Part shown: one piece after another, positions 1-64,000 of the stretch | Position numbering within the stretch: the first letter of the stretch is position 1 | Layout of the letters: every line of letters begins with the position of its first letter | NCBI GenBank assembly: GCA_001780275.1 | Contig: MFGB01000007.1 | Span: 66,280-130,279 of the forward strand | DNA: 64,000 bases | Direction: 5' to 3' | From: Candidatus Falkowbacteria bacterium RIFOXYA2_FULL_47_19 | GTDB lineage: Bacteria > Patescibacteriota > Patescibacteriia > Patescibacteriales > UBA12075 | Program-made: the position numbers and the translations under genes | The notes under the pieces: model-generated | What the model saw: only the letters and a program-made list of their open reading frames with translations | Told to the model about the DNA's origin: nothing | Databases searched by the model: none

Positions 1-552
1 GCGGTCATAAGTGGATAAAGCAATCCCGTCCGCGTCTTCATATTTGCAGACAGTAATCGATGAAGAGTTTATCTCGGCCTGGCGATTGCCGAAATGCAGA
101 CTGCTGATATTCTGTCCGGCCTGCAGATTAACCATGTGTTTCGTGGGGTCGTCCTGGTTCGGGTAAACTATATTATTAGGATAAGTCTCTGTCCAGCCGG
201 GTTTCTGGGTTTCGGCCACGATATAATGACCGGCCGCGAGGTTATCGAAAATATAGCAGCCGAAATCGTTGGTTATGGTCGTAGTGGAAACATCTCCGCT
301 CAAAACGATCTCCCAGCCCGGGAGGATATCCGCGGTGCTGGTGCCGGTTTCATCCCAGAAACCGTCGCCATCCGCGTCATTCCATTTACAGCCTGATATA
401 GAGCTTAAAGGCGGCTCTGCCGCCACCGCGCCCTCCGGAACGACAAAAAACACGCCCACGAACGACATGTTGAAGATAAGCGTGCTTAATAGAAAAACAT
501 TGAAGAATCCCCGGATTCTTCTGGTTTTCTTGCTGAGATTTGGGATCTGCAT
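1..552 (-). CDS. Secreted surface-repeat protein, N-terminal fragment (gene continues past window start)
   Basis: The minus-strand frame is open from ATG at 550-552 down to base 1. It is absent from the ORF track because it has no stop in the window. The N-terminus MQIPNLSKKTRRIRGFFNVFLLSTLIFNMSFVGVFFVVP is a basic region plus a hydrophobic span. It is followed by CKWNDADGDGFWDE..LPGWEIVL..GCYIFDNLAAGHYIVAETQKPGWTETYP, an SdrD-B/Cna-B-like module. Confidence 0.6.
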   Translation of the reverse strand, partial: MQIPNLSKKTRRIRGFFNVFLLSTLIFNMSFVGVFFVVPEGAVAAEPPLSSISGCKWNDADGDGFWDETGTSTADILPGWEIVLSGDVSTTTITNDFGCYIFDNLAAGHYIVAETQKPGWTETYPNNIVYPNQDDPTKHMVNLQAGQNISSLHFGNRQAEINSSSITVCKYEDADGIALSTYDR

Positions 553-733
553 AGATTTGATTGTAAATAAATAATAACCAGGTTATTATTTTGTTAGTTT
601 ATAATTATGAATAATAATTTATTATAGTTAGAGCTAATTAAATTATCATTATTATAAAGTTAAAACAGCATTAATAAGCAATAAAAAAACAGCCGAACTA
701 TCAGCTGCAATATTTTTTTTGACGGAGCGCGTT

Positions 734-1099
734 CTATGCTACGGTATCGTAATGTTCAATCCGACCATTCAAGTCGTCCAAAAGAGCTTTCAGGTACTGG
801 TACGGCTCTTCATGCGCGGGGAAAGACTGAATGATCGCCTTGATCTCGTTTCTGGTATCGGCGATAAATTTAAAATTAAAATAAAAATTGCTTGTTAAAA
901 GCGTTTGGCAAAGCACTTCAATGCCGAAGTTAATGCGCGCGCACGCCAACATGCTTTCTATCCCCTCGACCGATAGCCCGTCCACGCTCTCTACGTACTC
1001 TTTAACAAGTTTTTTTATCTGTTCGACCGCTGCCATGTGCGGCAAATAGGTTAGGCTCCACTTATCACCGCTATCCCCGCAAATAACATAACCGCCCAT
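734..1099 (-). CDS. Hypothetical protein (121 aa from internal ATG)
   Basis: This is track ORF 734..1141. The ATG at 1099 (MGGYVICGD...) is preceded by AGGAGG, so the upstream 14 codons look like a spurious extension. No family was recognised. Confidence 0.5.
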   Translation of the reverse strand: MGGYVICGDSGDKWSLTYLPHMAAVEQIKKLVKEYVESVDGLSVEGIESMLACARINFGIEVLCQTLLTSNFYFNFKFIADTRNEIKAIIQSFPAHEEPYQYLKALLDDLNGRIEHYDTVA

Positions 1100-1240
1100 C
1101 TTACGCCTCCTGTCAATTATTGTGATTACAAAGAACTTCAAAAAATGTCATCCTCGCGCGGACGGGAATTCCGGCTCGAAGAAAAGCCCGAATTTCCGCC
1201 CTCCGTAAAAATAGCATCCTTTATTAAAAATTAAAATACT

Positions 1241-4200
1241 CTATAAGTTATACGCCTTGCGCTTTATAAGCGCGCTTGCGCCGGTAAGTCCTCCGACCAT
1301 CATAATGAGGGCCATAAACTCGAAGACGCTGAATCCCGTTTCGGCCAACACTTCTATTTCCCGAACCTCAAGGTCGGCCATGGCCTCGAGCGGTTTATGG
1401 TTATCGGATCTTATCGTGGCGGTATTGACGTATATTTTTTCCGCGGCATCGTCGATGACGTTCGCGAAATAAGTGATTTCCCCGGTTTCGCCGGGTAGAA
1501 GGTCTCCGACCGCCCATTCCCGGGTGGTCGAAGCGGTATCGGCGTAAACGATCCCCTCGGGAAGAATATCCTTGATAATGACGTTAAAAGCGGTCAAATT
1601 GCCGGTATTGGCGTAATTGATCACATATTTGAAATTCTTATCCCCCGGATTATAGAACGATTTCTCGTCTGGAATGACCTTCGTGATAGAAAGTATCGGG
1701 TCCCCTTCTTCGCCTTTGACCTCGACGCAGGCGTCGGTCTTGTATTTGACGGTTTTCTCGGTCTTATCCGATCCTTCTTCGGCCTTGGCCGTAAAGGAGT
1801 ATTCGGTATAAGGCTTTAAGCCGCCGATCGTGGTCGAATGCAGGGTGCTTTCCGTGGTCGTGTCGGTCGAGGTGGCGTCTTTAATATCGTCGGAATCAAG
1901 GCCGTAAACGACCCAGCTGGTTACTGTCTTGTTAGTGCGCCACTCTATTTTAGCCGTATTCTCATCAATGCACTTAGCTTCTATTTCCATGATATCGAGG
2001 AAAACATGGCCTCCGCCGCCTCCGCCGCCGCCCGGCAGTTTGCAATACCGACAACCGTCCGTCTGATCGCTATTAGCATCATCGCACTCTTCGCCGGCAA
2101 CATTAATTATACCGTCGCCGCAGTACGGCCCGCCGCCGCCCTCGGTTGAGCAGGTGGCTGAGCAGCCGTCTCCGGAAACGTTATTGCCGTCATCGCATTG
2201 TTCTCCGGGGGTGTTCCCCAGTATTCTGTCGCCGCACCTGGGCCCTTCCTCGTAATAATTATTAAAATTATAATCAAGGCCATCTTTGCCGGTATACTCA
2301 AGCCAGACATCGAAATAAAGCGGGGTGGTGTTGTGCCAATTGGTCTTTAAGACCTCGTTCACGCGGTAAGCGGCGTCATAAGGGAGACCCTGGAAACAAT
2401 AACGCCCGGTGGAATCGGTCAAAACCGGCGCCGTTACCTTTTGCCAATCGGCGCGGCAATTAACGGCGAAAAGGCCGTCAAGGTCATAGCCGTTCCCATC
2501 CGCATTCTCGTCGTTGTCATCGCTCTCGTCAACTAATTTTATATATTTTGCCCAGACTAATGTGCCTAAATCCAGCGAAGTGTCCAATGTAGCAAGACCG
2601 AGTTCGCGCCAGGTGCCGTCAATTCCTGTCGGCGAGGCGTAAACGCGCGCTTTTTCCGAGGTCGGGGCTCCGTCCGGACTGGTTTCAAAAATTTCAATGT
2701 CAGCGCCGTTGCCGTTTATGACGATATTTTCAAGCTCCAGGATGATCTCGCCGCCAAAACCCAAAGAAACGTAATTCAGGGTTTGGTCCGCTTCAGCTTC
2801 TCCTAAAGCTTTAGCGCTATCGGTATAATCGCTTGCGAGCGGATCAGAGTTACTGTCGGTTCCCTGGGTATAATTTATTACCCGGTCCGCCCAGTTCTCT
2901 CCGGCCGCGCAATCCGCCGCGGTCGACAATTCAATGGTCCAATCCGGAAGACCCTTGGTGTTGGGCGTGGCCGCATTCTTATCCTCGTCCTCGTATTTAT
3001 AGCCGCAGATCATGCCGGAATCTCCGTAAGGCCGGTTATAGAAATAGAGCTCCGCGGTCTCGCCGGCTTTAACCTCTGTTGATGTGGCGCCGTTTTCCGG
3101 GCTTAAAATTATCCACCCCTTGGTCAAAGCTGCTTCAGCGGCGTTATAAATACCGATGGGCAGGTCGGAGAGAGTGACGCAGCCGATCTCGCCGGCCGTC
3201 CGCACGGTATGCGCGCTTTGGTCGGGGTATGTGACCGTAAAGGGCCAATCGGCGACCGGATACTGATCGTCGGCCGTATTCAAATCGCCGTCTGAATCCC
3301 CGATCTTGCAGATTTTCAAATTTCCAACCTCGTGCCGGTTAACAAAATCCTTATCGGTTTCGTTGGTATTCTGTGTTGTGATAAAAATAGTGTAATAATT
3401 ATCCGGATCGATCGGGCTTACCTGCGTCCAACCGCTCTGGTTTTGTTCATAGACGTCATACCGGCCGGTACAAAGATCGTTAAAGGCGTAATTGCCGTCG
3501 TTATCGGTCGTGGTGGTGGCGTAAACGATGCCAAGATTGTCGTTCCTGAGTTCAATTACCCATCCAGACAGGCCGTTACCGGTAAAATAATCTAACTTTC
3601 GTCCGCTTATTAAGGAAGTGCACTGCTCGATGGTTTTACATTCAGTTGAACAAGTAGCTGAACCGGTCGGGCCGTGGTCGCACTCTTCTCCCGGATCTGG
3701 GTTGTAATCGCCGCAGAAAGGCGCTTCGTAATTTAAAAAGACAAAAGGCTGCAGAGCGACTGATCCGAGCGTAAAGCTATATGATCCGTTGGCCGGATAA
3801 GTATTCCGCCAGTGTCCGCTTACCGGCGCTTCAGTAATAGTATAGTCGCCGTAAATAAGGTTATCTACGCTTACGCAGGCATTATCATTCGACGTGTTGA
3901 GGGTCTGCGAATAACTATCCGGTCCGGTAACCGTGAATTCCCAGGCTAAGGGCGTATCAACGCCGCTTTCGTAAGCGCCGATCACACCATTATCGTAGTA
4001 TTTGCATATCGTAAAACCGCCGCGCCGGGTGTTATAGAAATTAATCGTCGCGCCTTGGTCTTCATCGACTATAACCGTGCCTTCGCCGTTTTCCGGGTAA
4101 ACCGGACTCCAGCTCGGATTCGGCATAGTTTCGCTGACCGTGTATTGTTTAGGGTCGAGATCGGTGAAAACGGTACAACCGTTATCTCCGGTCGTCTGGG

Positions 4201-6142
4201 TAGTAGTATGGTCTAAAGTAAAGTTCCAGCCGGGCACTATCGTCTGGTCATCGATGGTTGAGGTTAAACCGTCCACGTCAAACCATTTGCAGACCGTGAG
4301 CCAGCCTTTTTTCGGCGGGATATACTTTAATTTGCAATCCGATTCGCAGGTCCAGTTGCCGGAGAGTCCGGTGGGCATAGCCGGCCAGTCGCATTCTTCG
4401 CCCTCTCCGCCCTGGATTATGCCGTCACCGCAATAAGGACCCCTTAAAGAAATCTCACTGCAGGTGCCGGAACAATAAGTGCAGGTGCTGTCATAATCAG
4501 GAACGCATGGCAGGCCGTTTTGGCCGCCCCGATCGCATACCTCGTTCAGGTCGTAGCCGTTCGGGGTCTGGATCGTGCTGTCTCCGCAATAGGTTAAAGC
4601 GCACTGGTCGGTACAGCCGTCGGTATTATCGCCGTCTTTGCCGTCATCGCAGGCTTCCAGTCCGTTTTGAACGCCGTCGCCGCAATACGGTCCGGTTAAA
4701 GTCGTCGGTTGGCAGGTACTGGAACAATAGGTGCAGGTACTGTTATAATCTGGATCGCAAGGTGTGCCGTTTGTTCCGCCTAAATCGCAAACTTCGTTTA
4801 ATCCATTACCATTAGGGGTCTGGATCGTGCTGTCGCCGCAATAGGTTAAGGTGCACTGGTCGGTACAGCCGTCGGTATTATCGCCGTTCTTGCCGTCATC
4901 GCATTGTTCGTCGCCATTCTTGATACCGTCGCCGCAAACGGGCGGGCACTCGACGGTCGTAGTGGCGGTCGCGCAGATCCAATTATCCGGGTTGCTCTTA
5001 CTGCCGAGCTGTTCGGCCCAAGCGCAGGCTTCGTTTACGATTTCGCTGCCGCAGGCCGTTTCAGTCTTAACTGTGGTCAATATATCAACCGTATAAGACT
5101 CGCCGGGGGCTAATACGTTCTTAACCCAGACGTTATTGCCTGAAGCCGGATTCGGCACGGAAGACACGAAAGAGGTCTTGGTATCATAAAATTCTTTAAG
5201 TTCCACACCGCTCCCCGTGCAGTTAGCCGTGCCGGTGTTGGTCAGGGTTAAATTATAAGTAAGATCGCCTCCCGGCGCGACCGGATCGGGGCTGTCGGTT
5301 TTTACGAGTTCAAGTTTGCATTCCCCCGGTCCGCCGCAGAATGTTATATGACTGATACTGTTAACGTCTTTTGTTACAGTTCCGCTTGTTCCGCCCGGAA
5401 ACTCGGTATAGGTCGTGGCCGCTTTTCTTAAAATCTTGTCTACGGCCGGATTTGAGGTCCAATCGGCTGACTCATTATTGCCGCTAACGGCAGTACTATA
5501 AGCTGGGTCATGTTTATCCATGGCTTCACTCCAAGCACCCGCGTATTCCCATTTAGCCACAGTAAAATAATTCGGTCCGAATTTATCTTCGCACTCGTCT
5601 TTGTCTTCTTGCTTCGTATTCGTAAAGGTGCAGGTTATCTGTGTATCATGAGAAATTTTTAATTTTACCTTACGTTCCGAAAGATATTTTGTGACAGTAA
5701 AATTACTGTTATTACCACTGCATACTATATCGCTTAAATTCCAGCCAGGAACATCCGCCTCGGTAATATAATAATCTCCGGTACTGGTAAAGGGCAGATC
5801 GACACTATTGCCGTCAATCAAGGAAAAATTACCGTTCCAGCCGGTTGTTCCGGTTTTATTTTTAGAAAAAGCAAAAGCCTGGGTGTCACCATCCGGCACA
5901 GTTTGTTTTATAACTGTTATCGTGCCGTGACAAGCCCAAGCCTCTCCGGGCGCAACCATAAAAATACCCCCTAAAGCCATGCCGAAAGACATGTTAAGCA
6001 CAAGGAGGCTCATGGAAAATACGTTGATCGCTTTGTAAATTTTACCTTTTCTGGTGTTTAAAAAATTAGGCGCGTAATGGAACGCGTAATTAGGAGCAAT
6101 CTGCCGGGATGAAAGCAGATTGGGAGAGTATGAATCATGCAT
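1241..6142 (-). CDS. Giant cell-surface protein with LAETG sortase sorting signal (1633 aa)
   Basis: The leader is ..AINVFSMSLLVLNMSFGMALGGIFMVAPGEAWA. The body carries several SdrD-B/Cna-B-like modules, Cys-rich CGDGxxxxxExCDDGxxxxDGC repeats, an FN3-like segment, a poly-Gly run and DUF11-like repeats (NTGNLTA). The C-terminus is LAETGF plus a hydrophobic span plus KRKAYNL. Confidence 0.88.
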   Translation of the reverse strand: MHDSYSPNLLSSRQIAPNYAFHYAPNFLNTRKGKIYKAINVFSMSLLVLNMSFGMALGGIFMVAPGEAWACHGTITVIKQTVPDGDTQAFAFSKNKTGTTGWNGNFSLIDGNSVDLPFTSTGDYYITEADVPGWNLSDIVCSGNNSNFTVTKYLSERKVKLKISHDTQITCTFTNTKQEDKDECEDKFGPNYFTVAKWEYAGAWSEAMDKHDPAYSTAVSGNNESADWTSNPAVDKILRKAATTYTEFPGGTSGTVTKDVNSISHITFCGGPGECKLELVKTDSPDPVAPGGDLTYNLTLTNTGTANCTGSGVELKEFYDTKTSFVSSVPNPASGNNVWVKNVLAPGESYTVDILTTVKTETACGSEIVNEACAWAEQLGSKSNPDNWICATATTTVECPPVCGDGIKNGDEQCDDGKNGDNTDGCTDQCTLTYCGDSTIQTPNGNGLNEVCDLGGTNGTPCDPDYNSTCTYCSSTCQPTTLTGPYCGDGVQNGLEACDDGKDGDNTDGCTDQCALTYCGDSTIQTPNGYDLNEVCDRGGQNGLPCVPDYDSTCTYCSGTCSEISLRGPYCGDGIIQGGEGEECDWPAMPTGLSGNWTCESDCKLKYIPPKKGWLTVCKWFDVDGLTSTIDDQTIVPGWNFTLDHTTTQTTGDNGCTVFTDLDPKQYTVSETMPNPSWSPVYPENGEGTVIVDEDQGATINFYNTRRGGFTICKYYDNGVIGAYESGVDTPLAWEFTVTGPDSYSQTLNTSNDNACVSVDNLIYGDYTITEAPVSGHWRNTYPANGSYSFTLGSVALQPFVFLNYEAPFCGDYNPDPGEECDHGPTGSATCSTECKTIEQCTSLISGRKLDYFTGNGLSGWVIELRNDNLGIVYATTTTDNDGNYAFNDLCTGRYDVYEQNQSGWTQVSPIDPDNYYTIFITTQNTNETDKDFVNRHEVGNLKICKIGDSDGDLNTADDQYPVADWPFTVTYPDQSAHTVRTAGEIGCVTLSDLPIGIYNAAEAALTKGWIILSPENGATSTEVKAGETAELYFYNRPYGDSGMICGYKYEDEDKNAATPNTKGLPDWTIELSTAADCAAGENWADRVINYTQGTDSNSDPLASDYTDSAKALGEAEADQTLNYVSLGFGGEIILELENIVINGNGADIEIFETSPDGAPTSEKARVYASPTGIDGTWRELGLATLDTSLDLGTLVWAKYIKLVDESDDNDENADGNGYDLDGLFAVNCRADWQKVTAPVLTDSTGRYCFQGLPYDAAYRVNEVLKTNWHNTTPLYFDVWLEYTGKDGLDYNFNNYYEEGPRCGDRILGNTPGEQCDDGNNVSGDGCSATCSTEGGGGPYCGDGIINVAGEECDDANSDQTDGCRYCKLPGGGGGGGGHVFLDIMEIEAKCIDENTAKIEWRTNKTVTSWVVYGLDSDDIKDATSTDTTTESTLHSTTIGGLKPYTEYSFTAKAEEGSDKTEKTVKYKTDACVEVKGEEGDPILSITKVIPDEKSFYNPGDKNFKYVINYANTGNLTAFNVIIKDILPEGIVYADTASTTREWAVGDLLPGETGEITYFANVIDDAAEKIYVNTATIRSDNHKPLEAMADLEVREIEVLAETGFSVFEFMALIMMVGGLTGASALIKRKAYNL
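4433..4936 (-). repeat. Tandem 2 x 252-bp (84-aa) Cys-rich module duplication inside the 1633-aa gene
   Basis: CGDGIKNG.. starts at aa 403, CGDGVQNG.. at aa 487 and CGDGIIQG at aa 571. At DNA level gatcgtgctgtc recurs at 4571 and 4823, exactly 252 bp apart, with long near-identical runs. Confidence 0.85.
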
Positions 6143-6302
6143 AAGAAACGTCAGGCATATAATTTAAAAATAAATTATGCCTATATGAATAATTAATTAA
6201 AATGATTCTCTAGCTTAGCATTATTATCTCTATTTTGTCAATAGTAAAATTAAAAATTATTAAAATTTGATATTATTCTAACATTAAATAAATTAACAAC
6301 AT

Positions 6303-6338
6303 AAAAAAAACAGGCTATTTTTTAGCCTGTCATGTTTT
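6303..6338 (-). terminator. Rho-independent terminator
   Basis: Stem acaggct / agcctgt (6310-6316 / 6324-6330) is flanked by an A-run and a T-run. On the minus strand it is followed by TTTTTTTT, downstream of the small ORF at 6397..6564. Confidence 0.6.
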
Positions 6339-6396
6339 TTGGGGAAAGGGTTAATAAACTCTTTAATTTATCCGAATGTTTTTGGATGATCTTTTT

Positions 6397-6564
6397 TTAT
6401 TTTGTTGATATGGCAAGCATGCATATGCCAACCGTCAGCAGGAAATAACCCAAGTCTTCGAATTTTTTAAGTTTTGGCCAGACGCCTATACCGAATCCCG
6501 GCAGAATGAACGATATTCCTATCCAATGGCAAAGACCGAGTTGTTTAAAAAACAAAAGGCCCAT
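6397..6564 (-). CDS. Small hydrophobic protein (55 aa), not in ORF track (<60 aa)
   Basis: ATG at 6562-6564 is preceded by GGAGGG. The translation is MGLLFFKQLGLCHWIGISFILPGFGIGVWPKLKKFEDLGYFLLTVGICMLAISTK, which has two hydrophobic spans. It has its own terminator at 6303-6338. Confidence 0.4.
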   Translation of the reverse strand: MGLLFFKQLGLCHWIGISFILPGFGIGVWPKLKKFEDLGYFLLTVGICMLAISTK

Positions 6565-6673
6565 ATACCCTCCTTCTTTATATTTTACATGAAGTCCGCA
6601 GCTTATATTTACTTATACGCTTAAAAAGGGATTCTATTACACTAAAAATTAAAAAAATAAATACTTCCTGTTC

Positions 6674-6702
6674 GTAGAGACGCCCCGCCGGGGCGTCTCT
6701 AC
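6674..6702. repeat. 29-nt palindromic element, copy 1 (GTAGAGACGCCCCGCCGGGGCGTCTCTAC)
   Basis: It is a perfect palindrome and one of four copies in the window. It is followed by cgaggcggtgcatgggatagag, which resembles the flank of copy 2. Confidence 0.85.
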
Positions 6703-6734
6703 GAGGCGGTGCATGGGATAGAGGTAAAAAAATT

Positions 6735-6770
6735 AAAAAACCCGATAGTTTGATCGGGTATTTTTTGGTT
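6735..6770 (-). terminator. Rho-independent terminator after 6782..7432
   Basis: Stem cccgat / atcggg (6741-6746 / 6753-6758) has an A-run and a T-run on either side. Confidence 0.65.
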
Positions 6771-6781
6771 CTTTTTTGAGG

Positions 6782-7432
6782 TTATTTTTTGGGAATATGT
6801 TTCTTAAGCTCTTGCAGTTGCTCAGGGGTAAGGTCTTTTATCCCCTCTCGGATGGTGTCAGTATCCTGTTTAGCTTCCTGTTTTTCCCTTTCCTGGACGT
6901 TCTTGGCGCGCACTTCTTTCTGTGCGCCAGTTTGAGTCAGGGGCAGTGACAGGTTCTCAAAGGCGTGCATCGGCACGACATCGCGGTCTGAGTCGTAATA
7001 CTCTATCACTACCCGGTCGCCCGCTTGGGTCAAGGGTAATTTCACCGAAAGTTCGCCAGCCCCGCCCGTAAAGATGTGCGGCACCTCTTTCAGATGGAGA
7101 TAGTAGGTCGTGCCGGAATTCAGCGCCTCTTGATTACGCCGGTCCACCACGCCCTCTATCTTTTTGAGGACGCGCTCCTTGTCCAGAACGACCTGCTGAC
7201 CGCCCCGCATGATAAGTTTTTCGTATTCGCGCAAGGCTTCGTATTGGTCGTTGCCGACCGCTACGGTCTGGATATTATTGATGGAAACTATTGCCACCCC
7301 TTGAAAGGCGTGGCTTTCGTTTAAAAGCGGTACTACACTGGCCATCGTCCCATAGACGTTATAAAGCTGGGGATCAACGCCGTGGAGCTTTTTATACTCG
7401 ACATGGCTGTTCTTGTTGACCGCATCCAGCAC
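6782..7432 (-). CDS. Hypothetical protein, probably the C-terminal part of the gene at 7475..8614
   Basis: This 216-aa ORF has only a GTG start and no convincing SD. It is in the same frame as 7475..8614, and the 14 codons between them contain no stop other than the TAA at 7475-7477. Confidence 0.5.
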   Translation of the reverse strand: MLDAVNKNSHVEYKKLHGVDPQLYNVYGTMASVVPLLNESHAFQGVAIVSINNIQTVAVGNDQYEALREYEKLIMRGGQQVVLDKERVLKKIEGVVDRRNQEALNSGTTYYLHLKEVPHIFTGGAGELSVKLPLTQAGDRVVIEYYDSDRDVVPMHAFENLSLPLTQTGAQKEVRAKNVQEREKQEAKQDTDTIREGIKDLTPEQLQELKKHIPKK

Positions 7433-7474
7433 GGCGGCATCGGTAGAACCGCCCCTGACCGTATAACGGACGGA

Positions 7475-8614
7475 TTAGCCGGTCCGGGAATTGGTGTACA
7501 CGACGGCGATCAGGGAGTCGTCTTTACTGCTCTGTGAGGTTATACCCGTCACCCAATCCGCTTGTCCCTCCGATCCGTAGATCAGGTTCGGCGTTTCCGG
7601 CTGGGTAATACCCCTCCCTCCCCACCAGGTATTCTTCCAGCCGTGGACATATTTACCGCTCCAGGTCAGATAGTTTTCAATGAAAGACCGCGGCACGGCC
7701 CGGTCCACCCAATCGGGAATTTTGTCTTGGGGAAAAAATTCCGGGTCGCCGCTTGCCGGATCAACGATTACTACTCCGGTAATCTTTTCTCCGCTCCACA
7801 TGATCGTGGGCTTATAAGCGGTAACGACCCACCAGGCCTTGCCATTTTCGTCTATTTCAAAAGTGTAGTCAACCAGGCCGGTGTTTAAAAAACCGCTGTT
7901 GCGCAAATGCCTTTCCAACTCGTTCCAGAAGAAGGCGCCCGGCGTATACTGCATTTTTTCTTTATCCGGGAGCATCTTGAGGACTGCTGGACGATGCGGA
8001 TCTTCGCCGTGGACCATGATATAGCCCGGAACGCCGTCGGTAGAGGTCCAGACGGAAATTCCGCCGTAATCCAGGGGCACGACATACCACAGCTCGTTAT
8101 TGATCCTCTGGAGCGTCATAAGGCCCTCGGAAATCTGAAATTGGCTGCCGACAGCGCCGGCCTCGCCCAGGACTTTTTTCGCGAGATAAACCGCGTTTTC
8201 GGTCGTGGACATCCGCATATGTTTCGGGTCTTTGGGCTGGACATCCTGGGTCCAGACCCTTTCTTCCATCGTCCCGATCATATTCTTGTAGTCGCTGGCG
8301 CGGAACATTCCGCTGCCCAAAGTACAGCTGCCCATATAGATAAGCGCCGTGAAAATAGGAAAAAACGCGACGTAGGTAAATTTACCCTCTAAGATCGCGT
8401 CAATTATTGCAGCCGCTATCCAAAGCAGAAAAACCATGAATCCCGGAATTCCGCCCAGCGGATACACCGTTGAGGGGGTTGATAAGTAAAGAATTCCCCA
8501 AACCAGCCATAATGAAATTACCCCCGTATAAATGGCGGCTTTTACTTTTTTGTTGACGAGCAAAGGAAGTACTCCCAGAACCGTGCAGATAATGGCGGCT
8601 ATAAATACGTACAT
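7475..8614 (-). CDS. Polytopic membrane protein with extracytoplasmic domain (379 aa), possibly truncated by an in-frame TAA
   Basis: The N-terminus has about 4 hydrophobic spans (MYVFIAAIICTVLGVLPLLV.., ISLWLVWGILYL.., FMVFLLWIAAAIIDAIL.., FFPIFTALIYMG). A large soluble domain follows. No family was recognised. Confidence 0.75.
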   Translation of the reverse strand: MYVFIAAIICTVLGVLPLLVNKKVKAAIYTGVISLWLVWGILYLSTPSTVYPLGGIPGFMVFLLWIAAAIIDAILEGKFTYVAFFPIFTALIYMGSCTLGSGMFRASDYKNMIGTMEERVWTQDVQPKDPKHMRMSTTENAVYLAKKVLGEAGAVGSQFQISEGLMTLQRINNELWYVVPLDYGGISVWTSTDGVPGYIMVHGEDPHRPAVLKMLPDKEKMQYTPGAFFWNELERHLRNSGFLNTGLVDYTFEIDENGKAWWVVTAYKPTIMWSGEKITGVVIVDPASGDPEFFPQDKIPDWVDRAVPRSFIENYLTWSGKYVHGWKNTWWGGRGITQPETPNLIYGSEGQADWVTGITSQSSKDDSLIAVVYTNSRTG

Positions 8615-8829
8615 TCTAATCTCCTTTCTTTGGTTTACTTGGTTGGCAAGCTATAAAATGATTGTCCCCCGAATAATCCTCCCTTCTTTTTTTCTATTAT
8701 TAGAAAAATAAGCTTGTCTATTTTAATTGGGTTATCAATGATCTAATAAACTATTATTTCACATTTTGAAGATTTTGTCAAGATTTTATCACGAATTTCC
8801 TCCACCCCTAAACCCCGCAGACGCCCACG

Positions 8830-8858
8830 GTAGAGACGTTGCATTGCAACGTCTCTAC
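8830..8858. repeat. 29-nt palindromic element, copy 2 (GTAGAGACGTTGCATTGCAACGTCTCTAC)
   Basis: It has the same outer arms, GTAGAGACG/CGTCTCTAC, as copies 1, 3 and 4. The inner part differs but is still self-complementary. Confidence 0.8.
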
Positions 8859-8887
8859 GAAACGGGGCATGTGGGAAAAGATTAAAC

Positions 8888-8921
8888 AAAACCCCGCCCG
8901 GCAAATGCCGGGCGGGGTTTT
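8888..8921 (-). terminator. Rho-independent terminator after 8940..12716
   Basis: An 11-bp stem ccccgcccggc / gccgggcgggg has an aaat loop. On the minus strand it is followed by TTTTGTTT. Confidence 0.8.
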
Positions 8922-8939
8922 AAGTATCTAAACCACTGT

Positions 8940-11900
8940 TTACGCTTTTACATCTCCGAATTTAAGGCCCTTGGCCATACCGAATAAACCGAGAACGGCC
9001 AGGATAAGGGTTAAAAGTTCACTCAGATCAAAGCCGGTTTCAGCCAGGACAGCGACGGCCGTCACTTCTAAATCGGCGGTAGCTGTCACGTCAGCGGCGC
9101 TATTATCGGCTTTCACGGTGGCCGTATTGGCATAAGTTTTAGCCGCGGCCTCATTATTGACGTTCACGGTATAGGACATTTCCTTCTTTTCCCCGGCAGC
9201 CATATCGCCGATCGTCCAGGTGCGGGTTAATTCCTCCATATCGGCAAAAACTAAACCGGCTTCAAGCGTATCGGTCAAAACCACGTTGGCGGCGATGACG
9301 TTACCGGTATTGGTAACGGTCAGGGTATATTTGACGCCGGTATCGCCCGGATTAGCTTTTTCGCGATCAACGGTTTTGGCAAGGGTCAGGATAACTTCAC
9401 TCGCTTCGCCTAATACCGATACCGAGATCGGTTCCGGATTCTCGACCGGGGCCGAACCGGCTTCTCCGGTCTTGTATTCCACCTGCTTGCCGATTTTCTC
9501 CGGCGAAGCGGATGATACCGGCCGGAAATAATAGGTCGTATTCGGAGTTAATCCGGTGATCGTTACCGAATGTCCGGTCACGTGTTCTTCGTCTAATTCA
9601 GTTGACCACTGGTAGCCGTAATTCGGGGCCGATTCCCCGGATACGTCCGGATGGCTGACCGTATCGTAAAGCACGCGTGAAGTGCCCGGTTTGTTGGTAA
9701 GCCAGGTAATAGTAATATAATCTCCGCTCAGTTCATTGGCTCTTTCGTTATAAAGCGTAAGCTCGGAGGGCAACCAGCCGCTCCCGCCCGTTTGCTCTTC
9801 CTTGGCGTATTCACAGCTCTGGTCATTGTTAGTGGCGTTCGGATTATAATTAGTGGCGGAAGAATCAGTACAGCCGTAAACCGGTTCATAATGATTCAGG
9901 AAATAAACTTCAGCATAATCATCCTCGCCGCTAATTTCAACGATTATGGCGTTACCGTCCTGATTATAGCAGGTATTATTACTGCCGACCCCGGTCTGAG
10001 TCCAGCCGGCTTGTGAATCTTCGATAATAGTGTAAGTACCGTAAGGTACAATAAAATCAACACAGCCGTAATTTTCACTGTTTTCTCCCTCAGTCGCGCC
10101 GCTATCTTCATGCTCATTATCGCCGCTGATATTCATGGTCCAGCCGGCAAGCGGATGCAGTATCTGTTGCATAGTGGCCAAGGCTTCTTTGATCTTTACT
10201 GCGTTCCATATTTTATCGACGAAAGATACGTCCTGTGGCGGCGTATATTCCGAATAATCCGGGTAGCCGTCGCCATCCGTATCCTCGTATTTGCAGACCT
10301 GGATCGTGCCTGTATAGGTCGGACAAGTGTCCATATTACAATCCTGGCTGCCGGTCGGTTTATCGCCGTCGCAATATTCGTCATCAATGGTAGCGCCGCT
10401 ATCATCACGGCACTCTACGGTCCGATCCTGAGTGCCGCCGCCGCAATCGGCGCTGCAATCTCCCCATTCGCTCATATACCAGGCATAAGTCGGTTCCGGT
10501 TCAGGGCATTCAGTCAATTCTACCTGGACATCGTCAAGCAAGGTGCCATAAGAATCCGACGTGCCTAAATCGGTAAATTCCAGGTCCGTAGAATCACTGT
10601 CGGCAGTCATAGTATATTCATATTCGGTCCAGGCGGTATCGGTATTATCAGAACCATCGGCGCTTACCGTTTCGTCGATAGAGCCGAATTTTATACCTAA
10701 GCTGTTATTTGCTGAATCTGTCTCAGGGCGCGGCGAAAATTTAAAGGTAAGTTTATAAGTCGCACCGGGAATAGTGGTAATGTTTTGAGAGATAACTACC
10801 GAAGCCGCTTCGTTGCCTTCAGCCGGATAATCAGTATCAAGCTCGGCCCATTGACTGCCTTCGCCCGCGGTCCAGCCTAAACCGGTAGTTTGCAGTTCTA
10901 AATTAGCCATTTCCGGCGCGCCTTCGTCCGGATTAACCCAGGAAACGGCCCAACCTAAACCTTCTGTGCCGGAGGGATAGACCTGCCACTTGCCGTCATG
11001 TTCGGTAACGGTCGGTGTTTCAAAATCGCCATTCATTATTTTAATAGCGCCGGTTTCGCAAGCCGGAGTCTGGCAAACGGTTTCATTGGCGCAATCACTA
11101 TCGTCGCAATCTACGTCACCGTCTCCGTCATTGTCAACGCCATCAACGCAATCATCTTCTATCGGCTCTTCGCAAGCATCGCCCGCGCTGTTCCCGTAAC
11201 TATTTTCCTGGGAGGGATTAGAGATAGTCGGACAATTGTCGCAAACATTACCCACTCCATCCACGTCAGAATCTTCCTGGCCCGAGTTAGCGACCGAAGG
11301 GCAATTATCGCAGGCATCGCCTTTGCTGTCCCCGTCAACATTAACTTGGTCCGGATTGGCAGTACTGGGGCAATTATCCTGACTGTCGCAAACGCTGTCT
11401 TCATCCGCATCCGGACAAGCGCAAACCGAATCGGAGCCGTCGCAATCCTGATCCATGCCGTCGTCGCAAACTTCCTCGGCTCCGGGATTAACGGAACCGT
11501 CATCATCATCGCAGTCGTCGCCGCCGCATGCTAAATTAAGATAACCGTCGCCATCTAAATCCAGATTATCGGTTATGCCATCGCAATCATTATCTACCCC
11601 ATCGCCGCAAACCTCCGCGCCCGTAGCAGTGCATTCATCGCAAACGTCGCCCTGTCCGTCTTGATCGCTGTCGGCCTGGTCTGTGTTGAAAACCATAGAA
11701 CAATTGTCGCAGGCATCGCCCAAGCCGTCGTCGTCGCTATCAAGCTGGTCGGCATTGGCGGTTGAGGGGCAATTGTCCGCACAATTTGCATCTCCGTCCC
11801 CGTCAGCATCAAAACCTTCGTCAATCGCGCCGTCGCAATTATTGTCAATACCGTCGCAAACTTCCTTGGCCCCGGGATAAACAGAACCATCGTCATCGTC

Positions 11901-12716
11901 GCAATCACCGCTACAATCGCTATATCCGTCACTGTCATTATCCGGCTCATCAACGGTTTCGCTATTACAATCGTCATTAATGCCATTGCAGGTTGTTTCC
12001 ATGGCCCCCGGATTGATTGCCGGATTATTATCGTCGCAATCCGCGCCATTCGTGCAATTCTGGCCATAACCATCGCCGTCATCATCAATGCAAACCGGGG
12101 CTGGCGTATAATAAACTTTTACGCGCACCTGGTCTACATACAAAATACCGCCATTATTATTACCGTTAGCATCAAGAAAAATTCTAAACTTATTATCACT
12201 AAAATCACCTAATGACCAGGTTCTGCCCCATTTATCTGTCGCGCCCCCAAGAGGACTAACGTTGTCAGAATATGGATGCGAGGAATCTTTGTGTACGTTG
12301 GTTGTTTTACCAGACGTAACATGCGAACCACCATCCCAAGATATCTTAACGTCAGCCTGTCTTGTGTTAGAGGTGTATCCCTCTACTTGAACTTCAATGC
12401 CGTTTATTGTGGCTCCGGCCGGAATGGAAAAACCAAAATTTTTATAAAAAATCTTGTCATTAGAGGAATCAGCTGATGCCCGATGATTATCAGAGGAATA
12501 TACGTATGTCGGGTTTACCCAACCGCCACCAGTATTGCCCTCATTTCCCGTAGGCGCTTTAAATCCGCTATCCGCCGCCTCTACCGTCGGCGCGACAAAA
12601 AACACGCCCATTAACGACATGTTGAAAATTAACACCGATAAGCTGAAAACGCTTAAAAGCTTATAACCGCCCTTTTTGATGCGCTCCAGGCGATAAAAGC
12701 CCATTTTTTTATGCAT
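8940..12716 (-). CDS. Giant cell-surface protein with LAETG sorting signal (1258 aa)
   Basis: The leader is KLLSVFSLSVLIFNMSLMGVFFVAPTVEAA. The body has Cys/Asp-rich CDDxDxxxxPGAxExCDGxDxDCDG motifs, thrombospondin type-3-like DxDxDGxGDxCDNC repeats and a DUF642/choice-of-anchor-C-like region (NGDFETP..GWAVSW). It also has one TSP1-like repeat, an FN3-like segment and a DUF11-like repeat. The C-terminus is LAETGF plus a hydrophobic tail. Confidence 0.88.
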   Translation of the reverse strand: MHKKMGFYRLERIKKGGYKLLSVFSLSVLIFNMSLMGVFFVAPTVEAADSGFKAPTGNEGNTGGGWVNPTYVYSSDNHRASADSSNDKIFYKNFGFSIPAGATINGIEVQVEGYTSNTRQADVKISWDGGSHVTSGKTTNVHKDSSHPYSDNVSPLGGATDKWGRTWSLGDFSDNKFRIFLDANGNNNGGILYVDQVRVKVYYTPAPVCIDDDGDGYGQNCTNGADCDDNNPAINPGAMETTCNGINDDCNSETVDEPDNDSDGYSDCSGDCDDDDGSVYPGAKEVCDGIDNNCDGAIDEGFDADGDGDANCADNCPSTANADQLDSDDDGLGDACDNCSMVFNTDQADSDQDGQGDVCDECTATGAEVCGDGVDNDCDGITDNLDLDGDGYLNLACGGDDCDDDDGSVNPGAEEVCDDGMDQDCDGSDSVCACPDADEDSVCDSQDNCPSTANPDQVNVDGDSKGDACDNCPSVANSGQEDSDVDGVGNVCDNCPTISNPSQENSYGNSAGDACEEPIEDDCVDGVDNDGDGDVDCDDSDCANETVCQTPACETGAIKIMNGDFETPTVTEHDGKWQVYPSGTEGLGWAVSWVNPDEGAPEMANLELQTTGLGWTAGEGSQWAELDTDYPAEGNEAASVVISQNITTIPGATYKLTFKFSPRPETDSANNSLGIKFGSIDETVSADGSDNTDTAWTEYEYTMTADSDSTDLEFTDLGTSDSYGTLLDDVQVELTECPEPEPTYAWYMSEWGDCSADCGGGTQDRTVECRDDSGATIDDEYCDGDKPTGSQDCNMDTCPTYTGTIQVCKYEDTDGDGYPDYSEYTPPQDVSFVDKIWNAVKIKEALATMQQILHPLAGWTMNISGDNEHEDSGATEGENSENYGCVDFIVPYGTYTIIEDSQAGWTQTGVGSNNTCYNQDGNAIIVEISGEDDYAEVYFLNHYEPVYGCTDSSATNYNPNATNNDQSCEYAKEEQTGGSGWLPSELTLYNERANELSGDYITITWLTNKPGTSRVLYDTVSHPDVSGESAPNYGYQWSTELDEEHVTGHSVTITGLTPNTTYYFRPVSSASPEKIGKQVEYKTGEAGSAPVENPEPISVSVLGEASEVILTLAKTVDREKANPGDTGVKYTLTVTNTGNVIAANVVLTDTLEAGLVFADMEELTRTWTIGDMAAGEKKEMSYTVNVNNEAAAKTYANTATVKADNSAADVTATADLEVTAVAVLAETGFDLSELLTLILAVLGLFGMAKGLKFGDVKA

Positions 12717-13037
12717 ATTTTTCTATATCCCGCCCCGAAATTCATAAAAATATGAACTATGGACGGAAATTATTTATAAAAAATTTTAACGAATAAATAA
12801 AAAACAGCCCCTCGTGCTTTCATCGTAGGACAATCAAGGCTTAATCCTATTATTACATATTTTTAAAAATCAAGCAATATTCAAGTAACTTTAATCAGAC
12901 AAGAAAAGCCCTGTTGGGCTTTTCGCAGTCCGCCTCGGGCGTGATCGGTTATTAGCTCGCCACACTCAACAAACCTTAGTTATAAAAATCACAAAATATT
13001 GAAATTCCTTTACGATAAAAAGCCGATATTTATTATC

Positions 13038-14666
13038 TTAATTCGCGGCTTTTTTCCGAAGTATTGCCGCCGAACCCGCCAAAACCAGCATTACGCCCAA
13101 TAGCACGATAAATTCAACATTATCAAAGCCGGTTTCCGGCAATTTAACGGGTGCCGGCGCTTCCCCGCCCATAGGCGCTCCGACCGTACTTCCTTTAACT
13201 TCAATAGCTAAGGTAGCCATGACCGGATTATGGTTAGAGGCGTATACCACGGCCGTATTCGCGTAAGTTCCGGGTAAAGCCACCGCGCCAACGTCTACCA
13301 GATATTTTATGACCTTGACCTCCCCGGGAAGAATATCGCCCAAGCTCCAGGTTTTGACCGGCTCGCCCGTGTCGGCGTGCACGAGGCCGCCGTAAAGGGT
13401 ATCGGCTAAAGTAACCGCATAGGCGGCTAAATTACCCTGGTTGACGACCGTGATCGTATATTCGATGCTGCCGCCGCCGATATTGGCCGTAGTCCGGTCA
13501 GCGGTTTTTTCTATGGTTAATTCCGGATTTCCGGCCTCTCCTAAAACCTCGGTTTCTTCCGTAGCTGCCGGCAGTGTTTCCGGGACCGTTACCGGAGCCG
13601 CCGGCTTAATTTCTCCGACAACAATATCGGCCGTAGCCGTGACCGGAGAATGATTCGCGGCAAAGGCCTGCGCCACGTTAGTATAGATTCCGGGCGTGGC
13701 CGAAGTCGCGATATCGACAAGGTAGGTAATATTCTTTATCGTTCCCGGTTCTATGTCTCCCAGAAACCATTCTTTGGACGTGTCGTCGGTGCCGTCGAAA
13801 ACGAGCCCTGCGGGCAGATTATCGACCACGTTCACGGCATAAGCCGTCAGATTCCCGTTATTCGCGACCACGATCTTAAATATTTTTTCGCTGATCAAAT
13901 CCGAATTGTTGGCATTCTGGTTGAGTATTACCTTCCCGATCGATAAATTAGGCGTGCCGGCCTCGCCCAAGACCACGGTCTCCGCGTCTCCGCCCAAGGG
14001 CGCGAGGGCCGGCGTCGAGGTGCCTGGTTCGAGACTGCAGGAAATCGTACAATGGTAGCCCGCCTGTACGCCAAGGTCGCCGTCGCAGGCCTCGAAATAC
14101 TCCGTAATGCCGTTGCCGCAATAAAAAGACTCTTCCTCGAATATTCCTTCGTAATTGGCGAAATCAACTTCTACCGCTTCTCCCGCTTTAAGGCCGATAT
14201 TATAATCCACCCCCTTGGGCACAGTCTGGGTCCAGCCCTCTTTTTTTATCTCTTTTAAGCGATATTTCCCTTCCGATAAACCGGAAAAGGAGAAACAGCC
14301 GTTAATATCCGTGGTTGTGGCCGCGTAAACCGAACAAACATCATTCACATTGAACGCGAACTCCCCTGTTTCGCTAATATTACCGCAATTTTCCAAAACA
14401 ATCTCCCAGCCAGGCAATTTTTCCCAGGTTTTTTCAACTTTGCCCGTGCCGCTTATATCGCGGTAACTGCAGCCGGAAACAGAACTTAAGACCGGAACGG
14501 AACTCGTGGCCTCCGTGCTGGTCGCTTCGGCGGATACGGCCTTAACGCCCAGAAAAAAAATGCCGGAGGTAAGAAGAAATAATATTATCAGGCTGAATTT
14601 AATACTTTTGGCCGTTTTAAACATAAAAATAAGGCTTATTTTGAATAAAAAAAACCCGCGTAGCAT
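13038..14666 (-). CDS. Cell-surface protein with LPETG sorting signal (542 aa; alternative ATG at 14624)
   Basis: It has a signal-like N-terminus (..FSLIILFLLTSGIFFLGVKAVSAEA) and an SdrD-B-like module (GWEIVLENCG..GKYRLKEIKKEGWTQT). One Cys-rich repeat and two DUF11-like repeats follow. The C-terminus is KLPETGF plus a hydrophobic span plus RKKAAN. Confidence 0.85.
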   Translation of the reverse strand: MLRGFFLFKISLIFMFKTAKSIKFSLIILFLLTSGIFFLGVKAVSAEATSTEATSSVPVLSSVSGCSYRDISGTGKVEKTWEKLPGWEIVLENCGNISETGEFAFNVNDVCSVYAATTTDINGCFSFSGLSEGKYRLKEIKKEGWTQTVPKGVDYNIGLKAGEAVEVDFANYEGIFEEESFYCGNGITEYFEACDGDLGVQAGYHCTISCSLEPGTSTPALAPLGGDAETVVLGEAGTPNLSIGKVILNQNANNSDLISEKIFKIVVANNGNLTAYAVNVVDNLPAGLVFDGTDDTSKEWFLGDIEPGTIKNITYLVDIATSATPGIYTNVAQAFAANHSPVTATADIVVGEIKPAAPVTVPETLPAATEETEVLGEAGNPELTIEKTADRTTANIGGGSIEYTITVVNQGNLAAYAVTLADTLYGGLVHADTGEPVKTWSLGDILPGEVKVIKYLVDVGAVALPGTYANTAVVYASNHNPVMATLAIEVKGSTVGAPMGGEAPAPVKLPETGFDNVEFIVLLGVMLVLAGSAAILRKKAAN

Positions 14667-14859
14667 TTTAGCCGGCAGGGCGCGGTTTTTATCTGAAAGA
14701 TTTTTTTGAAATAAGCTAGAATTCTCATAACATTAGATTGGTTTTCTCCTTGTTTGATTAAAATCACATTAACACAGTCGAAAAAATAAGTCAATATCCG
14801 AAAATACAAAAAAACGCTTGAGAGATCAAGCGTTTTTAAGTTATTTTAAACGAAAATAT

Positions 14860-17304
14860 TTATTTCAGTATATCCGCGAATTGTTCCCTGACCACATCGG
14901 CCGTTTTTTGGTCTAAGATATCCATAAGGGCGGATAATTGCTCCCGGCATTTATCCAACTCACCTAATTTGCGGTACATGACGGCTAAACTATAGCGGGC
15001 ATTGGCGTGATTCGGGCTGACCGACAGGATGTTCAGGAATAAGGCTTCGGCGATATCAAGATCTTCGTTTCGTCCCACCACGTTGCCTGTCAGCTGATCC
15101 GGTTTTACGCTTAATTCATCGCCCTCGCCCCCTTCTTCTTCGACCGTAAATTCGCTCTCCGTGATCTCCTTGGTGGCCGTCTGGTTAAGGTTAAGCTGAG
15201 CGACGCCGCGATTAAAGAATAAGCGCCCCAATTCGAACCGGTAATCGATATTGTTGCCGGCGATCAGGCTGGCCCTCTTTAACTGTTCGATCGCGTCATC
15301 GATATTGCTGAGCTTTTCCGAGGCTATGGCCTTGCCATAATAGGCCGAGGCCAGATCTCCCTTTTTCTCGATCGCCCGGTCATAGAATTTTACGGCTTCG
15401 CCGACATAATATCCCTGCTCGGTCTTATCGGTTTCGGCGTTAGCCCTGGCCATGTTTATCAAAGCCGTCCTTAAATACGGCACCGGGTTGCTCGGATCGA
15501 GCTCCATGACTTTTTTATAAAGATTTTCGGCCCACTCCAAGGCTCCCCGGGTATAAAACGAGGCGTTTTCGTAAATAAGGGCCAAAGATTCGTTGTTCAT
15601 GGCTTTATTCCCCGAAATCTCAACGGCCTTTTTCCCGTTCTCGATCGCTAAGCTCAAATTGGCGCCTACTTCCGCCTGTCCCCCTCCGGCCAAAGCTATT
15701 TGATTGGCCTTGGACATATAATTATTAGCCAAACCCAGGTAGTAACTATCCTGATATGGCGCCAAAGAGATAGCTCTTTGTAATTTCAGGATTTTACTGT
15801 CCACGACCTGGTCATCGATGGCTTTTTTAGCGTAAATATCGCCCATATACATCTTAAGCCCCATAGTGAACAAAACGACTACGCCGGCGCTTACGCACAA
15901 AAATATCGCGGCCAAAGCCAGGGCATACTTGGCCGAAGACCGGAAAGACAGCTTAAGCGTTTTGAATTTTTCGGGATACATTATTATGGCGACCGATACG
16001 GCTAAAACGGATATTATGACATTAACCAGGATTATCGAACCGTTTTGGGCGAACAAGAGGGCGAAAAGAATAATCGAAATCAGACTGGCGAATAGCGCCA
16101 GGAGAATTGAATTAACGCTCTTTTCCTCGGTTTTTATCAGCGTCAGGAAGGTAATGGAGAGCGCGATCAAGACCACGATACCGACGGCCACCGTACCCAA
16201 AACCCCGACCGAGGAGAGAAGTTCGAATACAATACCGCTCGCGTTATCGAAGCGCATGTTCCACAGCGGCGAACCGTTAAAGCTCAGGTCGCGGAAACGG
16301 GAAAAATTATAATAGAACGTCGAGGGACCGGAGCCGAAAATCGGATTTTCCATTACGCTGTTCCTGGAAATCTCCCAGGAAGCTCCCCGGGACAGGCTGA
16401 CTTCAGCCGGCAAATTCAGAGTGGCGATATTAAAATTTCCCAATACCAGCAAAATGATCAAAGCCAGAAAAACGAACAAGGGTATCAGGAGATTATTATT
16501 CGTGATTTTTATGATCTTTGACAGGAAGAACATTAAAACGATCACAATACTCACTATGGCCACGGGCCAAAAGGTAAAACCGTTGAGCAGGGCCAATATG
16601 GCCAGATCGAGAGCGACGATCAAACCCGACAGGATTTTTAAAATATAAACCGGCGCTTTCCGGGCCTGCGGCATTAATTCCCGCGTTTGGGCCGCCGCGA
16701 TAAGTAAGATCGGCAGAATTATTACCAAATACATGGTCAATTCGGAGAGCGAACCCAGCGGATTAAAACTCTGGGCATGGGTAAAAGAGGCTGGCCACAT
16801 GTATATTTTAATAAGCTGCAGGAAAGAAAAAAGCGTTAAAACCGTGCCGGAAGCAAAAGCGGACCAGAATACGGTTTTTACGCGCTCCTTAGAAAGATTA
16901 TTGATGACCAGATAATAAAACAAAATAAAAATGACCAAGGCCAGAAGGCTTTTGCTGGAGCCGCCGTAAGAACCGATCAGGCTGTCTTTACTGCTTATCG
17001 ACATTATCGTGGAAACCGCGAAAACCACCAAGGTAGCTAATATCGGCAGATCCAGAGGCGTCCTTTTAAGGGTTAATTCGCCCAATATGGCGCCTTTGGT
17101 TACCCAGGCAACGACACCTAAGAGCACCAGAAAATAGAACAAAAGCAGCTTCTCAAAACCCATGCCCTGGGCCACCAACCCGGTAAAAAACAAAGGGCAA
17201 AGGAAAAAAACCAGGCAAATCGCCCCTATTATTATAATATCCAGCCCCTTGGTCGAGGTGTTTTTGCCGGCCTTGATCTGATTATTTTGTTTTAATTCTT
17301 CCAT
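14860..17304 (-). CDS. Polytopic membrane protein, O-antigen ligase/polymerase-like with C-terminal TPR repeats (814 aa)
   Basis: There are more than 10 hydrophobic spans over the first ~480 aa. The C-terminal ~300 aa has TPR-like repeats (AYYGKAIASEKLSNIDDAIEQLKRA.., ARYSLAVMYRKLGELDKC). The family call is tentative. Confidence 0.6.
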   Translation of the reverse strand: MEELKQNNQIKAGKNTSTKGLDIIIIGAICLVFFLCPLFFTGLVAQGMGFEKLLLFYFLVLLGVVAWVTKGAILGELTLKRTPLDLPILATLVVFAVSTIMSISSKDSLIGSYGGSSKSLLALVIFILFYYLVINNLSKERVKTVFWSAFASGTVLTLFSFLQLIKIYMWPASFTHAQSFNPLGSLSELTMYLVIILPILLIAAAQTRELMPQARKAPVYILKILSGLIVALDLAILALLNGFTFWPVAIVSIVIVLMFFLSKIIKITNNNLLIPLFVFLALIILLVLGNFNIATLNLPAEVSLSRGASWEISRNSVMENPIFGSGPSTFYYNFSRFRDLSFNGSPLWNMRFDNASGIVFELLSSVGVLGTVAVGIVVLIALSITFLTLIKTEEKSVNSILLALFASLISIILFALLFAQNGSIILVNVIISVLAVSVAIIMYPEKFKTLKLSFRSSAKYALALAAIFLCVSAGVVVLFTMGLKMYMGDIYAKKAIDDQVVDSKILKLQRAISLAPYQDSYYLGLANNYMSKANQIALAGGGQAEVGANLSLAIENGKKAVEISGNKAMNNESLALIYENASFYTRGALEWAENLYKKVMELDPSNPVPYLRTALINMARANAETDKTEQGYYVGEAVKFYDRAIEKKGDLASAYYGKAIASEKLSNIDDAIEQLKRASLIAGNNIDYRFELGRLFFNRGVAQLNLNQTATKEITESEFTVEEEGGEGDELSVKPDQLTGNVVGRNEDLDIAEALFLNILSVSPNHANARYSLAVMYRKLGELDKCREQLSALMDILDQKTADVVREQFADILK

Positions 17305-17479
17305 ATTTTTTTACCTTAAAGATAAAAAACCGCCAAAAGAGGCTTTTTTGCCCCTTAAAAAATTTCGGTCGTTTATCCACAATTAATATATAAACTTCTA
17401 TTATTTTATCAGAAATAAAAGGCCATGTCTAATAAAATCAGGAAATAATACTATGCGCGCGATAAATAAAAAATTGATT

Positions 17480-18625
17480 TTAATCTAATAGTTCAAGATA
17501 GCCTTTGGCGGTATTTTCCCACGAAAACCGATGTTGGCGCTTGTCGCGGTTTGTCGCCAAGAAAGAAGCCGGGTTGCTGCTGTTTAAAACCACGGAAATA
17601 GCGCCCGCAATTTCCGCGATATTTCCGGAATCGACCAGCAAGGCCTCTTGGCCGACAACTTCCGGCAGGCTTGAATTAGATCCGGCTATGACCGGCACGC
17701 CGCAGGCAGCCGCTTCCAGGGGTGGAAACCCGAAACCCTCGTAAAACGAAGGGTAAACGAACAGGGCGGCCAGATTGTAAATATAAACCTTGTCTTCTTC
17801 GTCTATATAACCGATGAATTTTATGTCTTGGCGGTATTTCGATTCCCGCCATTCCCGGAAAATATCTTCAGATTTCCAGCCTTTAGCTCCGGCGATAACG
17901 AGCTTCATGTCCCTTAGACCGCTGTTGGCGTCCCGAAAGATGCCGTAAGCCCGGATCAGACCGGGTACGTTCTTGCGCGGCTCAAGATTACCTACGTACA
18001 GTATAAAATTCGGCGGTAAGCCGTATTTTTTCCGCACGGCCTCGAATTCTTCCCGTTTTTCCGTCCGGTCAAGCGGCTGATAACGGCGGCTGATGCCCGG
18101 GCGGATAACCTTTATCCGGGCCTCGTCGATGCCGCAAAGTTCGATTATGTCGCGCTTGGTATTTTCGCTGACCGCCGCGATCATGTCGAATTCTTTAAGT
18201 ATCTTTTTGACGTTAAGGGCGCGATGCCAGATATTCTTGCGCAGGGAAAAAAACTCGGGATAACGCAGGAAAGACAGATCGTGGACGGTTATGATCTTCC
18301 GGCAACGGCTGGATAAGGACAAAAAATTAATGTGGGGAGCGATAAACCGTTCTACTCCGAGCAGGCGGTCGATCTTCGGGCGGCTCAGGGTTTTCTGCAT
18401 AAAATAATTGAATATCTTATTCGGATAGCGGATGCGGACGACCCGCGCGTTATCGGCGTTGAATTCCGGGATCCTGGAACTAACATCGCGGCCGGAATTA
18501 TAAAAAAGCCGGTATTCCCGGCTTCGATCGACCTCTAATATTTTCCGCACGAGATTATAAGTATAGCCGGACACGCCGCTCCAGTTTTCATCCATCAGGG
18601 TTCGGATGTCGATGCCTATTTTCAT
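17480..18625 (-). CDS. Glycosyltransferase family 4 (GT-B)
   Basis: The C-terminal domain motif is YPSFYEGFGFPPLEAAACGVPVIAGSNSSLPEVVG (E-x7-E type). Confidence 0.85.
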   Translation of the reverse strand: MKIGIDIRTLMDENWSGVSGYTYNLVRKILEVDRSREYRLFYNSGRDVSSRIPEFNADNARVVRIRYPNKIFNYFMQKTLSRPKIDRLLGVERFIAPHINFLSLSSRCRKIITVHDLSFLRYPEFFSLRKNIWHRALNVKKILKEFDMIAAVSENTKRDIIELCGIDEARIKVIRPGISRRYQPLDRTEKREEFEAVRKKYGLPPNFILYVGNLEPRKNVPGLIRAYGIFRDANSGLRDMKLVIAGAKGWKSEDIFREWRESKYRQDIKFIGYIDEEDKVYIYNLAALFVYPSFYEGFGFPPLEAAACGVPVIAGSNSSLPEVVGQEALLVDSGNIAEIAGAISVVLNSSNPASFLATNRDKRQHRFSWENTAKGYLELLD

Positions 18626-18749
18626 ACTAAAAAATATTATCTAATTATACCAAGCGAACGCTTCTACTGCGCGTGCATTTTATTACTGTATCACAATATC
18701 CCTGCCCGCCGGCAGGCAGGCAATATCTAATATCCAATTATATTTATCA

Positions 18750-19919
18750 TTAAGCATTCTTCATTCGAAATTTCCCATATTCCTCTTCAATAAAGCTCTT
18801 TATCTCCTCCTTGAATCTCTCTTTTGAAAATTTCATGGCATGCTCCCGAATTGCGGCCGGATTATATTTGGCCGCGTCAAACTTTTTAACGGCCCCGATG
18901 ATCGCCGCCGGCGTCTGCTCGTCAAAAAACTCTCCACTTACGCCCTCTTTGATCGTTTCCGTGGCCCCGCTCTTGCGGTAAGCGATGACCGGCCGGCCGG
19001 ACGCCTGCGCTTCTATGACCGTGATGCCGAAATCCTCGTCCTGGGGGTGCACGAAAGCCTGGCAATCCGCGTAAAGCCGGGCCCGTTCCTCGTTGTTCAC
19101 GCGTCCCAAAAATTCAATATTAGCCGCGGTACCCGCGATCTTTTTGAGCCGGAGCATATCCGGCCCGCTACCGTATATTTTTAATTTCAGGCCCAGTTCC
19201 TTAAAGGCCTCGATCACGATATCCACCCTTTTATAAGGGTTCAGGCGGCAACCGGCGAGAAAATATTTGTCCGCCGGCTTTTCCCGGGCGACATAAAATT
19301 TATCAAGCTCCACCGGCGGATAGATCAGCGTGGAATTCTGGCGGTAATATTTTCTTATCCGGTTTTGAACCGTCCTGGAGTTGGCGATATAAGCGTCCAC
19401 CCGGTCCGCCGCCACCCGGTCCCAGACCCGGATATAATTTAAAACCAGGGAGATCAGTTTCTTGAAATATTTATTGTACTTAAGCTCGCTGATATACTGA
19501 TGCGTATAATCCCAAAGATAACGGGTGGGAGTATGGCAATAGCAGACATGGAGCGTGTCCAGGGGCGTGATCACGCCTTTGGCGAAAGAACTGGAGTCGG
19601 AGAGCACCAGATCGTAAGAGCTTAGATCAAAAAATTCCGTGGCCATGGGCATGAATGGCATATACCACTGGTAATGGCTGACGCCGCCCGGAAGCTTCTG
19701 GATTATAGAGGTGTGTATTTTTTTTCCGGCGTAATATTTGGCCGCGTTTTTTTCTTCGTAGAGCAGGGTATAGATCGGCGCTTCCGGAAAAATTTCCGCG
19801 AAAACCCTGAGTACCGCCTCGGCTCCCCCGTCCTGCGCCAGGTGGTCATGCACTAAAGCGACTTTGATTGGCGATTGCCGATTGGCGATTTTCGAATTAT
19901 TGTCTTGATAATTATTCAT
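18750..19919 (-). CDS. Glycosyltransferase family 4 (GT-B)
   Basis: Motifs seen are VALVHDHLAQDGGAEAV and FVHPQDEDFGITVIEAQASGRPVIAY. The N-terminal 18 aa are unusual and include a heptamer array. Confidence 0.85.
   Translation of the reverse strand: MNNYQDNNSKIANRQSPIKVALVHDHLAQDGGAEAVLRVFAEIFPEAPIYTLLYEEKNAAKYYAGKKIHTSIIQKLPGGVSHYQWYMPFMPMATEFFDLSSYDLVLSDSSSFAKGVITPLDTLHVCYCHTPTRYLWDYTHQYISELKYNKYFKKLISLVLNYIRVWDRVAADRVDAYIANSRTVQNRIRKYYRQNSTLIYPPVELDKFYVAREKPADKYFLAGCRLNPYKRVDIVIEAFKELGLKLKIYGSGPDMLRLKKIAGTAANIEFLGRVNNEERARLYADCQAFVHPQDEDFGITVIEAQASGRPVIAYRKSGATETIKEGVSGEFFDEQTPAAIIGAVKKFDAAKYNPAAIREHAMKFSKERFKEEIKSFIEEEYGKFRMKNA
19867..19894 (-). repeat. Heptamer array (CGNNAAT family, 4 units) in the 5' end of the GT4 gene
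   Basis: The plus strand reads attggcg attgccg attggcg attttcg. The minus strand reads cgaaaat cgccaat cggcaat cgccaat. The array encodes aa 9-18 (SKIANRQSPI). Confidence 0.85.
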
Positions 19920-20023
19920 ATCATGATTTTTTATTTAAAAAACAAAAAAAACTAAAAAATAAAAATCCAGCTAACCACTTCGCCACGGCCAACAACGCCG
20001 TGGTTTTTTATTTAAAAAAAGTT

Positions 20024-20051
20024 AAATGTCAATTGTCAAATGTTAATTGTC
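20024..20051. repeat. Heptamer array (AAWTGTY) x4
   Basis: The array reads aaatgtc aattgtc aaatgtt aattgtc. It ends 4 nt from the wbaP-like stop codon at 20056-20058. Confidence 0.85.
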
Positions 20052-20055
20052 GTTA

Positions 20056-21480
20056 TCACGCCGCTTTTCTTCTCCTGATTACCGCCAACGGAGTCCTGAA
20101 TAAAATAGCCAGATCAAAGAGCAGGGACCAGTTCTCGATATAATAGGTGTCAAGCTTTACCTCTTCTTCGAACGAGAGATCGCTCCGGCCCGAGATCTGG
20201 GCCAGGCCGGTTATGCCGGGTTTAATGGTCATAACCTTCTTGTGGCGCGCCTCATATTGCGTTACCTCCCGCGGCTGGTGCGGACGCGGACCGACCAGGC
20301 TCATATTACCCCAAAAAACGTTAAAGAACTGGGGTAATTCGTCTATGCTCCATCGGCGGATAAACCGCCCCAGGCGCGTAACGCGCGGATCATTAACGAT
20401 CTTATAGACCGGTCCTTCTTTGGAATTCTGTTCGCGGATCAATTCCTTTTCATAGTTTTCCGCCGCGCCGCTGGCGTATTCCGCGCCCGTACAGTACTGG
20501 ATGAGCATGGAGCGGAATTTAAGCAGTTTGAATTTTCGGCCTGCCTGGCCGACTCTTTCGTTCATGTATAAGACCGGCCCCCGGGAATCAAGTTTTACCG
20601 CCAGTGCCGCCAAAAGAAACAAGGGACTGGTTACGGTAATAAGGATAACGGCTCCGATAATATCGAAGATCCGCTTGATTATCCGCCCCCAGCCGTCCAG
20701 GGGCGTTTTTTTGACCTCGACGATCGGGATACCCGCTATTTCCGTCACTTCAGTTTTAAGAACTTTGGCGCCTAAAAGATCGGCGGCGTATTTAAAGGTC
20801 AGGTGATATTCATCGGCGAAATCATAAAGCCTTAGGGTTTCCGCCTTGCTTAAATTTGGATCGCTTTGGATAAGCTCGTCCGCCTCTTTCGCTTTAAGGA
20901 ATTCGACCAATTCGTCCCGCGCCGCCAGATCGAAACTTCTCAGCCTTTTCACGACCTCAAAACCGGAGTCGCGGTTAACGGAAAATTCGTGGATCAGATT
21001 TTCCGTGGTTTTGCTGTTCCCCACCAAAACCACCTTATGCACGCCGATACCGCTCCGGAATAAAGCGCGCTGCAGTAGCCTGACCAGGCTGCGGGCGAAA
21101 CTTATATATATGATCGCCAATATCAACCCGGCTAAAACAATAAAACGGGAGTCGAATAACTCCCGTCTGATGAAAATAAGCACAACAACCAGCATAAAAC
21201 CGGTTGAACAGGCCAGGACCACGCGATAAAGCTCTTTTGCGAGCTTTCTGGCGCTCCTGATATTATAAAGTCCCGCCAAAGCGAAAATTATAAGCCACAA
21301 CGCCGCTACGATCGATACCGCCTTGAGATAACCGTAAAAATCCAGATTAAATATGACCGGACGGTATGTCTGGAAAAATTCGGCATAACGTATGTAGTAA
21401 GCCGAGATCCCCGCTAAAATTATCGCGGCGAAATCCAGTGGCACCAGTAAAAACGAAAAAAAGAGTTCTGAACGCTTCAT
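20056..21480 (-). CDS. Polyprenyl-phosphate sugar phosphotransferase (WbaP/bacterial sugar transferase family)
   Basis: The N-terminal hydrophobic spans are followed by the C-terminal motif DELPQFFNVFWGNMSLVGPRPHQPREV..KPGITGLAQISGR. Confidence 0.88.
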   Translation of the reverse strand: MKRSELFFSFLLVPLDFAAIILAGISAYYIRYAEFFQTYRPVIFNLDFYGYLKAVSIVAALWLIIFALAGLYNIRSARKLAKELYRVVLACSTGFMLVVVLIFIRRELFDSRFIVLAGLILAIIYISFARSLVRLLQRALFRSGIGVHKVVLVGNSKTTENLIHEFSVNRDSGFEVVKRLRSFDLAARDELVEFLKAKEADELIQSDPNLSKAETLRLYDFADEYHLTFKYAADLLGAKVLKTEVTEIAGIPIVEVKKTPLDGWGRIIKRIFDIIGAVILITVTSPLFLLAALAVKLDSRGPVLYMNERVGQAGRKFKLLKFRSMLIQYCTGAEYASGAAENYEKELIREQNSKEGPVYKIVNDPRVTRLGRFIRRWSIDELPQFFNVFWGNMSLVGPRPHQPREVTQYEARHKKVMTIKPGITGLAQISGRSDLSFEEEVKLDTYYIENWSLLFDLAILFRTPLAVIRRRKAA

Positions 21481-21527
21481 AACTCATAACTCATAACTCA
21501 TAACTCATAACTTTGCTTTGTTATGAG
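21481..21527 (-). repeat. (AACTCAT) x4 abutting the wbaP-like start codon, plus complementary arm
   Basis: Four exact 7-mers span 21481-21508, directly after the CAT (ATG) at 21478-21480. ctcataa (21504-21510) pairs with ttatgag (21521-27). Confidence 0.85.
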
Positions 21528-21562
21528 TTTTAAGTTACGAGAAAAAAAATTCTAATAATATC

Positions 21563-22003
21563 GGGGCAAGCTATAAGCCGGATTCTGTATCCGCCGAATC
21601 GGCGGACGATGGCCATTTATCTAGGATCGTTGTTACCAACGACCTCATGCGAACCACTTATCTTCACCCCGAATTCTCGGAATGAGTTTGTTCTTGCTCC
21701 AGGCAGGGTTTACCGCGCATTCCGCTCGCGCGGAAGCGAAGCTTGTAGCCTTTTGACTCGAGGACAAAAGACACCAAGCGACTTTTCACTCTTCCCCCGA
21801 GGAAAGCAAAGCTTTCTTTTCGGGGTAGTATGGTCTCTGTGGCACTTTCCCTAAGGTTTCCCTCGGTCGCCGTTAGCGACTGCCGTTTTGAATTTCAGAT
21901 ACGCCGTCTTCGAAAATCGAAAATCGGCAATCGTCAATCCAAAGAGTCCGGACTTTCCTCTCTGCTTAACTAAAGCTAAGAAGAGCGGCCATCCGCTTAC
22001 CAC
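21563..22003 (-). ncRNA. rnpB: RNase P RNA, bacterial type A
   Basis: The minus strand contains GAGAGGAAAGUCCGGAC (P4 5' strand), GUGCCACAGAGACCA, GGUAAACCCUGCCUGGAGCAAGAACAAA, CUAGAUAAAUGGCCAUCG and ACAGAAUCCGGCUUAU (P4 3' strand). P1 forms as GGUAAGC/GCUUGCC. A P8-like hairpin GUCGC-UAAC-GGCGAC is present. The ends are approximate. Confidence 0.88.
21911..21938. repeat. Heptamer array (CGNNAAT family, 4 units) inside rnpB
   Basis: The array reads cgaaaat cgaaaat cggcaat cgtcaat. This is the same unit family as at 19867 and 26454. Confidence 0.85.
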
Positions 22004-22049
22004 GATATTACTAGAATTTAATGTTCTTGATTTATAGCAACTCTAATTT

Positions 22050-22078
22050 ATATTACCAATATTGATACAAAAAGTCAA
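22050..22078 (-). promoter_or_regulatory. Sigma70-like promoter upstream of rnpB
   Basis: The minus strand reads TTGACT (22073-22078), a 17-nt spacer, then TAATAT (22050-22055). Confidence 0.5.
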
Positions 22079-22160
22079 TTAAAATAGATAAAATCAATAA
22101 TGTTTTTATATTTTTTATTGTTTAACATTAGAGAAATTTTAATTTATTCCGTGGTAGCAC

Positions 22161-22189
22161 TTGACAATATAAAAAATATATGCTATATT
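22161..22189 (+). promoter_or_regulatory. Consensus sigma70-like promoter
   Basis: TTGACA (22161-66), a 17-nt spacer, then TATATT (22184-89). The 12-mer ACTTGACAATAT is identical to the one at 43659. Confidence 0.6.
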
Positions 22190-22195
22190 AATAAA

Positions 22196-22335
22196 TTAGC
22201 GGTGGCGATCGGCCGGTCTTCCGGCCGGTTGCCACCGATATATACAAGCACAACCAGTTTTATATAATAATAAAACATTTCCTGTAAAAACAGCTAAAAA
22301 CCACTCTGAACTATAAAGAGTGGTTTTTAGTTTTA
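22196..22335 (+). ncRNA. Candidate small RNA (~135 nt) between a promoter and a terminator
   Basis: A 17-bp GC-rich hairpin (22200-22237, loop tctt) starts a few nt after the predicted TSS. The terminator is ccactct/agagtgg (22301-22323) plus a T-run. There is no credible ORF and no match to a known RNA family by eye. Confidence 0.3.
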
Positions 22336-22342
22336 ACATGTG

Positions 22343-22371
22343 GTAGAGACGCCCCGCCGGGGCGTCTCTAC
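22343..22371. repeat. 29-nt palindromic element, copy 3
   Basis: GTAGAGACGCCCCGCCGGGGCGTCTCTAC, identical to copy 1. Confidence 0.85.
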
Positions 22372-22381
22372 GCTTGTGGAC

Positions 22382-22410
22382 TTGACAAATCAATGAAAAT
22401 TTGTTAAAGT
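22382..22410 (+). promoter_or_regulatory. Sigma70-like promoter of the 22531-24198 operon
   Basis: TTGACA (22382-87), a 17-nt spacer, then TAAAGT (22405-10). Confidence 0.5.
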
Positions 22411-22530
22411 CAAAATAATTTTCGCTCCTTGAAAATCAATTTTTACGGTGTCTGCCTGAATTAGCGGCGCTATGTCCGGGATGGGCCTGGATGTAAAAAA
22501 CCGTTTGACGGCGGATGCAAGGAGAACACA

Positions 22531-23529
22531 ATGGAAGAAGAAATCACAATGGGCCAGGTAAGAGAATTGTTTGAGCAAAGCAAGGAAAAAAACGGCCACC
22601 GGCGAATCAACCGGCAAAATGCGCAGGCTTTTTTGCGCAATCCCGATCGGTTTAATACCGGCAAATTTGAACCTCGGAAACCAGATGTTTATTCTATTAC
22701 GGTTGACTATGATAAGGGTATCGAAAAAATGATAGATGCTGGCTGTTACAGCCATGTATCCATAGATTGCCTCAACCAAGATGACGGTAATTACAATCGT
22801 GTCGTTGAAAATCTCTACGAAACTAATATAACAACGATGAAAGCCGCTGAAAACAAAGCTGGCAAAACCACTATCACCGTTGAACTTATCAACCCGAACA
22901 AGGTGGTGAGTAGTGACGATTTTCTGTGTTACCTAAAAGAAAACGGTCTGCGCCCGGCTTCGCTTCCGGAATTCCTGTCTTTCCTGTCCTCTCACCACGA
23001 ACTTCCCGTGGGTACCTCTGTCATCGCTTGCCTTGATTCTTTTATGCATGAAGATTATAGTAGCGAGGGCGAGGAAGATCGTCTCACCTTCTGCGCGGTC
23101 AGGAGCGGGTGGGATTCAAGAATGCTCAGAGCTGTAGATTATTATGAAAATTGGAGCCAGGATACTAATTTTCTCGCCGTCCGCGAATCGGTCCAAGCAC
23201 CGCAACCGCTTAAAACCTTTCTCCTCTTTGAAGAAATCCATGATCCTACCGTACCCGGCCCTGATCCCAGAAAAATACTGGCCACGATCCAGGCGACAGA
23301 CGAAAAGGCTGCCGCCGCTCATCTCGGGGGTGAATATATAAGATTCCTCGGCCCCCTGGATAATGGACCCAGTATATTATTGCCCAGGAAACTTTTCAAA
23401 CCATGCGGGAAATACAGGACGCGTGATATGATGGAATTTAGACAAGACGGACTTTATATTTGCATAGATGCCAGATGTGCAGAGCACTATATTCGCATAG
23501 AGGAAGTTCCAAATATTATCGCGTCATAA
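22531..23529 (+). CDS. Hypothetical protein: unknown N-terminal domain + C-terminal copy of a ~100-aa domain shared with the next two genes
   Basis: The RBS is AAGGAG. The N-terminal part carries ..ITVDYDKGIEKMIDAGCY..LKENGLRPASLPEFLSF..NFLAVRES. The C-terminal aa ~228-332 carry LKTFLL..DP..GP..ATDEKAAAAHLGGEY..LPRKLFKP..FRQDGLYI. Confidence 0.8.
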   Translation: MEEEITMGQVRELFEQSKEKNGHRRINRQNAQAFLRNPDRFNTGKFEPRKPDVYSITVDYDKGIEKMIDAGCYSHVSIDCLNQDDGNYNRVVENLYETNITTMKAAENKAGKTTITVELINPNKVVSSDDFLCYLKENGLRPASLPEFLSFLSSHHELPVGTSVIACLDSFMHEDYSSEGEEDRLTFCAVRSGWDSRMLRAVDYYENWSQDTNFLAVRESVQAPQPLKTFLLFEEIHDPTVPGPDPRKILATIQATDEKAAAAHLGGEYIRFLGPLDNGPSILLPRKLFKPCGKYRTRDMMEFRQDGLYICIDARCAEHYIRIEEVPNIIAS

Positions 23530-23542
23530 GAAGGAGAAAAAG

Positions 23543-23842
23543 ATGGCTACTCTGCGAACTTTCACTCTTCTGGGGGATGACCCTTTGGGTCCGGCAGAAT
23601 GCGCCCAGGGACGATACTGCGTGCTTGTTGAAGCCGAAAACGAAGAAGCGGTCGCGGAATATTTGGGCGGCCGGTTCTCGAAAAGCTTATCGGCGATTTT
23701 CCTGCCCCAATCCCTTTTTAAACCGTTCCTTCCCGGCATCTTAAAGTTCGAAAAAGATCGCTTTTGCGTTTATCTTAAGAGCGGTCTTTTTGAAAGGGGT
23801 GTCCGGATTCAGATGCCGGAAAAAATCAGGCTTAAGGCTTAA
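23543..23842 (+). CDS. Hypothetical small protein (99 aa), stand-alone copy of the shared domain
   Basis: The RBS is GAAGGAG. Motifs are LRTFTLLGDDPLGP..AENEEAVAEYLGGRF..LPQSLFKP..FEKDRFCV. Confidence 0.75.
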   Translation: MATLRTFTLLGDDPLGPAECAQGRYCVLVEAENEEAVAEYLGGRFSKSLSAIFLPQSLFKPFLPGILKFEKDRFCVYLKSGLFERGVRIQMPEKIRLKA

Positions 23843-23868
23843 CTATAACCCATTTTATCGGAGGAAAT

Positions 23869-24198
23869 ATGAAAAAAGCCGCCAAAACCCTGACCACCTT
23901 CATTCTTTCCGGCCACGATCCGTTCGGGCCGGAGTATGAAGACGGCTGGTCCGGATCCGACTGGGGAAATATGCTTATTGACGCCCATGACGAAGAAAGC
24001 GTGGCTAGATATTTCGGCGGCCGGTATTGTCCTGAAAAACAAGCCATAGAATTGCCCAAAAAGTTATTCAAACGGACGACCCATAACGGCCGGAGATGCA
24101 AAAAATTCACGAAAGACGGTCTCGTTGTCTTTTTAAGCGACGATAACGACCGGTTTCGTTCGATCCGAAAAGCGGAAAAGCTTATAGTCAAAGATTAA
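23869..24198 (+). CDS. Hypothetical small protein (109 aa), stand-alone copy of the shared domain
   Basis: The RBS is GGAGG. Motifs are LTTFILSGHDPFGP..AHDEESVARYFGGRY..LPKKLFKR..FTKDGLVV. Confidence 0.75.
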   Translation: MKKAAKTLTTFILSGHDPFGPEYEDGWSGSDWGNMLIDAHDEESVARYFGGRYCPEKQAIELPKKLFKRTTHNGRRCKKFTKDGLVVFLSDDNDRFRSIRKAEKLIVKD

Positions 24199-24203
24199 AA
24201 CAC

Positions 24204-24232
24204 AACGGCTGAAAAATCAGCCGTTTTTTATT
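24204..24232 (+). terminator. Rho-independent terminator of the 3-gene operon
   Basis: Stem aacggctg / cagccgtt, followed by TTTTATTTT. Confidence 0.8.
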
Positions 24233-24307
24233 TTGTCATTCTGGAGCGAAGCCGCGGCGAAGCGATAGAACCCCTTTTGACTGATCGAATAATTTAAAAC
24301 CGTAGCG

Positions 24308-24328
24308 CAATTTCTAATTTCCAATTTC
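24308..24328. repeat. Heptamer array (YAATTTC) x3
   Basis: The array reads caatttc taatttc caatttc. It lies in the gap downstream of the GT2 gene. Confidence 0.7.
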
Positions 24329-24374
24329 GCGCGAGCGCAGCAAGAGTTTAATATCACGAGCCCGCAGGCGAGTT

Positions 24375-25196
24375 TTAACTATGCTTCCTTCTCAGGTAAT
24401 CAACAACCCCTAAAGTCGATCGATTCCCCTTCTCCGGCGGGAACCAAGTCTGGCCTTCTAATAGCGGATGCCCTTCGTGCTTATAAAAGATCTTTTTCTC
24501 TTCCCGTTCCCACATAGCGAAAACCTTATCCGCGCTCCGCATATCTATCTTCTGCTCATAGTCCAATAAAGCCCTGTTCAAATACAAAAACCCCCTCGGG
24601 AACTTCTTGCTTATCCGAAGCGTCAGCTCCCAGTCTTCCCAGAATTTAATATTCTCGTCCCAGCCCCCCAGTTTCATTATCTCTTTGCGCTTATGGCACA
24701 TCGAGCTGGTGTCTATCATTATCCGCCGGTGCCATAAGCGCTTCAAATCGAAATACCGGTCCGCGTTGGTGTATTCATCCCGCACTCTTTTTTCCTCCCC
24801 GTTCTCATCCACCAGGGTCAGACGATAATTTTTCTTGCAGAATACCAGCACGCGGGCCTTATCGCCCGCGAATGCCTTATTCATTAGCTCAAGGAATTCC
24901 GGATACCAGGCGTTATCGGAGTCGAGATAAGCGACAAGCTCTCCCTGCGCTTTCTTAAGGCCGTAATTACGGACCGCGGCCGGTCCGACGTTTTTCTTTA
25001 ATTTATAATAACGGATCCGCGGATCAGTAAACCGCTTTACAAGTTCTTCCGTGGCGTCTTTGGACGCGTCATCGACGATGATCAATTCAAAAAACGGATA
25101 AGTCTGCGCCAAAACAGACTGGATCGCCAGCCATAAAATATAGGCGCGGTCATGCGTCGCCGTTATCACAGAAAATTTAGGCTTAAAGTTTTTCAT
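24375..25196 (-). CDS. Glycosyltransferase family 2
   Basis: The motif is FSVITATHDRAYILWLAIQSVLAQTYPFFELIIVDDASKD. The start was moved to the ATG at 25196, because the track ORF's first 41 codons are AT-rich non-coding-like sequence. Confidence 0.85.
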   Translation of the reverse strand: MKNFKPKFSVITATHDRAYILWLAIQSVLAQTYPFFELIIVDDASKDATEELVKRFTDPRIRYYKLKKNVGPAAVRNYGLKKAQGELVAYLDSDNAWYPEFLELMNKAFAGDKARVLVFCKKNYRLTLVDENGEEKRVRDEYTNADRYFDLKRLWHRRIMIDTSSMCHKRKEIMKLGGWDENIKFWEDWELTLRISKKFPRGFLYLNRALLDYEQKIDMRSADKVFAMWEREEKKIFYKHEGHPLLEGQTWFPPEKGNRSTLGVVDYLRRKHS

Positions 25197-25363
25197 AATA
25201 TTAAGATTTATATTATAATAATAGTTTAAATAAAAATATCTTTTTAAGCAAACCGCGAAACAAACTGTCCGCGTTTCGTTTTTTTTCGTCAGTTTCCGAA
25301 TTCGGAAATGCGAAAGCAACGAATATTCACAAAATTTAACGAAAAAAATTCTTAGGAAAAAAT

Positions 25364-25389
25364 CAAAACCGCCTTAAACGGCGGTTTTT
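25364..25389 (-). terminator. Rho-independent terminator after the protease gene
   Basis: Stem accgcc / ggcggt is flanked by an A-run and a T-run. Confidence 0.7.
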
Positions 25390-26142
25390 CTATGAACATT
25401 TTTGAATATAGGCCGAGACATATTCCCATATCAGGGGTATGGCGTCGCTTAATCTTGCGCAGGTAGCGTATTTTTTGTCGCTACAAAGATTATACGAATT
25501 TAAAATCCCGACCAAAGCCCCCTTGGTCGTGACAATAATTCCGCCGGAGTCTCCCGCCTCCGCGTCAAGCGTCAACGGATAATGGTCGTAATGCTGGCAA
25601 GGCTGGGTGCGGTAACGGCACGATATCTTATTTTCCCGGACAAAGTATTCCGGTATTTGCAGGCCGTAATGCAGATCCACCAGCCGGTGCCACAAAACCC
25701 CGTTTTTCCGAGTCAAACCGCCGTCCCGGCGGCCGAGATAAATTATCGACCGCGGGTTGTCGCCGCCCGTCTCCGGACAAGCGAAATAAAACTTGAAGCA
25801 ATGATAAGCGCTCCCTTCCGGCAAAAATAATTTGCATAAAGCGATATCGCGAAGCGGGTCAAGGGCGCATATCTGGAAACCGGAAAATATCCGGCCGTCG
25901 GCCAATCTTGTTTTTAAGATACCCGAAGAAAAATAAACGCAGTGGGCGCTGGTCAAAAAATAACCGTCCTGGGTTAAAAGCAGGCCGCTGCCCAGATGGC
26001 TACCGCCGGCATAAAGTATTTCTATGATCGCATTGGCGATATAAGCCTCCGAAAACTCGGCAGTGGACCTCTGAAAACATCCGAAGTTGTTCAAAAAACC
26101 GGAGAGCGACTGAGGCGAACCCGATGGCTGATCGGCGGACAT
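25390..26142 (-). CDS. Trypsin-like (S1 family) serine protease, no signal peptide
   Basis: The catalytic triad motifs are FLTSAHC (His), RDIALCKL (Asp) and GDSGG (Ser). The N-terminus MSADQPSGSPQSLSGF is not hydrophobic. Confidence 0.72.
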   Translation of the reverse strand: MSADQPSGSPQSLSGFLNNFGCFQRSTAEFSEAYIANAIIEILYAGGSHLGSGLLLTQDGYFLTSAHCVYFSSGILKTRLADGRIFSGFQICALDPLRDIALCKLFLPEGSAYHCFKFYFACPETGGDNPRSIIYLGRRDGGLTRKNGVLWHRLVDLHYGLQIPEYFVRENKISCRYRTQPCQHYDHYPLTLDAEAGDSGGIIVTTKGALVGILNSYNLCSDKKYATCARLSDAIPLIWEYVSAYIQKCS

Positions 26143-26200
26143 TATTCCCTCCTAATAATATTTTAAAGTTCAATTATTTTTATCTTTTAAAAGACGAAAA

Positions 26201-27346
26201 CTATAATAATCCGGCTTTAATACCATAACGTATCTTTCGCGTTAAATCAAGATAAAACTCCAAATTATTGAGCGTAGCCAGCCTTTGCCCGAGAGGCTCA
26301 CGGATCTTGAATAAATAATGAAGATAAGCCCTGGATAAATTCCTGAGTTCCGATAATTTACTCTCCGGATTGATCGGTTTAAAATCTTTCGCGAATTTCG
26401 CGTTAGTAATATTCTCGGTTTTATAAAAATTATTTTTTGATATATCTGTCGGCCGCAAATCGGCAATCGGCAATCGCCAATCGAAAATCCGACCGTGCCT
26501 TCCTTCCCGCGTCGGTATCACGCAGTCGAGCATATCCACCCCGCGCTTTACCGCCTCGACGATATTCTCGGGATAGCCGACGCCCATAAGATAGCGCGGC
26601 TTGTCGGCCGGCATTTCCGGCACGAGGTAATCCAAAACCGCATACATCTCGGCCGCCGATTCCCCGACCGACAGGCCGCCGATGTTGTAGCCGTCCCAGC
26701 CGATATCCTTTAAATCTCTCAGGCTCTTCAGCCGCAACTCCTTATCTAAACCTCCCTGAATAACGCAGTGGAGCAATGGCTTTTTCCCTTTTAATTTATC
26801 ATGATATTTTTTCGTTTTCCGGGCCCAGGCAGTGGTCAGATCCACTGATCGTTCGATATATTTCCGTTCCGCCGGCAGAGCCACGCATTCGTCAAGGCAA
26901 ACAGCGATATCGACGCCCAGGTCCGTCTGGATCTTCAGGGATCTTTCCGGTGTTAAATAGTATTCCCGACCGTCGACATAAGACTTAAAACGCACTCCGT
27001 CGGCTGTCAGTTTTACCAGGTTTTCGCCAGATCTTTTTTTCGTACCGGCCAAAGAAAAAACCTGAAAACCGCCCGAGTCGGTAAGAATGGGCTTGTCCCA
27101 ATCCATGAATTCATGAAGTCCGCCCGCTTTCTTGATAAGCTTCTCGCCGGGCCTGAGCATCAAATGATAAGTGTTGGATAAAAGTATCTGCGCCTTCAAA
27201 CGCCGCATCTCTCCGGTCGCCACCTGCTTGACCGCGCCCTGAGTCGCGACCGGCATGAAAAACGGAGTCTTGATTTTACCGTGGGCTGTATGCAAAATAC
27301 CCGACCTGGCCTTGCTGATTTTTGAATATTTGGTGACTTTAAACAT
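26201..27346 (-). CDS. tgt: tRNA-guanine transglycosylase (queuine tRNA-ribosyltransferase)
   Basis: Motifs seen are TPFFMPVATQGAVK, LSNTYHLMLRPG, LTDSGGFQVFSL, MLDCVIPTR and SRAYLHYL. The start was moved to the ATG at 27346 (MFKVTKYSK..). Confidence 0.9.
   Translation of the reverse strand: MFKVTKYSKISKARSGILHTAHGKIKTPFFMPVATQGAVKQVATGEMRRLKAQILLSNTYHLMLRPGEKLIKKAGGLHEFMDWDKPILTDSGGFQVFSLAGTKKRSGENLVKLTADGVRFKSYVDGREYYLTPERSLKIQTDLGVDIAVCLDECVALPAERKYIERSVDLTTAWARKTKKYHDKLKGKKPLLHCVIQGGLDKELRLKSLRDLKDIGWDGYNIGGLSVGESAAEMYAVLDYLVPEMPADKPRYLMGVGYPENIVEAVKRGVDMLDCVIPTREGRHGRIFDWRLPIADLRPTDISKNNFYKTENITNAKFAKDFKPINPESKLSELRNLSRAYLHYLFKIREPLGQRLATLNNLEFYLDLTRKIRYGIKAGLL
26454..26488. repeat. Heptamer array (CGNNAAT family, 5 units) inside tgt
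   Basis: The array reads cgcaaat cggcaat cggcaat cgccaat cgaaaat. It is read on the minus strand as ..IFDWRLPIADLRP.. Confidence 0.85.
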
Positions 27347-27351
27347 ACTTT

Positions 27352-27459
27352 CAAGGACACAAGATACAAGGATACAAAAAAATCCCAATATCCAAACGGT
27401 TTGATATTTGGAATTTGTGATTTGAAACTTGTTTGTATCCTTTTATCTTGTGTCTTGTG
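27352..27459 (-). terminator. ~100-nt compound hairpin filling the gap between 27466..29583 and tgt
   Basis: The outer arms cacaagatacaaggatacaaa (27358-78) and tttgtatccttttatcttgtg (27432-52) pair with one mismatch. The imperfect inner hairpin is followed by a T7 run on the minus strand, so it looks like a terminator. The arms show 7-nt periodicity. Confidence 0.6.
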
Positions 27460-27465
27460 TTTTGA

Positions 27466-29583
27466 TTATTCAACCACTCCCGCCCCCCTCGCGATATCAT
27501 CGTCCTCGAGCTTGGTGGTCTTGGCCGGAGTAGTAAAGTTCAACTCCGCTTCGGTTTCGTTGTCTCTGGCGGTAACGCTTGAACCGGGCAGGAGCACCAT
27601 GATAGTATTCTTATCCTCCTCTTGCGGCGTGATTTTAAGGCTCCATTCGGCGCTCGAATCATAAACCGTAACAGGCAAACGCCCGATATCCCAAACCACT
27701 TCATGGGTACCCTCCAAATACTTAACGGCGCCGGCGGTTGACCTTTCTTTACCGTCCCAGCTAACGTATTTCGGGAGCTTGACCGATATCCTCAGATCCG
27801 AGAGTTCGTGCAGATTATTGTTGAGCTTCCAATAAACTTTATAGCTTGTGGTTTCCCCGGTTTTAGGCGGATGCGGCCCGGTGCCGACCGGAATATTGTC
27901 CTCATTGAAATAACGCGCCGACTCCTCGAGTTTAAGATCGCTGTTTATCCTTATAAGAACCGTATTGCTGCGGTTGTCGCCGTCTTCGGACCTCTCGGCT
28001 CCCTCTTCGATCTCCCCGACGCTGAATTGCGCGTAGCTTTCCGCCTGGTATTTTTTACCCGGATCGATCGCGCCGACGTTAAGGATATCTATGGAAAAAT
28101 CGATCGTGCCCTCGGCGTGCTTAGCGATCGTCTCCAGGGCGGGTATTTCTTCCTTGCTCCAGGTGATCGTATTCCCCTTTTCCTTCCCCTTGTTTTCATC
28201 TTTTAAGCTCGCCCAATCAAGGAAATCGCTGTCCAATACGGCCATGATCACGACGTCTTTCATGTCGGTCTCGCCGCTGTTCTTATATACTATCGAATAA
28301 TTCAGGGTTTGGCCGAAGTCGGCTCCCTGGTTATCCCGCGCCCCGTTCACTATCATGGTCAAATTAAGATCGCTCTTCATTACCTCGAAATTAAGCTTTG
28401 CTTCGTGGAATTTTATGTAGCGGCCGGAAACGGAACTGGCGGTAGCGGTAGCGCTATCACCGATGTTTTTCTCGAAGTAAACGACAATATCCTGCTTATC
28501 GGATTTTTTTTCGGTAAACTTTATCCTGATCGGCAATATTTTTTCTTCCTTCCCGAGACTCTCGATCTCCCAGACCCCCGGTCTTATCATCTTGGCCGGC
28601 GCCAACTTTCCCTTATCCTCTTCTTTCGGGGCCGGCGCGCCGATCTCGATATTTTCCTGCGGTTCGACCGTAAGGCGGAAATTGCCGATATAATTCTTTT
28701 CGTTCGGATTCAGCCTGATCGTAACCTCGTCCTCCTGCCCGATAAGGGCGCTCGCTATATAATCATAATCGATCTCGATGCCGATATCGTTTATCATGGT
28801 CGACGACATGGTCTCTTTCTTGAATTCGGAGGAAAAATTTTCCGGCGAATACGTCAAATCGGCGGTTATTATCCCCCGGTCGTTCTCGAGTCCGACCATC
28901 ATACCCTTGATCTTTATCTTGCCTGTTTCCCGCGCTCCGACCGCTCCTATGTTCCACGATCCGATCTTATCGTTCTTTTCGTTGCCGCTTTCCGGATAGC
29001 TGTCCAGGAAGATGAAATTATCCGGGAATTTAACTTCTATCCGGACATCCCTGATATTTATATTGCTCAAATTCTTATAATGGATCGAATAAAAAAATTC
29101 TTCTCCGGCAGCCACTTCGCTTTTGCCTTCGATTGAAAATTCGACCGCGGTCGCGTCCGAACCGCCTCCTAAATAAAAATACCGGTAAGCCCCGTAAGCC
29201 GCGCCGGTTATTCCTCCGGTCATAAAAATAAAGAAAAAAAGCCAAAAAAAGAAGCCGCGGCGCTTCTTGATGTCCATTTTTTTCACGTCGATCATCTTGC
29301 CGTTATTATCTTCGTAAATTTCATGCAGGCTTTCATCTATTTCCTCTTCCATTTCCCGGCTGATGCCCTCTTCGCCGCCCCGGTCCCTTAAAGAGATTAC
29401 GCCATCCTTGACGAATGCAGGATTTCGACTCACGTACGCGGATTCTTCTACCAATTCCTCAAAACTCTCGACTTCCTCATCGGTTGGCATCGGCCGCCGG
29501 ATAAACTCCGCCAGCCCGGATTTTTTAGAATTTTTTATGACAATACTTTCGTCTATGTTGCTTTTGCCCCTGGGTTTTGCCAT
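27466..29583 (-). CDS. Hypothetical type-II membrane protein with large extracytoplasmic repeat region (705 aa)
   Basis: A charged N-terminus is followed by a single span FFFWLFFFIFMTGGITGAAYGAY. About 560 aa of beta-rich sequence follows, with DUF11/CARDB-like segments. No confident family. Confidence 0.8.
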   Translation of the reverse strand: MAKPRGKSNIDESIVIKNSKKSGLAEFIRRPMPTDEEVESFEELVEESAYVSRNPAFVKDGVISLRDRGGEEGISREMEEEIDESLHEIYEDNNGKMIDVKKMDIKKRRGFFFWLFFFIFMTGGITGAAYGAYRYFYLGGGSDATAVEFSIEGKSEVAAGEEFFYSIHYKNLSNINIRDVRIEVKFPDNFIFLDSYPESGNEKNDKIGSWNIGAVGARETGKIKIKGMMVGLENDRGIITADLTYSPENFSSEFKKETMSSTMINDIGIEIDYDYIASALIGQEDEVTIRLNPNEKNYIGNFRLTVEPQENIEIGAPAPKEEDKGKLAPAKMIRPGVWEIESLGKEEKILPIRIKFTEKKSDKQDIVVYFEKNIGDSATATASSVSGRYIKFHEAKLNFEVMKSDLNLTMIVNGARDNQGADFGQTLNYSIVYKNSGETDMKDVVIMAVLDSDFLDWASLKDENKGKEKGNTITWSKEEIPALETIAKHAEGTIDFSIDILNVGAIDPGKKYQAESYAQFSVGEIEEGAERSEDGDNRSNTVLIRINSDLKLEESARYFNEDNIPVGTGPHPPKTGETTSYKVYWKLNNNLHELSDLRISVKLPKYVSWDGKERSTAGAVKYLEGTHEVVWDIGRLPVTVYDSSAEWSLKITPQEEDKNTIMVLLPGSSVTARDNETEAELNFTTPAKTTKLEDDDIARGAGVVE

Positions 29584-29620
29584 AGCTATATCGCTTAGGA
29601 ATGTTTAAAATTTATTCGGG

Positions 29621-30151
29621 TCATAACCTGAAATCCGTCTCGTGTCTGGTATTCTTTATGATCTCGTCCGCCTTGATCTTCGCTTCCTGCTCCAGGAAGA
29701 ACTTATTTACTCCGGGTACGAGCGAGAGCCATTTCCTGATAAGGTCGATGATCTTTTTTACCTTTACTTTGCCCCGGCCGATAAGCTCGTTTATTTTAGC
29801 GGCCGTTTCTTCGCCGACCAGCTTGAATTCCTTTTGTTTCTCCGGCGTCATGCCCGCGAAAATATCCCCGAGATCTTTTTCCAGAATAACCTCTATCTTT
29901 TTCTGGCGCGCCTTGAACGCCGGTGTTGCGCCTCCGTACGGACCCGCGCCTAATTGGCCTTCCCCCTCCCGGGTTTTGACCACCATCTCCGCTATTTCCT
30001 GACGGCGCCGGTTATCGGCGCCGCTTTCGGTTTCCGGCGTCGGTATGGTTTCGATCCTTTTCTCTTCTTTTTTCTCCCCTATTTCCGCGCCGCCCCGGAT
30101 TCGATCTTTAAAACCTTCGATTTTTCCGATTATACTGTTGTCTTCCGCCAT
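29621..30151 (-). CDS. Hypothetical charged protein (176 aa)
   Basis: This is a track ORF on the same strand as its neighbours, tightly spaced with them. No family was recognised. Confidence 0.6.
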   Translation of the reverse strand: MAEDNSIIGKIEGFKDRIRGGAEIGEKKEEKRIETIPTPETESGADNRRRQEIAEMVVKTREGEGQLGAGPYGGATPAFKARQKKIEVILEKDLGDIFAGMTPEKQKEFKLVGEETAAKINELIGRGKVKVKKIIDLIRKWLSLVPGVNKFFLEQEAKIKADEIIKNTRHETDFRL

Positions 30152-30316
30152 ATTTTATATTTTTCTATCAAAAATTCGATAGTTAATGCTTAAAAATCTG
30201 TATTTATCCCTAAAAATTATTATACCATATTTTCTAAAAAAATAAAACCCGCCATATTTTAAGATTACCCTAAACCGTGTTATAATATAAACATAATAAT
30301 TATCTAATAAATCAAT

Positions 30317-31255
30317 ATGCTAAAAACCGATAATATAAACGAGATCGCGGTCGCGGACAATGACGGCCATAAAATATCCTGGATCAATATCCGTAACGCC
30401 GGTAAAACCGAACTTGATTGGCTCCGCAAAAAATTCGATTTTAAGTTATCGCATCTGTCGGCCTCATCCGTCAAAGCCGTGACCCAAAGATCGATAATCG
30501 AAAAAACCGAAAACTATATTTTTATGATCCTGCACTTTCCCGTTTTAGCGGGCGATAAGGTGGTTACGGAAGAAATAGACTTCTTTGTGGGTAAGGATTA
30601 TCTGGTCACGTCGCACGACAACAAGATCGGGGCCTTAAATGAATTATTCAGTTTTTACAAAAAAGAAAACGCCCCAGAAGATGGCGGCGTTATCGGCCTT
30701 CTGTGCCATATCCTGGAAAAACTGTCGGATATTCCCTTCGCGCTTCTCGACAAGAACGGTTCGGCGATAAACGAATTGGAAGACATGATATTCGATCACA
30801 AATCAAGAATGGCCGCTTCCCGCGTTTTATCGTTAAGGCTTGGCATTATAAACGCTTGCGAGGCCCTGCAAAACCATCAGCGCATCATTGATGTTCTCAC
30901 TGAATACGCCGCCGAATTCCTTTCCGGCGGCAAAGCGCGGGAATTGACCAGAAAGATCCATCGGGACGCGAAAACCATCTGGCTTAATCTCGAAAACCAA
31001 AGGGAGATCGTCGAAGTGCTTAACAGCACGAACGAGTCTTTCATGAACTATCAGATCTCGAATATAATGAAAACCCTGACTATCTTTTCCGTGATCGTTT
31101 TTCCTCTTACCCTCTTAGCCGCTATATTCGGCATGAATACGGTTAACGGCATGCCGTTCATGGAAACGAAAAACGGTTTTTGGGCGATCATCGGCATAAT
31201 GCTTTGCGGCAGTTTATTCATGGTGTTTTACTTCAAGGGGAAAAAATGGCTCTAG
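30317..31255 (+). CDS. corA: CorA-family Mg2+/Co2+ transporter
   Basis: The C-terminus has two TM spans with the signature FGMN (AAIFGMNTVNGMPF). Confidence 0.82.
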   Translation: MLKTDNINEIAVADNDGHKISWINIRNAGKTELDWLRKKFDFKLSHLSASSVKAVTQRSIIEKTENYIFMILHFPVLAGDKVVTEEIDFFVGKDYLVTSHDNKIGALNELFSFYKKENAPEDGGVIGLLCHILEKLSDIPFALLDKNGSAINELEDMIFDHKSRMAASRVLSLRLGIINACEALQNHQRIIDVLTEYAAEFLSGGKARELTRKIHRDAKTIWLNLENQREIVEVLNSTNESFMNYQISNIMKTLTIFSVIVFPLTLLAAIFGMNTVNGMPFMETKNGFWAIIGIMLCGSLFMVFYFKGKKWL

Positions 31256-31280
31256 GGTTTCCGATTTGAGTACAAGATAA

Positions 31281-31312
31281 AAAAACCGAGCGGAAGATCC
31301 GCTCTTTTTTAT
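31281..31312. terminator. Bidirectional terminator between corA and dus
   Basis: Stem gagcgg / ccgctc has an A-run upstream and a T-run downstream. Confidence 0.65.
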
Positions 31313-31341
31313 TCCGCAAAACAGCCTGAAACCCGCAAACA

Positions 31342-32352
31342 CTAAAAGCGATTGTCGGGTACGCGCAATCCTTCGTACCCCCTGAACACTTCCTCGATAT
31401 CCTTAACCGTTTTTACTCCGACCAACCGCCGCCTCAAATCCCGCGCTCCGGATAGTCCGGCCGCGTAAGCGCAAAGCTGGCCGCGCATTTCCACTATCCC
31501 CCGCCCGCCTTTATGTTCCTCGGTAAGCCGGGCGTGCTCCAAGACGACTTTAAATACCGCCCGCGGCGAACGCGCGATATCCTGCCCGGTGCGGACGGCC
31601 TTGAATATCCACGGCCGCCCCAAAGCTCCGCGCGCGATCCCGATCCCGTCGGCTCCGGTCCGAGCTAATAATCCGGCGGCATGACTCCCGGCATTATCCC
31701 TCTTATCTTCCGGCGCCACAAGGCCCGCGACTCCAACCCCTCCGTTCGCTATGATAACGCCATCGAAATGGTCGCGGGCTTTTTTTATTATGGCCGTATC
31801 GATAGAACCGGAAAATCCCTGTTTTAGTGTCCGTCCATGGATCATCAAGGCGGCAATATCAAGATCCCTGACGAAATCAAGGAACTCGAGAATATCGGTA
31901 TTGTTCACCCTGGTCCTGGTTTTTATCGAAACCGGCAGATCGGTACTGTCAATTACGCTTTTGACGATCTCCCGCGCCAGCGGCATATTATCCATTAAAA
32001 TCGCGCCGGCGCCCTGCTTGGCGACTTTTTTGACCGGACAGCCGAAATTTATATCGATCCCGTCCGGACCGATCTTCTCCGTTATTATCCGCGCGGCCGC
32101 CGCGAAGTGTTCCGGCTTCGCCCCGAAAAGCTGGACCACGTACGGACGTTCTACCGGATCAAATTTAAGCATCTCAAGGGTTTTAGCCGGATCATAAACC
32201 AGGGCGGTCGCGCTCGCCATCTCGGAATAAACTACGTCCGCGCCGAATTTTTTGCAGATCCGGCGGAAGGCGCTGTCCGTATACCCGGCCATCGGCGCCA
32301 GGGCGTAGATCGGCCGGCCTTTGTTCTTTGATTTTTCCCAGAAATTACGCAT
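31342..32352 (-). CDS. dus: tRNA-dihydrouridine synthase
   Basis: Motifs are LAPMAGYTDSAFRRICKKFGADVVYSEM and GIDINFGCPVKKV. Confidence 0.9.
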   Translation of the reverse strand: MRNFWEKSKNKGRPIYALAPMAGYTDSAFRRICKKFGADVVYSEMASATALVYDPAKTLEMLKFDPVERPYVVQLFGAKPEHFAAAARIITEKIGPDGIDINFGCPVKKVAKQGAGAILMDNMPLAREIVKSVIDSTDLPVSIKTRTRVNNTDILEFLDFVRDLDIAALMIHGRTLKQGFSGSIDTAIIKKARDHFDGVIIANGGVGVAGLVAPEDKRDNAGSHAAGLLARTGADGIGIARGALGRPWIFKAVRTGQDIARSPRAVFKVVLEHARLTEEHKGGRGIVEMRGQLCAYAAGLSGARDLRRRLVGVKTVKDIEEVFRGYEGLRVPDNRF

Positions 32353-32459
32353 AGTCTCAATTTAGCATGTTTGACAAAAATTACAAGTCATGCTAACGTA
32401 TTCTAATTATTAGCGGATCTTTTAAAATTTTTTTAACCATAGTACGGGGAGGTTAAACA

Positions 32460-33026
32460 ATGAAAACATTAAGAGTTCTGCTTTACGGATTCTGGGTCAT
32501 GATCTCTATAGCCGCCTGCTATTTTCTGGCTACAAAATGGATGTTAAACAATGAAGATTCATATCGGATCACGGAAAGTATATCATATTTTACCGATCAT
32601 CGTGAAGTTAATGCCTTCCCTGAATTTCCGGCTCCCTCCGATTATAAATCGGTAATTGCGCTTGATGAATCAAACTATGCGATAATAACAAAATATGATC
32701 TGGCGTTTTACAAAAAAATTTTTGTGAATGAGATGTTTTTCGGTGATGATGATGTCCGGATCGGATTCGCGAAATATGTTTACAGGCAAAATCCCGGTTT
32801 TTACCAAGGTTTTGATTTTGTTAAAACCATAAAACCCGTCGATCCTCCCGTCAAACTCAATTTCTGGCGAAGCTACGAGGTGAAAATATTGGCCGTTTCT
32901 ACTGACGGAGAAATAAGTGTTGAATTTACTCCCGAATTCAACAACTGGATCGGATTCCTCGTGTTCGCGATGGTTTTTGTGATCATGATCATGGGGCTTA
33001 ACCTGATTGCTGAAAAATTGGAATAA
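32460..33026 (+). CDS. Hypothetical membrane protein (188 aa)
   Basis: It has N- and C-terminal hydrophobic spans and a GGAGG RBS. No family was recognised. Confidence 0.6.
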   Translation: MKTLRVLLYGFWVMISIAACYFLATKWMLNNEDSYRITESISYFTDHREVNAFPEFPAPSDYKSVIALDESNYAIITKYDLAFYKKIFVNEMFFGDDDVRIGFAKYVYRQNPGFYQGFDFVKTIKPVDPPVKLNFWRSYEVKILAVSTDGEISVEFTPEFNNWIGFLVFAMVFVIMIMGLNLIAEKLE

Positions 33027-33050
33027 CCACAAAAAAGAAAGGAACAAAAA

Positions 33051-33479
33051 ATGGAGAAAACTAAGGTCGGGCCAATACAAATTATACAGTTAGCTACGGT
33101 AATTCTGCTGTTTTTCGGAGCCTTTTATTTTATAGGCTTTAAAGCGCGACAAGAGTCCCGTAATTCGCATGATCTGATGCCAGGCGCTTACGCCGGAATA
33201 ACGATCATGGGAATTCCCGAGGAAATAGCGGACTTGTCGCCGGCCGTACCCCATGGGGTAGCCGTTATGACCGTGTCTCATGGCTATCCAGCCAAGGAAA
33301 AAGGGATAATTCCGGGTGATATTATAACCTCCCTGGACGGAAATGCGATTAAAAATATGCTCCAGTTCTTTGAAATTATGCACGACAAAAAACCGGCAGA
33401 CGAATTAAGCGTCGGCATCCTGCGCGGCACGGAAAAACTTTCCTTCAGTCTTATATTGGCCGCGGACAGGCCGAAATAA
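33051..33479 (+). CDS. Membrane-anchored PDZ-domain protein
   Basis: An N-terminal TM span is followed by the PDZ-like pattern GVAVMTVSHGYPAKEKGIIPGDIITSLDGNAIKN. Confidence 0.7.
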   Translation: MEKTKVGPIQIIQLATVILLFFGAFYFIGFKARQESRNSHDLMPGAYAGITIMGIPEEIADLSPAVPHGVAVMTVSHGYPAKEKGIIPGDIITSLDGNAIKNMLQFFEIMHDKKPADELSVGILRGTEKLSFSLILAADRPK

Positions 33480-33498
33480 AACTAATCCCAAAAACCAA

Positions 33499-33518
33499 AA
33501 GCACCCAACCGGGTGCTT
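33499..33518. terminator. Bidirectional terminator hairpin between the PDZ gene and cysS
   Basis: Stem aagcaccc / gggtgctt with an aacc loop. Confidence 0.6.
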
Positions 33519-33539
33519 CTTTTATAACTAACAAAAATT

Positions 33540-35189
33540 TTATTTTTTAAAAACTCTCTGTCCCTCCGGCGTATCCTCGACCGTCCAACCCAATTTTTCT
33601 ATCTCCTTGCGCAGACGATCGGATTCCGCCCAATTTTTCGCCATCCGTGCCAATACCCTCGCCTTAAGAAGCTTTTCTATTTCTTCGTCCAATACTTCGC
33701 CCTCGTTCATTAATAAAGTCGTTGATGAAGAAGTTGATGAAGAAGTTGATGAAGAAGTTGATGAAGAAGTTGATGAAGAAGTTGATGAAGAAGTTGATGA
33801 AGAAGTTGATGAAGAAGTTGATGAAGAAGTTGATGAAGAAGTTGATGAAGAAGTTGATGAAGAAGTTGATGAAGTATCTAGTTCTTTTTTTATGGATTTT
33901 AATTTGGATAAATTCAAACCCAACACCTTGTCAAAGTCCATAGCTAACGCTAATTTTTCATCATCTTTCAAATCGGATTTTAAAACCTCCTGTAACACCG
34001 CCATGGCCATTGGCGTATTTAGATCATCGTTTATAGCCCGTAAAAATTTATCCTTATACCGGTCAAAATTCACGCATTTATCATCTTCAAACTCTAAACT
34101 TTTTTCAAACATTCCATTTGATTCTTTTTCGCCTGCCGGAACACAGCTCAATTCTCTTATTTGATTATTAAGGTGTTCCAATCCGTCTTTGGCCGCCTTG
34201 AGCGAATCAAAGGTAAAGTTCATGTGTTTGCCGTAATTCGTCTGCATGCAGAGGAAACGAAAGGCCAAAGGTTCGAATCCTTTCTCTTCAATATCCCTTA
34301 AGGTATAAAAATTCTTGAATCTCTTGCTCATTTTTACGCCGTCGACAAGCAGATACTCGTTATGCAACCAATAATTGACCGGCGTTTCCGTATCGTATCC
34401 GATTACGCTCTGCGCGATCTCGTTCTCATGGTGCGGAAATTTAAGGTCGATGCCGCCGGTATGGATATCGAAAGGCATCCCCAATGCGGATTGGCCCATG
34501 GCCGAGCATTCAATGTGCCAGCCCGGACGGCCCGGCAGTCGCTCGCCGTTCAGTTCAAAATCCCAGTACGGCTCGCCGTCCTTGCACCCTTTCCAAAGGA
34601 CAAAATCCTGGACATTTTCTTTTTCATATTCATCAGCATCAACCCTGGCCCCGGCCCTGAATCCGTCCATGTCTATATTGGTAAGCTTCCCATATTTATG
34701 GTCCGCGGCATATTTGGCGACATTAAAATACACCGAACCGTCTTTGCCGTAAGCGTAGCCGGCATCAACTATCGATTTGGTCAAAACCTGCATTTTTTCG
34801 ACATATTCCCGATCGGCGGCATGCGGCACTATATCGGGCTTGTTTATATTCAATTTTCGCGTATCATCCCAAAAAATCCGTTCATATTCGCCGGTAAACC
34901 TGTTTAAGGCTTCCATCGGCTCCAGGTCCGGGTATTTCAACTTTGAATCCCTGATCGTTTTATCGTCAACATCGGTAATGTTCATCACCCATTTTACAGC
35001 CGTCTGCCCATAATTATACCTTAAGGTTCTATCCAGGATATCGGAAAATATATAAGCCCGTAAATTTCCGATATGAGCGAAATTATAAACCGTCGGGCCG
35101 CAGGTATAAAGACCGATTTTGGCCGGATCGATCGGCATGAACTTTTCTTTTTTCCGCGTAAGCGTATTGTATAAAAAAATATCGTCCAT
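33540..35189 (-). CDS. cysS: Cysteinyl-tRNA synthetase
   Basis: Motifs are YTCGPTVYNFAHIGNLRAY (HIGH) and KMSKR (VKMSKRFKNF). The start was moved to the ATG at 35189 (MDDIFLYNT..). That ATG lies 1 nt after the stop of the upstream ORF, so the track's 59-aa extension overlaps that ORF. Confidence 0.9.
   Translation of the reverse strand: MDDIFLYNTLTRKKEKFMPIDPAKIGLYTCGPTVYNFAHIGNLRAYIFSDILDRTLRYNYGQTAVKWVMNITDVDDKTIRDSKLKYPDLEPMEALNRFTGEYERIFWDDTRKLNINKPDIVPHAADREYVEKMQVLTKSIVDAGYAYGKDGSVYFNVAKYAADHKYGKLTNIDMDGFRAGARVDADEYEKENVQDFVLWKGCKDGEPYWDFELNGERLPGRPGWHIECSAMGQSALGMPFDIHTGGIDLKFPHHENEIAQSVIGYDTETPVNYWLHNEYLLVDGVKMSKRFKNFYTLRDIEEKGFEPLAFRFLCMQTNYGKHMNFTFDSLKAAKDGLEHLNNQIRELSCVPAGEKESNGMFEKSLEFEDDKCVNFDRYKDKFLRAINDDLNTPMAMAVLQEVLKSDLKDDEKLALAMDFDKVLGLNLSKLKSIKKELDTSSTSSSTSSSTSSSTSSSTSSSTSSSTSSSTSSSTSSSTSSSTSSSTSSSTTLLMNEGEVLDEEIEKLLKARVLARMAKNWAESDRLRKEIEKLGWTVEDTPEGQRVFKK
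33721..33874 (-). repeat. 12-bp microsatellite (GTTGATGAAGAA) x ~12.8 inside cysS, encoding (TSSS)n
   Basis: There are 12 perfect units plus a 10-nt partial unit. The minus-strand reading gives ..DTSSTSSSTSSS...TSSSTTLLMNEGE. Confidence 0.95.
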
Positions 35190-35190
35190 A

Positions 35191-35478
35191 TTATACTTTG
35201 GTCTTAATATCAACACCGCTGAAGCCGTACAGGCCATGGATCGTTTCGCAGGCGGAGGCATAGGCTTTTTGCCCGTTATCGGCCCGCTGGCCGGTACTGC
35301 GCCACTCTTCCTCCCCTTCTTTTTTAACTTCGACCAGGCCGGTTTTGGAATTCCACTGGGTTTCAAAAAAGATCTCCTTGCCCCGGATCATCGCTTTGAT
35401 TTTCTCCAAAGGCCATTTACTCCCGCTTTCCGCCTGATTTTTCCTTATGGCGCTCATTAGCTCGCCGTATTCTTTCAT
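35191..35478 (-). CDS. Hypothetical protein (95 aa)
   Basis: This is a track ORF. Its TAA lies 1 nt from the cysS ATG, which suggests coupling. No family was recognised. Confidence 0.5.
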   Translation of the reverse strand: MKEYGELMSAIRKNQAESGSKWPLEKIKAMIRGKEIFFETQWNSKTGLVEVKKEGEEEWRSTGQRADNGQKAYASACETIHGLYGFSGVDIKTKV

Positions 35479-35539
35479 ATTTTTTATTTAATGAATAAGT
35501 GAACATTTAAATTTTACCCTAAGCCGGAGTTTTTTGCAA

Positions 35540-36448
35540 TTATTTTCCGGCGGCCTCATCAAAAAGGCCGGTGCTTAAATATTTTTCCCCCCGGTCCGGA
35601 AATATGGTAACAATATTACCGGCTTTAAGCTTCCCGGCTATTTTCAGGGCCGCGACCATGGCCGCCCCGGAGGACATGCCAACGAATATGCCTTCTTCCC
35701 GGACTATCCGGCGCGACATAAGGTACGCCTCCTCCGTGTCGATCATGATGATCTCGTCCAGTTTCGACCGGTCATAGATCGCCGGCACGATCGCCTCTTC
35801 CATATTCTTAAGCCCCTGGATATAGTGGCCTTTGACCGGTTCGGCGCTCACTATCTTTACGTCCGGCTTGTATTTCTTAAGAAACGCGGCCACGCCCATA
35901 AGCGTGCCGGACGTGCCGATGGAACTCACGAAATAATCGATTTCGCCCCCTGTCTGCCTCCAGATCTCCTGGGCCGTTGTTTCGTAGTGCGCGATCTGAT
36001 TATACTCATTGGAAAATTGATCGGGTCGAAAATATTTATCGGGGAATTTTGCCGTGAGTTCTTTGCATTTAAGGATCGCCCCGTCCGTGCCTTTGTCTCC
36101 GGGGGTCAAAGTAACTTTAGCGCCGAAAGCGGCGATCATCTTCCGGCGTTCGACCGAAACCGCTTCGCTCATGACTATTTCCGACTTATATCCCTTGACC
36201 GCCCCGATCATGGCCAGGGCGATACCGGTATTCCCGGAGGTAGCTTCGATGATCGTCTTGTCCGGAGTTAATTTACCTTCGGCTTCCGCCTGTTCGATCA
36301 TTTTAAGGGCGATCCGGTCTTTGATGCTTCCCCCCGGATTAACCCCCTCCACCTTGGCGTAAATATTAACGGCCGGTCGGGGATTTAATTTGTTTATTTT
36401 AACCATGGGCGTATGGCCGATGGTTTGAAGGATATTTTTGCAGATCAT
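35540..36448 (-). CDS. cysK: Cysteine synthase (O-acetylserine sulfhydrylase), PLP-dependent
   Basis: Motifs are NPGGSIKDRIALKMI (the Lys that binds PLP) and TSGNTGIALAMIGA. Confidence 0.85.
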   Translation of the reverse strand: MICKNILQTIGHTPMVKINKLNPRPAVNIYAKVEGVNPGGSIKDRIALKMIEQAEAEGKLTPDKTIIEATSGNTGIALAMIGAVKGYKSEIVMSEAVSVERRKMIAAFGAKVTLTPGDKGTDGAILKCKELTAKFPDKYFRPDQFSNEYNQIAHYETTAQEIWRQTGGEIDYFVSSIGTSGTLMGVAAFLKKYKPDVKIVSAEPVKGHYIQGLKNMEEAIVPAIYDRSKLDEIIMIDTEEAYLMSRRIVREEGIFVGMSSGAAMVAALKIAGKLKAGNIVTIFPDRGEKYLSTGLFDEAAGK

Positions 36449-36512
36449 TTTATTATATTTATAAATTAATCTTTAAATAAAAGACCCCAGACCGAGCCGG
36501 GGCTTAAAAGGT

Positions 36513-36719
36513 TCATTCATCGTCTTCGTCCCTCCGCACAGGCGGAGGAACATAGTCCGGGAAAGTCCTGGCAAACCAAGACTCGAAATCCATGGTGCCG
36601 TTGCCTTCGCCCAGCTTTAAGATTATTTTTGGCAGTTTTTCCGGGTTTCTCGGCTTATGCCGATTATTGCCGCGTCTTTCATCTTTTTGAGGCGTTTGGG
36701 TTTGTTGTGCCGCTTCCAC
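36513..36719 (-). CDS. Hypothetical small protein (68 aa, GTG start)
   Basis: This is a track ORF with only a weak RBS. The N-terminus is basic and the tail is acidic. Confidence 0.3.
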   Translation of the reverse strand: MEAAQQTQTPQKDERRGNNRHKPRNPEKLPKIILKLGEGNGTMDFESWFARTFPDYVPPPVRRDEDDE

Positions 36720-36926
36720 TAAATTAACCCTTTCAATGAGTAAATATAAACCGCTAATGCGCCAATTTCGCGGTTAGCGGAACCTTGGCCGGATTGAACA
36801 CAAAAAACATTGGTAAACACAGCATAACACAAAAAAAAGAAAATGTCAAGCACTTTCTTTTTTTTCCGTAAAAATATTTATAAACGATCTTTAATATGGT
36901 TAAATAACTCTAATTTTACAATAAAT

Positions 36927-38222
36927 TCACTTTAACCATTCTTCCTCCTGCCTTACTAGCAGTTTCGAGGCGCGCAAAGGATCGGCTATAATTTCTTTAA
37001 CCACTTTTTCCATCCTCATGCCCTGAGAACCCTTAACCAGAATAAGGTCGTTTTCCCGGATCCGATCCTGCATAAAGCGGCCGACTTCGGAGGAATCCGA
37101 GAAACTGAAAATCCGGTCTTCTCCCATTCCCTCTTCTTTGGCTCCATGAGCTATGTGCCTGGCCCGCTCTCCGACCGTAAAGAGCCAGTCGAAGCCGGCC
37201 CGAGCCACGTATCGGCCGACATCCTTATGGCCCTCTTCGCTATATGCGCCAAGCTCGAGCATATCACCCAAAACGACGAATTTACCCGCACCCTCTTTAA
37301 CCGGTATCCGCTTCAAAGCCCCTAAAGCCGCGATCGCGGATTTTGGTTCGGAGTTATAGGTATCGTCTATTATTGTCGTGTTTTTTATGCCCGGAATAAG
37401 ACGCATCCGGCCTTTGGGCGAATCAAATTTCCGCAAAGCTTCCGATATTTCGATCTGATTCATGCCGAAGCTTAAACCGACGGCCGCGGCCGCCAGCGCG
37501 GCATAGACGGAATTGATGCCCAAAACTCCGGGGAGAAGTATGGGGGTGTGCGAACCTTTATAGCCCATCTTAAAATTGATCCCCTTTATGTTGGCGGCGA
37601 TAGCCTCTCCCGAAAAACTATAGTTGATCTCCTGGGCGCGGATATCGGATCTTTCTTCCAGCCCGAAAGTAATTACCCGGGCGCGGCTTTCCGCCGCGAT
37701 ACGCCGGCAATCCTCGTTATCGTAATTTATGATCGACCATCCCGACGCCGGAATATTCCTGATAAGCTTGGCCTTCTCCTGGATCAATTTGTTCCTGGAA
37801 CCGAAATTTTCCGCGTGCACCGTGCCGATCATGGTCAGGATGCCCACCTTGGGCCCGGCTATGTCCAAAAGATAATCCATGTCTCCCGGATGATCAATGC
37901 CCATCTCCAATACCAGGATCCGGGGATAATCCTCGTCCTTCCGCAAAGAAAGCTTAAAACCCCGCCAGAATATCCGGATCCATCCGAAAATATTCCTCCC
38001 GGGCGATGCCGCTCCGATTATGGTCAGGGGCAGGCCGAATTCGTTATTATAATTTTTAAGGCAAGAGCCTACCCGGAATTTCCTATTAAGAACGGCGTAA
38101 ACCGCGTCCCGGGCGCTCGTTTTTCCGACGCTTCCGGTAATACCGACGACCTCCGGTTTCTGCTTCGCTATAACCAATTTCGCCAATATTTTAAGTTTTA
38201 GCTGTATGATCTTCTTTAGCAT
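36927..38222 (-). CDS. murF: UDP-MurNAc-tripeptide--D-Ala-D-Ala ligase
   Basis: The Mur ligase P-loop GITGSVGKTS is present. Its length and its position after ftsI in the dcw block also fit murF. Confidence 0.82.
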   Translation of the reverse strand: MLKKIIQLKLKILAKLVIAKQKPEVVGITGSVGKTSARDAVYAVLNRKFRVGSCLKNYNNEFGLPLTIIGAASPGRNIFGWIRIFWRGFKLSLRKDEDYPRILVLEMGIDHPGDMDYLLDIAGPKVGILTMIGTVHAENFGSRNKLIQEKAKLIRNIPASGWSIINYDNEDCRRIAAESRARVITFGLEERSDIRAQEINYSFSGEAIAANIKGINFKMGYKGSHTPILLPGVLGINSVYAALAAAAVGLSFGMNQIEISEALRKFDSPKGRMRLIPGIKNTTIIDDTYNSEPKSAIAALGALKRIPVKEGAGKFVVLGDMLELGAYSEEGHKDVGRYVARAGFDWLFTVGERARHIAHGAKEEGMGEDRIFSFSDSSEVGRFMQDRIRENDLILVKGSQGMRMEKVVKEIIADPLRASKLLVRQEEEWLK

Positions 38223-38293
38223 ATTTTATTTATAACTCCCTGGGCTTTGTGATAAATATATTAGCATAATAATCTAAAAGCTAAAAGCAATTT

Positions 38294-40222
38294 TTATCTT
38301 TCTTTCGGCACCTGGTAATAATTCAAGATAAATTCGGCGATTTCCGAAAAGAGAGGGGCCGTCGAAGAATCCGCCCAGGCCACGTCTTTAGGGTCGTTCA
38401 ATTTTACCAGCATAACGAATTTCGGGTCGTCGGCCGGCGCGAAGCCGATGAAGGTATGGATCGTCCGGCCCGCCTCATAACCCTTGGTTCCGCTGCCGGC
38501 CACCTGCGCCGTGCCGGTCTTGCCGCCGACGTAATAGCCTTTTACGGCCGCTCGCGTGGAATGGCCCTCTTCGACCACCCTGACCATCATGCCGGATAAA
38601 AGCAGCGAGGTTCTTTCGGAAATAACCCTTCTTACCGGCTGCGGCTGAGTTTTTATCCTTTCCCCTTCCGACGTCACTATTTCATCCACCACGTAAGGTT
38701 TCATCAAAATACCGCCGTTAACGACCGCCGCGTAAGCGGTTATGGTCTGGAGAGGAGTGACCGTTATTCCCTGGCCGAAAGTCGCGGTCGCGACCTCCAC
38801 CGGCCTGATAACGTCGCGCTCCAGGTTAACGATATTACCGCTTCCTTCGCCCGGCAGCTCGATTCCGGTTTTTTGCCCGAAACCGAATTTTTTGACGTAA
38901 TCCGCGAAAACCTCCGGGCCGGTTCTCTGCATAACATGGATCGAGCCGGTATTTAAGGATAGCTCCAGGACGGTGATCATATCGACCGTGCCGTGGCCGC
39001 CGAAAGTATCGAAGTCGGAATTTTTTATCGGTTTTGACCAGCCGGGTATCTTTATCGAACCCTTGTCGTTATAGGTGCTCTCCGGCGTGACCTTACCCTG
39101 GTCTATTCCGGCCGACATCGTAAAAATCTTGAAGATCGAACCGGGTTCGTATTGATCGAAGACCGCGGGATTATTGTAAATACTGATATCGTCCACCTTT
39201 CCGTAATTATTGGGGTCATAATCCGGCCAGGAGCACATCGCGATGATAGCGCCGGTTTTGGGCTCCATCACGATAACGGTTCCGCCGTCGGCGCCGTGCC
39301 GGAGGGCGGCAGCGTTAAGTTTTTGGCAGGCGTTGAACTGGATCGAGCGATTGATCGTCAGGATCAAATCGCTGCCGTTTTTAGGTTCGTTGAATTCCCG
39401 GTCATTAACGATGATCAGGCTGCCGTTACCCGACCTTTCCGCCTTGATCGATCCCGGGGCGCCGGTCAATTCCTCGTTAAAAAAATTCTCGAGGCCGTAT
39501 CGTCCGATCTTTCCGGAATCGTCGAAACCCACGAAACCGAACAGATGGGAACCGATCGAAAATTCCGGATAATAACGGTATGCCTCCATTATGTGATCTA
39601 TGCCCAGGCCGTGAAGCTCGTCGATATAAGGGTCGAGCGTTTCTTTTTCAACCTTGTATCGGATCGGTTCGTAAGGATCGTTTTCTTTTGATAATTTATC
39701 CAGATAAGCGGCAACAATGGATTTTTTTCTGGTTTCCAGTTCGAGCTCTCTTTTGATCGCCTTGAATTCTTCCCGGTTTTTAATATCGGCGGCCGCTATG
39801 CCGAGGCCATCGGAGGAGGTTGCTGAAAAATAAGGGTCTTCTTTAAGCATCTTATCGACCTCATCCTCCACGTTCTTTCGGTCGAATATTTCGTATAAAC
39901 GATCGGCCGCCTCCGCGGGACTCTTAACGTCTTTCGGTATGGCGTAAACCAGGGCGAAATCCTTATTCGTGGCCACCGGGTAAAAATCCTTCCCGTCCGG
40001 GACCGGACTGTTCTGAATATATATTTCACCGCGCGACGGCTGCAGCTTATTATATACCTGGTGCTGGTCGGAGGCTAAAGCGACATAAAGATCGTTCTTT
40101 GATACCTGGAGTCCGTACAGGCGCAGCAGGATCGATCCGGCCAATAAAAAAATAACCGTCATGACCAGATTAAGACGATTACCGTTGTCGCTTTTTTTTC
40201 GGTTGTATTTGCTGGAAATCAT
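38294..40222 (-). CDS. ftsI: Penicillin-binding protein 2/3 class transpeptidase (FtsI-like)
   Basis: It has an N-terminal TM span and the motifs SIFK (SxxK), SLN (SxN) and KTGTA. Confidence 0.85.
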   Translation of the reverse strand: MISSKYNRKKSDNGNRLNLVMTVIFLLAGSILLRLYGLQVSKNDLYVALASDQHQVYNKLQPSRGEIYIQNSPVPDGKDFYPVATNKDFALVYAIPKDVKSPAEAADRLYEIFDRKNVEDEVDKMLKEDPYFSATSSDGLGIAAADIKNREEFKAIKRELELETRKKSIVAAYLDKLSKENDPYEPIRYKVEKETLDPYIDELHGLGIDHIMEAYRYYPEFSIGSHLFGFVGFDDSGKIGRYGLENFFNEELTGAPGSIKAERSGNGSLIIVNDREFNEPKNGSDLILTINRSIQFNACQKLNAAALRHGADGGTVIVMEPKTGAIIAMCSWPDYDPNNYGKVDDISIYNNPAVFDQYEPGSIFKIFTMSAGIDQGKVTPESTYNDKGSIKIPGWSKPIKNSDFDTFGGHGTVDMITVLELSLNTGSIHVMQRTGPEVFADYVKKFGFGQKTGIELPGEGSGNIVNLERDVIRPVEVATATFGQGITVTPLQTITAYAAVVNGGILMKPYVVDEIVTSEGERIKTQPQPVRRVISERTSLLLSGMMVRVVEEGHSTRAAVKGYYVGGKTGTAQVAGSGTKGYEAGRTIHTFIGFAPADDPKFVMLVKLNDPKDVAWADSSTAPLFSEIAEFILNYYQVPKER

Positions 40223-40295
40223 AGCAAGGGTTTTCGTTTTTCTTAATGATTACACCCCTTGCGCCCGTCTCGGTCCGTGGTGTAAATTGTAATTT

Positions 40296-40709
40296 TTATT
40301 TTCTGGCTACCGCTTCGCTTATGACGGTAATGTATTCGATCGTCCCGGCTTTGACAAGATTCATGCCCAGTGCCCGCTTTTGTATGTTCTCGTAAGATTC
40401 TAATTCCGTTACCTTGTTCGTGACCAGCTTATTATTATTCTGCAGTTCCTCGGATTTAAGCCTTAACTCCCGCAGGACGAATCCTTTGATGGACAGGTCG
40501 TTTACGCTCGCCACGAAATAAATACCGTTGATTATTATAACAATAAACAAAAACTTATTCAAAATTCCCAGATAAGACCTTTCGGCCTTTTTCCCCGGAA
40601 AAATTTTAGCGTTAAAATTATAATTTTTATTTTTGTTTTTATCTTTTATTATCATAGAATCCGCTTGTTGAATAATCCGGAGATTTGGCCTAAGATCATA
40701 CTGCCGCAA
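40296..40709 (-). CDS. ftsL: FtsL-like cell-division protein (start uncertain: TTG at 40709 or ATG at 40655)
   Basis: It has a single TM span (FLFIVIIINGIYFVA) followed by a coiled-coil-like segment. It sits between rsmH and ftsI. Confidence 0.55.
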   Translation of the reverse strand: MRQYDLRPNLRIIQQADSMIIKDKNKNKNYNFNAKIFPGKKAERSYLGILNKFLFIVIIINGIYFVASVNDLSIKGFVLRELRLKSEELQNNNKLVTNKVTELESYENIQKRALGMNLVKAGTIEYITVISEAVARK

Positions 40710-40745
40710 AGATGCCGATCGCTCTTTATGGATTATAATTTTATA

Positions 40746-41732
40746 TCATATTTTCTCCGCCACCCTCATCTTGGCGCTCCTGGCCCTGGGATTCGCTGCG
40801 ACCTCTTCGGCCGCCGGTAGAACCGTTTTTTTCGTAATTATCTTTAAAACCGCCTTATGGCCGCATTGGCAGACAGGTATCTCCGCCGGACAGACGCAAT
40901 TCCGGCTTTCGGTTTTAAAGAAATTTTTCACTATCCTGTCTTCAAGGCTGTGGTAGGAAACGACGGCTATCCGCCCGCCCCTTTTCAGGATCCGAACCGC
41001 CTGCGGCAAGGCGTTTTCCAAATTACCCAGTTCATCGTTGGTGGCGATCCTTAACGCCTGAAAAGCGCGCGTGGCGAAATGGATCTTTTTGTTATGCCTA
41101 TAAACCGCCGGTACGGATCCGCCGATTATGTTCACGAGTTCTCCGGTACTTTTTATTTCTCCCTCTTTTCTCGCCTGAACGATGGCCCGCGCTATTCTTC
41201 CCGCGAATCTTTCCTCCCCGTATTCCCGCAATATTCTCGCCAATTCCGACGCAGGATAACGATTAACGATATATTCTGTCGTCCGTTTTGCGTTTTCCGT
41301 TCTCTGGCCAAAGGCCATGTCTAGCGGAGCATCCAGTTGAAAAGAGAATCCCCGGCGCCGGTCTTCGAGTTGAGCTGATGATAGACCCAGATCAAATACA
41401 ATGCCGGAAAAAACAGGTACCTCCGGAATCTCGGAATCCGCCCGAGCGGCAATCTCGGCTGACTCGCCCGCCGCCATGATCTTGTGTAAGTCTTTAAAAT
41501 TTCCATGTATGATCTTTATGTTATTGTTTTTTTCAAATCTTTTCCGCGCGTGTTCGATGGCCAGGTTGTCCAGGTCGAAAGCCGCCACCAACCCCTTCTT
41601 GCCCACGCGCTCGGCCAACGCGGCCGTATATCCCCCCCCGCCCAAGGTACAATCCATGAATTTTTCTCCGGGTTTCGGATCAAGATACTCTAACACCTCC
41701 CCCAACATGACCGGTACGTGAATATATTTCAT
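40746..41732 (-). CDS. rsmH: 16S rRNA (cytosine1402-N4)-methyltransferase
   Basis: Motifs are HVPVMLGEVLEYL, DCTLGGGGY and SYHSLEDRIVK. The start was moved to the ATG at 41732. Confidence 0.92.
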   Translation of the reverse strand: MKYIHVPVMLGEVLEYLDPKPGEKFMDCTLGGGGYTAALAERVGKKGLVAAFDLDNLAIEHARKRFEKNNNIKIIHGNFKDLHKIMAAGESAEIAARADSEIPEVPVFSGIVFDLGLSSAQLEDRRRGFSFQLDAPLDMAFGQRTENAKRTTEYIVNRYPASELARILREYGEERFAGRIARAIVQARKEGEIKSTGELVNIIGGSVPAVYRHNKKIHFATRAFQALRIATNDELGNLENALPQAVRILKRGGRIAVVSYHSLEDRIVKNFFKTESRNCVCPAEIPVCQCGHKAVLKIITKKTVLPAAEEVAANPRARSAKMRVAEKI

Positions 41733-41821
41733 ACGACATGGAGCACGGAGCATGAAGCACTAACGGTTTGCGCGTCGCGTGTCGCATGCTTCATGTTCCA
41801 TGCGCTAAAGCACTAAAGCGC
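41731..41821. repeat. 7-nt-periodic array upstream of rsmH with partly complementary halves
   Basis: The first half reads atggagc acggagc atgaagc actaacg. The second half reads tgcttca tgttcca tgcgcta. atgaagc pairs with gcttcat. Confidence 0.65.
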
Positions 41822-42017
41822 GCGTTCGGGCAAAAATAATACTCCGCAACTCCTCCGTATCCACCAGCGGCGCTTTTATTATCCGCACTTTCACGGTCTT
41901 GGGTTGCAGAGCGACTTTTGTTTCGCACTTGATTTTTTTTGTCATATTTTTATTTTTGTTTTTCCGCCCGAGGCGGATATTTTTGGTTTTTTTGCGTGAT
42001 TCGACTTTCTTTATTTG

Positions 42018-42449
42018 TCAAATTCCCAGCTCACCCAGCGCCTCCGCGATTTCCCCGGAATCTTTTTCCGTACCTTGCTTATATTTATCCCAGGCTTCCT
42101 CTTCCCAGATTTCCAACCGATCGAACAATCCGGCGATCACGGTTTTTTTATTTAAAACCGCGAACTCCCTCAGGTATTCCGGCAAATTAATCCGGCCCTG
42201 ATTATCAAGATCGACATCCATGGCTCCGGCCAGCATCAAACGGGAAAACGCCCGGGCCTTGGATTGGCTGATCGGCAGATCGGCGAGCTTCCGGGCGATC
42301 TTCTCCCATTGCTCATGGGTATATAAAAAGAGGCACCGATCCAGACCGCGGGTCACGACCGCCCCTCCCTTAAGCTTATCCCTGAATTTTACCGGAATCG
42401 CCAGCCTTCCCTTGTCGTCTAAATTATGTTTATATTCTCCGATAAACAT
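42018..42449 (-). CDS. mraZ: Transcriptional regulator MraZ
   Basis: The N-terminus reads MFIGEYKHNLDDKGRLAIPVKFR, and a second half-repeat GRINLPEYLREF is present. The start was moved to the ATG at 42449. Confidence 0.9.
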   Translation of the reverse strand: MFIGEYKHNLDDKGRLAIPVKFRDKLKGGAVVTRGLDRCLFLYTHEQWEKIARKLADLPISQSKARAFSRLMLAGAMDVDLDNQGRINLPEYLREFAVLNKKTVIAGLFDRLEIWEEEAWDKYKQGTEKDSGEIAEALGELGI

Positions 42450-43173
42450 ATTGCGGCGGATTAATAAAAAATATAACAAGATGTTTTTTAGCACCTGCTA
42501 TATTCTTCCTTTCTTTATGATTTTACCCCCGCCGCCTTTCCGGTTAGCAGGTGTAGTCCCCTTTTATTCGTGCGGGGTAAATTGATATCAGGTTGGGTTT
42601 TTCCGCCAAAAGGCGGCAAAGCCCAGCATAATTCAACTTATGAATTATATAAACACGACAAGCACGCAAACTAAGGATCAAGAGGAGGCTGATCTTGGGA
42701 TTTTGCCCTTGATGATCAGACCCCTTCTTCGCCTTAATTTTTCCCGTTTCCGGGAATTTTTTTGTTTTTGCTCTTTTGAGGGAGCAAATAGCATCCCCAT
42801 GCTATTGTTCCGTACCCCGAGAGGTTTTACGGAACTATTTTTTTGTTTTCTTGTTAGCGCGAAATGTCTTAGCTAACAATTTTATCCGCCCGGAAACGGT
42901 CTATGAACATATCTTATCCGGTTTATTTTATTTTTGTTTTTGTCTTTGACGTATTTTTTGGATTTTCTCCACTATTCCCCATTTCACACCATTATAATTT
43001 AATCATACACCACTTTTGCCCAAAAGTCAATCAGCCGTAAGATAGAAAAAACCAGCTAACTTAAGCTTTTTTATTAACAAAAAAACCGGCTTGTTAATAA
43101 GCGGCTCTTTGACCTTCTTTTATGGTTAATAACTTTTAAACCGTTTGTCAACAGGTAATCCACAACTCTTTCA

Positions 43174-43229
43174 CGTAACGCATAACGTGGAACGCGTATA
43201 CTGCTATCTATGCATTATGCGTTACGCGA
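43174..43229. repeat. 7-nt-periodic inverted repeat overlapping the tsaB 3' end
   Basis: Units are cgtaacg cataacg tggaacg ... tatgcat tatgcgt tacgcga. The perfect 11-bp arms are cgtaacgcata (43174-84) and tatgcgttacg (43216-26). Confidence 0.7.
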
Positions 43230-43591
43230 GGATACGTTATATTCGGCTCCCGATCATATTCCGGCTTTATAACCGAAAATTTACCGGTATTTTTTTTAGT
43301 ATTAGCCACTTTATCGTTCGTAACCGGCACCCCGAGCGCGTATCCCAGAGCATTGGCGGTTACCACGCCGATGCGCAGGGCGGTAAAACCGCCGCCATGA
43401 TTACAGACGATAATTTTAGCGATATCTTTAAGTCGGTATTTATTTTTGTCCAGGATTTTTTTTATTGCCGGCAATAATTTTTCCGCCTGACTGTATTTGG
43501 CGCTGAATTTTTTCCGGGAAATTACTCGGGTCCCCTCTTTTAGATGAAGAGCAATATTATGGTCCTGGGTAGTATCGATAAATAAATCCAT
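43208..43591 (-). CDS. tsaB: TsaB (YeaZ)-like t6A biosynthesis protein, short form (127 aa)
   Basis: Motifs are MDLFIDTT.. and IIVCNHGGGFTALRIGVVTANALGYALGVPV (the GPGSFTGLRIG-type motif). Only the N-terminal ASKHA half seems to be present. Confidence 0.6.
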   Translation of the reverse strand: MDLFIDTTQDHNIALHLKEGTRVISRKKFSAKYSQAEKLLPAIKKILDKNKYRLKDIAKIIVCNHGGGFTALRIGVVTANALGYALGVPVTNDKVANTKKNTGKFSVIKPEYDREPNITYPRVTHNA

Positions 43592-43660
43592 AAAATAAAG
43601 TTTCGTATATCCTTAAATACTGTCTAATATTAACTTTTTTTTGTTTATCCGTCAATCTAC

Positions 43661-43689
43661 TTGACAATATATTGTTTCTATGATAATAT
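43661..43689 (+). promoter_or_regulatory. Consensus sigma70-like promoter of the 43880-46157 operon
   Basis: TTGACA (43661-66), a 17-nt spacer, then TAATAT (43684-89). ACTTGACAATAT is identical to the 12-mer at 22159. Confidence 0.55.
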
Positions 43690-43695
43690 ATATCA

Positions 43696-43714
43696 AATTA
43701 ACATGTTGTTAATT
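43696..43714 (+). promoter_or_regulatory. Perfect 8-3-8 palindrome at the predicted transcription start (operator-like)
   Basis: AATTAACA tgt TGTTAATT begins about 7 nt after the -10 element. Confidence 0.4.
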
Positions 43715-43879
43715 TAAACAATTTAAGATAAATGATTGCGGTCCTACCGTGATTATTTATATACCTGGCTCTTTGTAAACTTAATAACCAAATCAGTAAC
43801 CAAGGAAGGGAGGTGTTCAGGTTTTTTTGGTTAGGAATTTATTTTTTTCGAAAACCCACAACAGAAACAGGAGAAACAC

Positions 43880-44482
43880 ATGAAACGTCTCGCGCTTATT
43901 ATCACCATCATCATCGCCATCATCGCTCCCTTGTCCCCTGCTACGGCCTGCGACGGCCCCAACTGCGACACCATCACTGGCGCCTCTAACGGCACCGTGG
44001 ACACCAGCCAATGGATGAGTCTCAACAAGGAGGCTTTGTCCGACGGCTGGAAATTTATGGCCGATGGCGGACAAAAAATCACGGGCCAGGGCCATGCCGG
44101 CTACGGCCTCTCTGTCGCCGGCAAGGGCGAACTTAATCAGGCGCACTGGATGAATAACCAGGCCGCCACGCCCAACGCCAACGTCTGGCATATGGACGCG
44201 GCGGACATGACGCTCAAGGCCGGTGCCGAAACCGGCGGCAGGTGCGCGGATTTCAAGATTGAAGCCGCCGCTAACCGCTCGGCTACGACCGAAACCCATG
44301 CTGGCGAAAACAGCATGTCTGCCAAGACGGGACACGCCGTCGACGCTTCATTCAGCGTCAAGGGCGCCAATCCGTCAGCCGCGGTTGATATCAGGAGTCA
44401 AACCGAATACCTTCAGATACCTACCAAATTCCAGGGCTATCAGACCGGAATAAGCGAGATTATTATCAAGGGCAACCGCTAA
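43880..44482 (+). CDS. Secreted hypothetical protein (200 aa)
   Basis: The RBS is AGGAG. The signal peptide is MKRLALIITIIIAIIAPLSPATAC. The protein is Gly/Ala/Asn-rich, and no family was recognised. Confidence 0.75.
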   Translation: MKRLALIITIIIAIIAPLSPATACDGPNCDTITGASNGTVDTSQWMSLNKEALSDGWKFMADGGQKITGQGHAGYGLSVAGKGELNQAHWMNNQAATPNANVWHMDAADMTLKAGAETGGRCADFKIEAAANRSATTETHAGENSMSAKTGHAVDASFSVKGANPSAAVDIRSQTEYLQIPTKFQGYQTGISEIIIKGNR

Positions 44483-44550
44483 CCGATATTTAACGGTCTG
44501 ACAGCCCGCAGGCTGTCAGACCGCTTTACCACCACCCGAAAGGATAAAGC

Positions 44551-45699
44551 ATGAAAAAAATCAAAAATCACTTGGTCTTACTCTTATTTCTCCTGACCCT
44601 GCCGACTGCCACTGTCCTGGCTAGCGACACCAGCAATGACACTACTACGGTTGGACAAGGACAGGAACAAGTGATGATCGACAACGGCCAGCAATACATG
44701 ATCTTTGACGGTGGCAAACCCATCCGCCAATTCACCGGCGTTTATCCGGAAGCGGAGATGCCCAATTCCGCTCCCCTTCCCTACGAACAGTACAAATGGG
44801 GAGCAATGGAAAAATCGGTAAAAATATTTCCCCACGAGCTACTCTACGGGAAAGAAGAGGCGCTGGAAAAAGCCGGTGGGGTTGATAAGATCAAAGAAAC
44901 CGGCCGATTTTTCCTGCCGCCCAACACCGATCCGGTGGTTCTCCTGAATGAAGCTCCGGGGCGACTAGGTGACTTTGAAATCTATACCGTTGAGTTGGAC
45001 GCGCCGAATGGAGGCATGTCAGAGGAAACCCTCCTGATCCTACTCTCTTACGGCAAGCATCGTTCTGGTTCCCGCCGGGCTTACGCCGAACTTATGCCAC
45101 TGAATAATCCGAAAGCGTCCGGAGTAGCCTTGCCGGCCGGAGCGAGCCAAGCCTTCGTGAACGGCAGTCAGGCGACTGCCCTGGCCGTCACTCCCGTCCT
45201 GGGATGGTCCCGGACCGTCGTTGAAATGCCTTACCGCGTTAAGGTCACTTTCTATAACGACGGGTACGTGCCCGTCCCGCCCGAGGTTTTCGGACGACGG
45301 GCGATCAAGCGCCTGACGCCCCGGGAACTCGGGGCGATCTATTTCGATTTCGACAAGTATTATCTCAGGCCGGACCAGGAAGAGACGGTTGTTCTCTGGG
45401 AAAAGGTTATTTATTCCCACTGGAACGACGTACCGATTTTTATTATCATAGGAGAATGCGACGAGCGCGGCTCCCTTGAATACAACGACCCCTTGGGTGC
45501 CAAGCGCGCAATAACGGTCAAAAACCGCATAATCGATGATTTAGCGGCGGCCGGATTCAACCGAGCGGAACTTAAGGAGAGGATCCTCTCTCCCTCCGAG
45601 GGTAAGAGGAATCTGCGTTTCACCGAGCACCAGAAAAACCGCACCGCCATGCTCTATTTCGCACGGAAAGCGTTTGTGGAAAAGGAGGTAAGTAAATGA
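44551..45699 (+). CDS. Secreted protein with C-terminal OmpA-like peptidoglycan-binding domain
   Basis: The signal peptide is ..LLLFLLTLPTATVLASD. The C-terminal motif is IYFDFDKYYLRPDQEE..IIIGECDERGSLEYNDPLGAKRAITVKNRI (OmpA_C pattern). Confidence 0.75.
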   Translation: MKKIKNHLVLLLFLLTLPTATVLASDTSNDTTTVGQGQEQVMIDNGQQYMIFDGGKPIRQFTGVYPEAEMPNSAPLPYEQYKWGAMEKSVKIFPHELLYGKEEALEKAGGVDKIKETGRFFLPPNTDPVVLLNEAPGRLGDFEIYTVELDAPNGGMSEETLLILLSYGKHRSGSRRAYAELMPLNNPKASGVALPAGASQAFVNGSQATALAVTPVLGWSRTVVEMPYRVKVTFYNDGYVPVPPEVFGRRAIKRLTPRELGAIYFDFDKYYLRPDQEETVVLWEKVIYSHWNDVPIFIIIGECDERGSLEYNDPLGAKRAITVKNRIIDDLAAAGFNRAELKERILSPSEGKRNLRFTEHQKNRTAMLYFARKAFVEKEVSK

Positions 45700-46157
45700 A
45701 GAAAATCCCCTGGATTGTTCTCGGCCTGGCTATTATAACCCTGGTTCTCGGTGCCTGCGCCGGAACTAAGCACTACAACACCGACACGTCGATGGTCGCC
45801 GCGCCGCAAAACCTGCGCGGCCAGATGTATTTCTACAGCCCCGACACTAAACAGCCGGTCCCGGTTTCGGAGACCGTTCTGATCACTTCCCTGCGCCCGG
45901 TACCGCCGGAAAATCCGGAACCGGAGTCAACGCTGAAACCGTCCACCAAAACCTGGCTTGACCAGGAAGCGGAGAAACACAAATCCGGCAAAGAGGCGAT
46001 CAACGAAATTGTCGCCTATACGCCGGACGGTGCCGCTCCGGACCGCAAGCACCGCGCTTTCGCTATCCAGGCGTACCTGGGGAAGAAGGGTATTAGCGTG
46101 CCCATCCACCCTGAACGCCGACATGGCGCTGATCTGGAGGGCGTGAGTCTAAGATAG
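45696..46157 (+). CDS. Lipoprotein (153 aa)
   Basis: An ATGA overlap links it to the upstream gene. The lipobox is LVLGAC within MKKIPWIVLGLAIITLVLGACAG. Confidence 0.7.
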   Translation: MKKIPWIVLGLAIITLVLGACAGTKHYNTDTSMVAAPQNLRGQMYFYSPDTKQPVPVSETVLITSLRPVPPENPEPESTLKPSTKTWLDQEAEKHKSGKEAINEIVAYTPDGAAPDRKHRAFAIQAYLGKKGISVPIHPERRHGADLEGVSLR

Positions 46158-46189
46158 CTCGCGCCCAATCGCACAAAACAATTTCACAC

Positions 46190-46220
46190 CCCCTGACAAA
46201 GTCAGGGGTTTTTATTTTTT
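46190..46220 (+). terminator. Rho-independent terminator of the envelope operon
   Basis: Stem cccctgac / gtcagggg, followed by TTTTTATTTTTT. Confidence 0.8.
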
Positions 46221-46321
46221 AACACCCTCTCCCGCGCCGCCCATAGGCGAGGGAGGGGGCTGGGGTGAGGGCAATTTCTACCAACAAAAAAAATCAGGGG
46301 TTTTTATTTGCGGCAAAAACA

Positions 46322-46350
46322 GTAGAGACGCCCCATCGGGGCGCCTCTAC
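46322..46350. repeat. 29-nt palindromic element, copy 4 (one arm mismatch)
   Basis: GTAGAGACGCCCCATCGGGGCGCCTCTAC. Confidence 0.75.
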
Positions 46351-46374
46351 CGGCAATTTTATATAAACATATTT

Positions 46375-49300
46375 TTACCTCGGCACTTCTCTTTCTTCTG
46401 TTTTACCGCCCGGCACCTCCCTGATCCTTCCCCTTCCCGACGCCTCCATTCTTCTTCGTTCGGATGGAGATAATTTCCGTACCTGTTCGTCCGACGGCAC
46501 CTCCCTGATCCGGCTTTCATTACCCGGGACTTCCCTGATCTGCGGCTTATCGGAAGGCACTTCTCTTATTCCTCCCTCCGCTGACGGCACCTCGCGAGTA
46601 GAACCGTCGGAAGACAATTCCATGTCGGGATGGTCTATGTTCCAGAAACTTTCGACCTTCGCCCTGGCCGTGGCGATATTATCGGGGCTCATATCCATGA
46701 CCGGCCTGATTTTAGTGAACAATCCGCCCTTGGTTCCCCAATTAAGCTTAGATGGCCCGTCCACGCCGATCTTGTCCTCGGTCATAAGGATATTGAATCC
46801 TCCCCTGCCGAAAACGTCGCGGACGATGATCGTGTTGTCCGCGCGCGTCTCCCAGCTGGGCGCATGATCCATTCTTAAAAGCTCTTTGAGGCCTTGGCCC
46901 GTCATCTCCCGATTACCAGCGAAAATTTTCATATAGCCCAGGGCGGAATCGTAATTTCCTTTGATCGCGTTAGGCATGCTGTCGTAAGCGTCTATAAAAA
47001 ATTCCTGGCGGTAATCTATACCCGATGATAAACTTAGTTCCCGGATCAATTTTATTTCCTCCGGATAATAATTCTTGTGCTTCATCCAGAATTCAAGGAG
47101 TTCGCGGTCTGCCGGAGAAAATCCGTCCTGATCGTGAATATCGATGCCGGTCTTTCGCGCGTCCTCAAGGCTTAATCCGTAGCTCTTGGAAAATTCATTG
47201 AATTTATTGAGTTCCTGGTCGATCTTCGCCGCCGTTTCGATATCCCCCTTGATCGCGCTGATCTCCTTTTCCGCTTCGATGATCTTCCGCTCTTTTAGAT
47301 ATTCGTAAGATTGCGTTTTGCCGGTTTCCTGGGATATGAATTCACCTTTTTCGTTTTTAAGATATTCATGGATACCCATCTCTCCGTTAGCGTCCTTTTC
47401 CAGGACGTAAGCGGCCCGGCCTATGCCCTTGGTTCCGATCCGGGTCTCGGTTTCGTCCGCGCCGACATAATCATTATCGCGCGCTATCTCGAAAGCCCGG
47501 CGATCCGCCCATTTTTCTATTCCCGCCCGGTCCTCGATATCGCCTTCATATCCGAAACCGCGGAGCTGTTCCTCGTTGGGTAAAAATCCCGGGTCCTTGA
47601 TATTTCCGCCGGTTAACTGGCGCTTAAGCACGTGGGTAACACCGTCGCCTTTGCGGACGGTCGCGAGTTCGAACTGCGCTTTTCGGGAGTTTTCCCCGGT
47701 GATCAGACCCCGGTATTCGTCCCCTTCCGGAACCGTTCCCGGCAGAGGGGTTTCCGATGAATTGACGGGCGGCTCAACGGGTCCTTCGGGCGGAGAGACC
47801 GGCGGTTCATCGGGAGCAATATCCGCCTGAGAAGCGCCCGAATCCGGTATCGCGCCCATTTTGCCTAACTCATCCGGCACTGTTTCGATCCCGCCGGCAG
47901 GCGGAACGATCGGAGGTTCTCCGCCGCCGCTCGCTTGCCTCCCGACATATTCTTTAACTTTTTCCAATCCTTCTCCTATTTTACCGGCTATCGGCCCGGT
48001 TTTTCGGCCGACATAGTCGCTTATCTGGTCGCCCCAGAAATGCCTGACCAACCAACCGGCTCCGGCGAATCCGGCAGCCATGCCGGCTCCCCAGGCCATG
48101 CGCTTGCGTATTACCTTCTTGCGGCCTTGTTCCGTCTTTGAGTCGCGTTCCGAAATCGCCCTATCGAACCTTTCCGCCCATTTATCGCCGAGCTTATAAC
48201 CGTTTAAAGCGATTTCGCCTTGCGCCAAAGAGCGTACGAGGTCATGCTGGCCGGTTACCCGTTTTTCCCAGGTGCCGAAATCGATCAATCCTTTGGATGT
48301 TTTATCATCTATCCAGTCGATGTTCAACCGCAGGGATTTCTTGTAAATTCCTCGTTTTTTGTCGTCAAGATTCTCGTCTTTGAGTTTTTCCAGTAAAGTT
48401 TCGGTTTTATGCCTGATCTTTTCCGCTTCCGAAAATTTTATGCCCAGACCGGCTTCCTCCAATTTGGTCTTTTCGGCGGTCAACTGTTCATGTTTTCTTC
48501 TCTCTTCATCGCTCAAATTTTCCTTAAAAGTGAATTTTTTAGCTTCGCCGCCGCCCAGATGTCCGTCATCCCACATCTTTGAATTTAGAATATTTATTTC
48601 CCGGGTAATTACCGCGTATCTTTTCTCTTCTTCGCTTCTCTCTCCGCGTCTGCCCAGCCCGTCGCCGGTTTTAAATTCCTTTTTGGCGCGCGCTCTGGCC
48701 ATAAAGGCGCCCATGCCCGCCGCGGCCGGCACGACTACCGCCAATCCGGCCAAACTGGCTCCGGCAGCGGCCCGGGTGGCGTAACCCGAGGCCATATAGA
48801 TCCCTCTTTCCGTAGCGACATTTTTCATTACTTTTAAAAATCCCCATTTATTGCTCTGCGTCCTCAATAATTTAGCTTCTATGCGCTTGTCGTTGCCGAA
48901 GAACCGGTTCATCTGCACCTTCCGGTCGATATCGTTCTTATAGAGCATGCCGACACCCTCGTTATAACCCAATTCCTCCTTTTTAAAACGCAAAACGTTC
49001 TCCAGCGCGCTTTCATATTTTTTTTGCGCCCTGTGATACATGTTCTTCTGGATCAGGGTTGCGTCTGGCAGACTGTATTCATAGGGCACTTCCCCTATTC
49101 GCTCGGCCGCCTCGTTAAGCTTACTATAAGCCTCGCTCTCTTTAGTGTTAGGCGTTTCCGGCGCGGACACGTATCTTACCTTAAGTTCGTCGGCGTTCCT
49201 GAACCGGCTTTTTTTGATTATATCGACATCGGGACCGTAATTATGCAAACCGGCTACCAGTTGCTTAAGTATCGCCCCGTGCGCCTCAAGTCCGCCCCCG

Positions 49301-51255
49301 ATTATCTCCTTGGCGCTCTTTTTCTCGAGTTTGGCGATCTGGTAATGACGGCTGAATCCCTGCCAGGCTTTACTTAACCATTTAAGCCCCTTGACCTGAC
49401 CCAGAACCTGACCTCCTTCTTTCGCGTTTTTCCTGTATTTTAAGGCCGCTTCATCCTGTATCCGTCCCAGGGTAAGCTGTTTAAGGTTCTCTATGACCAG
49501 AAGCTGCTGCCCTTCGGTCAATTTATTCAAACCAACCTCTTTTAAGGCTTTGGCGTCTTCCGGGCTGATTCCCAATATTTTCAAACGCTTGAATACGTGG
49601 TCCGAGATCCCTGAGTCCTTTTCCTTTTTCTCGTTTTTTTCCTCGGTCTTTTTCCGCTCCCCTCTTTTTCCGCCCGGAACTTCCTTTTCTTCGTCTAGCT
49701 TATCCGCGCTTAATATATCCCTTAGAACGGCTTCATCCTTTTCTATTATTTTTTCCCATTTTTCAAGATTTACGATCTCTTGCCCTATCTCTTCGGCCCA
49801 ATTTTTCTCGTCTCCCGGATATTCGGCCGATTTTTCTTCTTTTTCCATCGCCTTTTCCAATTTTTCCAACCAGGCGATCTCGCGCCCGATCTCCTCGCGC
49901 CACCCTTCTTTGGCCTCCGGTCCCCTGTTTTCGGATTCGGTCCCCGTTTTCGTTTCGCCATCCCCGCCTGCTCCCTTTAATATCGCGTTCTCCCTAGCCA
50001 GATCGTCGTGCGCGCTCAAAACCGTTTCCAGCTCTTCCTCCGCTTTTTTCGCATCGCCGTCCTCGGGCCCGCTTACGTATTTCCACCGCTCCTTCGGAGA
50101 TTCTTCGTAAAACTGTCTTCGCGCCTCCTCTTGAGCCAGCTTTGCCGTATCAATTTTATCCATTTCGACCTCCTCGCTCTTGGCTATACCCTCGATGATC
50201 TCCTCGGTTTTCTCCGGGGTGAGGTCCGCGTCCTCTTCGGGGATCGCGCCTTTTTCCTGATCCGATTTCCGCCAGATATCCCTAAACGCGTCCATTTCTT
50301 CCCGGGTCAAAACCGGACCATTGCCGATTCCAGGCTTGCCGCTGACCGCCGCGCCCGCTTCCTTGTCCTGAGAGCTTAATTTTTCCAATTCCTCGTAAAG
50401 CCTGCTTTTTAAAACATGGTTTTCGCTTTTATCCTCGTTCATTTCCTGAAGCAGTTTTTCCAGGATCATCTTCCGGCCTTCGCCCCGATAATTTTCGAGC
50501 ATCCGTTCATATTCTTCATAAACGCCCTCTTCGCCCTTCGCCCCCGATTCGTCCGCGATTTCCTCGTTTTGAAGCTTTACGATTTCCTGCCACACGATCT
50601 CCCGCCGCCTCTTATACTTCTCCTTAGAATCGGATCTCAAATATTTTTCATCTTTAGCGATTATTACTCCCGCCCTCTCTACGGCTTTCCGGAAATTTTC
50701 CTTTGACACCAATCCATCGGGAATGTTCTCCGCTTTTTCTCCCGTCCCCGCCTCCGCCGTTTCCTGCGGTTTATCGGCCGATTCGGGCTCGGCTGATTTT
50801 TCTATTTCGGGTTCTTCCGTCAAAACGTCTGGTCTTTTTTCCTCTGCCGTCGCCCCCTTTATACGCAAGAGATCGTTGTCCGCTTTTATCCGTTCATAAA
50901 GCTCGCGGAGCTTCTCGAATAAAGCTTTTTGCATTTCCTGATCGTCCGAAGATTCTTCGATCGCTTTCGCCAATCCGTCTATTTGCGCCGCAAAGGGCGA
51001 CATCTCGTCCGGTATATCGCCGTTTACTTTGATCTCGAGCATGCCGACCGTTTCCCGTATTTCATCGGCTTTTTTGGTATAATCGATTTTTTCTTCTGCC
51101 GCTTGCCCGGTGCCGTTTTCCGGGTCACTCTGGCCCTTTATGACGTCATTCCTGACCTGGGCCATAAAACCGGAAAAATCCGTGCCGTCCCCTTTTATCT
51201 TTTTAGGTTTTTTCGGCTTATCCTTTTTTTCAAAATCTTTTCTTCTTTCGCTCAT
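46375..51255 (-). CDS. Giant hypothetical protein (1626 aa): E/K-rich coiled-coil N-terminus, two Gly/Ala-rich hydrophobic spans, C-terminal globular region and REVP repeats
   Basis: This is a single uninterrupted ORF. The first ~540 aa are highly charged. The candidate TM spans are AAAGASLAGLAVVVPAAAGMGAFMA and MAWGAGMAAGFAGAGWLV. No family was recognised. Confidence 0.8.
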   Translation of the reverse strand: MSERRKDFEKKDKPKKPKKIKGDGTDFSGFMAQVRNDVIKGQSDPENGTGQAAEEKIDYTKKADEIRETVGMLEIKVNGDIPDEMSPFAAQIDGLAKAIEESSDDQEMQKALFEKLRELYERIKADNDLLRIKGATAEEKRPDVLTEEPEIEKSAEPESADKPQETAEAGTGEKAENIPDGLVSKENFRKAVERAGVIIAKDEKYLRSDSKEKYKRRREIVWQEIVKLQNEEIADESGAKGEEGVYEEYERMLENYRGEGRKMILEKLLQEMNEDKSENHVLKSRLYEELEKLSSQDKEAGAAVSGKPGIGNGPVLTREEMDAFRDIWRKSDQEKGAIPEEDADLTPEKTEEIIEGIAKSEEVEMDKIDTAKLAQEEARRQFYEESPKERWKYVSGPEDGDAKKAEEELETVLSAHDDLARENAILKGAGGDGETKTGTESENRGPEAKEGWREEIGREIAWLEKLEKAMEKEEKSAEYPGDEKNWAEEIGQEIVNLEKWEKIIEKDEAVLRDILSADKLDEEKEVPGGKRGERKKTEEKNEKKEKDSGISDHVFKRLKILGISPEDAKALKEVGLNKLTEGQQLLVIENLKQLTLGRIQDEAALKYRKNAKEGGQVLGQVKGLKWLSKAWQGFSRHYQIAKLEKKSAKEIIGGGLEAHGAILKQLVAGLHNYGPDVDIIKKSRFRNADELKVRYVSAPETPNTKESEAYSKLNEAAERIGEVPYEYSLPDATLIQKNMYHRAQKKYESALENVLRFKKEELGYNEGVGMLYKNDIDRKVQMNRFFGNDKRIEAKLLRTQSNKWGFLKVMKNVATERGIYMASGYATRAAAGASLAGLAVVVPAAAGMGAFMARARAKKEFKTGDGLGRRGERSEEEKRYAVITREINILNSKMWDDGHLGGGEAKKFTFKENLSDEERRKHEQLTAEKTKLEEAGLGIKFSEAEKIRHKTETLLEKLKDENLDDKKRGIYKKSLRLNIDWIDDKTSKGLIDFGTWEKRVTGQHDLVRSLAQGEIALNGYKLGDKWAERFDRAISERDSKTEQGRKKVIRKRMAWGAGMAAGFAGAGWLVRHFWGDQISDYVGRKTGPIAGKIGEGLEKVKEYVGRQASGGGEPPIVPPAGGIETVPDELGKMGAIPDSGASQADIAPDEPPVSPPEGPVEPPVNSSETPLPGTVPEGDEYRGLITGENSRKAQFELATVRKGDGVTHVLKRQLTGGNIKDPGFLPNEEQLRGFGYEGDIEDRAGIEKWADRRAFEIARDNDYVGADETETRIGTKGIGRAAYVLEKDANGEMGIHEYLKNEKGEFISQETGKTQSYEYLKERKIIEAEKEISAIKGDIETAAKIDQELNKFNEFSKSYGLSLEDARKTGIDIHDQDGFSPADRELLEFWMKHKNYYPEEIKLIRELSLSSGIDYRQEFFIDAYDSMPNAIKGNYDSALGYMKIFAGNREMTGQGLKELLRMDHAPSWETRADNTIIVRDVFGRGGFNILMTEDKIGVDGPSKLNWGTKGGLFTKIRPVMDMSPDNIATARAKVESFWNIDHPDMELSSDGSTREVPSAEGGIREVPSDKPQIREVPGNESRIREVPSDEQVRKLSPSERRRMEASGRGRIREVPGGKTEEREVPR

Positions 51256-51302
51256 ATATTTTTGCTAATATTAAATTAAATAAATAATTTATTAAATTAT
51301 AC

Positions 51303-51331
51303 TTGACAATTTTTAATAATTGTGATATATT
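51303..51331 (+). promoter_or_regulatory. Consensus sigma70-like promoter of 51433..51921
   Basis: TTGACA (51303-08), a 17-nt spacer, then TATATT (51326-31). Confidence 0.55.
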
Positions 51332-51432
51332 ATTATAATTACCTAATCTGACTCCACGATCTTTAAAACCGAAGGTGCGAAAAATTTACATAAAAAATAC
51401 CCCCAAAACCCACAAAATGAAAGGAAGCCGCA

Positions 51433-51921
51433 ATGTACGAAAGCAAATCAAAGTACGAAACAATCCGGACGGACATCGTCCGGGTAAAAGTCCCGAAAGC
51501 CCCCCAACCCGGCGTTTTTGGTCCAGTCGCATGGATCGACCCCATGGTTATGGTGGTCGAGGGCAAAACCATCCATGTCGACGGCCACCTCCGCAACTAC
51601 TACGTCGCTCAGGCCGCTTATGACGGCAACATGGGCGGATTAAAAAGGGAACGGATCGACGCCCACCTCAACTTCTATGTCAGTGCCGATATGTGCGGTA
51701 AGTGGATCGTCGCTCGAGCGGAACTGGTCCGCAAAATCACCGAAGGCCATGATCGCCACAACATGGTAATTAACTACTGGCCCATCGAAGCCGAAGCTAC
51801 CCAGGAACACAAGTTCCCGGAAAAAAAGCCGAAAGAGGGCGATACTGTCCTCATGCAAATCCCGGGTACTGAACGACTCGTCGTCCTCCGCCCAATCCCA
51901 CCCCGCCCCGAGCAACCGTAA
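51433..51921 (+). CDS. Hypothetical protein (162 aa)
   Basis: The RBS is GAAAGGAAG. It has its own promoter and terminator. No family was recognised. Confidence 0.7.
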   Translation: MYESKSKYETIRTDIVRVKVPKAPQPGVFGPVAWIDPMVMVVEGKTIHVDGHLRNYYVAQAAYDGNMGGLKRERIDAHLNFYVSADMCGKWIVARAELVRKITEGHDRHNMVINYWPIEAEATQEHKFPEKKPKEGDTVLMQIPGTERLVVLRPIPPRPEQP

Positions 51922-51942
51922 CGCGCACCTTCCCGCCAATCG

Positions 51943-51990
51943 ACGCCCGAGAAGCAAGCGACAACGCTTCCTCGGGCGTTTTTCTTTTTT
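51943..51990 (+). terminator. Rho-independent terminator
   Basis: Stem acgcccgagaag / cttcctcgggcgt, followed by TTTTTCTTTTTTT. Confidence 0.8.
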
Positions 51991-52014
51991 TGCCCTAAAA
52001 ACCGGCCGCACTGA

Positions 52015-52058
52015 ATTCGTGATTCGTGTAAATTCGTTATAAATTCGTGGCCATTCGT
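52015..52058. repeat. Five direct ATTCGT(G) boxes spaced 7, 10, 11 and 10 nt
   Basis: The attcgt boxes are at 52015, 52022, 52032, 52043 and 52053. Confidence 0.8.
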
Positions 52059-52285
52059 GTTTTAAAAAAAGAACAGCTTAAAACCGCCGTCTCACAATAA
52101 AAATATCTTTTAAATTGTCATTAAAAAACTCAAGCATGGTATTTTTGATATCAGATATAATTCGTAATAATATCCAATATCTAGTATCGCGAGGCCGTAG
52201 CCGAGCATAATATCAGCGAGCAACAGCGAGCGAATATCGCGACTAAAAAGCAATCACCAGAAAAATATCAAAAATCTTTAAAACC

Positions 52286-52936
52286 TTAATTCACAACATC
52301 TAATTCATCTATCACGACGATCTTTTTCGCTTCCAGGATACTATACAGGAATACGTCCGTAATATCGCGCCGGTATCTGAACTCCTTCGTGTCCATGATC
52401 GTATAATTTATCTCCCGGCCCAGTTCGCCTTCCATTTCCTTGATGACTTTGAGCAAACCCGGCCTGTGAAGACGCCCGACGATAAAGAGATCGACCGGCA
52501 CTCCGGGCAAATTCACGAAAAAACCGGTCAATATAAGAAGTTTAAGATAACCGGTCTTTTGCAGTTTTTCTATAAAATCTTTTTCATAGAGAATCTGCGC
52601 TTTCATTATCAAGGCTTTAATTTCTTCAAATAGCACGAAATCCGCGTTGACCCGGAAATACTTCTTGTCCGTTTTAGACGGCTCATCGGTTTTACGGCCG
52701 GTTTTTTTATTGTTTTGAGAAGCTTCGCCGTTATCCTCGTCCTTAATCTCTCCTTCCGCGACGGCAGAGGTCAACAAACCGAATTTTTCCAGATTTTCGA
52801 GTTCCCGGCGCACCGAATTCGGCTGTAATTTAAGATCACGGGCCATTTCCCGGATATAATACTTCTTACCGGGATTAAGGAGGAATAATTTGAGTATTTT
52901 TACCCTGGCTTTTGAACCAAATAGTTTTCCTAACAT
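52286..52936 (-). CDS. Winged-helix (ArsR-like) transcriptional regulator with extra C-terminal domain
   Basis: The N-terminus is SKARVKILKLFLLNPGKKYYIREMARDLKLQPNSVRRELENLEKFGLL. The C-terminal half is of unknown function. Confidence 0.6.
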   Translation of the reverse strand: MLGKLFGSKARVKILKLFLLNPGKKYYIREMARDLKLQPNSVRRELENLEKFGLLTSAVAEGEIKDEDNGEASQNNKKTGRKTDEPSKTDKKYFRVNADFVLFEEIKALIMKAQILYEKDFIEKLQKTGYLKLLILTGFFVNLPGVPVDLFIVGRLHRPGLLKVIKEMEGELGREINYTIMDTKEFRYRRDITDVFLYSILEAKKIVVIDELDVVN

Positions 52937-53132
52937 ATGCCTGTGTTTATCAGTAAAACGTTTCTAAAAAAATTTTCTTATATTAGGTAATTATCATACC
53001 CCCGGGAATGCTGAATCCAGATTTTAATATATTGGTGTTTTACTTAATGGATATTTATAGTATAATATTATATATAATAAAAGTCAAAAATTTTTATCTG
53101 ATTTTAATGTACAAAAATAAGATCAAAGCGCG

Positions 53133-55433
53133 ATGGACTATAAAATAGTACAACTAGGCTTAACCCCCGGCAAAAACGCCAATACCGTGGGGGATATTTT
53201 TATAGCGGAACCGGATACGACCAAAGAATCGCTGGCCGGCCGGATTTTTGTTTTGATCGAAGTTGAATCTAAGCGGTCCGAAGGGGTAAAAATAATTAAC
53301 TTCCTGCTGGACAACATCAATTACAACTATTATCAGAACGAAAAGATCTATTTGCGGGAAAGGATAAACGCTTTAAAGGTTGAGTATATTTTTGAAGCGG
53401 CCCTGGCCAAGGTCAATAAAAATTTCCTTGATTATCTGAAAAGCGAAAAAATAAACCTGCCGATTAGCGCCCTGAACATAACCGTGGGGCTTATATATAA
53501 AAACGAGCTTTATTTTTCCGGTTGCGGGAAAAATCGGGCCCTGCTTATTTACCGCGCGCCGGATACGAGCCGAAGCGGCGCTAAAAAAATGCCCGCTGAG
53601 AAAGATCCCGCTTCCGTCAGAAAAGAATATTCGCTCTCTGACATATCGGAACAGACGGGAAACGGAGAGCTTAAACCGGACGGACCCGCCATTCAGACGA
53701 AACTTTTTTCCAATGTCATTTCCGGCAAGATCCCGAAAAACGGTTTTTTCGTTTTTACGAACGAAACCCTGCCCGAATATATTTCCGGGGCGCAGCTAAC
53801 CAGGATAATAACGACCCTGCCGCCGCTTTCCGCCGTCGAACAGCTCAAGAACACCCTGTCTAAAATAAATTCGTATGTCTCCTTTTGGGGTATTATCATA
53901 AAAAACACCCAATTCGAAAAAGCGGAAGAAACGAAACAGCAATCATCGTCTAAAGATTCCGTCGTTGATCTTTCCCGAACCGAGGAAAGAACCGAGAACT
54001 TATTGGCCCCCTCCGGCATCATAAACATAAAAAAACCGCTCTCGTATATCGGGTCTCTCCTGCCCGGATCGGATAAAGCCATGTCGGGCATCGGAGGCGC
54101 CATGATCAAGGACAAAATTTTCGTCAAGAAAAAATCGGTTGCCAAAAAATTAAATCTTATCCTGAAAAACTTTTTTACTTACGCGCTTAATTTCCTGTTT
54201 TTCGCGGCCAAATGGCTGTCCTCCCGGGGATCAATTAAAAAAACCGTTTCCGGATTAGGGTTAAAATTAAAAAATTCCACGGAATTCCTGTCCCTTCCGG
54301 GTTTAACGCTCAATAAAAGGAACAAAGCGCTTCTGATCGTGGCGGTCGTGTTTCTGGTTTTTTTCATCGTTAACCTGTCTTTCATGAAAGCGAAAAAGAA
54401 CCGGCAGGCAGAATTGGAAAACTATGAAAACCTTTCGGCCATGATCGAGCAAAAGCAAAACCAGGCGGAAGCCAACCTGCTTTACTCGAACGAAGAAGGG
54501 GCTAAGAAATTATTCGATGAGATCAGCGGCCTTATGGGAAGCCTGCCGCAGGCGACCGAAGAGCAAAAATCAAGATTCGCCGATTTTACGGAAAAATATA
54601 ATTTGCAATTAGAGAAGATCAGGCGCATTACGAGGATAGACGAACCGGAAGAGGTCGCCGATTTTAAAAATCTGACCAGTTCAGCCGATCCGGCTAATAT
54701 TATACTCTCGGCAAACAACGGGAAGATCTATGCCGCCGATTCCGGACAAAGATCTATTTATATCCTGGAGATCGCCGACCGCCTGGTCACGACGGTTACC
54801 GATCTCGAGGAACCGATGGAAGAGCTGCTCCTGCCTGCCCAGGCGGCCGAACGCGTTTATTATCTCAATAAAACCAACATCATTGAACTTGATCTTAAAA
54901 CGGAAGAATTATCCCCGCTGAATATCGATCTCGACGCGAATAATAATTATATGGGCGCGGATACCTATAACGAACGACTTTATCTCCTTGATAATAAAAA
55001 CGGACAAATAATACGTTACGCGAAAAATGGCCGGGCCTTTTCCAGCGCTTATTCCTGGCTCCAGGAAAACACAGACCTGTCGGCGGCGGTCGATCTGTCT
55101 ATCGACGGCCACGTTTATGTTCTTAAGAATAACGGCGAAGTTATAAAGTTCCTGCGCGGCCAAACGGTTGAATTCGCGTTGGAAGCGGTCGATCCGCCGA
55201 TAGAGCAAGCTTCAAAAATATTCGTTTCGCCGAAAAATAATTATATTTACATTCTCGATCCGAAAAGCCAGCGCCTGATCGTCTACGATAAAACCGGCCA
55301 ATTCCAGGCCCAATATACATCAAAAACCTTTACTGATCTAAGGGATTTTGCGGTCGATGAAACCAGCCAGGAAGTTTATCTCCTCTCCGGCGCCAAGGTG
55401 CTCAAGATCAAGATCGGCCAAGAAAACGAATAG
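53133..55433 (+). CDS. Hypothetical membrane protein (766 aa): N-terminal cytoplasmic domain, TM span, C-terminal beta-propeller-like repeats
   Basis: The TM span is ALLIVAVVFLVFFIVNLSF. The C-terminal repeats are IYAADSGQRSIYILE, LYLLDNKNGQIIRY, VYVLKNNGEVIKF, IYILDPKSQRLIVYD and VYLLSGAKVLKIK. Any similarity of the N-terminal domain to a degenerate PPM fold is weak. Confidence 0.75.
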   Translation: MDYKIVQLGLTPGKNANTVGDIFIAEPDTTKESLAGRIFVLIEVESKRSEGVKIINFLLDNINYNYYQNEKIYLRERINALKVEYIFEAALAKVNKNFLDYLKSEKINLPISALNITVGLIYKNELYFSGCGKNRALLIYRAPDTSRSGAKKMPAEKDPASVRKEYSLSDISEQTGNGELKPDGPAIQTKLFSNVISGKIPKNGFFVFTNETLPEYISGAQLTRIITTLPPLSAVEQLKNTLSKINSYVSFWGIIIKNTQFEKAEETKQQSSSKDSVVDLSRTEERTENLLAPSGIINIKKPLSYIGSLLPGSDKAMSGIGGAMIKDKIFVKKKSVAKKLNLILKNFFTYALNFLFFAAKWLSSRGSIKKTVSGLGLKLKNSTEFLSLPGLTLNKRNKALLIVAVVFLVFFIVNLSFMKAKKNRQAELENYENLSAMIEQKQNQAEANLLYSNEEGAKKLFDEISGLMGSLPQATEEQKSRFADFTEKYNLQLEKIRRITRIDEPEEVADFKNLTSSADPANIILSANNGKIYAADSGQRSIYILEIADRLVTTVTDLEEPMEELLLPAQAAERVYYLNKTNIIELDLKTEELSPLNIDLDANNNYMGADTYNERLYLLDNKNGQIIRYAKNGRAFSSAYSWLQENTDLSAAVDLSIDGHVYVLKNNGEVIKFLRGQTVEFALEAVDPPIEQASKIFVSPKNNYIYILDPKSQRLIVYDKTGQFQAQYTSKTFTDLRDFAVDETSQEVYLLSGAKVLKIKIGQENE

Positions 55434-55489
55434 CGCGCCGCTTCAAACAAAACAGGCCTTTCGACCTGTTTTTTATTTGATTCATTATT

Positions 55490-55518
55490 TTGACAATATA
55501 ATGATTTTCGGGTAAACT
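55490..55518 (+). promoter_or_regulatory. Sigma70-like promoter of 55575..56117
   Basis: TTGACA (55490-95), a 17-nt spacer, then TAAACT (55513-18). Confidence 0.45.
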
Positions 55519-55574
55519 CCTTTAAAGATAATTAAAAATGGACTTTTACAATATATCACGTTAACGGAGGGGGA

Positions 55575-56117
55575 ATGGACAGAATAATCACTGATAAAAG
55601 AATGTGGCGCCAGGAGTATCTTATCTGGAAAAAAATTTTGGATGTCCACTTCCGGGACGTAGCCGGAAATTTTATTTTTCCCAGACAAAAATATTTCTAC
55701 GGCGTGAAACCGTCGATAGCGGAATCCCAAAAAAATACGAGCGGCCCGCGCGATCTCTTCGGCGCGATCTGGTGGGATTGCCCTTACGGTATCAGGCTTA
55801 ATTTTTTATGGCAGACTATCGCCTGTCTCGGCTTTACCGTCAAGGACGAAAAAACTTTACGCATCGAACAGCTGCAGGGCGTCTTGGGAAAACGGGAATA
55901 TCTTAAGGGCTTAAGATGGGAACGGATGCTGATCAGACTGCTTATCAAAGTCGCTCCAGGGCTGGGATACGAAAAAATTTACGTCCAACCGGGTAAAAAC
56001 AACCGTTGGGTGGGGAATGACCTCAAAACATTCAAATTACGTTATGATGTAAGCGCTAAAAGAGAGGGCTTTAAATACGATCCCGAAAACGGCGATTACG
56101 TTTTAAAATTAACTTAA
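55575..56117 (+). CDS. Hypothetical protein (180 aa)
   Basis: The RBS is GGAGGGGG. No family was recognised. Confidence 0.65.
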   Translation: MDRIITDKRMWRQEYLIWKKILDVHFRDVAGNFIFPRQKYFYGVKPSIAESQKNTSGPRDLFGAIWWDCPYGIRLNFLWQTIACLGFTVKDEKTLRIEQLQGVLGKREYLKGLRWERMLIRLLIKVAPGLGYEKIYVQPGKNNRWVGNDLKTFKLRYDVSAKREGFKYDPENGDYVLKLT

Positions 56118-56171
56118 AAACAAAAGACGAGGATAAAATCCCCGTCTTTTTAAATAATACCTGTCGTTTAT

Positions 56172-56600
56172 TTATTTCAGGCTTACCTTGGCTCCGGCCT
56201 CTTCCAGCTGTTTCTTCATTTTTTCCGCGTCTTCCTTTTTAACGCCTTCTTTCACCATTTTCGGCGCGCCGTCCACGAGATCCTTGGCGTCCTTAAGACC
56301 CATCTCGGTAATAGCCCTGACCGCTTTGATGACCGCGATCTTATTTCCTCCCGCTTCAGTCAATTCGACATCGAAGCTGGTTTTCTCCTCAGCGGCGGGA
56401 GCGGCGGCAGCCGGACCAGCGGCCATCATCATGGCCGGGGCGGCGGCGGATACTCCGAATTTCTTTTCCAGGATCTTGACCAGTTCGGCCAGATCGAGAA
56501 CGGACATCTTTTCGATCTCTCCGACCAAAGATTTGAATTTGTCGGGCACAACCACTTCTTCGGCAGTGTCCTTGACTTCTTGTTTTTGTTCGTCTGTCAT
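56172..56600 (-). CDS. rplL: 50S ribosomal protein L7/L12
   Basis: Motifs are [22 protein letters not shown], an Ala/Pro hinge, and [53 protein letters not shown]. It has a ~20-aa N-terminal extension. Confidence 0.92.
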
Positions 56601-56661
56601 AGTTTTTATCCTATAACCCGTAACGGGTTATATTGTATTAATTTATTATAAAAAACGTCAG

Positions 56662-57189
56662 TTAAGCTTTTTTCTCTTCGATAGCCTTAAGTACATAAAC
56701 GAGATTGCGTAAATTTCCGGCTAACGCGTTAACAAAACCGGACACCGGCGCGTTTAAGGAACCGACCAATTTAGCGTATAATTCCTGCTTGCCCGGTAAT
56801 TTAGATAAGGCTTCCACCTGGTCCGGGGTCAAATATCTGTTTTCCAGGATTCCGCCCACGAAATCCAATTTATCCGCGTGGGTTTTTTTGAATTGGCCGA
56901 CTATTTTAGCGGGAGCGACCTCGTCATTATACCCGAAAATAGCCGCTACCCTTCCTTCCATATTCCTGATATCGAGGCCGGCGATATTTTTGTCCTTAAA
57001 AACCAGGCTAAGCAGGGTTTTCTTGGCTACGTAGTATTCGCTTTTTTCGGCATCTAATTTCTGCCGCAAATCCTCATTCTCTTTAACGGTCAATTTGTCG
57101 AATTTGGCGAAAACCACGGATTTGGCTTGATCGACCTTACTCTTTATATTATGGAGTATGTCTCTTTTTTGTTCTTTGGTTTTTGGCAT
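56662..57189 (-). CDS. rplJ: 50S ribosomal protein L10
   Basis: The motif is KSVVFAKFDKLTVKENEDLRQKL. It lies immediately upstream of rplL. The start was moved to the ATG at 57189. Confidence 0.88.
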   Translation of the reverse strand: MPKTKEQKRDILHNIKSKVDQAKSVVFAKFDKLTVKENEDLRQKLDAEKSEYYVAKKTLLSLVFKDKNIAGLDIRNMEGRVAAIFGYNDEVAPAKIVGQFKKTHADKLDFVGGILENRYLTPDQVEALSKLPGKQELYAKLVGSLNAPVSGFVNALAGNLRNLVYVLKAIEEKKA

Positions 57190-57379
57190 AATTTTCTCAT
57201 AGGGTAACGCATAAGGTAACGCGCTACGACAAATATTTAGAAATTTATTAAAACAAAAAATCCGTGCCACAGCCACAGATTTCACGAGTAAAAAACAAAA
57301 AATTTTTCTTGTTTTATGCCTCGGCAGGTCTTATGGCGCTTATGCCGCCTGCTGTCTGTGGCGCTTGATTGTTATAGTT

Positions 57380-57407
57380 ATATTAGCATATTTTAAAAAA
57401 ATGTCAA
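57380..57407 (-). promoter_or_regulatory. Sigma70-like promoter upstream of rplJ
   Basis: The minus strand reads TTGACA (57402-07), a 16-nt spacer, then TAATAT (57380-85). This leaves a leader of ~185 nt. Confidence 0.5.
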
Positions 57408-57478
57408 ATTAGCCAATATTAAACAAAAAATATAATCAAACCCTAAAAAACCTAAAAGCTTTAGCCTAAAAGCAAATA

Positions 57479-59839
57479 CTATTTTTCACTGTAATTAAAC
57501 ACCGGTCCGACCGCCATGATATTCTTTTCGCCTATTTTATAGACCAAAACCACGAATTTAACGCCATTTATGCTTTCGGTCATCTCGTTAATCGCCCGCG
57601 GATTCAATATTATGTCTTTCTCGCCGGCATTCTCAACTATATTCTGTCCCACGAATTCGGTTATGAACCGGCGGTCATCGATATCCCAATCTTCGCCCGA
57701 TAATTCTTTTCGGGCGATATCGAGTATTTGGGCGAACCGGCTGTTTATTTCCTTAAGCTCGACGGAAGCCGCGTTGGTCTTTTTTGTTACCCTGAGCACA
57801 TTCATCATTTCCGAAAGCATATCGTTCTTGGCCATAAGTTCAGCGATAAAACCGATATTGGGTTCAACATAATCATAAAGACTCTCCTGGCTGTATGATC
57901 CTAAACCCTCCTCAACTTCGTGATAACCGGCTAATTTATCCGCCGGCAAATGTAGATTTACCCAGCCGCCCAGGACCGTATTTATATCTTTTTGATTATG
58001 CCAATCATTATTCTTCATGAACACCGGCACATAATCGCTATCATACTTCAATAATCGCTTGGCGATATCAAGAGTTGACCAATAAGCGTTGTTGTTCCAG
58101 GCGTTGATATCGAACCGGTCTATTTCTGATTTAAGGCTCTTTATCCGTTCGGGATAGAATTCGTAGGCGGTATTAACGCGGAAATAATCGCTATCGATCA
58201 ATCCCGGATCAGGATGGATAAGATTAACGACATCAAGACTTAACCCCCGGCATCGGTAAAACATCGTTCGGTTTCTGGTGTGGCAGGCCGTAAACGGCGG
58301 TTTGATCTTATTGGACGCCTGACTCAGGATACCTTCTCCCGTAAGATGGTTGAATATATAATCATTGGGCCAATACGATTCCTGAAGCATTCTCATGCCC
58401 AGATATCTTTTATTTTTTTCGTCATGCCGGTTTATCCCTCCCTCCATGTCGAGAAAAGTAAAACGGGCTATCCTTTCCTGAAGTTTTTTCATGTCCGCGT
58501 CCCGATTAACATTATCCGCGGCAAAAATATCCTCGATCTTATAATCTTTACCAAAAACATCCGTAAGCGCCTCCCGATAATGCAGGTAGGTAAGATCCTG
58601 CCTTAAGCCGGTAAAAAAAGAAACGAATTTATAAATAATCGCCCATTGGTTCTTTATGTCCTGGTTTTCAGACATGTCCTTGGTTATGAAGCAGGCAGCC
58701 GCCAGATTTATCGACCAATCGTCGCGATCCAACACGCAATCCGGGCAGCTTTCCTGACGCTCGTACAGCGGAAAATTTGAATTCAGCCATTTTAAAGTAA
58801 GATAAAAATTATTGAGTTTGGCGTTTTCCTGATAATGGCGGGGAACGGTAAAATCGGCATAATTCCGTTCATAAAGCATAACCGGTGATTTTTTGGTCAA
58901 CTCCCCTCCCCGGATCAGGTCAACCTCTTTAAATACGTCGTCTTCCAGCGTGGACGGCATGACGAAATTGTAAGATTCCGCTTCCTTTACTTCGAATTTG
59001 CTGTTATCGGTAAGATTCGGCTTTTTATTGATCTGCGCCTCGATCGGCTGGAGAAGCCTTAAAGCGACCGCGTAATAAGCCATCTCCAGACGCATTGCTT
59101 CAAGCACGGGATCATTAGCCGTGCCGACGGCCGCCAACCGCATTTTATATCGGTTGAGGGCGATTGTATACATCCGCTTATTGATATTCCAGATATTTTC
59201 GAAAAAAGAGGTTTTTTCTATATCCTTGAATACGTCCTTAAGGGTATTCTGGAAATAATACAGCAGAAAATCGCTCGTTATCACGAGCGGGATCTCCTTC
59301 CGGCCGAGCAATCTATAAGCGCTATAAAAATCTTTTGCCTCACCGGCGAACTGATTATCTATGACCGCGAATCCGTACCTGTTTATATGGTCCAGATAAG
59401 GATCAAGATTGATCTTCCTGGAAATATCGTAATAATTGGAGACATCCACCTTTACGTTGATCGGTAATCCGTAATCTTCGTTGTCGGCTTCGAAATCAAC
59501 AACCGGCCGTTTATAAAAATATCCGAAAGTCAGATACTCGGCTTTAATATCCGCGTTAAGCATGTCGATATCGATATCGCTGCCGTCGCCATTACCGTAA
59601 TCCCCAGGCAGACCGATCACCGGCGTGGTGGAGGCGACCGGCTCAGAAACTACGGGTTGGTTTTCTTCCGGCTTTATGAAAAAAATATAGATCACCCCGA
59701 TCCCGATCATGATCAGGGCGGCCAGGCCGATAACGGCGTACAGGCCGATCTTCGATAAAAACGGACTATTATATTCTTTCCGGCTGAATTGAGGGGGCTC
59801 TCTATATTGGTCGGGCTTGGTTTTGTTTTCTATAAACAT
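57479..59839 (-). CDS. Hypothetical membrane-anchored protein (786 aa), possibly DUF3160-like
   Basis: An N-terminal TM span (IGLYAVIGLAALIMIGIGVIYIFFI) is followed by a large extracytoplasmic domain. The family call rests only on remembered motifs (..FTVPRHYQENAKLNNFYLTLKWLN..) and is tentative. Confidence 0.75.
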   Translation of the reverse strand: MFIENKTKPDQYREPPQFSRKEYNSPFLSKIGLYAVIGLAALIMIGIGVIYIFFIKPEENQPVVSEPVASTTPVIGLPGDYGNGDGSDIDIDMLNADIKAEYLTFGYFYKRPVVDFEADNEDYGLPINVKVDVSNYYDISRKINLDPYLDHINRYGFAVIDNQFAGEAKDFYSAYRLLGRKEIPLVITSDFLLYYFQNTLKDVFKDIEKTSFFENIWNINKRMYTIALNRYKMRLAAVGTANDPVLEAMRLEMAYYAVALRLLQPIEAQINKKPNLTDNSKFEVKEAESYNFVMPSTLEDDVFKEVDLIRGGELTKKSPVMLYERNYADFTVPRHYQENAKLNNFYLTLKWLNSNFPLYERQESCPDCVLDRDDWSINLAAACFITKDMSENQDIKNQWAIIYKFVSFFTGLRQDLTYLHYREALTDVFGKDYKIEDIFAADNVNRDADMKKLQERIARFTFLDMEGGINRHDEKNKRYLGMRMLQESYWPNDYIFNHLTGEGILSQASNKIKPPFTACHTRNRTMFYRCRGLSLDVVNLIHPDPGLIDSDYFRVNTAYEFYPERIKSLKSEIDRFDINAWNNNAYWSTLDIAKRLLKYDSDYVPVFMKNNDWHNQKDINTVLGGWVNLHLPADKLAGYHEVEEGLGSYSQESLYDYVEPNIGFIAELMAKNDMLSEMMNVLRVTKKTNAASVELKEINSRFAQILDIARKELSGEDWDIDDRRFITEFVGQNIVENAGEKDIILNPRAINEMTESINGVKFVVLVYKIGEKNIMAVGPVFNYSEK

Positions 59840-59947
59840 ATGCTTATATTATAACATTTTTTTAAAAAAATAAAAAACGCCCGATTGGCGTTATTTACAC
59901 ATGCCAGGAAGGATCATTAACTTCCTGATAATTACTTTCCTTTAGGA

Positions 59948-60973
59948 TTATTTTAAATACTTGGCCTTGTTCCTTAAATGCTCCTCATAATTGCGGCCGA
60001 ATATGGTTTCACCTGTGTCCTGGCGATTCAAATAAAATAAATAAGGGCTTTTTTCCGGATAGATCGCCGCTAAAATAGAATCCAAACCCGGATTCGATAT
60101 CGGCCCCGGCGGCAATCCTTGGTATTTGTATGTATTATAAGGCGAATCGATCCGCAGGTCTTCCGCGGCGGAACTCGGATTATCTTTTCCCGTTATGTAG
60201 TTTATGGTCGCGTCCACCTCAAGCTTCATGCCCGATTCCAGGCGTTTATAAAGTATGCCGGCCACGATCTTTTTGTCCTCAAGACCCCGTACTTCTTTTT
60301 CTACGATCGAAGCCAGGATGATTATATCGTGAATGGTTTTACCTTTTAAGGCTATATCGGCGCGCGCCGCCGGGGTCAACTTGGCGTCGAAATTCAAAAG
60401 CATTCTTTCGATGATGTCCTCGGCTTCGGCATCCCGGTAAATCCGATAGGTATCCGGAAACAAGTAACCCTCCAGTCGGGCGTCATCGGGAGCGTTTTTA
60501 AGAAAGTCCGGTCTGGCAAAATCAAACGTCCAGTTTCCGATCTCTTTTTTGGAGAGTCCGGCGAACGCGTCTTTCGATATTACGCCGTTTTCCGCCAGAT
60601 ATCGATCGATATCGTCGATATTCCATCCTTCGATTATTTTTATTTCCCTTTCCCGATTAAGCGATTTCCCGGAAGATAATATGGCCGCGATCTCCTTAAC
60701 GGACATGCTCGAATTAAGCGCATATTCGCCGGCCTGCAGAACGGATTGTAGTCCGGAACGACGGATGTATATCTTAAAACAAAGTTTTGACCTGATCAGG
60801 CCCGCTTCGATCAAATTTTGGCCGATCCTGTCCACGCCCTCGCCCGAACCGACCACGAAAACCATGTCCTTGCCAAAGTCGTCGACCGCATTAATACCCT
60901 GATTATAGGCGGCAACACAAAAAATCGCGCCTATTGCCAGAAAGATAGCTATATATTTGAATATTTTTAACAT
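59948..60973 (-). CDS. mltG: Endolytic murein transglycosylase MltG (YceG family)
   Basis: It has an N-terminal TM span and the signature EGYLFPDTYRI. Confidence 0.88.
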   Translation of the reverse strand: MLKIFKYIAIFLAIGAIFCVAAYNQGINAVDDFGKDMVFVVGSGEGVDRIGQNLIEAGLIRSKLCFKIYIRRSGLQSVLQAGEYALNSSMSVKEIAAILSSGKSLNREREIKIIEGWNIDDIDRYLAENGVISKDAFAGLSKKEIGNWTFDFARPDFLKNAPDDARLEGYLFPDTYRIYRDAEAEDIIERMLLNFDAKLTPAARADIALKGKTIHDIIILASIVEKEVRGLEDKKIVAGILYKRLESGMKLEVDATINYITGKDNPSSAAEDLRIDSPYNTYKYQGLPPGPISNPGLDSILAAIYPEKSPYLFYLNRQDTGETIFGRNYEEHLRNKAKYLK

Positions 60974-61006
60974 AAAAATCTTATAGATATTCCCGAAAGT
61001 TAAGAT

Positions 61007-62089
61007 CTATAAATATTCATTCTTATTTTTCGCTTTAAGATGCTCCACCACCTTCTTGGCTTCGTGCGAATTCTCCAGACTGGAAATGAACAATGCGTCC
61101 TTAGTATCGACGATCACCAGGTTCTTTACGTCATTAACGGCTACTATCTTTTTTTTATTGGTGGAATAAACGAGATTGTTCTCGGAATCAATGGATATTA
61201 CCTCTCCTTTGGTAAGGTTTCCGCCGTTGCCTACGATCCTTTTGATAATATGCCATTTGCCGAGATCGCTCCAGCCGATCTTGTTGGAAACGCTCATGGC
61301 TATGTGATCGCATTTTTGGGTAATGGCGGATTCGATGGTCATCTTCTCAAGTTTGCCATAAAGCTCCTGGGCGGCGGCAAGATCATTTTTTTCCGCGATC
61401 AGGGCCGCGACCATCTGGCAGATCTTGTACATTTTCGGCCTCTTCTTCCGGAATAAAGAAACAATATTCTTGAGCTGCCAGATATACATGCCGGTGTGGC
61501 AGTAGTAGACTCCGGAATCGATGATCTCCTGGCAATAATCCTGGTTGGGTTTTTCCACTACCTTAGCCACCGTATAAATAGTTTCTTCCCCGTTTTCGCA
61601 TAATTTACTTCCGGCTTTAAAATAAGAATAACCGGTATCGGGATAATCCGGCCGGATCGCGGGGGTCAGGATGTATTCCGGATTTTCTTTTAAGAATTCC
61701 TCGGAAACACTAAGCAGCCGGCGGAACGCGACATCATCGGAAATATAATCATCCGACGGCAGACTGGCCACGATATCTTCTTTTTGGCATCTCCTTTCAA
61801 GAAAACAAACCTCAAGGCACATGGCCGGACCGGTGTTGCGGGTGTCGGTTTCGATGATAAGATTTTCTTTTTTTAAACCCGGCAATTCGCGCAAAGTTTT
61901 TTTCACGAAATCCTTATTTACCGACACGTAAAGATCGTCCCGCCCTTTAAGGGCGGGCAACACCCGCTTATAGGTAGTTTTTATCATTGACTCTTCGCCG
62001 ATCACTTTTTGGAATTGTTTAGGGTTGCTTATCCGGCTCATGGGCCACAGCCTTGTGCCCGTGCCTCCGGCCCTGATTACGATTTTCAT
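61007..62089 (-). CDS. Sugar-phosphate nucleotidyltransferase (mannose-1-phosphate guanylyltransferase-like)
   Basis: The N-terminal motif is IRAGGTGTRLWPMSR (GGxGTRLxPLS type). Confidence 0.75.
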   Translation of the reverse strand: MKIVIRAGGTGTRLWPMSRISNPKQFQKVIGEESMIKTTYKRVLPALKGRDDLYVSVNKDFVKKTLRELPGLKKENLIIETDTRNTGPAMCLEVCFLERRCQKEDIVASLPSDDYISDDVAFRRLLSVSEEFLKENPEYILTPAIRPDYPDTGYSYFKAGSKLCENGEETIYTVAKVVEKPNQDYCQEIIDSGVYYCHTGMYIWQLKNIVSLFRKKRPKMYKICQMVAALIAEKNDLAAAQELYGKLEKMTIESAITQKCDHIAMSVSNKIGWSDLGKWHIIKRIVGNGGNLTKGEVISIDSENNLVYSTNKKKIVAVNDVKNLVIVDTKDALFISSLENSHEAKKVVEHLKAKNKNEYL

Positions 62090-62326
62090 AATATTCTTTA
62101 ATACGGTTTTATTCTATAAAAACATAAAACTTTAATACTCTAATTTTAGCAGACAGCGATACATCGGGCAAGACGGCGTGCCTGTTATTATTAGTTCTCC
62201 CTCGTCATGAACTTTATCCACTTGCCATTTATCCTAATCTGTGATATAATAAAAATATAGTGAATACTGAATCTGTTCCAAAATAAACGGATTCATTGTT
62301 TAAAAACAAAAAATAAAAACAAAAAA

Positions 62327-63097
62327 ATGAAAATCAAAAATAAAGAATTTTTGGCTTTATATTGGCTAAAAAATAAAAAGGTATTTGTGTTATCCCTATT
62401 TATGATGTTTATGGGGATTTTTTTATTGCCAAAGGTGGCTTGGCTGTCATCAATTACGGAAGAAAATATAATCAGGCTTACCAATAATGAAAGAATGAAA
62501 AATAACCTAGGGACCTTAACCTCCAACGAACTTCTTACAAAGGCGGCTTATCGCAAAGGCGAAGACATTATGGCTTCCGGCAGGTTCCAGCACAATTTCG
62601 GAGACCGATCGTTTTCCGCCTGGATAAAAGAAGCAGGTTACAATTATACTTTTGCCGGAGAAAATCTGGCCATTGACTTCGTTACAAGCGAAGGGGCGCT
62701 TAAAGCCTGGCTAGCCTCTCCGACGCACCAGAAGAACATCCTTAATGATAAATTTACCGAAACCGGCGTGGCCGTCATAAACGGCAATTTCCAGGGTAAT
62801 GACACCACGCTGGTCGTGCAAATATTCGGCTCGCCCCTATTGATTTCTTCTGTTTCCGGATCAGTCGCGGAGGGCCGGCAGATTCTCGAGGAGCCGGCGC
62901 CTGTCCCTCTCCTGTCCGTCAGGCGGAATTACGGGTTAAAATCGCTATATTCCAACTATGCTAATCCGCTCAAACTAATAATATCCATATTAACCTTCGT
63001 GGTTTTCCTCGTGTTTATGAGTGCTCTGGGGCGCTCGGCAAATGTCCAGAATTTTTTTACGGCCAAAAATAAACAATTAAGATTGCCGCTAAAATAA
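62327..63097 (+). CDS. CAP/SCP (YkwD-like) domain protein with N- and C-terminal hydrophobic spans
   Basis: Motifs are RLTNNERMKNNLGTLTSNELLTKAAYRKGEDI, GENLAIDF and AWLASPTHQKNILNDKFTETGVAV. Confidence 0.75.
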   Translation: MKIKNKEFLALYWLKNKKVFVLSLFMMFMGIFLLPKVAWLSSITEENIIRLTNNERMKNNLGTLTSNELLTKAAYRKGEDIMASGRFQHNFGDRSFSAWIKEAGYNYTFAGENLAIDFVTSEGALKAWLASPTHQKNILNDKFTETGVAVINGNFQGNDTTLVVQIFGSPLLISSVSGSVAEGRQILEEPAPVPLLSVRRNYGLKSLYSNYANPLKLIISILTFVVFLVFMSALGRSANVQNFFTAKNKQLRLPLK

Positions 63098-63860
63098 ACC
63101 GATAAAACGCGAAAATATTGAGGCTGTGGTTGCGGGCGAAACGCAGGAAATACTTGATTACGAGAACGGCCGTAAAAAAAGCGAAAACAAAAGCTATCGC
63201 CAATACCGTTGATTCGCTCTCGTTTAATCCGGCATTGAAAAGATGCGGGATTTTTTTTACGGCCGCGCCGGCAATAATAGGTATGGATAAAATAAAAGAG
63301 AACCTGATAGACGCTTCTCTCTGGAGTCCGGCCCCTAAACCTGCTATAATAGTAATACCGGACCGGGAAGTGCCGGGGATAAGCGCGAGCGCTTGCGCGC
63401 AACCGATAAAGAACACCTGGCGCGCGTTTAACGCGGTATATTCTTTTACCCGACGGCTGTATTTTTCAAAAATAATAAAAAGTGATCCGACTACCGTCAA
63501 CATGACTATCACCAACCACGGCGAGCGCAGAACATTTTCGATATAATCGTCAAATACCGCGCCGACCAAAGCGGCCGGGATCGTGGCCAGGATAATGAGC
63601 CAGGCTAATCGCCCGTCATCGTTCTTTTCTCCCCCGAGACTTCTGATCCAGCCGGTTATAAGACGCCAAACTTCCACTCGCAAAAAATAAATAACCGCGA
63701 AAAGCGTGGCTAAATGCAGAGTAACATCAAAAACCGCCTCATTGTCGATCGGCAAAGCGATAAGTTCATGAAGGACGACTAAATGGCCGGAACTGGAAAC
63801 CGGCAGAAATTCCGTAATTCCCTGAACGATACCGAAAATTATAGCGTTTATATACATCAT
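63057..63860 (-). CDS. uppP: Undecaprenyl-diphosphate phosphatase
   Basis: Motifs are GIVQGITEFLPVSSSGHLVV and PGTSRSGITI. Confidence 0.92.
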   Translation of the reverse strand: MMYINAIIFGIVQGITEFLPVSSSGHLVVLHELIALPIDNEAVFDVTLHLATLFAVIYFLRVEVWRLITGWIRSLGGEKNDDGRLAWLIILATIPAALVGAVFDDYIENVLRSPWLVIVMLTVVGSLFIIFEKYSRRVKEYTALNARQVFFIGCAQALALIPGTSRSGITIIAGLGAGLQREASIRFSFILSIPIIAGAAVKKIPHLFNAGLNESESTVLAIAFVFAFFTAVLVIKYFLRFARNHSLNIFAFYRFILAAILIVYFWP

Positions 63861-63889
63861 AAAACATCAATTACATTAAAAAACATCTT

Positions 63890-64000
63890 ATGTATAATAT
63901 TCTCATTATACCTCTGGTGGCGGGGGCGCTGGCCCAAATTATAAAATTCATCATCAGATCCAATCAGCAAAAAATTTCCTGGAGATACGTCTTCGCTTAT
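63890..64000 (+). CDS. Partial CDS, divergent PAP2/DUF212-like membrane protein (N-terminal 37 aa, runs off window)
   Basis: From the ATG at 63890 the frame is open to the window end. The translation is MYNILIIPLVAGALAQIIKFIIRSNQQKISWRYVFAY. The family call is tentative. Confidence 0.4.
   Translation, partial: MYNILIIPLVAGALAQIIKFIIRSNQQKISWRYVFAY

Follow-up and report, generated by a model that had tools for sequence, protein, structure and literature searches.

How does a tandem array of 7-nt units, a length that is not a multiple of three, come to be carried in frame inside a conserved enzyme? The question is raised by the tgt gene in the window, by which we mean the whole 64-kb stretch of Falkowbacteria DNA that was analyzed; the product, tRNA guanosine(34) transglycosylase (Tgt), belongs to the enzymes that modify tRNA. 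The tgt coding sequence lies on the minus strand at 26201–27346 and encodes 381 aa from its ATG, with an in-frame upstream TTG at 27388 as an alternative start (395 aa). At 26454–26488 the plus strand reads CGCAAAT CGGCAAT CGGCAAT CGCCAAT CGAAAAT, and on the coding strand the same five units are ATTTTCG ATTGGCG ATTGCCG ATTGCCG ATTTGCG. They encode I287–R298 and are translated from the minus strand as IFDWRLPIADLR, within ...EGRHGRIFDWRLPIADLRPTDISKNNFYKTENITNAKF... of the surrounding open reading frame, which confirms the earlier note's observation of five CGNNAAT units read in frame inside tgt. Tandem Repeats Finder reported a period-7 array at 26458–26483 (3.7 copies, 94% matches, score 45). 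The units are degenerate, with a perfect tract of ~2.4 units. Taking at least three head-to-tail copies of a 7-nt unit, beyond chance, as the mark of a heptamer array, the tgt locus qualifies with five; it is a direct-repeat array without inverted symmetry, unlike palindromic elements of the RPE or REP kind. The window contains 7 matches to the three-unit pattern CGNNAATCGNNAATCGNNAAT, where shuffles predict 0.01, and 10 matches to the two-unit pattern, where 0.64 are expected. Matches to the CG..AAT pattern were confined to three loci, 19866–19894, 21910–21938, and 26454–26488.

Judged by its sequence, the gene is a bona fide bacterial-type tgt with its catalytic residues kept. The window Tgt scored 418.2 bits against the TIGR00430 equivalog profile (cutoff 306.75), PF01702 was annotated (precomputed) in all Tgt homologues, and phmmer matched the protein to E. 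coli Tgt (10fb) at 4e-96. Identity to canonical Tgt (E. coli 10fb, Z. mobilis 1q2r/1ozm) is 42–43%. In the AF2 model (pLDDT 87.9, pTM 0.89) the TIM-barrel and C-terminal subdomain fold is present, and Foldseek aligned the model with Z. mobilis Tgt 1q2r_A and 1ozm at a TM of 0.87–0.90 and an rmsd of about 2 Å. Residues D90, D152, C154, E229, and D274 align with Z. mobilis D102, D156, C158, E235, and D280, positions that showed no variation among 70 homologues. The exact protein was found on 7 contigs, and an identical protein is OGF27577.1 from Candidatus Falkowbacteria bacterium RIFOXYB2_FULL_47_14. The window Tgt thus resembles canonical Tgt in its fold, catalytic Asp residues, and substrate pocket, but differs in having a hairpin 17 residues longer, an 8-residue insert at residues 100–110, and replacements at four of four Zn ligands.

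The last of these differences removes a landmark on which the earlier note had relied, a Zn site following the insert. In alignments with E. coli Tgt, S329, L331, and L334 stand in place of the CxCxxC cysteines of the former Zn knuckle (26345–26362, minus strand), and N360 (26267–26269) stands in place of the His ligand, turning CxCxxC...H into S..L..L...N and leaving no structural Zn site. The ligands are likewise replaced in 120 of 120 close homologues, and the site is kept in some Patescibacteria, among them L008, L041, and L049 (L- and P-numbers label the relatives' loci and homologous proteins that were compared), and in DPANN copies. The window protein is, on these alignments, a predicted Zn-less Tgt variant. 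A limited literature search found no relevant report of Zn-less CPR Tgt.

The array falls in a variable loop, D289–N312 (26411–26482, minus strand), which has 24 aa compared with 7 aa in E. coli Tgt. AF2 secondary structure places this loop at a beta-hairpin tip within the C-terminal subdomain. The earlier note had asked for an alignment with known Tgt sequences and for placement of the insert on a structure, and both located it: phmmer alignments with solved structures opened a gap of 17 residues precisely at the array loop in both E. coli (10fb) and Z. mobilis (1ozm) Tgt, with the insertion point at Z. mobilis 297–301, and the model put the insert at the hairpin tip between predicted strands 286–290 and 308–312. 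The loop is therefore extra relative to E. coli, as that note had held, though at 17 residues it is slightly longer than the 12–15 suggested. About 9 of these 17 residues are not array at all; they belong to an old clade-wide extension that includes a conserved N-F-Y-x-T ("FY.T") motif. By alignment with homologues having ~16-residue loops (P0012, L024), the segment that the shortest close relatives lack is LPIADLRP, residues L292–P299 (26450–26473, minus strand), 24 nt or ~3 heptamer units. Units 1 and 2 of the array (ATTTTCG ATTGGCG, read as I-F-D-W-R) overlap the codons for a Phe and a Trp that are conserved across the family. An insertion or expansion followed by restoration of the frame, as had been envisaged, thus fits in that the array sits in the extra loop, but only ~3 units are additional and little restoration would be required, three heptamers making 7 codons.

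Comparison with relatives demonstrates that this hairpin tip holds heptamer arrays of different units, or GC-rich hairpins, in many independent lineages. The loop was extended and hypervariable in 120 of 120 Patescibacteria homologues, which rules out a conserved peptide with no insertion. A 7-aa peptide exactly matching what a perfect (7-mer)x3 encodes was present inside the loop in 18 of 121 homologues and in 0 of 42,252 windows outside it (121 proteins). Among 18 distinct long loops, the strongest DNA periodicity was at lag 7 in 11 (binomial P about 1.6e-7). Other parts of the Tgt family (residues 72–75, 101–106, 183–190, and 215–218) carry sporadic inserts, and none of these showed exact heptamer-periodic peptides. 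The units change from lineage to lineage: ATTGSCG in the window and L029, (AATATCC)4 in L030, and in L001 an L030-type array broken by an 18-nt hairpin. GC-rich palindromes occupy the same loop in L005, L026, and L040, and a palindrome is also present in L001; no second copies of these loop palindromes were found within the four loci. Relatives whose protein is 84–85% identical have an unrelated loop peptide and different heptamer units, while their flanking codons can still be aligned. Siblings lacking the insert were sought as the earlier note had recommended and none was found, the closest relatives all carrying an array or another element at this place. L030 might be taken for a sibling, 96% identical, whose array has been exchanged, which would imply very fast turnover; the data do not bear this out, as L030 is a mosaic, 100% identical to the window downstream of about 26350 and about 50–80% identical upstream (sliding identity). 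Because of this, comparing the window and L030 loops is a comparison between species, at ~80% nucleotide identity.

Period-7 arrays are not peculiar to tgt. The 64-kb window contained 9 of them against 0.3 expected, an enrichment of about 30-fold, and periods 5, 8, 10, and 11 were at or below expectation. Eight of the nine cluster within 19.8–27.5 kb of the 64 kb of genome covered, and the sites comprise two ORFs, one RNA gene, one start codon, and several spacers. One sister CG..AAT array (19866–19894, minus strand) encodes SKIANRQSPI, codons 9–18 at the N-terminus of a GT4 glycosyltransferase (18750–19919), and the L001 homologue of this gene has no array at the matching place. The other (21910–21938, minus strand) lies in the bacterial class A RNase P RNA gene (21558–22004, minus strand; Rfam RF00010, 175 bits vs a gathering score of 100), where an additional hairpin follows the GGAAAGUCCGG segment and the array makes up its 5′ arm. 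Here the window has 56 nt where the RF00010 model has 5, and about 35 nt are absent at the array site in the L001 RNase P RNA. A perfect (GTTATGA)x5 array (21475–21514, minus strand) ends in the start codon of a sugar-transferase gene (20056–21480); its unit differs from CG..AAT but it is the same period-7 phenomenon, and L001 has a different heptamer-like sequence at this position. Two further arrays lie in intergenic spacers: TCTTGTG at 27440–27464, just upstream of tgt and not conserved in L001 or L030, and CAATTTC at 24308–24329. Related Falkowbacteria loci likewise show an excess of period 7 at genic and intergenic sites, and the IleRS-like genes of L027, L006, and L004 have up to five in-frame heptamer arrays.

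Collectively, these data suggest that the tgt array is probably one of many genome-wide heptanucleotide simple-sequence repeats, of the STRR or long-SSR type, that became fixed in frame at a permissive hairpin tip. Such arrays would arise and change through replication slippage or unequal exchange, and the one in tgt may have been seeded on native ...TTTTC..TGGCG codons (Phe-x-Trp-Arg). Those surviving in a coding sequence would be arrays with stop-free units and net length changes in multiples of three, as when three units supply seven codons. The resulting peptide would be tolerated because the hairpin tip is predicted to be solvent-exposed and away from the active site, and it would not be selected for a function of its own. 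We infer slippage rather than observe it, because copy-number polymorphism was not seen among the available assemblies. Independent local slippage also does not account for one set of units being found in three arrays that vary only at unit positions 3–4.

This last point bears on an alternative that we regard as unlikely, though less so than the others: that the tgt array was copied from a dispersed, propagated CG..AAT family by ectopic gene conversion, recombination, or some other templated process, overwriting native loop codons, with selection retaining only the versions in which Phe288 and Trp290 are encoded. The unit variants CGAAAAT, CGGCAAT, and CGCCAAT are common to the three arrays, all within 7 kb, and no other locus in the comparison carries this family, copies of the window's own lineage excepted. 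The window and L030 loops are equal in length (24 aa) and unrelated in sequence, which resembles replacement rather than gradual change, and junctions of mosaic contigs lie directly beside the array. Against copying, each of the three arrays has its units in a different order, and no array simply duplicates another; terminal repeats, target-site duplications, and associated genes were not seen; and other genomes hold many different units each, not one family. The confinement of variation to positions 3–4 was dropped as evidence, as it represents ~4 independent mutational steps and is not significant (estimated P about 0.1).

Going beyond passive slippage, Falkowbacteria and related Patescibacteria may actively write heptamer arrays into their DNA in a sequence-biased way (often CAAA/T+NNN; within one genome, families such as CG..AAT), repeatedly renewing the peptide at the Tgt hairpin tip as well as surface sites of other essential enzymes (IleRS) and of RNase P RNA. 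Most arrays of the other lineages share the CAAA/T+NNN form, and this could reflect either sequence specificity of the underlying process or selection. We consider such a writing process doubtful; if true, new protein and RNA sequence would be generated by it throughout the phylum.

We also consider it quite improbable that selection maintains the loop peptide for a function, for instance in stabilizing the C-terminal subdomain after loss of Zn or in contacting tRNA or a partner, with the periodicity persisting as a historical trace. The extension is universal in Patescibacteria Tgt and bears the conserved FY.T motif, and some sub-clades hold similar loop peptides over moderate divergence (ITNxxLxITN, RKIPMxxxCAT). 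The loop also has an AF2 pLDDT of about 86 with short helical turns, on which prediction it may have a defined structure and not be a flexible neutral spacer. LPIADLRP is, however, not conserved even at 85% overall identity, loop length ranges from ~12 to >60 residues among homologues and loci, and GC-rich hairpin DNA takes the same site in some lineages. The lineages that retain the Zn site (L008, L041, and L049) also carry heptamer loops, which shows that the loop does not serve to offset the loss of Zn.

A contingency tract is a very improbable reading of the array. On this account, adding or dropping a single 7-nt unit would cause a frameshift that switches Tgt off and removes its last ~90 residues. 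In its favor, units of seven nucleotides do not fill whole codons, perfect tracts run longer in relatives, as with (AATATCC)x4 in L030, and heptanucleotide SSRs drive phase variation in Haemophilus (PMC8262952, PMC12721329). In addition, the window and DAIUBD010000053.1 differ at only three positions over 6088 bp, and one of these falls in the array: at 26470 (minus strand) the coding strand has C in the window and G in L029, turning ATTGCCG into ATTGGCG and Pro293 into Ala. No copy-number or length variants were present among the available assemblies (four cluster members, 7 contigs); the duplicate loci from different samples (L004/L043, L006/L046, and L008/L047) also have identical loops. 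The ~2.4 perfect units of a degenerate array fall short of the long perfect tract that characterizes contingency loci, tgt is a housekeeping gene and not a surface or restriction-modification gene, and arrays of this kind also occur in RNase P RNA and IleRS, whose on/off switching would kill the cell. Finally, chance resemblance or an assembly or sequencing artefact can practically be set aside, for although L030 and P0123 resemble mosaics or chimeras near the array, so that metagenome assemblies here are not above suspicion, the shuffles (7 matches vs 0.01) rule out a chance origin, the same sequence occurs independently in NCBI, JGI, ENA, and Logan assemblies, and the tgt frame is open with a full-length product.

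Returning to the proposed in-frame fixation of a heptanucleotide SSR, the findings demonstrate that CPR genomes, though ultra-small and supposedly streamlined, can carry non-triplet simple-sequence repeats within a ribozyme and, in frame, within conserved housekeeping enzymes. One Tgt hairpin tip is a recurrently tolerated site across many lineages and appears tolerant of fast-changing, junk-like repeat DNA. The heptamer arrays of various units and the GC-rich hairpins found there form a natural loop-replacement series in which to study how repeat DNA becomes protein and how a fold tolerates insertion. The comparison also brings to attention a large clade of Tgt enzymes without the structural zinc site. 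On the practical side, loops of this kind will mislead sequence alignment, gene calling, and metagenome assembly; mosaic contigs break beside the array. A limited literature search found no relevant report of heptamer or SSR arrays in Patescibacteria/CPR, and the closest precedents come from other groups.

Ogata and colleagues are said to have described, in 2000, Rickettsia palindromic elements (RPEs) in frame within protein-coding and RNA genes. RPEs are palindromic mobile elements of about 100–150 nt with a consensus sequence. Like them, the Tgt loops bear selfish or neutral repeat DNA as extra surface peptide, and palindromes do occur in the loop of L005, L026, and L040, but the window element is a 35-nt tandem array without a palindrome. 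In Borg elements, which are archaeal and extrachromosomal, pervasive perfect tandem repeats are reported to create new intrinsically disordered protein regions (PMC9879509). There too, fast-evolving and locally arising tandem repeats supply new peptide. Borg in-gene repeat units are generally multiples of three, unlike the 7-nt units of the window, whose arrays are short and degenerate.

TAACTGA heptamer direct repeats are found in marine Beggiatoaceae, some cyanobacteria, and Bacteroidetes (PMC4679880). They share with the window short sets (2–6 copies), a frequent position just upstream of start codons, and an occasional occurrence in ORFs; the array at 21475–21514 and the spacer array upstream of tgt are the parallels to the start-codon-proximal repeats. 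In that system, however, one dominant cross-taxon unit is mostly intergenic, whereas here many lineage-specific units are repeatedly in frame. Work by Mrazek and colleagues, in the summary given by PMC4679880, found heptanucleotides to be the most abundant long-SSR class in repeat-rich prokaryotes, with polymerase slippage proposed, and the long-SSR survey as summarized there expects multiples-of-three units in coding regions. The window agrees in that period 7 is over-represented among non-triplet repeats, but differs in having non-triplet arrays in frame in housekeeping genes and recurring at one protein site across lineages.

A close likeness is to the STRR heptamers of cyanobacteria, including those that lie inside RNase P RNA genes of heterocyst-forming strains (Vioque 1997, NAR 25:3471). 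In both systems 7-nt units are arranged in tandem, several unit families occur per genome, the spread is intergenic as well as genic, and the RNase P RNA gene tolerates an array in the form of an additional helix. The cyanobacterial insertion is located in P12, whereas that of the window comes after the P4/P5 5′ strand. The window also differs in belonging to the Patescibacteria (Falkowbacteria), in its units (ATTGCCG, GTTATGA, and others), and in having an array that is translated inside a conserved enzyme.

On the plus strand, the sequence of 26454-26488 is CGCAAAT CGGCAAT CGGCAAT CGCCAAT CGAAAAT, and Tandem Repeats Finder detected a period-7 array at 26458-26483 with 3.7 copies and 94% matches. 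Searching the window for three consecutive CGNNAAT units gave 7 matches, where dinucleotide-preserving shuffles predict 0.01; for two consecutive units, the figures were 10 and 0.64. The array lies within an ORF on the minus strand, 26201..27346 (TTG at 27388 could serve as an alternative start), which is translated around it as ...EGRHGRIFDWRLPIADLRPTDISKNNFYKTENITNAKF...; sequence and translation therefore confirm, as written, the earlier note's observation that five units are read in frame inside tgt. Units 1 and 2 (ATTTTCG ATTGGCG) encode I-F-D-W-R and overlap the codons of the conserved family Phe and Trp.

By score, catalytic residues and predicted fold, the host protein is Tgt. It scores 418 bits against NCBIfam equivalog TIGR00430 (cutoff 306.75) and its alignments to the E. 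coli and Z. mobilis enzymes have E-values of ~1e-94. Residues equivalent to Z. mobilis D102, D156, C158, E235, and D280 are all present, and are invariant across an alignment of 70 homologues. The AlphaFold2 model (pLDDT 87.9, pTM 0.89) superposes on Z. mobilis Tgt with a TM of 0.87-0.90. Unlike classical Tgt, the window protein is without the CxCxxC...H zinc site: in the alignment, Ser, Leu, Leu, and Asn stand in place of the four ligands (26267-26362, tgt residues 329-360). The replacement runs throughout its clade, including all 120 of the closest homologues, which are from Patescibacteria. The site is retained in some other Patescibacteria (loci L008, L026, L037, L040, L041, and L049) and is also intact in bacterial-type Tgt copies of DPANN archaea. 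These copies, from Micrarchaeota, Woesearchaeota, Iainarchaeia, and Nanoarchaeota (L009, L011-L013, L015-L023, and metagenome loci L053-L076), are 31-40% identical to the window Tgt.

HMMER alignments to solved structures place a 17-residue gap in both E. coli and Z. mobilis Tgt at the array site, between GRIF(DW) and NITNAKF (Z. mobilis residues ~297-301). The loop has 24 residues in the window versus the canonical 7, the length found in E. coli and in all fetched DPANN copies. In the model, the insertion is predicted to form the tip of a beta-hairpin with flanking strands at 286-290 and 308-312, the residues between them having a pLDDT of ~86. The earlier note had proposed an extra loop of ~12-15 residues relative to canonical Tgt; the insertion is there, but about 9 of its 17 residues belong to an old clade-wide extension, as the motif N/K-x-F-Y-x-T is conserved toward the C-terminal side of the loop. 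Nor do sibling genomes lack the insert, since the loop is lengthened at precisely this position in 120 of the 120 closest homologues (56-100% identity). Across these homologues, the excess over E. coli ranges from a few residues to >50, and no other segment of the family comes close to the loop in length variability. The shortest loops among close relatives have ~16 residues; the window has ~8 more (LPIADLRP), corresponding to three heptamer units, or 21 nt and seven codons. A second insertion in the protein, at residues 98-110 (window ~27017-27055; AGTKKRSGENLV), adds 8 residues that E. coli and Z. mobilis Tgt lack; it is predicted to be disordered (pLDDT ~54-56), and no heptamer periodicity was found in it.

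Heptamer arrays recur at this loop and diverge between relatives. Locus L029 (DAIUBD010000053.1), 99.95% identical over 6088 bp, differs from the window there by only three SNPs; one of them changes a unit of the array, ATTGCCG becoming ATTGGCG and Pro293 becoming Ala. L030 (ENA ERZ27254852 k141_839444), with a protein 85% identical, has GG AATATCC x4 AATAAT, giving a loop of equal length and unrelated sequence, with CTTTTTTCCTGGCG in the place of the residues encoded by window units 1 and 2. Compared over window 21727-27302, L030 is 100% identical from ~26350 down to 21727 and ~50-80% identical upward of ~26350. We therefore rejected a strain-level difference; given this mosaic, the arrays of the window and L030 differ between species, at ~80% nucleotide identity. 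Homologous protein P0123 is the reciprocal mosaic, with a window-type N-terminus and array joined to the C-terminus of the other lineage. The switch point between these two Falkowbacteria lineages is 60-100 nt away from the tgt array, and the mosaics reflect either genuine recombination or chimeric assembly.

In a further relative, L001 (protein 84% identical), the L030-type array is broken by an 18-nt hairpin (L001:10865-10954). Eight more distant Patescibacteria loci (L004, L006, L008, L038, L041, L042, L048, and L049) each have a loop with a heptamer array of its own, usually of CAAA/T+NNN form, and three others (L005:2474-2548, L026:121-237, and L040:3892-3984) have in-frame GC-rich perfect hairpins there, at -37 to -45 kcal/mol. 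An exact 7-residue translation of a perfect (7-mer)x3 occurs inside the loop in 18 of 121 proteins, and outside it in 0 of 42,252 windows. Among 18 distinct long loops, lag 7 is the strongest DNA periodicity in 11 (binomial P ~1.6e-7).

Period-7 arrays are enriched ~30-fold in the window (9 versus 0.3 expected), with no enrichment at periods 5, 8, 10, or 11, and likewise enriched in other Falkowbacteria-like loci. Eight of the nine lie at 19.8-27.5 kb, and two share the CG..AAT unit family with the tgt array. One, at 19866-19894 (-), encodes SKIANRQSPI at codons 9-18, in an N-terminal extension of a GT4 glycosyltransferase (18750..19919) whose L001 orthologue has no such array. The other, at 21910-21938 (-), lies within the class A RNase P RNA gene (21558-22004; RF00010, 175 bits). 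There it supplies one arm of an additional hairpin of ~35-50 nt, especially 21865-21945, directly after the GGAAAGUCCGG segment and partly composed of the heptamers AUUGACG AUUGCCG AUUUUCG AUUUUCG; the L001 RNA is ~35 nt shorter there, with just a small insert of 17 nt. A perfect (GTTATGA)x5 array at 21475-21514 ends in the ATG of a Bac_transf sugar-transferase gene, yielding five ATGs at 7-nt spacing, and L001 has a different heptamer-like tract at this start (GTCTGTT GTCTGCC GTCTTCG). L001 also differs at the 24308 and 27440 arrays. Another array (41284-41304) is inside ORF 40746..41753, and further ones occupy intergenic spacers.

In related Falkowbacteria, genes for IleRS-like class I aminoacyl-tRNA synthetases contain as many as five distinct heptamer arrays, all in frame (L027:1663-5115, L006:11152-14238, and L004:3844-6960), the five L027 units being AGTATTT, AGAAATC, CAGATTT, CGCATAA, and ATTACGA. 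Separately, a perfect 12-nt repeat (33721-33874, 12.8 copies) encodes (TSSS)n in ORF 33540..35366 (-), a putative cysteinyl-tRNA synthetase by its HIGN and KMSKR motifs, and would be a further case of repeat DNA read in frame in an essential enzyme. A 252-nt tandem duplication (4460-4941, 1.9 copies, 80% identity) lies in the 1633-aa ORF 1241..6142 (-).

In the best-supported explanation, a simple-sequence array of heptanucleotides, of the short tandemly repeated repetitive (STRR) or long simple sequence repeat (LSSR) kind, has become fixed at a hairpin tip that is structurally permissive. It would have arisen by slippage, possibly seeded on native TGGCG codons, and the resulting peptide would be neutral. 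Surveys of prokaryotic LSSRs give period 7 as the commonest non-triplet class and propose polymerase slippage as its cause (PMC4679880). Against slippage, no array copy-number polymorphism was observed among available assemblies. Copying between loci or a sequence-specific process is hinted at by the single unit family of three window arrays and by an A-rich core common to most lineages. Active copying of the array family seems rather unlikely. A functional, selected loop is more doubtful still. A phase-variation tract is very improbable: the perfect tract is too short, no length variants were found among available assemblies, and the same arrays sit in genes that must remain switched on. An artefact is scarcely credible; the identical protein (OGF27577.1, Candidatus Falkowbacteria bacterium RIFOXYB2_FULL_47_14) is on 7 contigs from several sources.

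Taken singly, the tgt array is repeat DNA of an ordinary sort. The useful pattern, apparently undescribed so far, is that one and the same enzyme loop has been used repeatedly across a phylum and that RNase P RNA and aminoacyl-tRNA synthetases also contain arrays; in the limited literature searched, neither heptamer arrays in Patescibacteria nor a Tgt clade devoid of the Zn site were described. Heptanucleotide STRR arrays were reportedly described in cyanobacteria by Vioque in 1997. The window array behaves like these and like heptanucleotide LSSR arrays, whose tested defining features it shows apart from between-strain instability, which is only weakly documented. It also resembles Rickettsia palindromic elements and Borg tandem repeats in being tolerated in frame.
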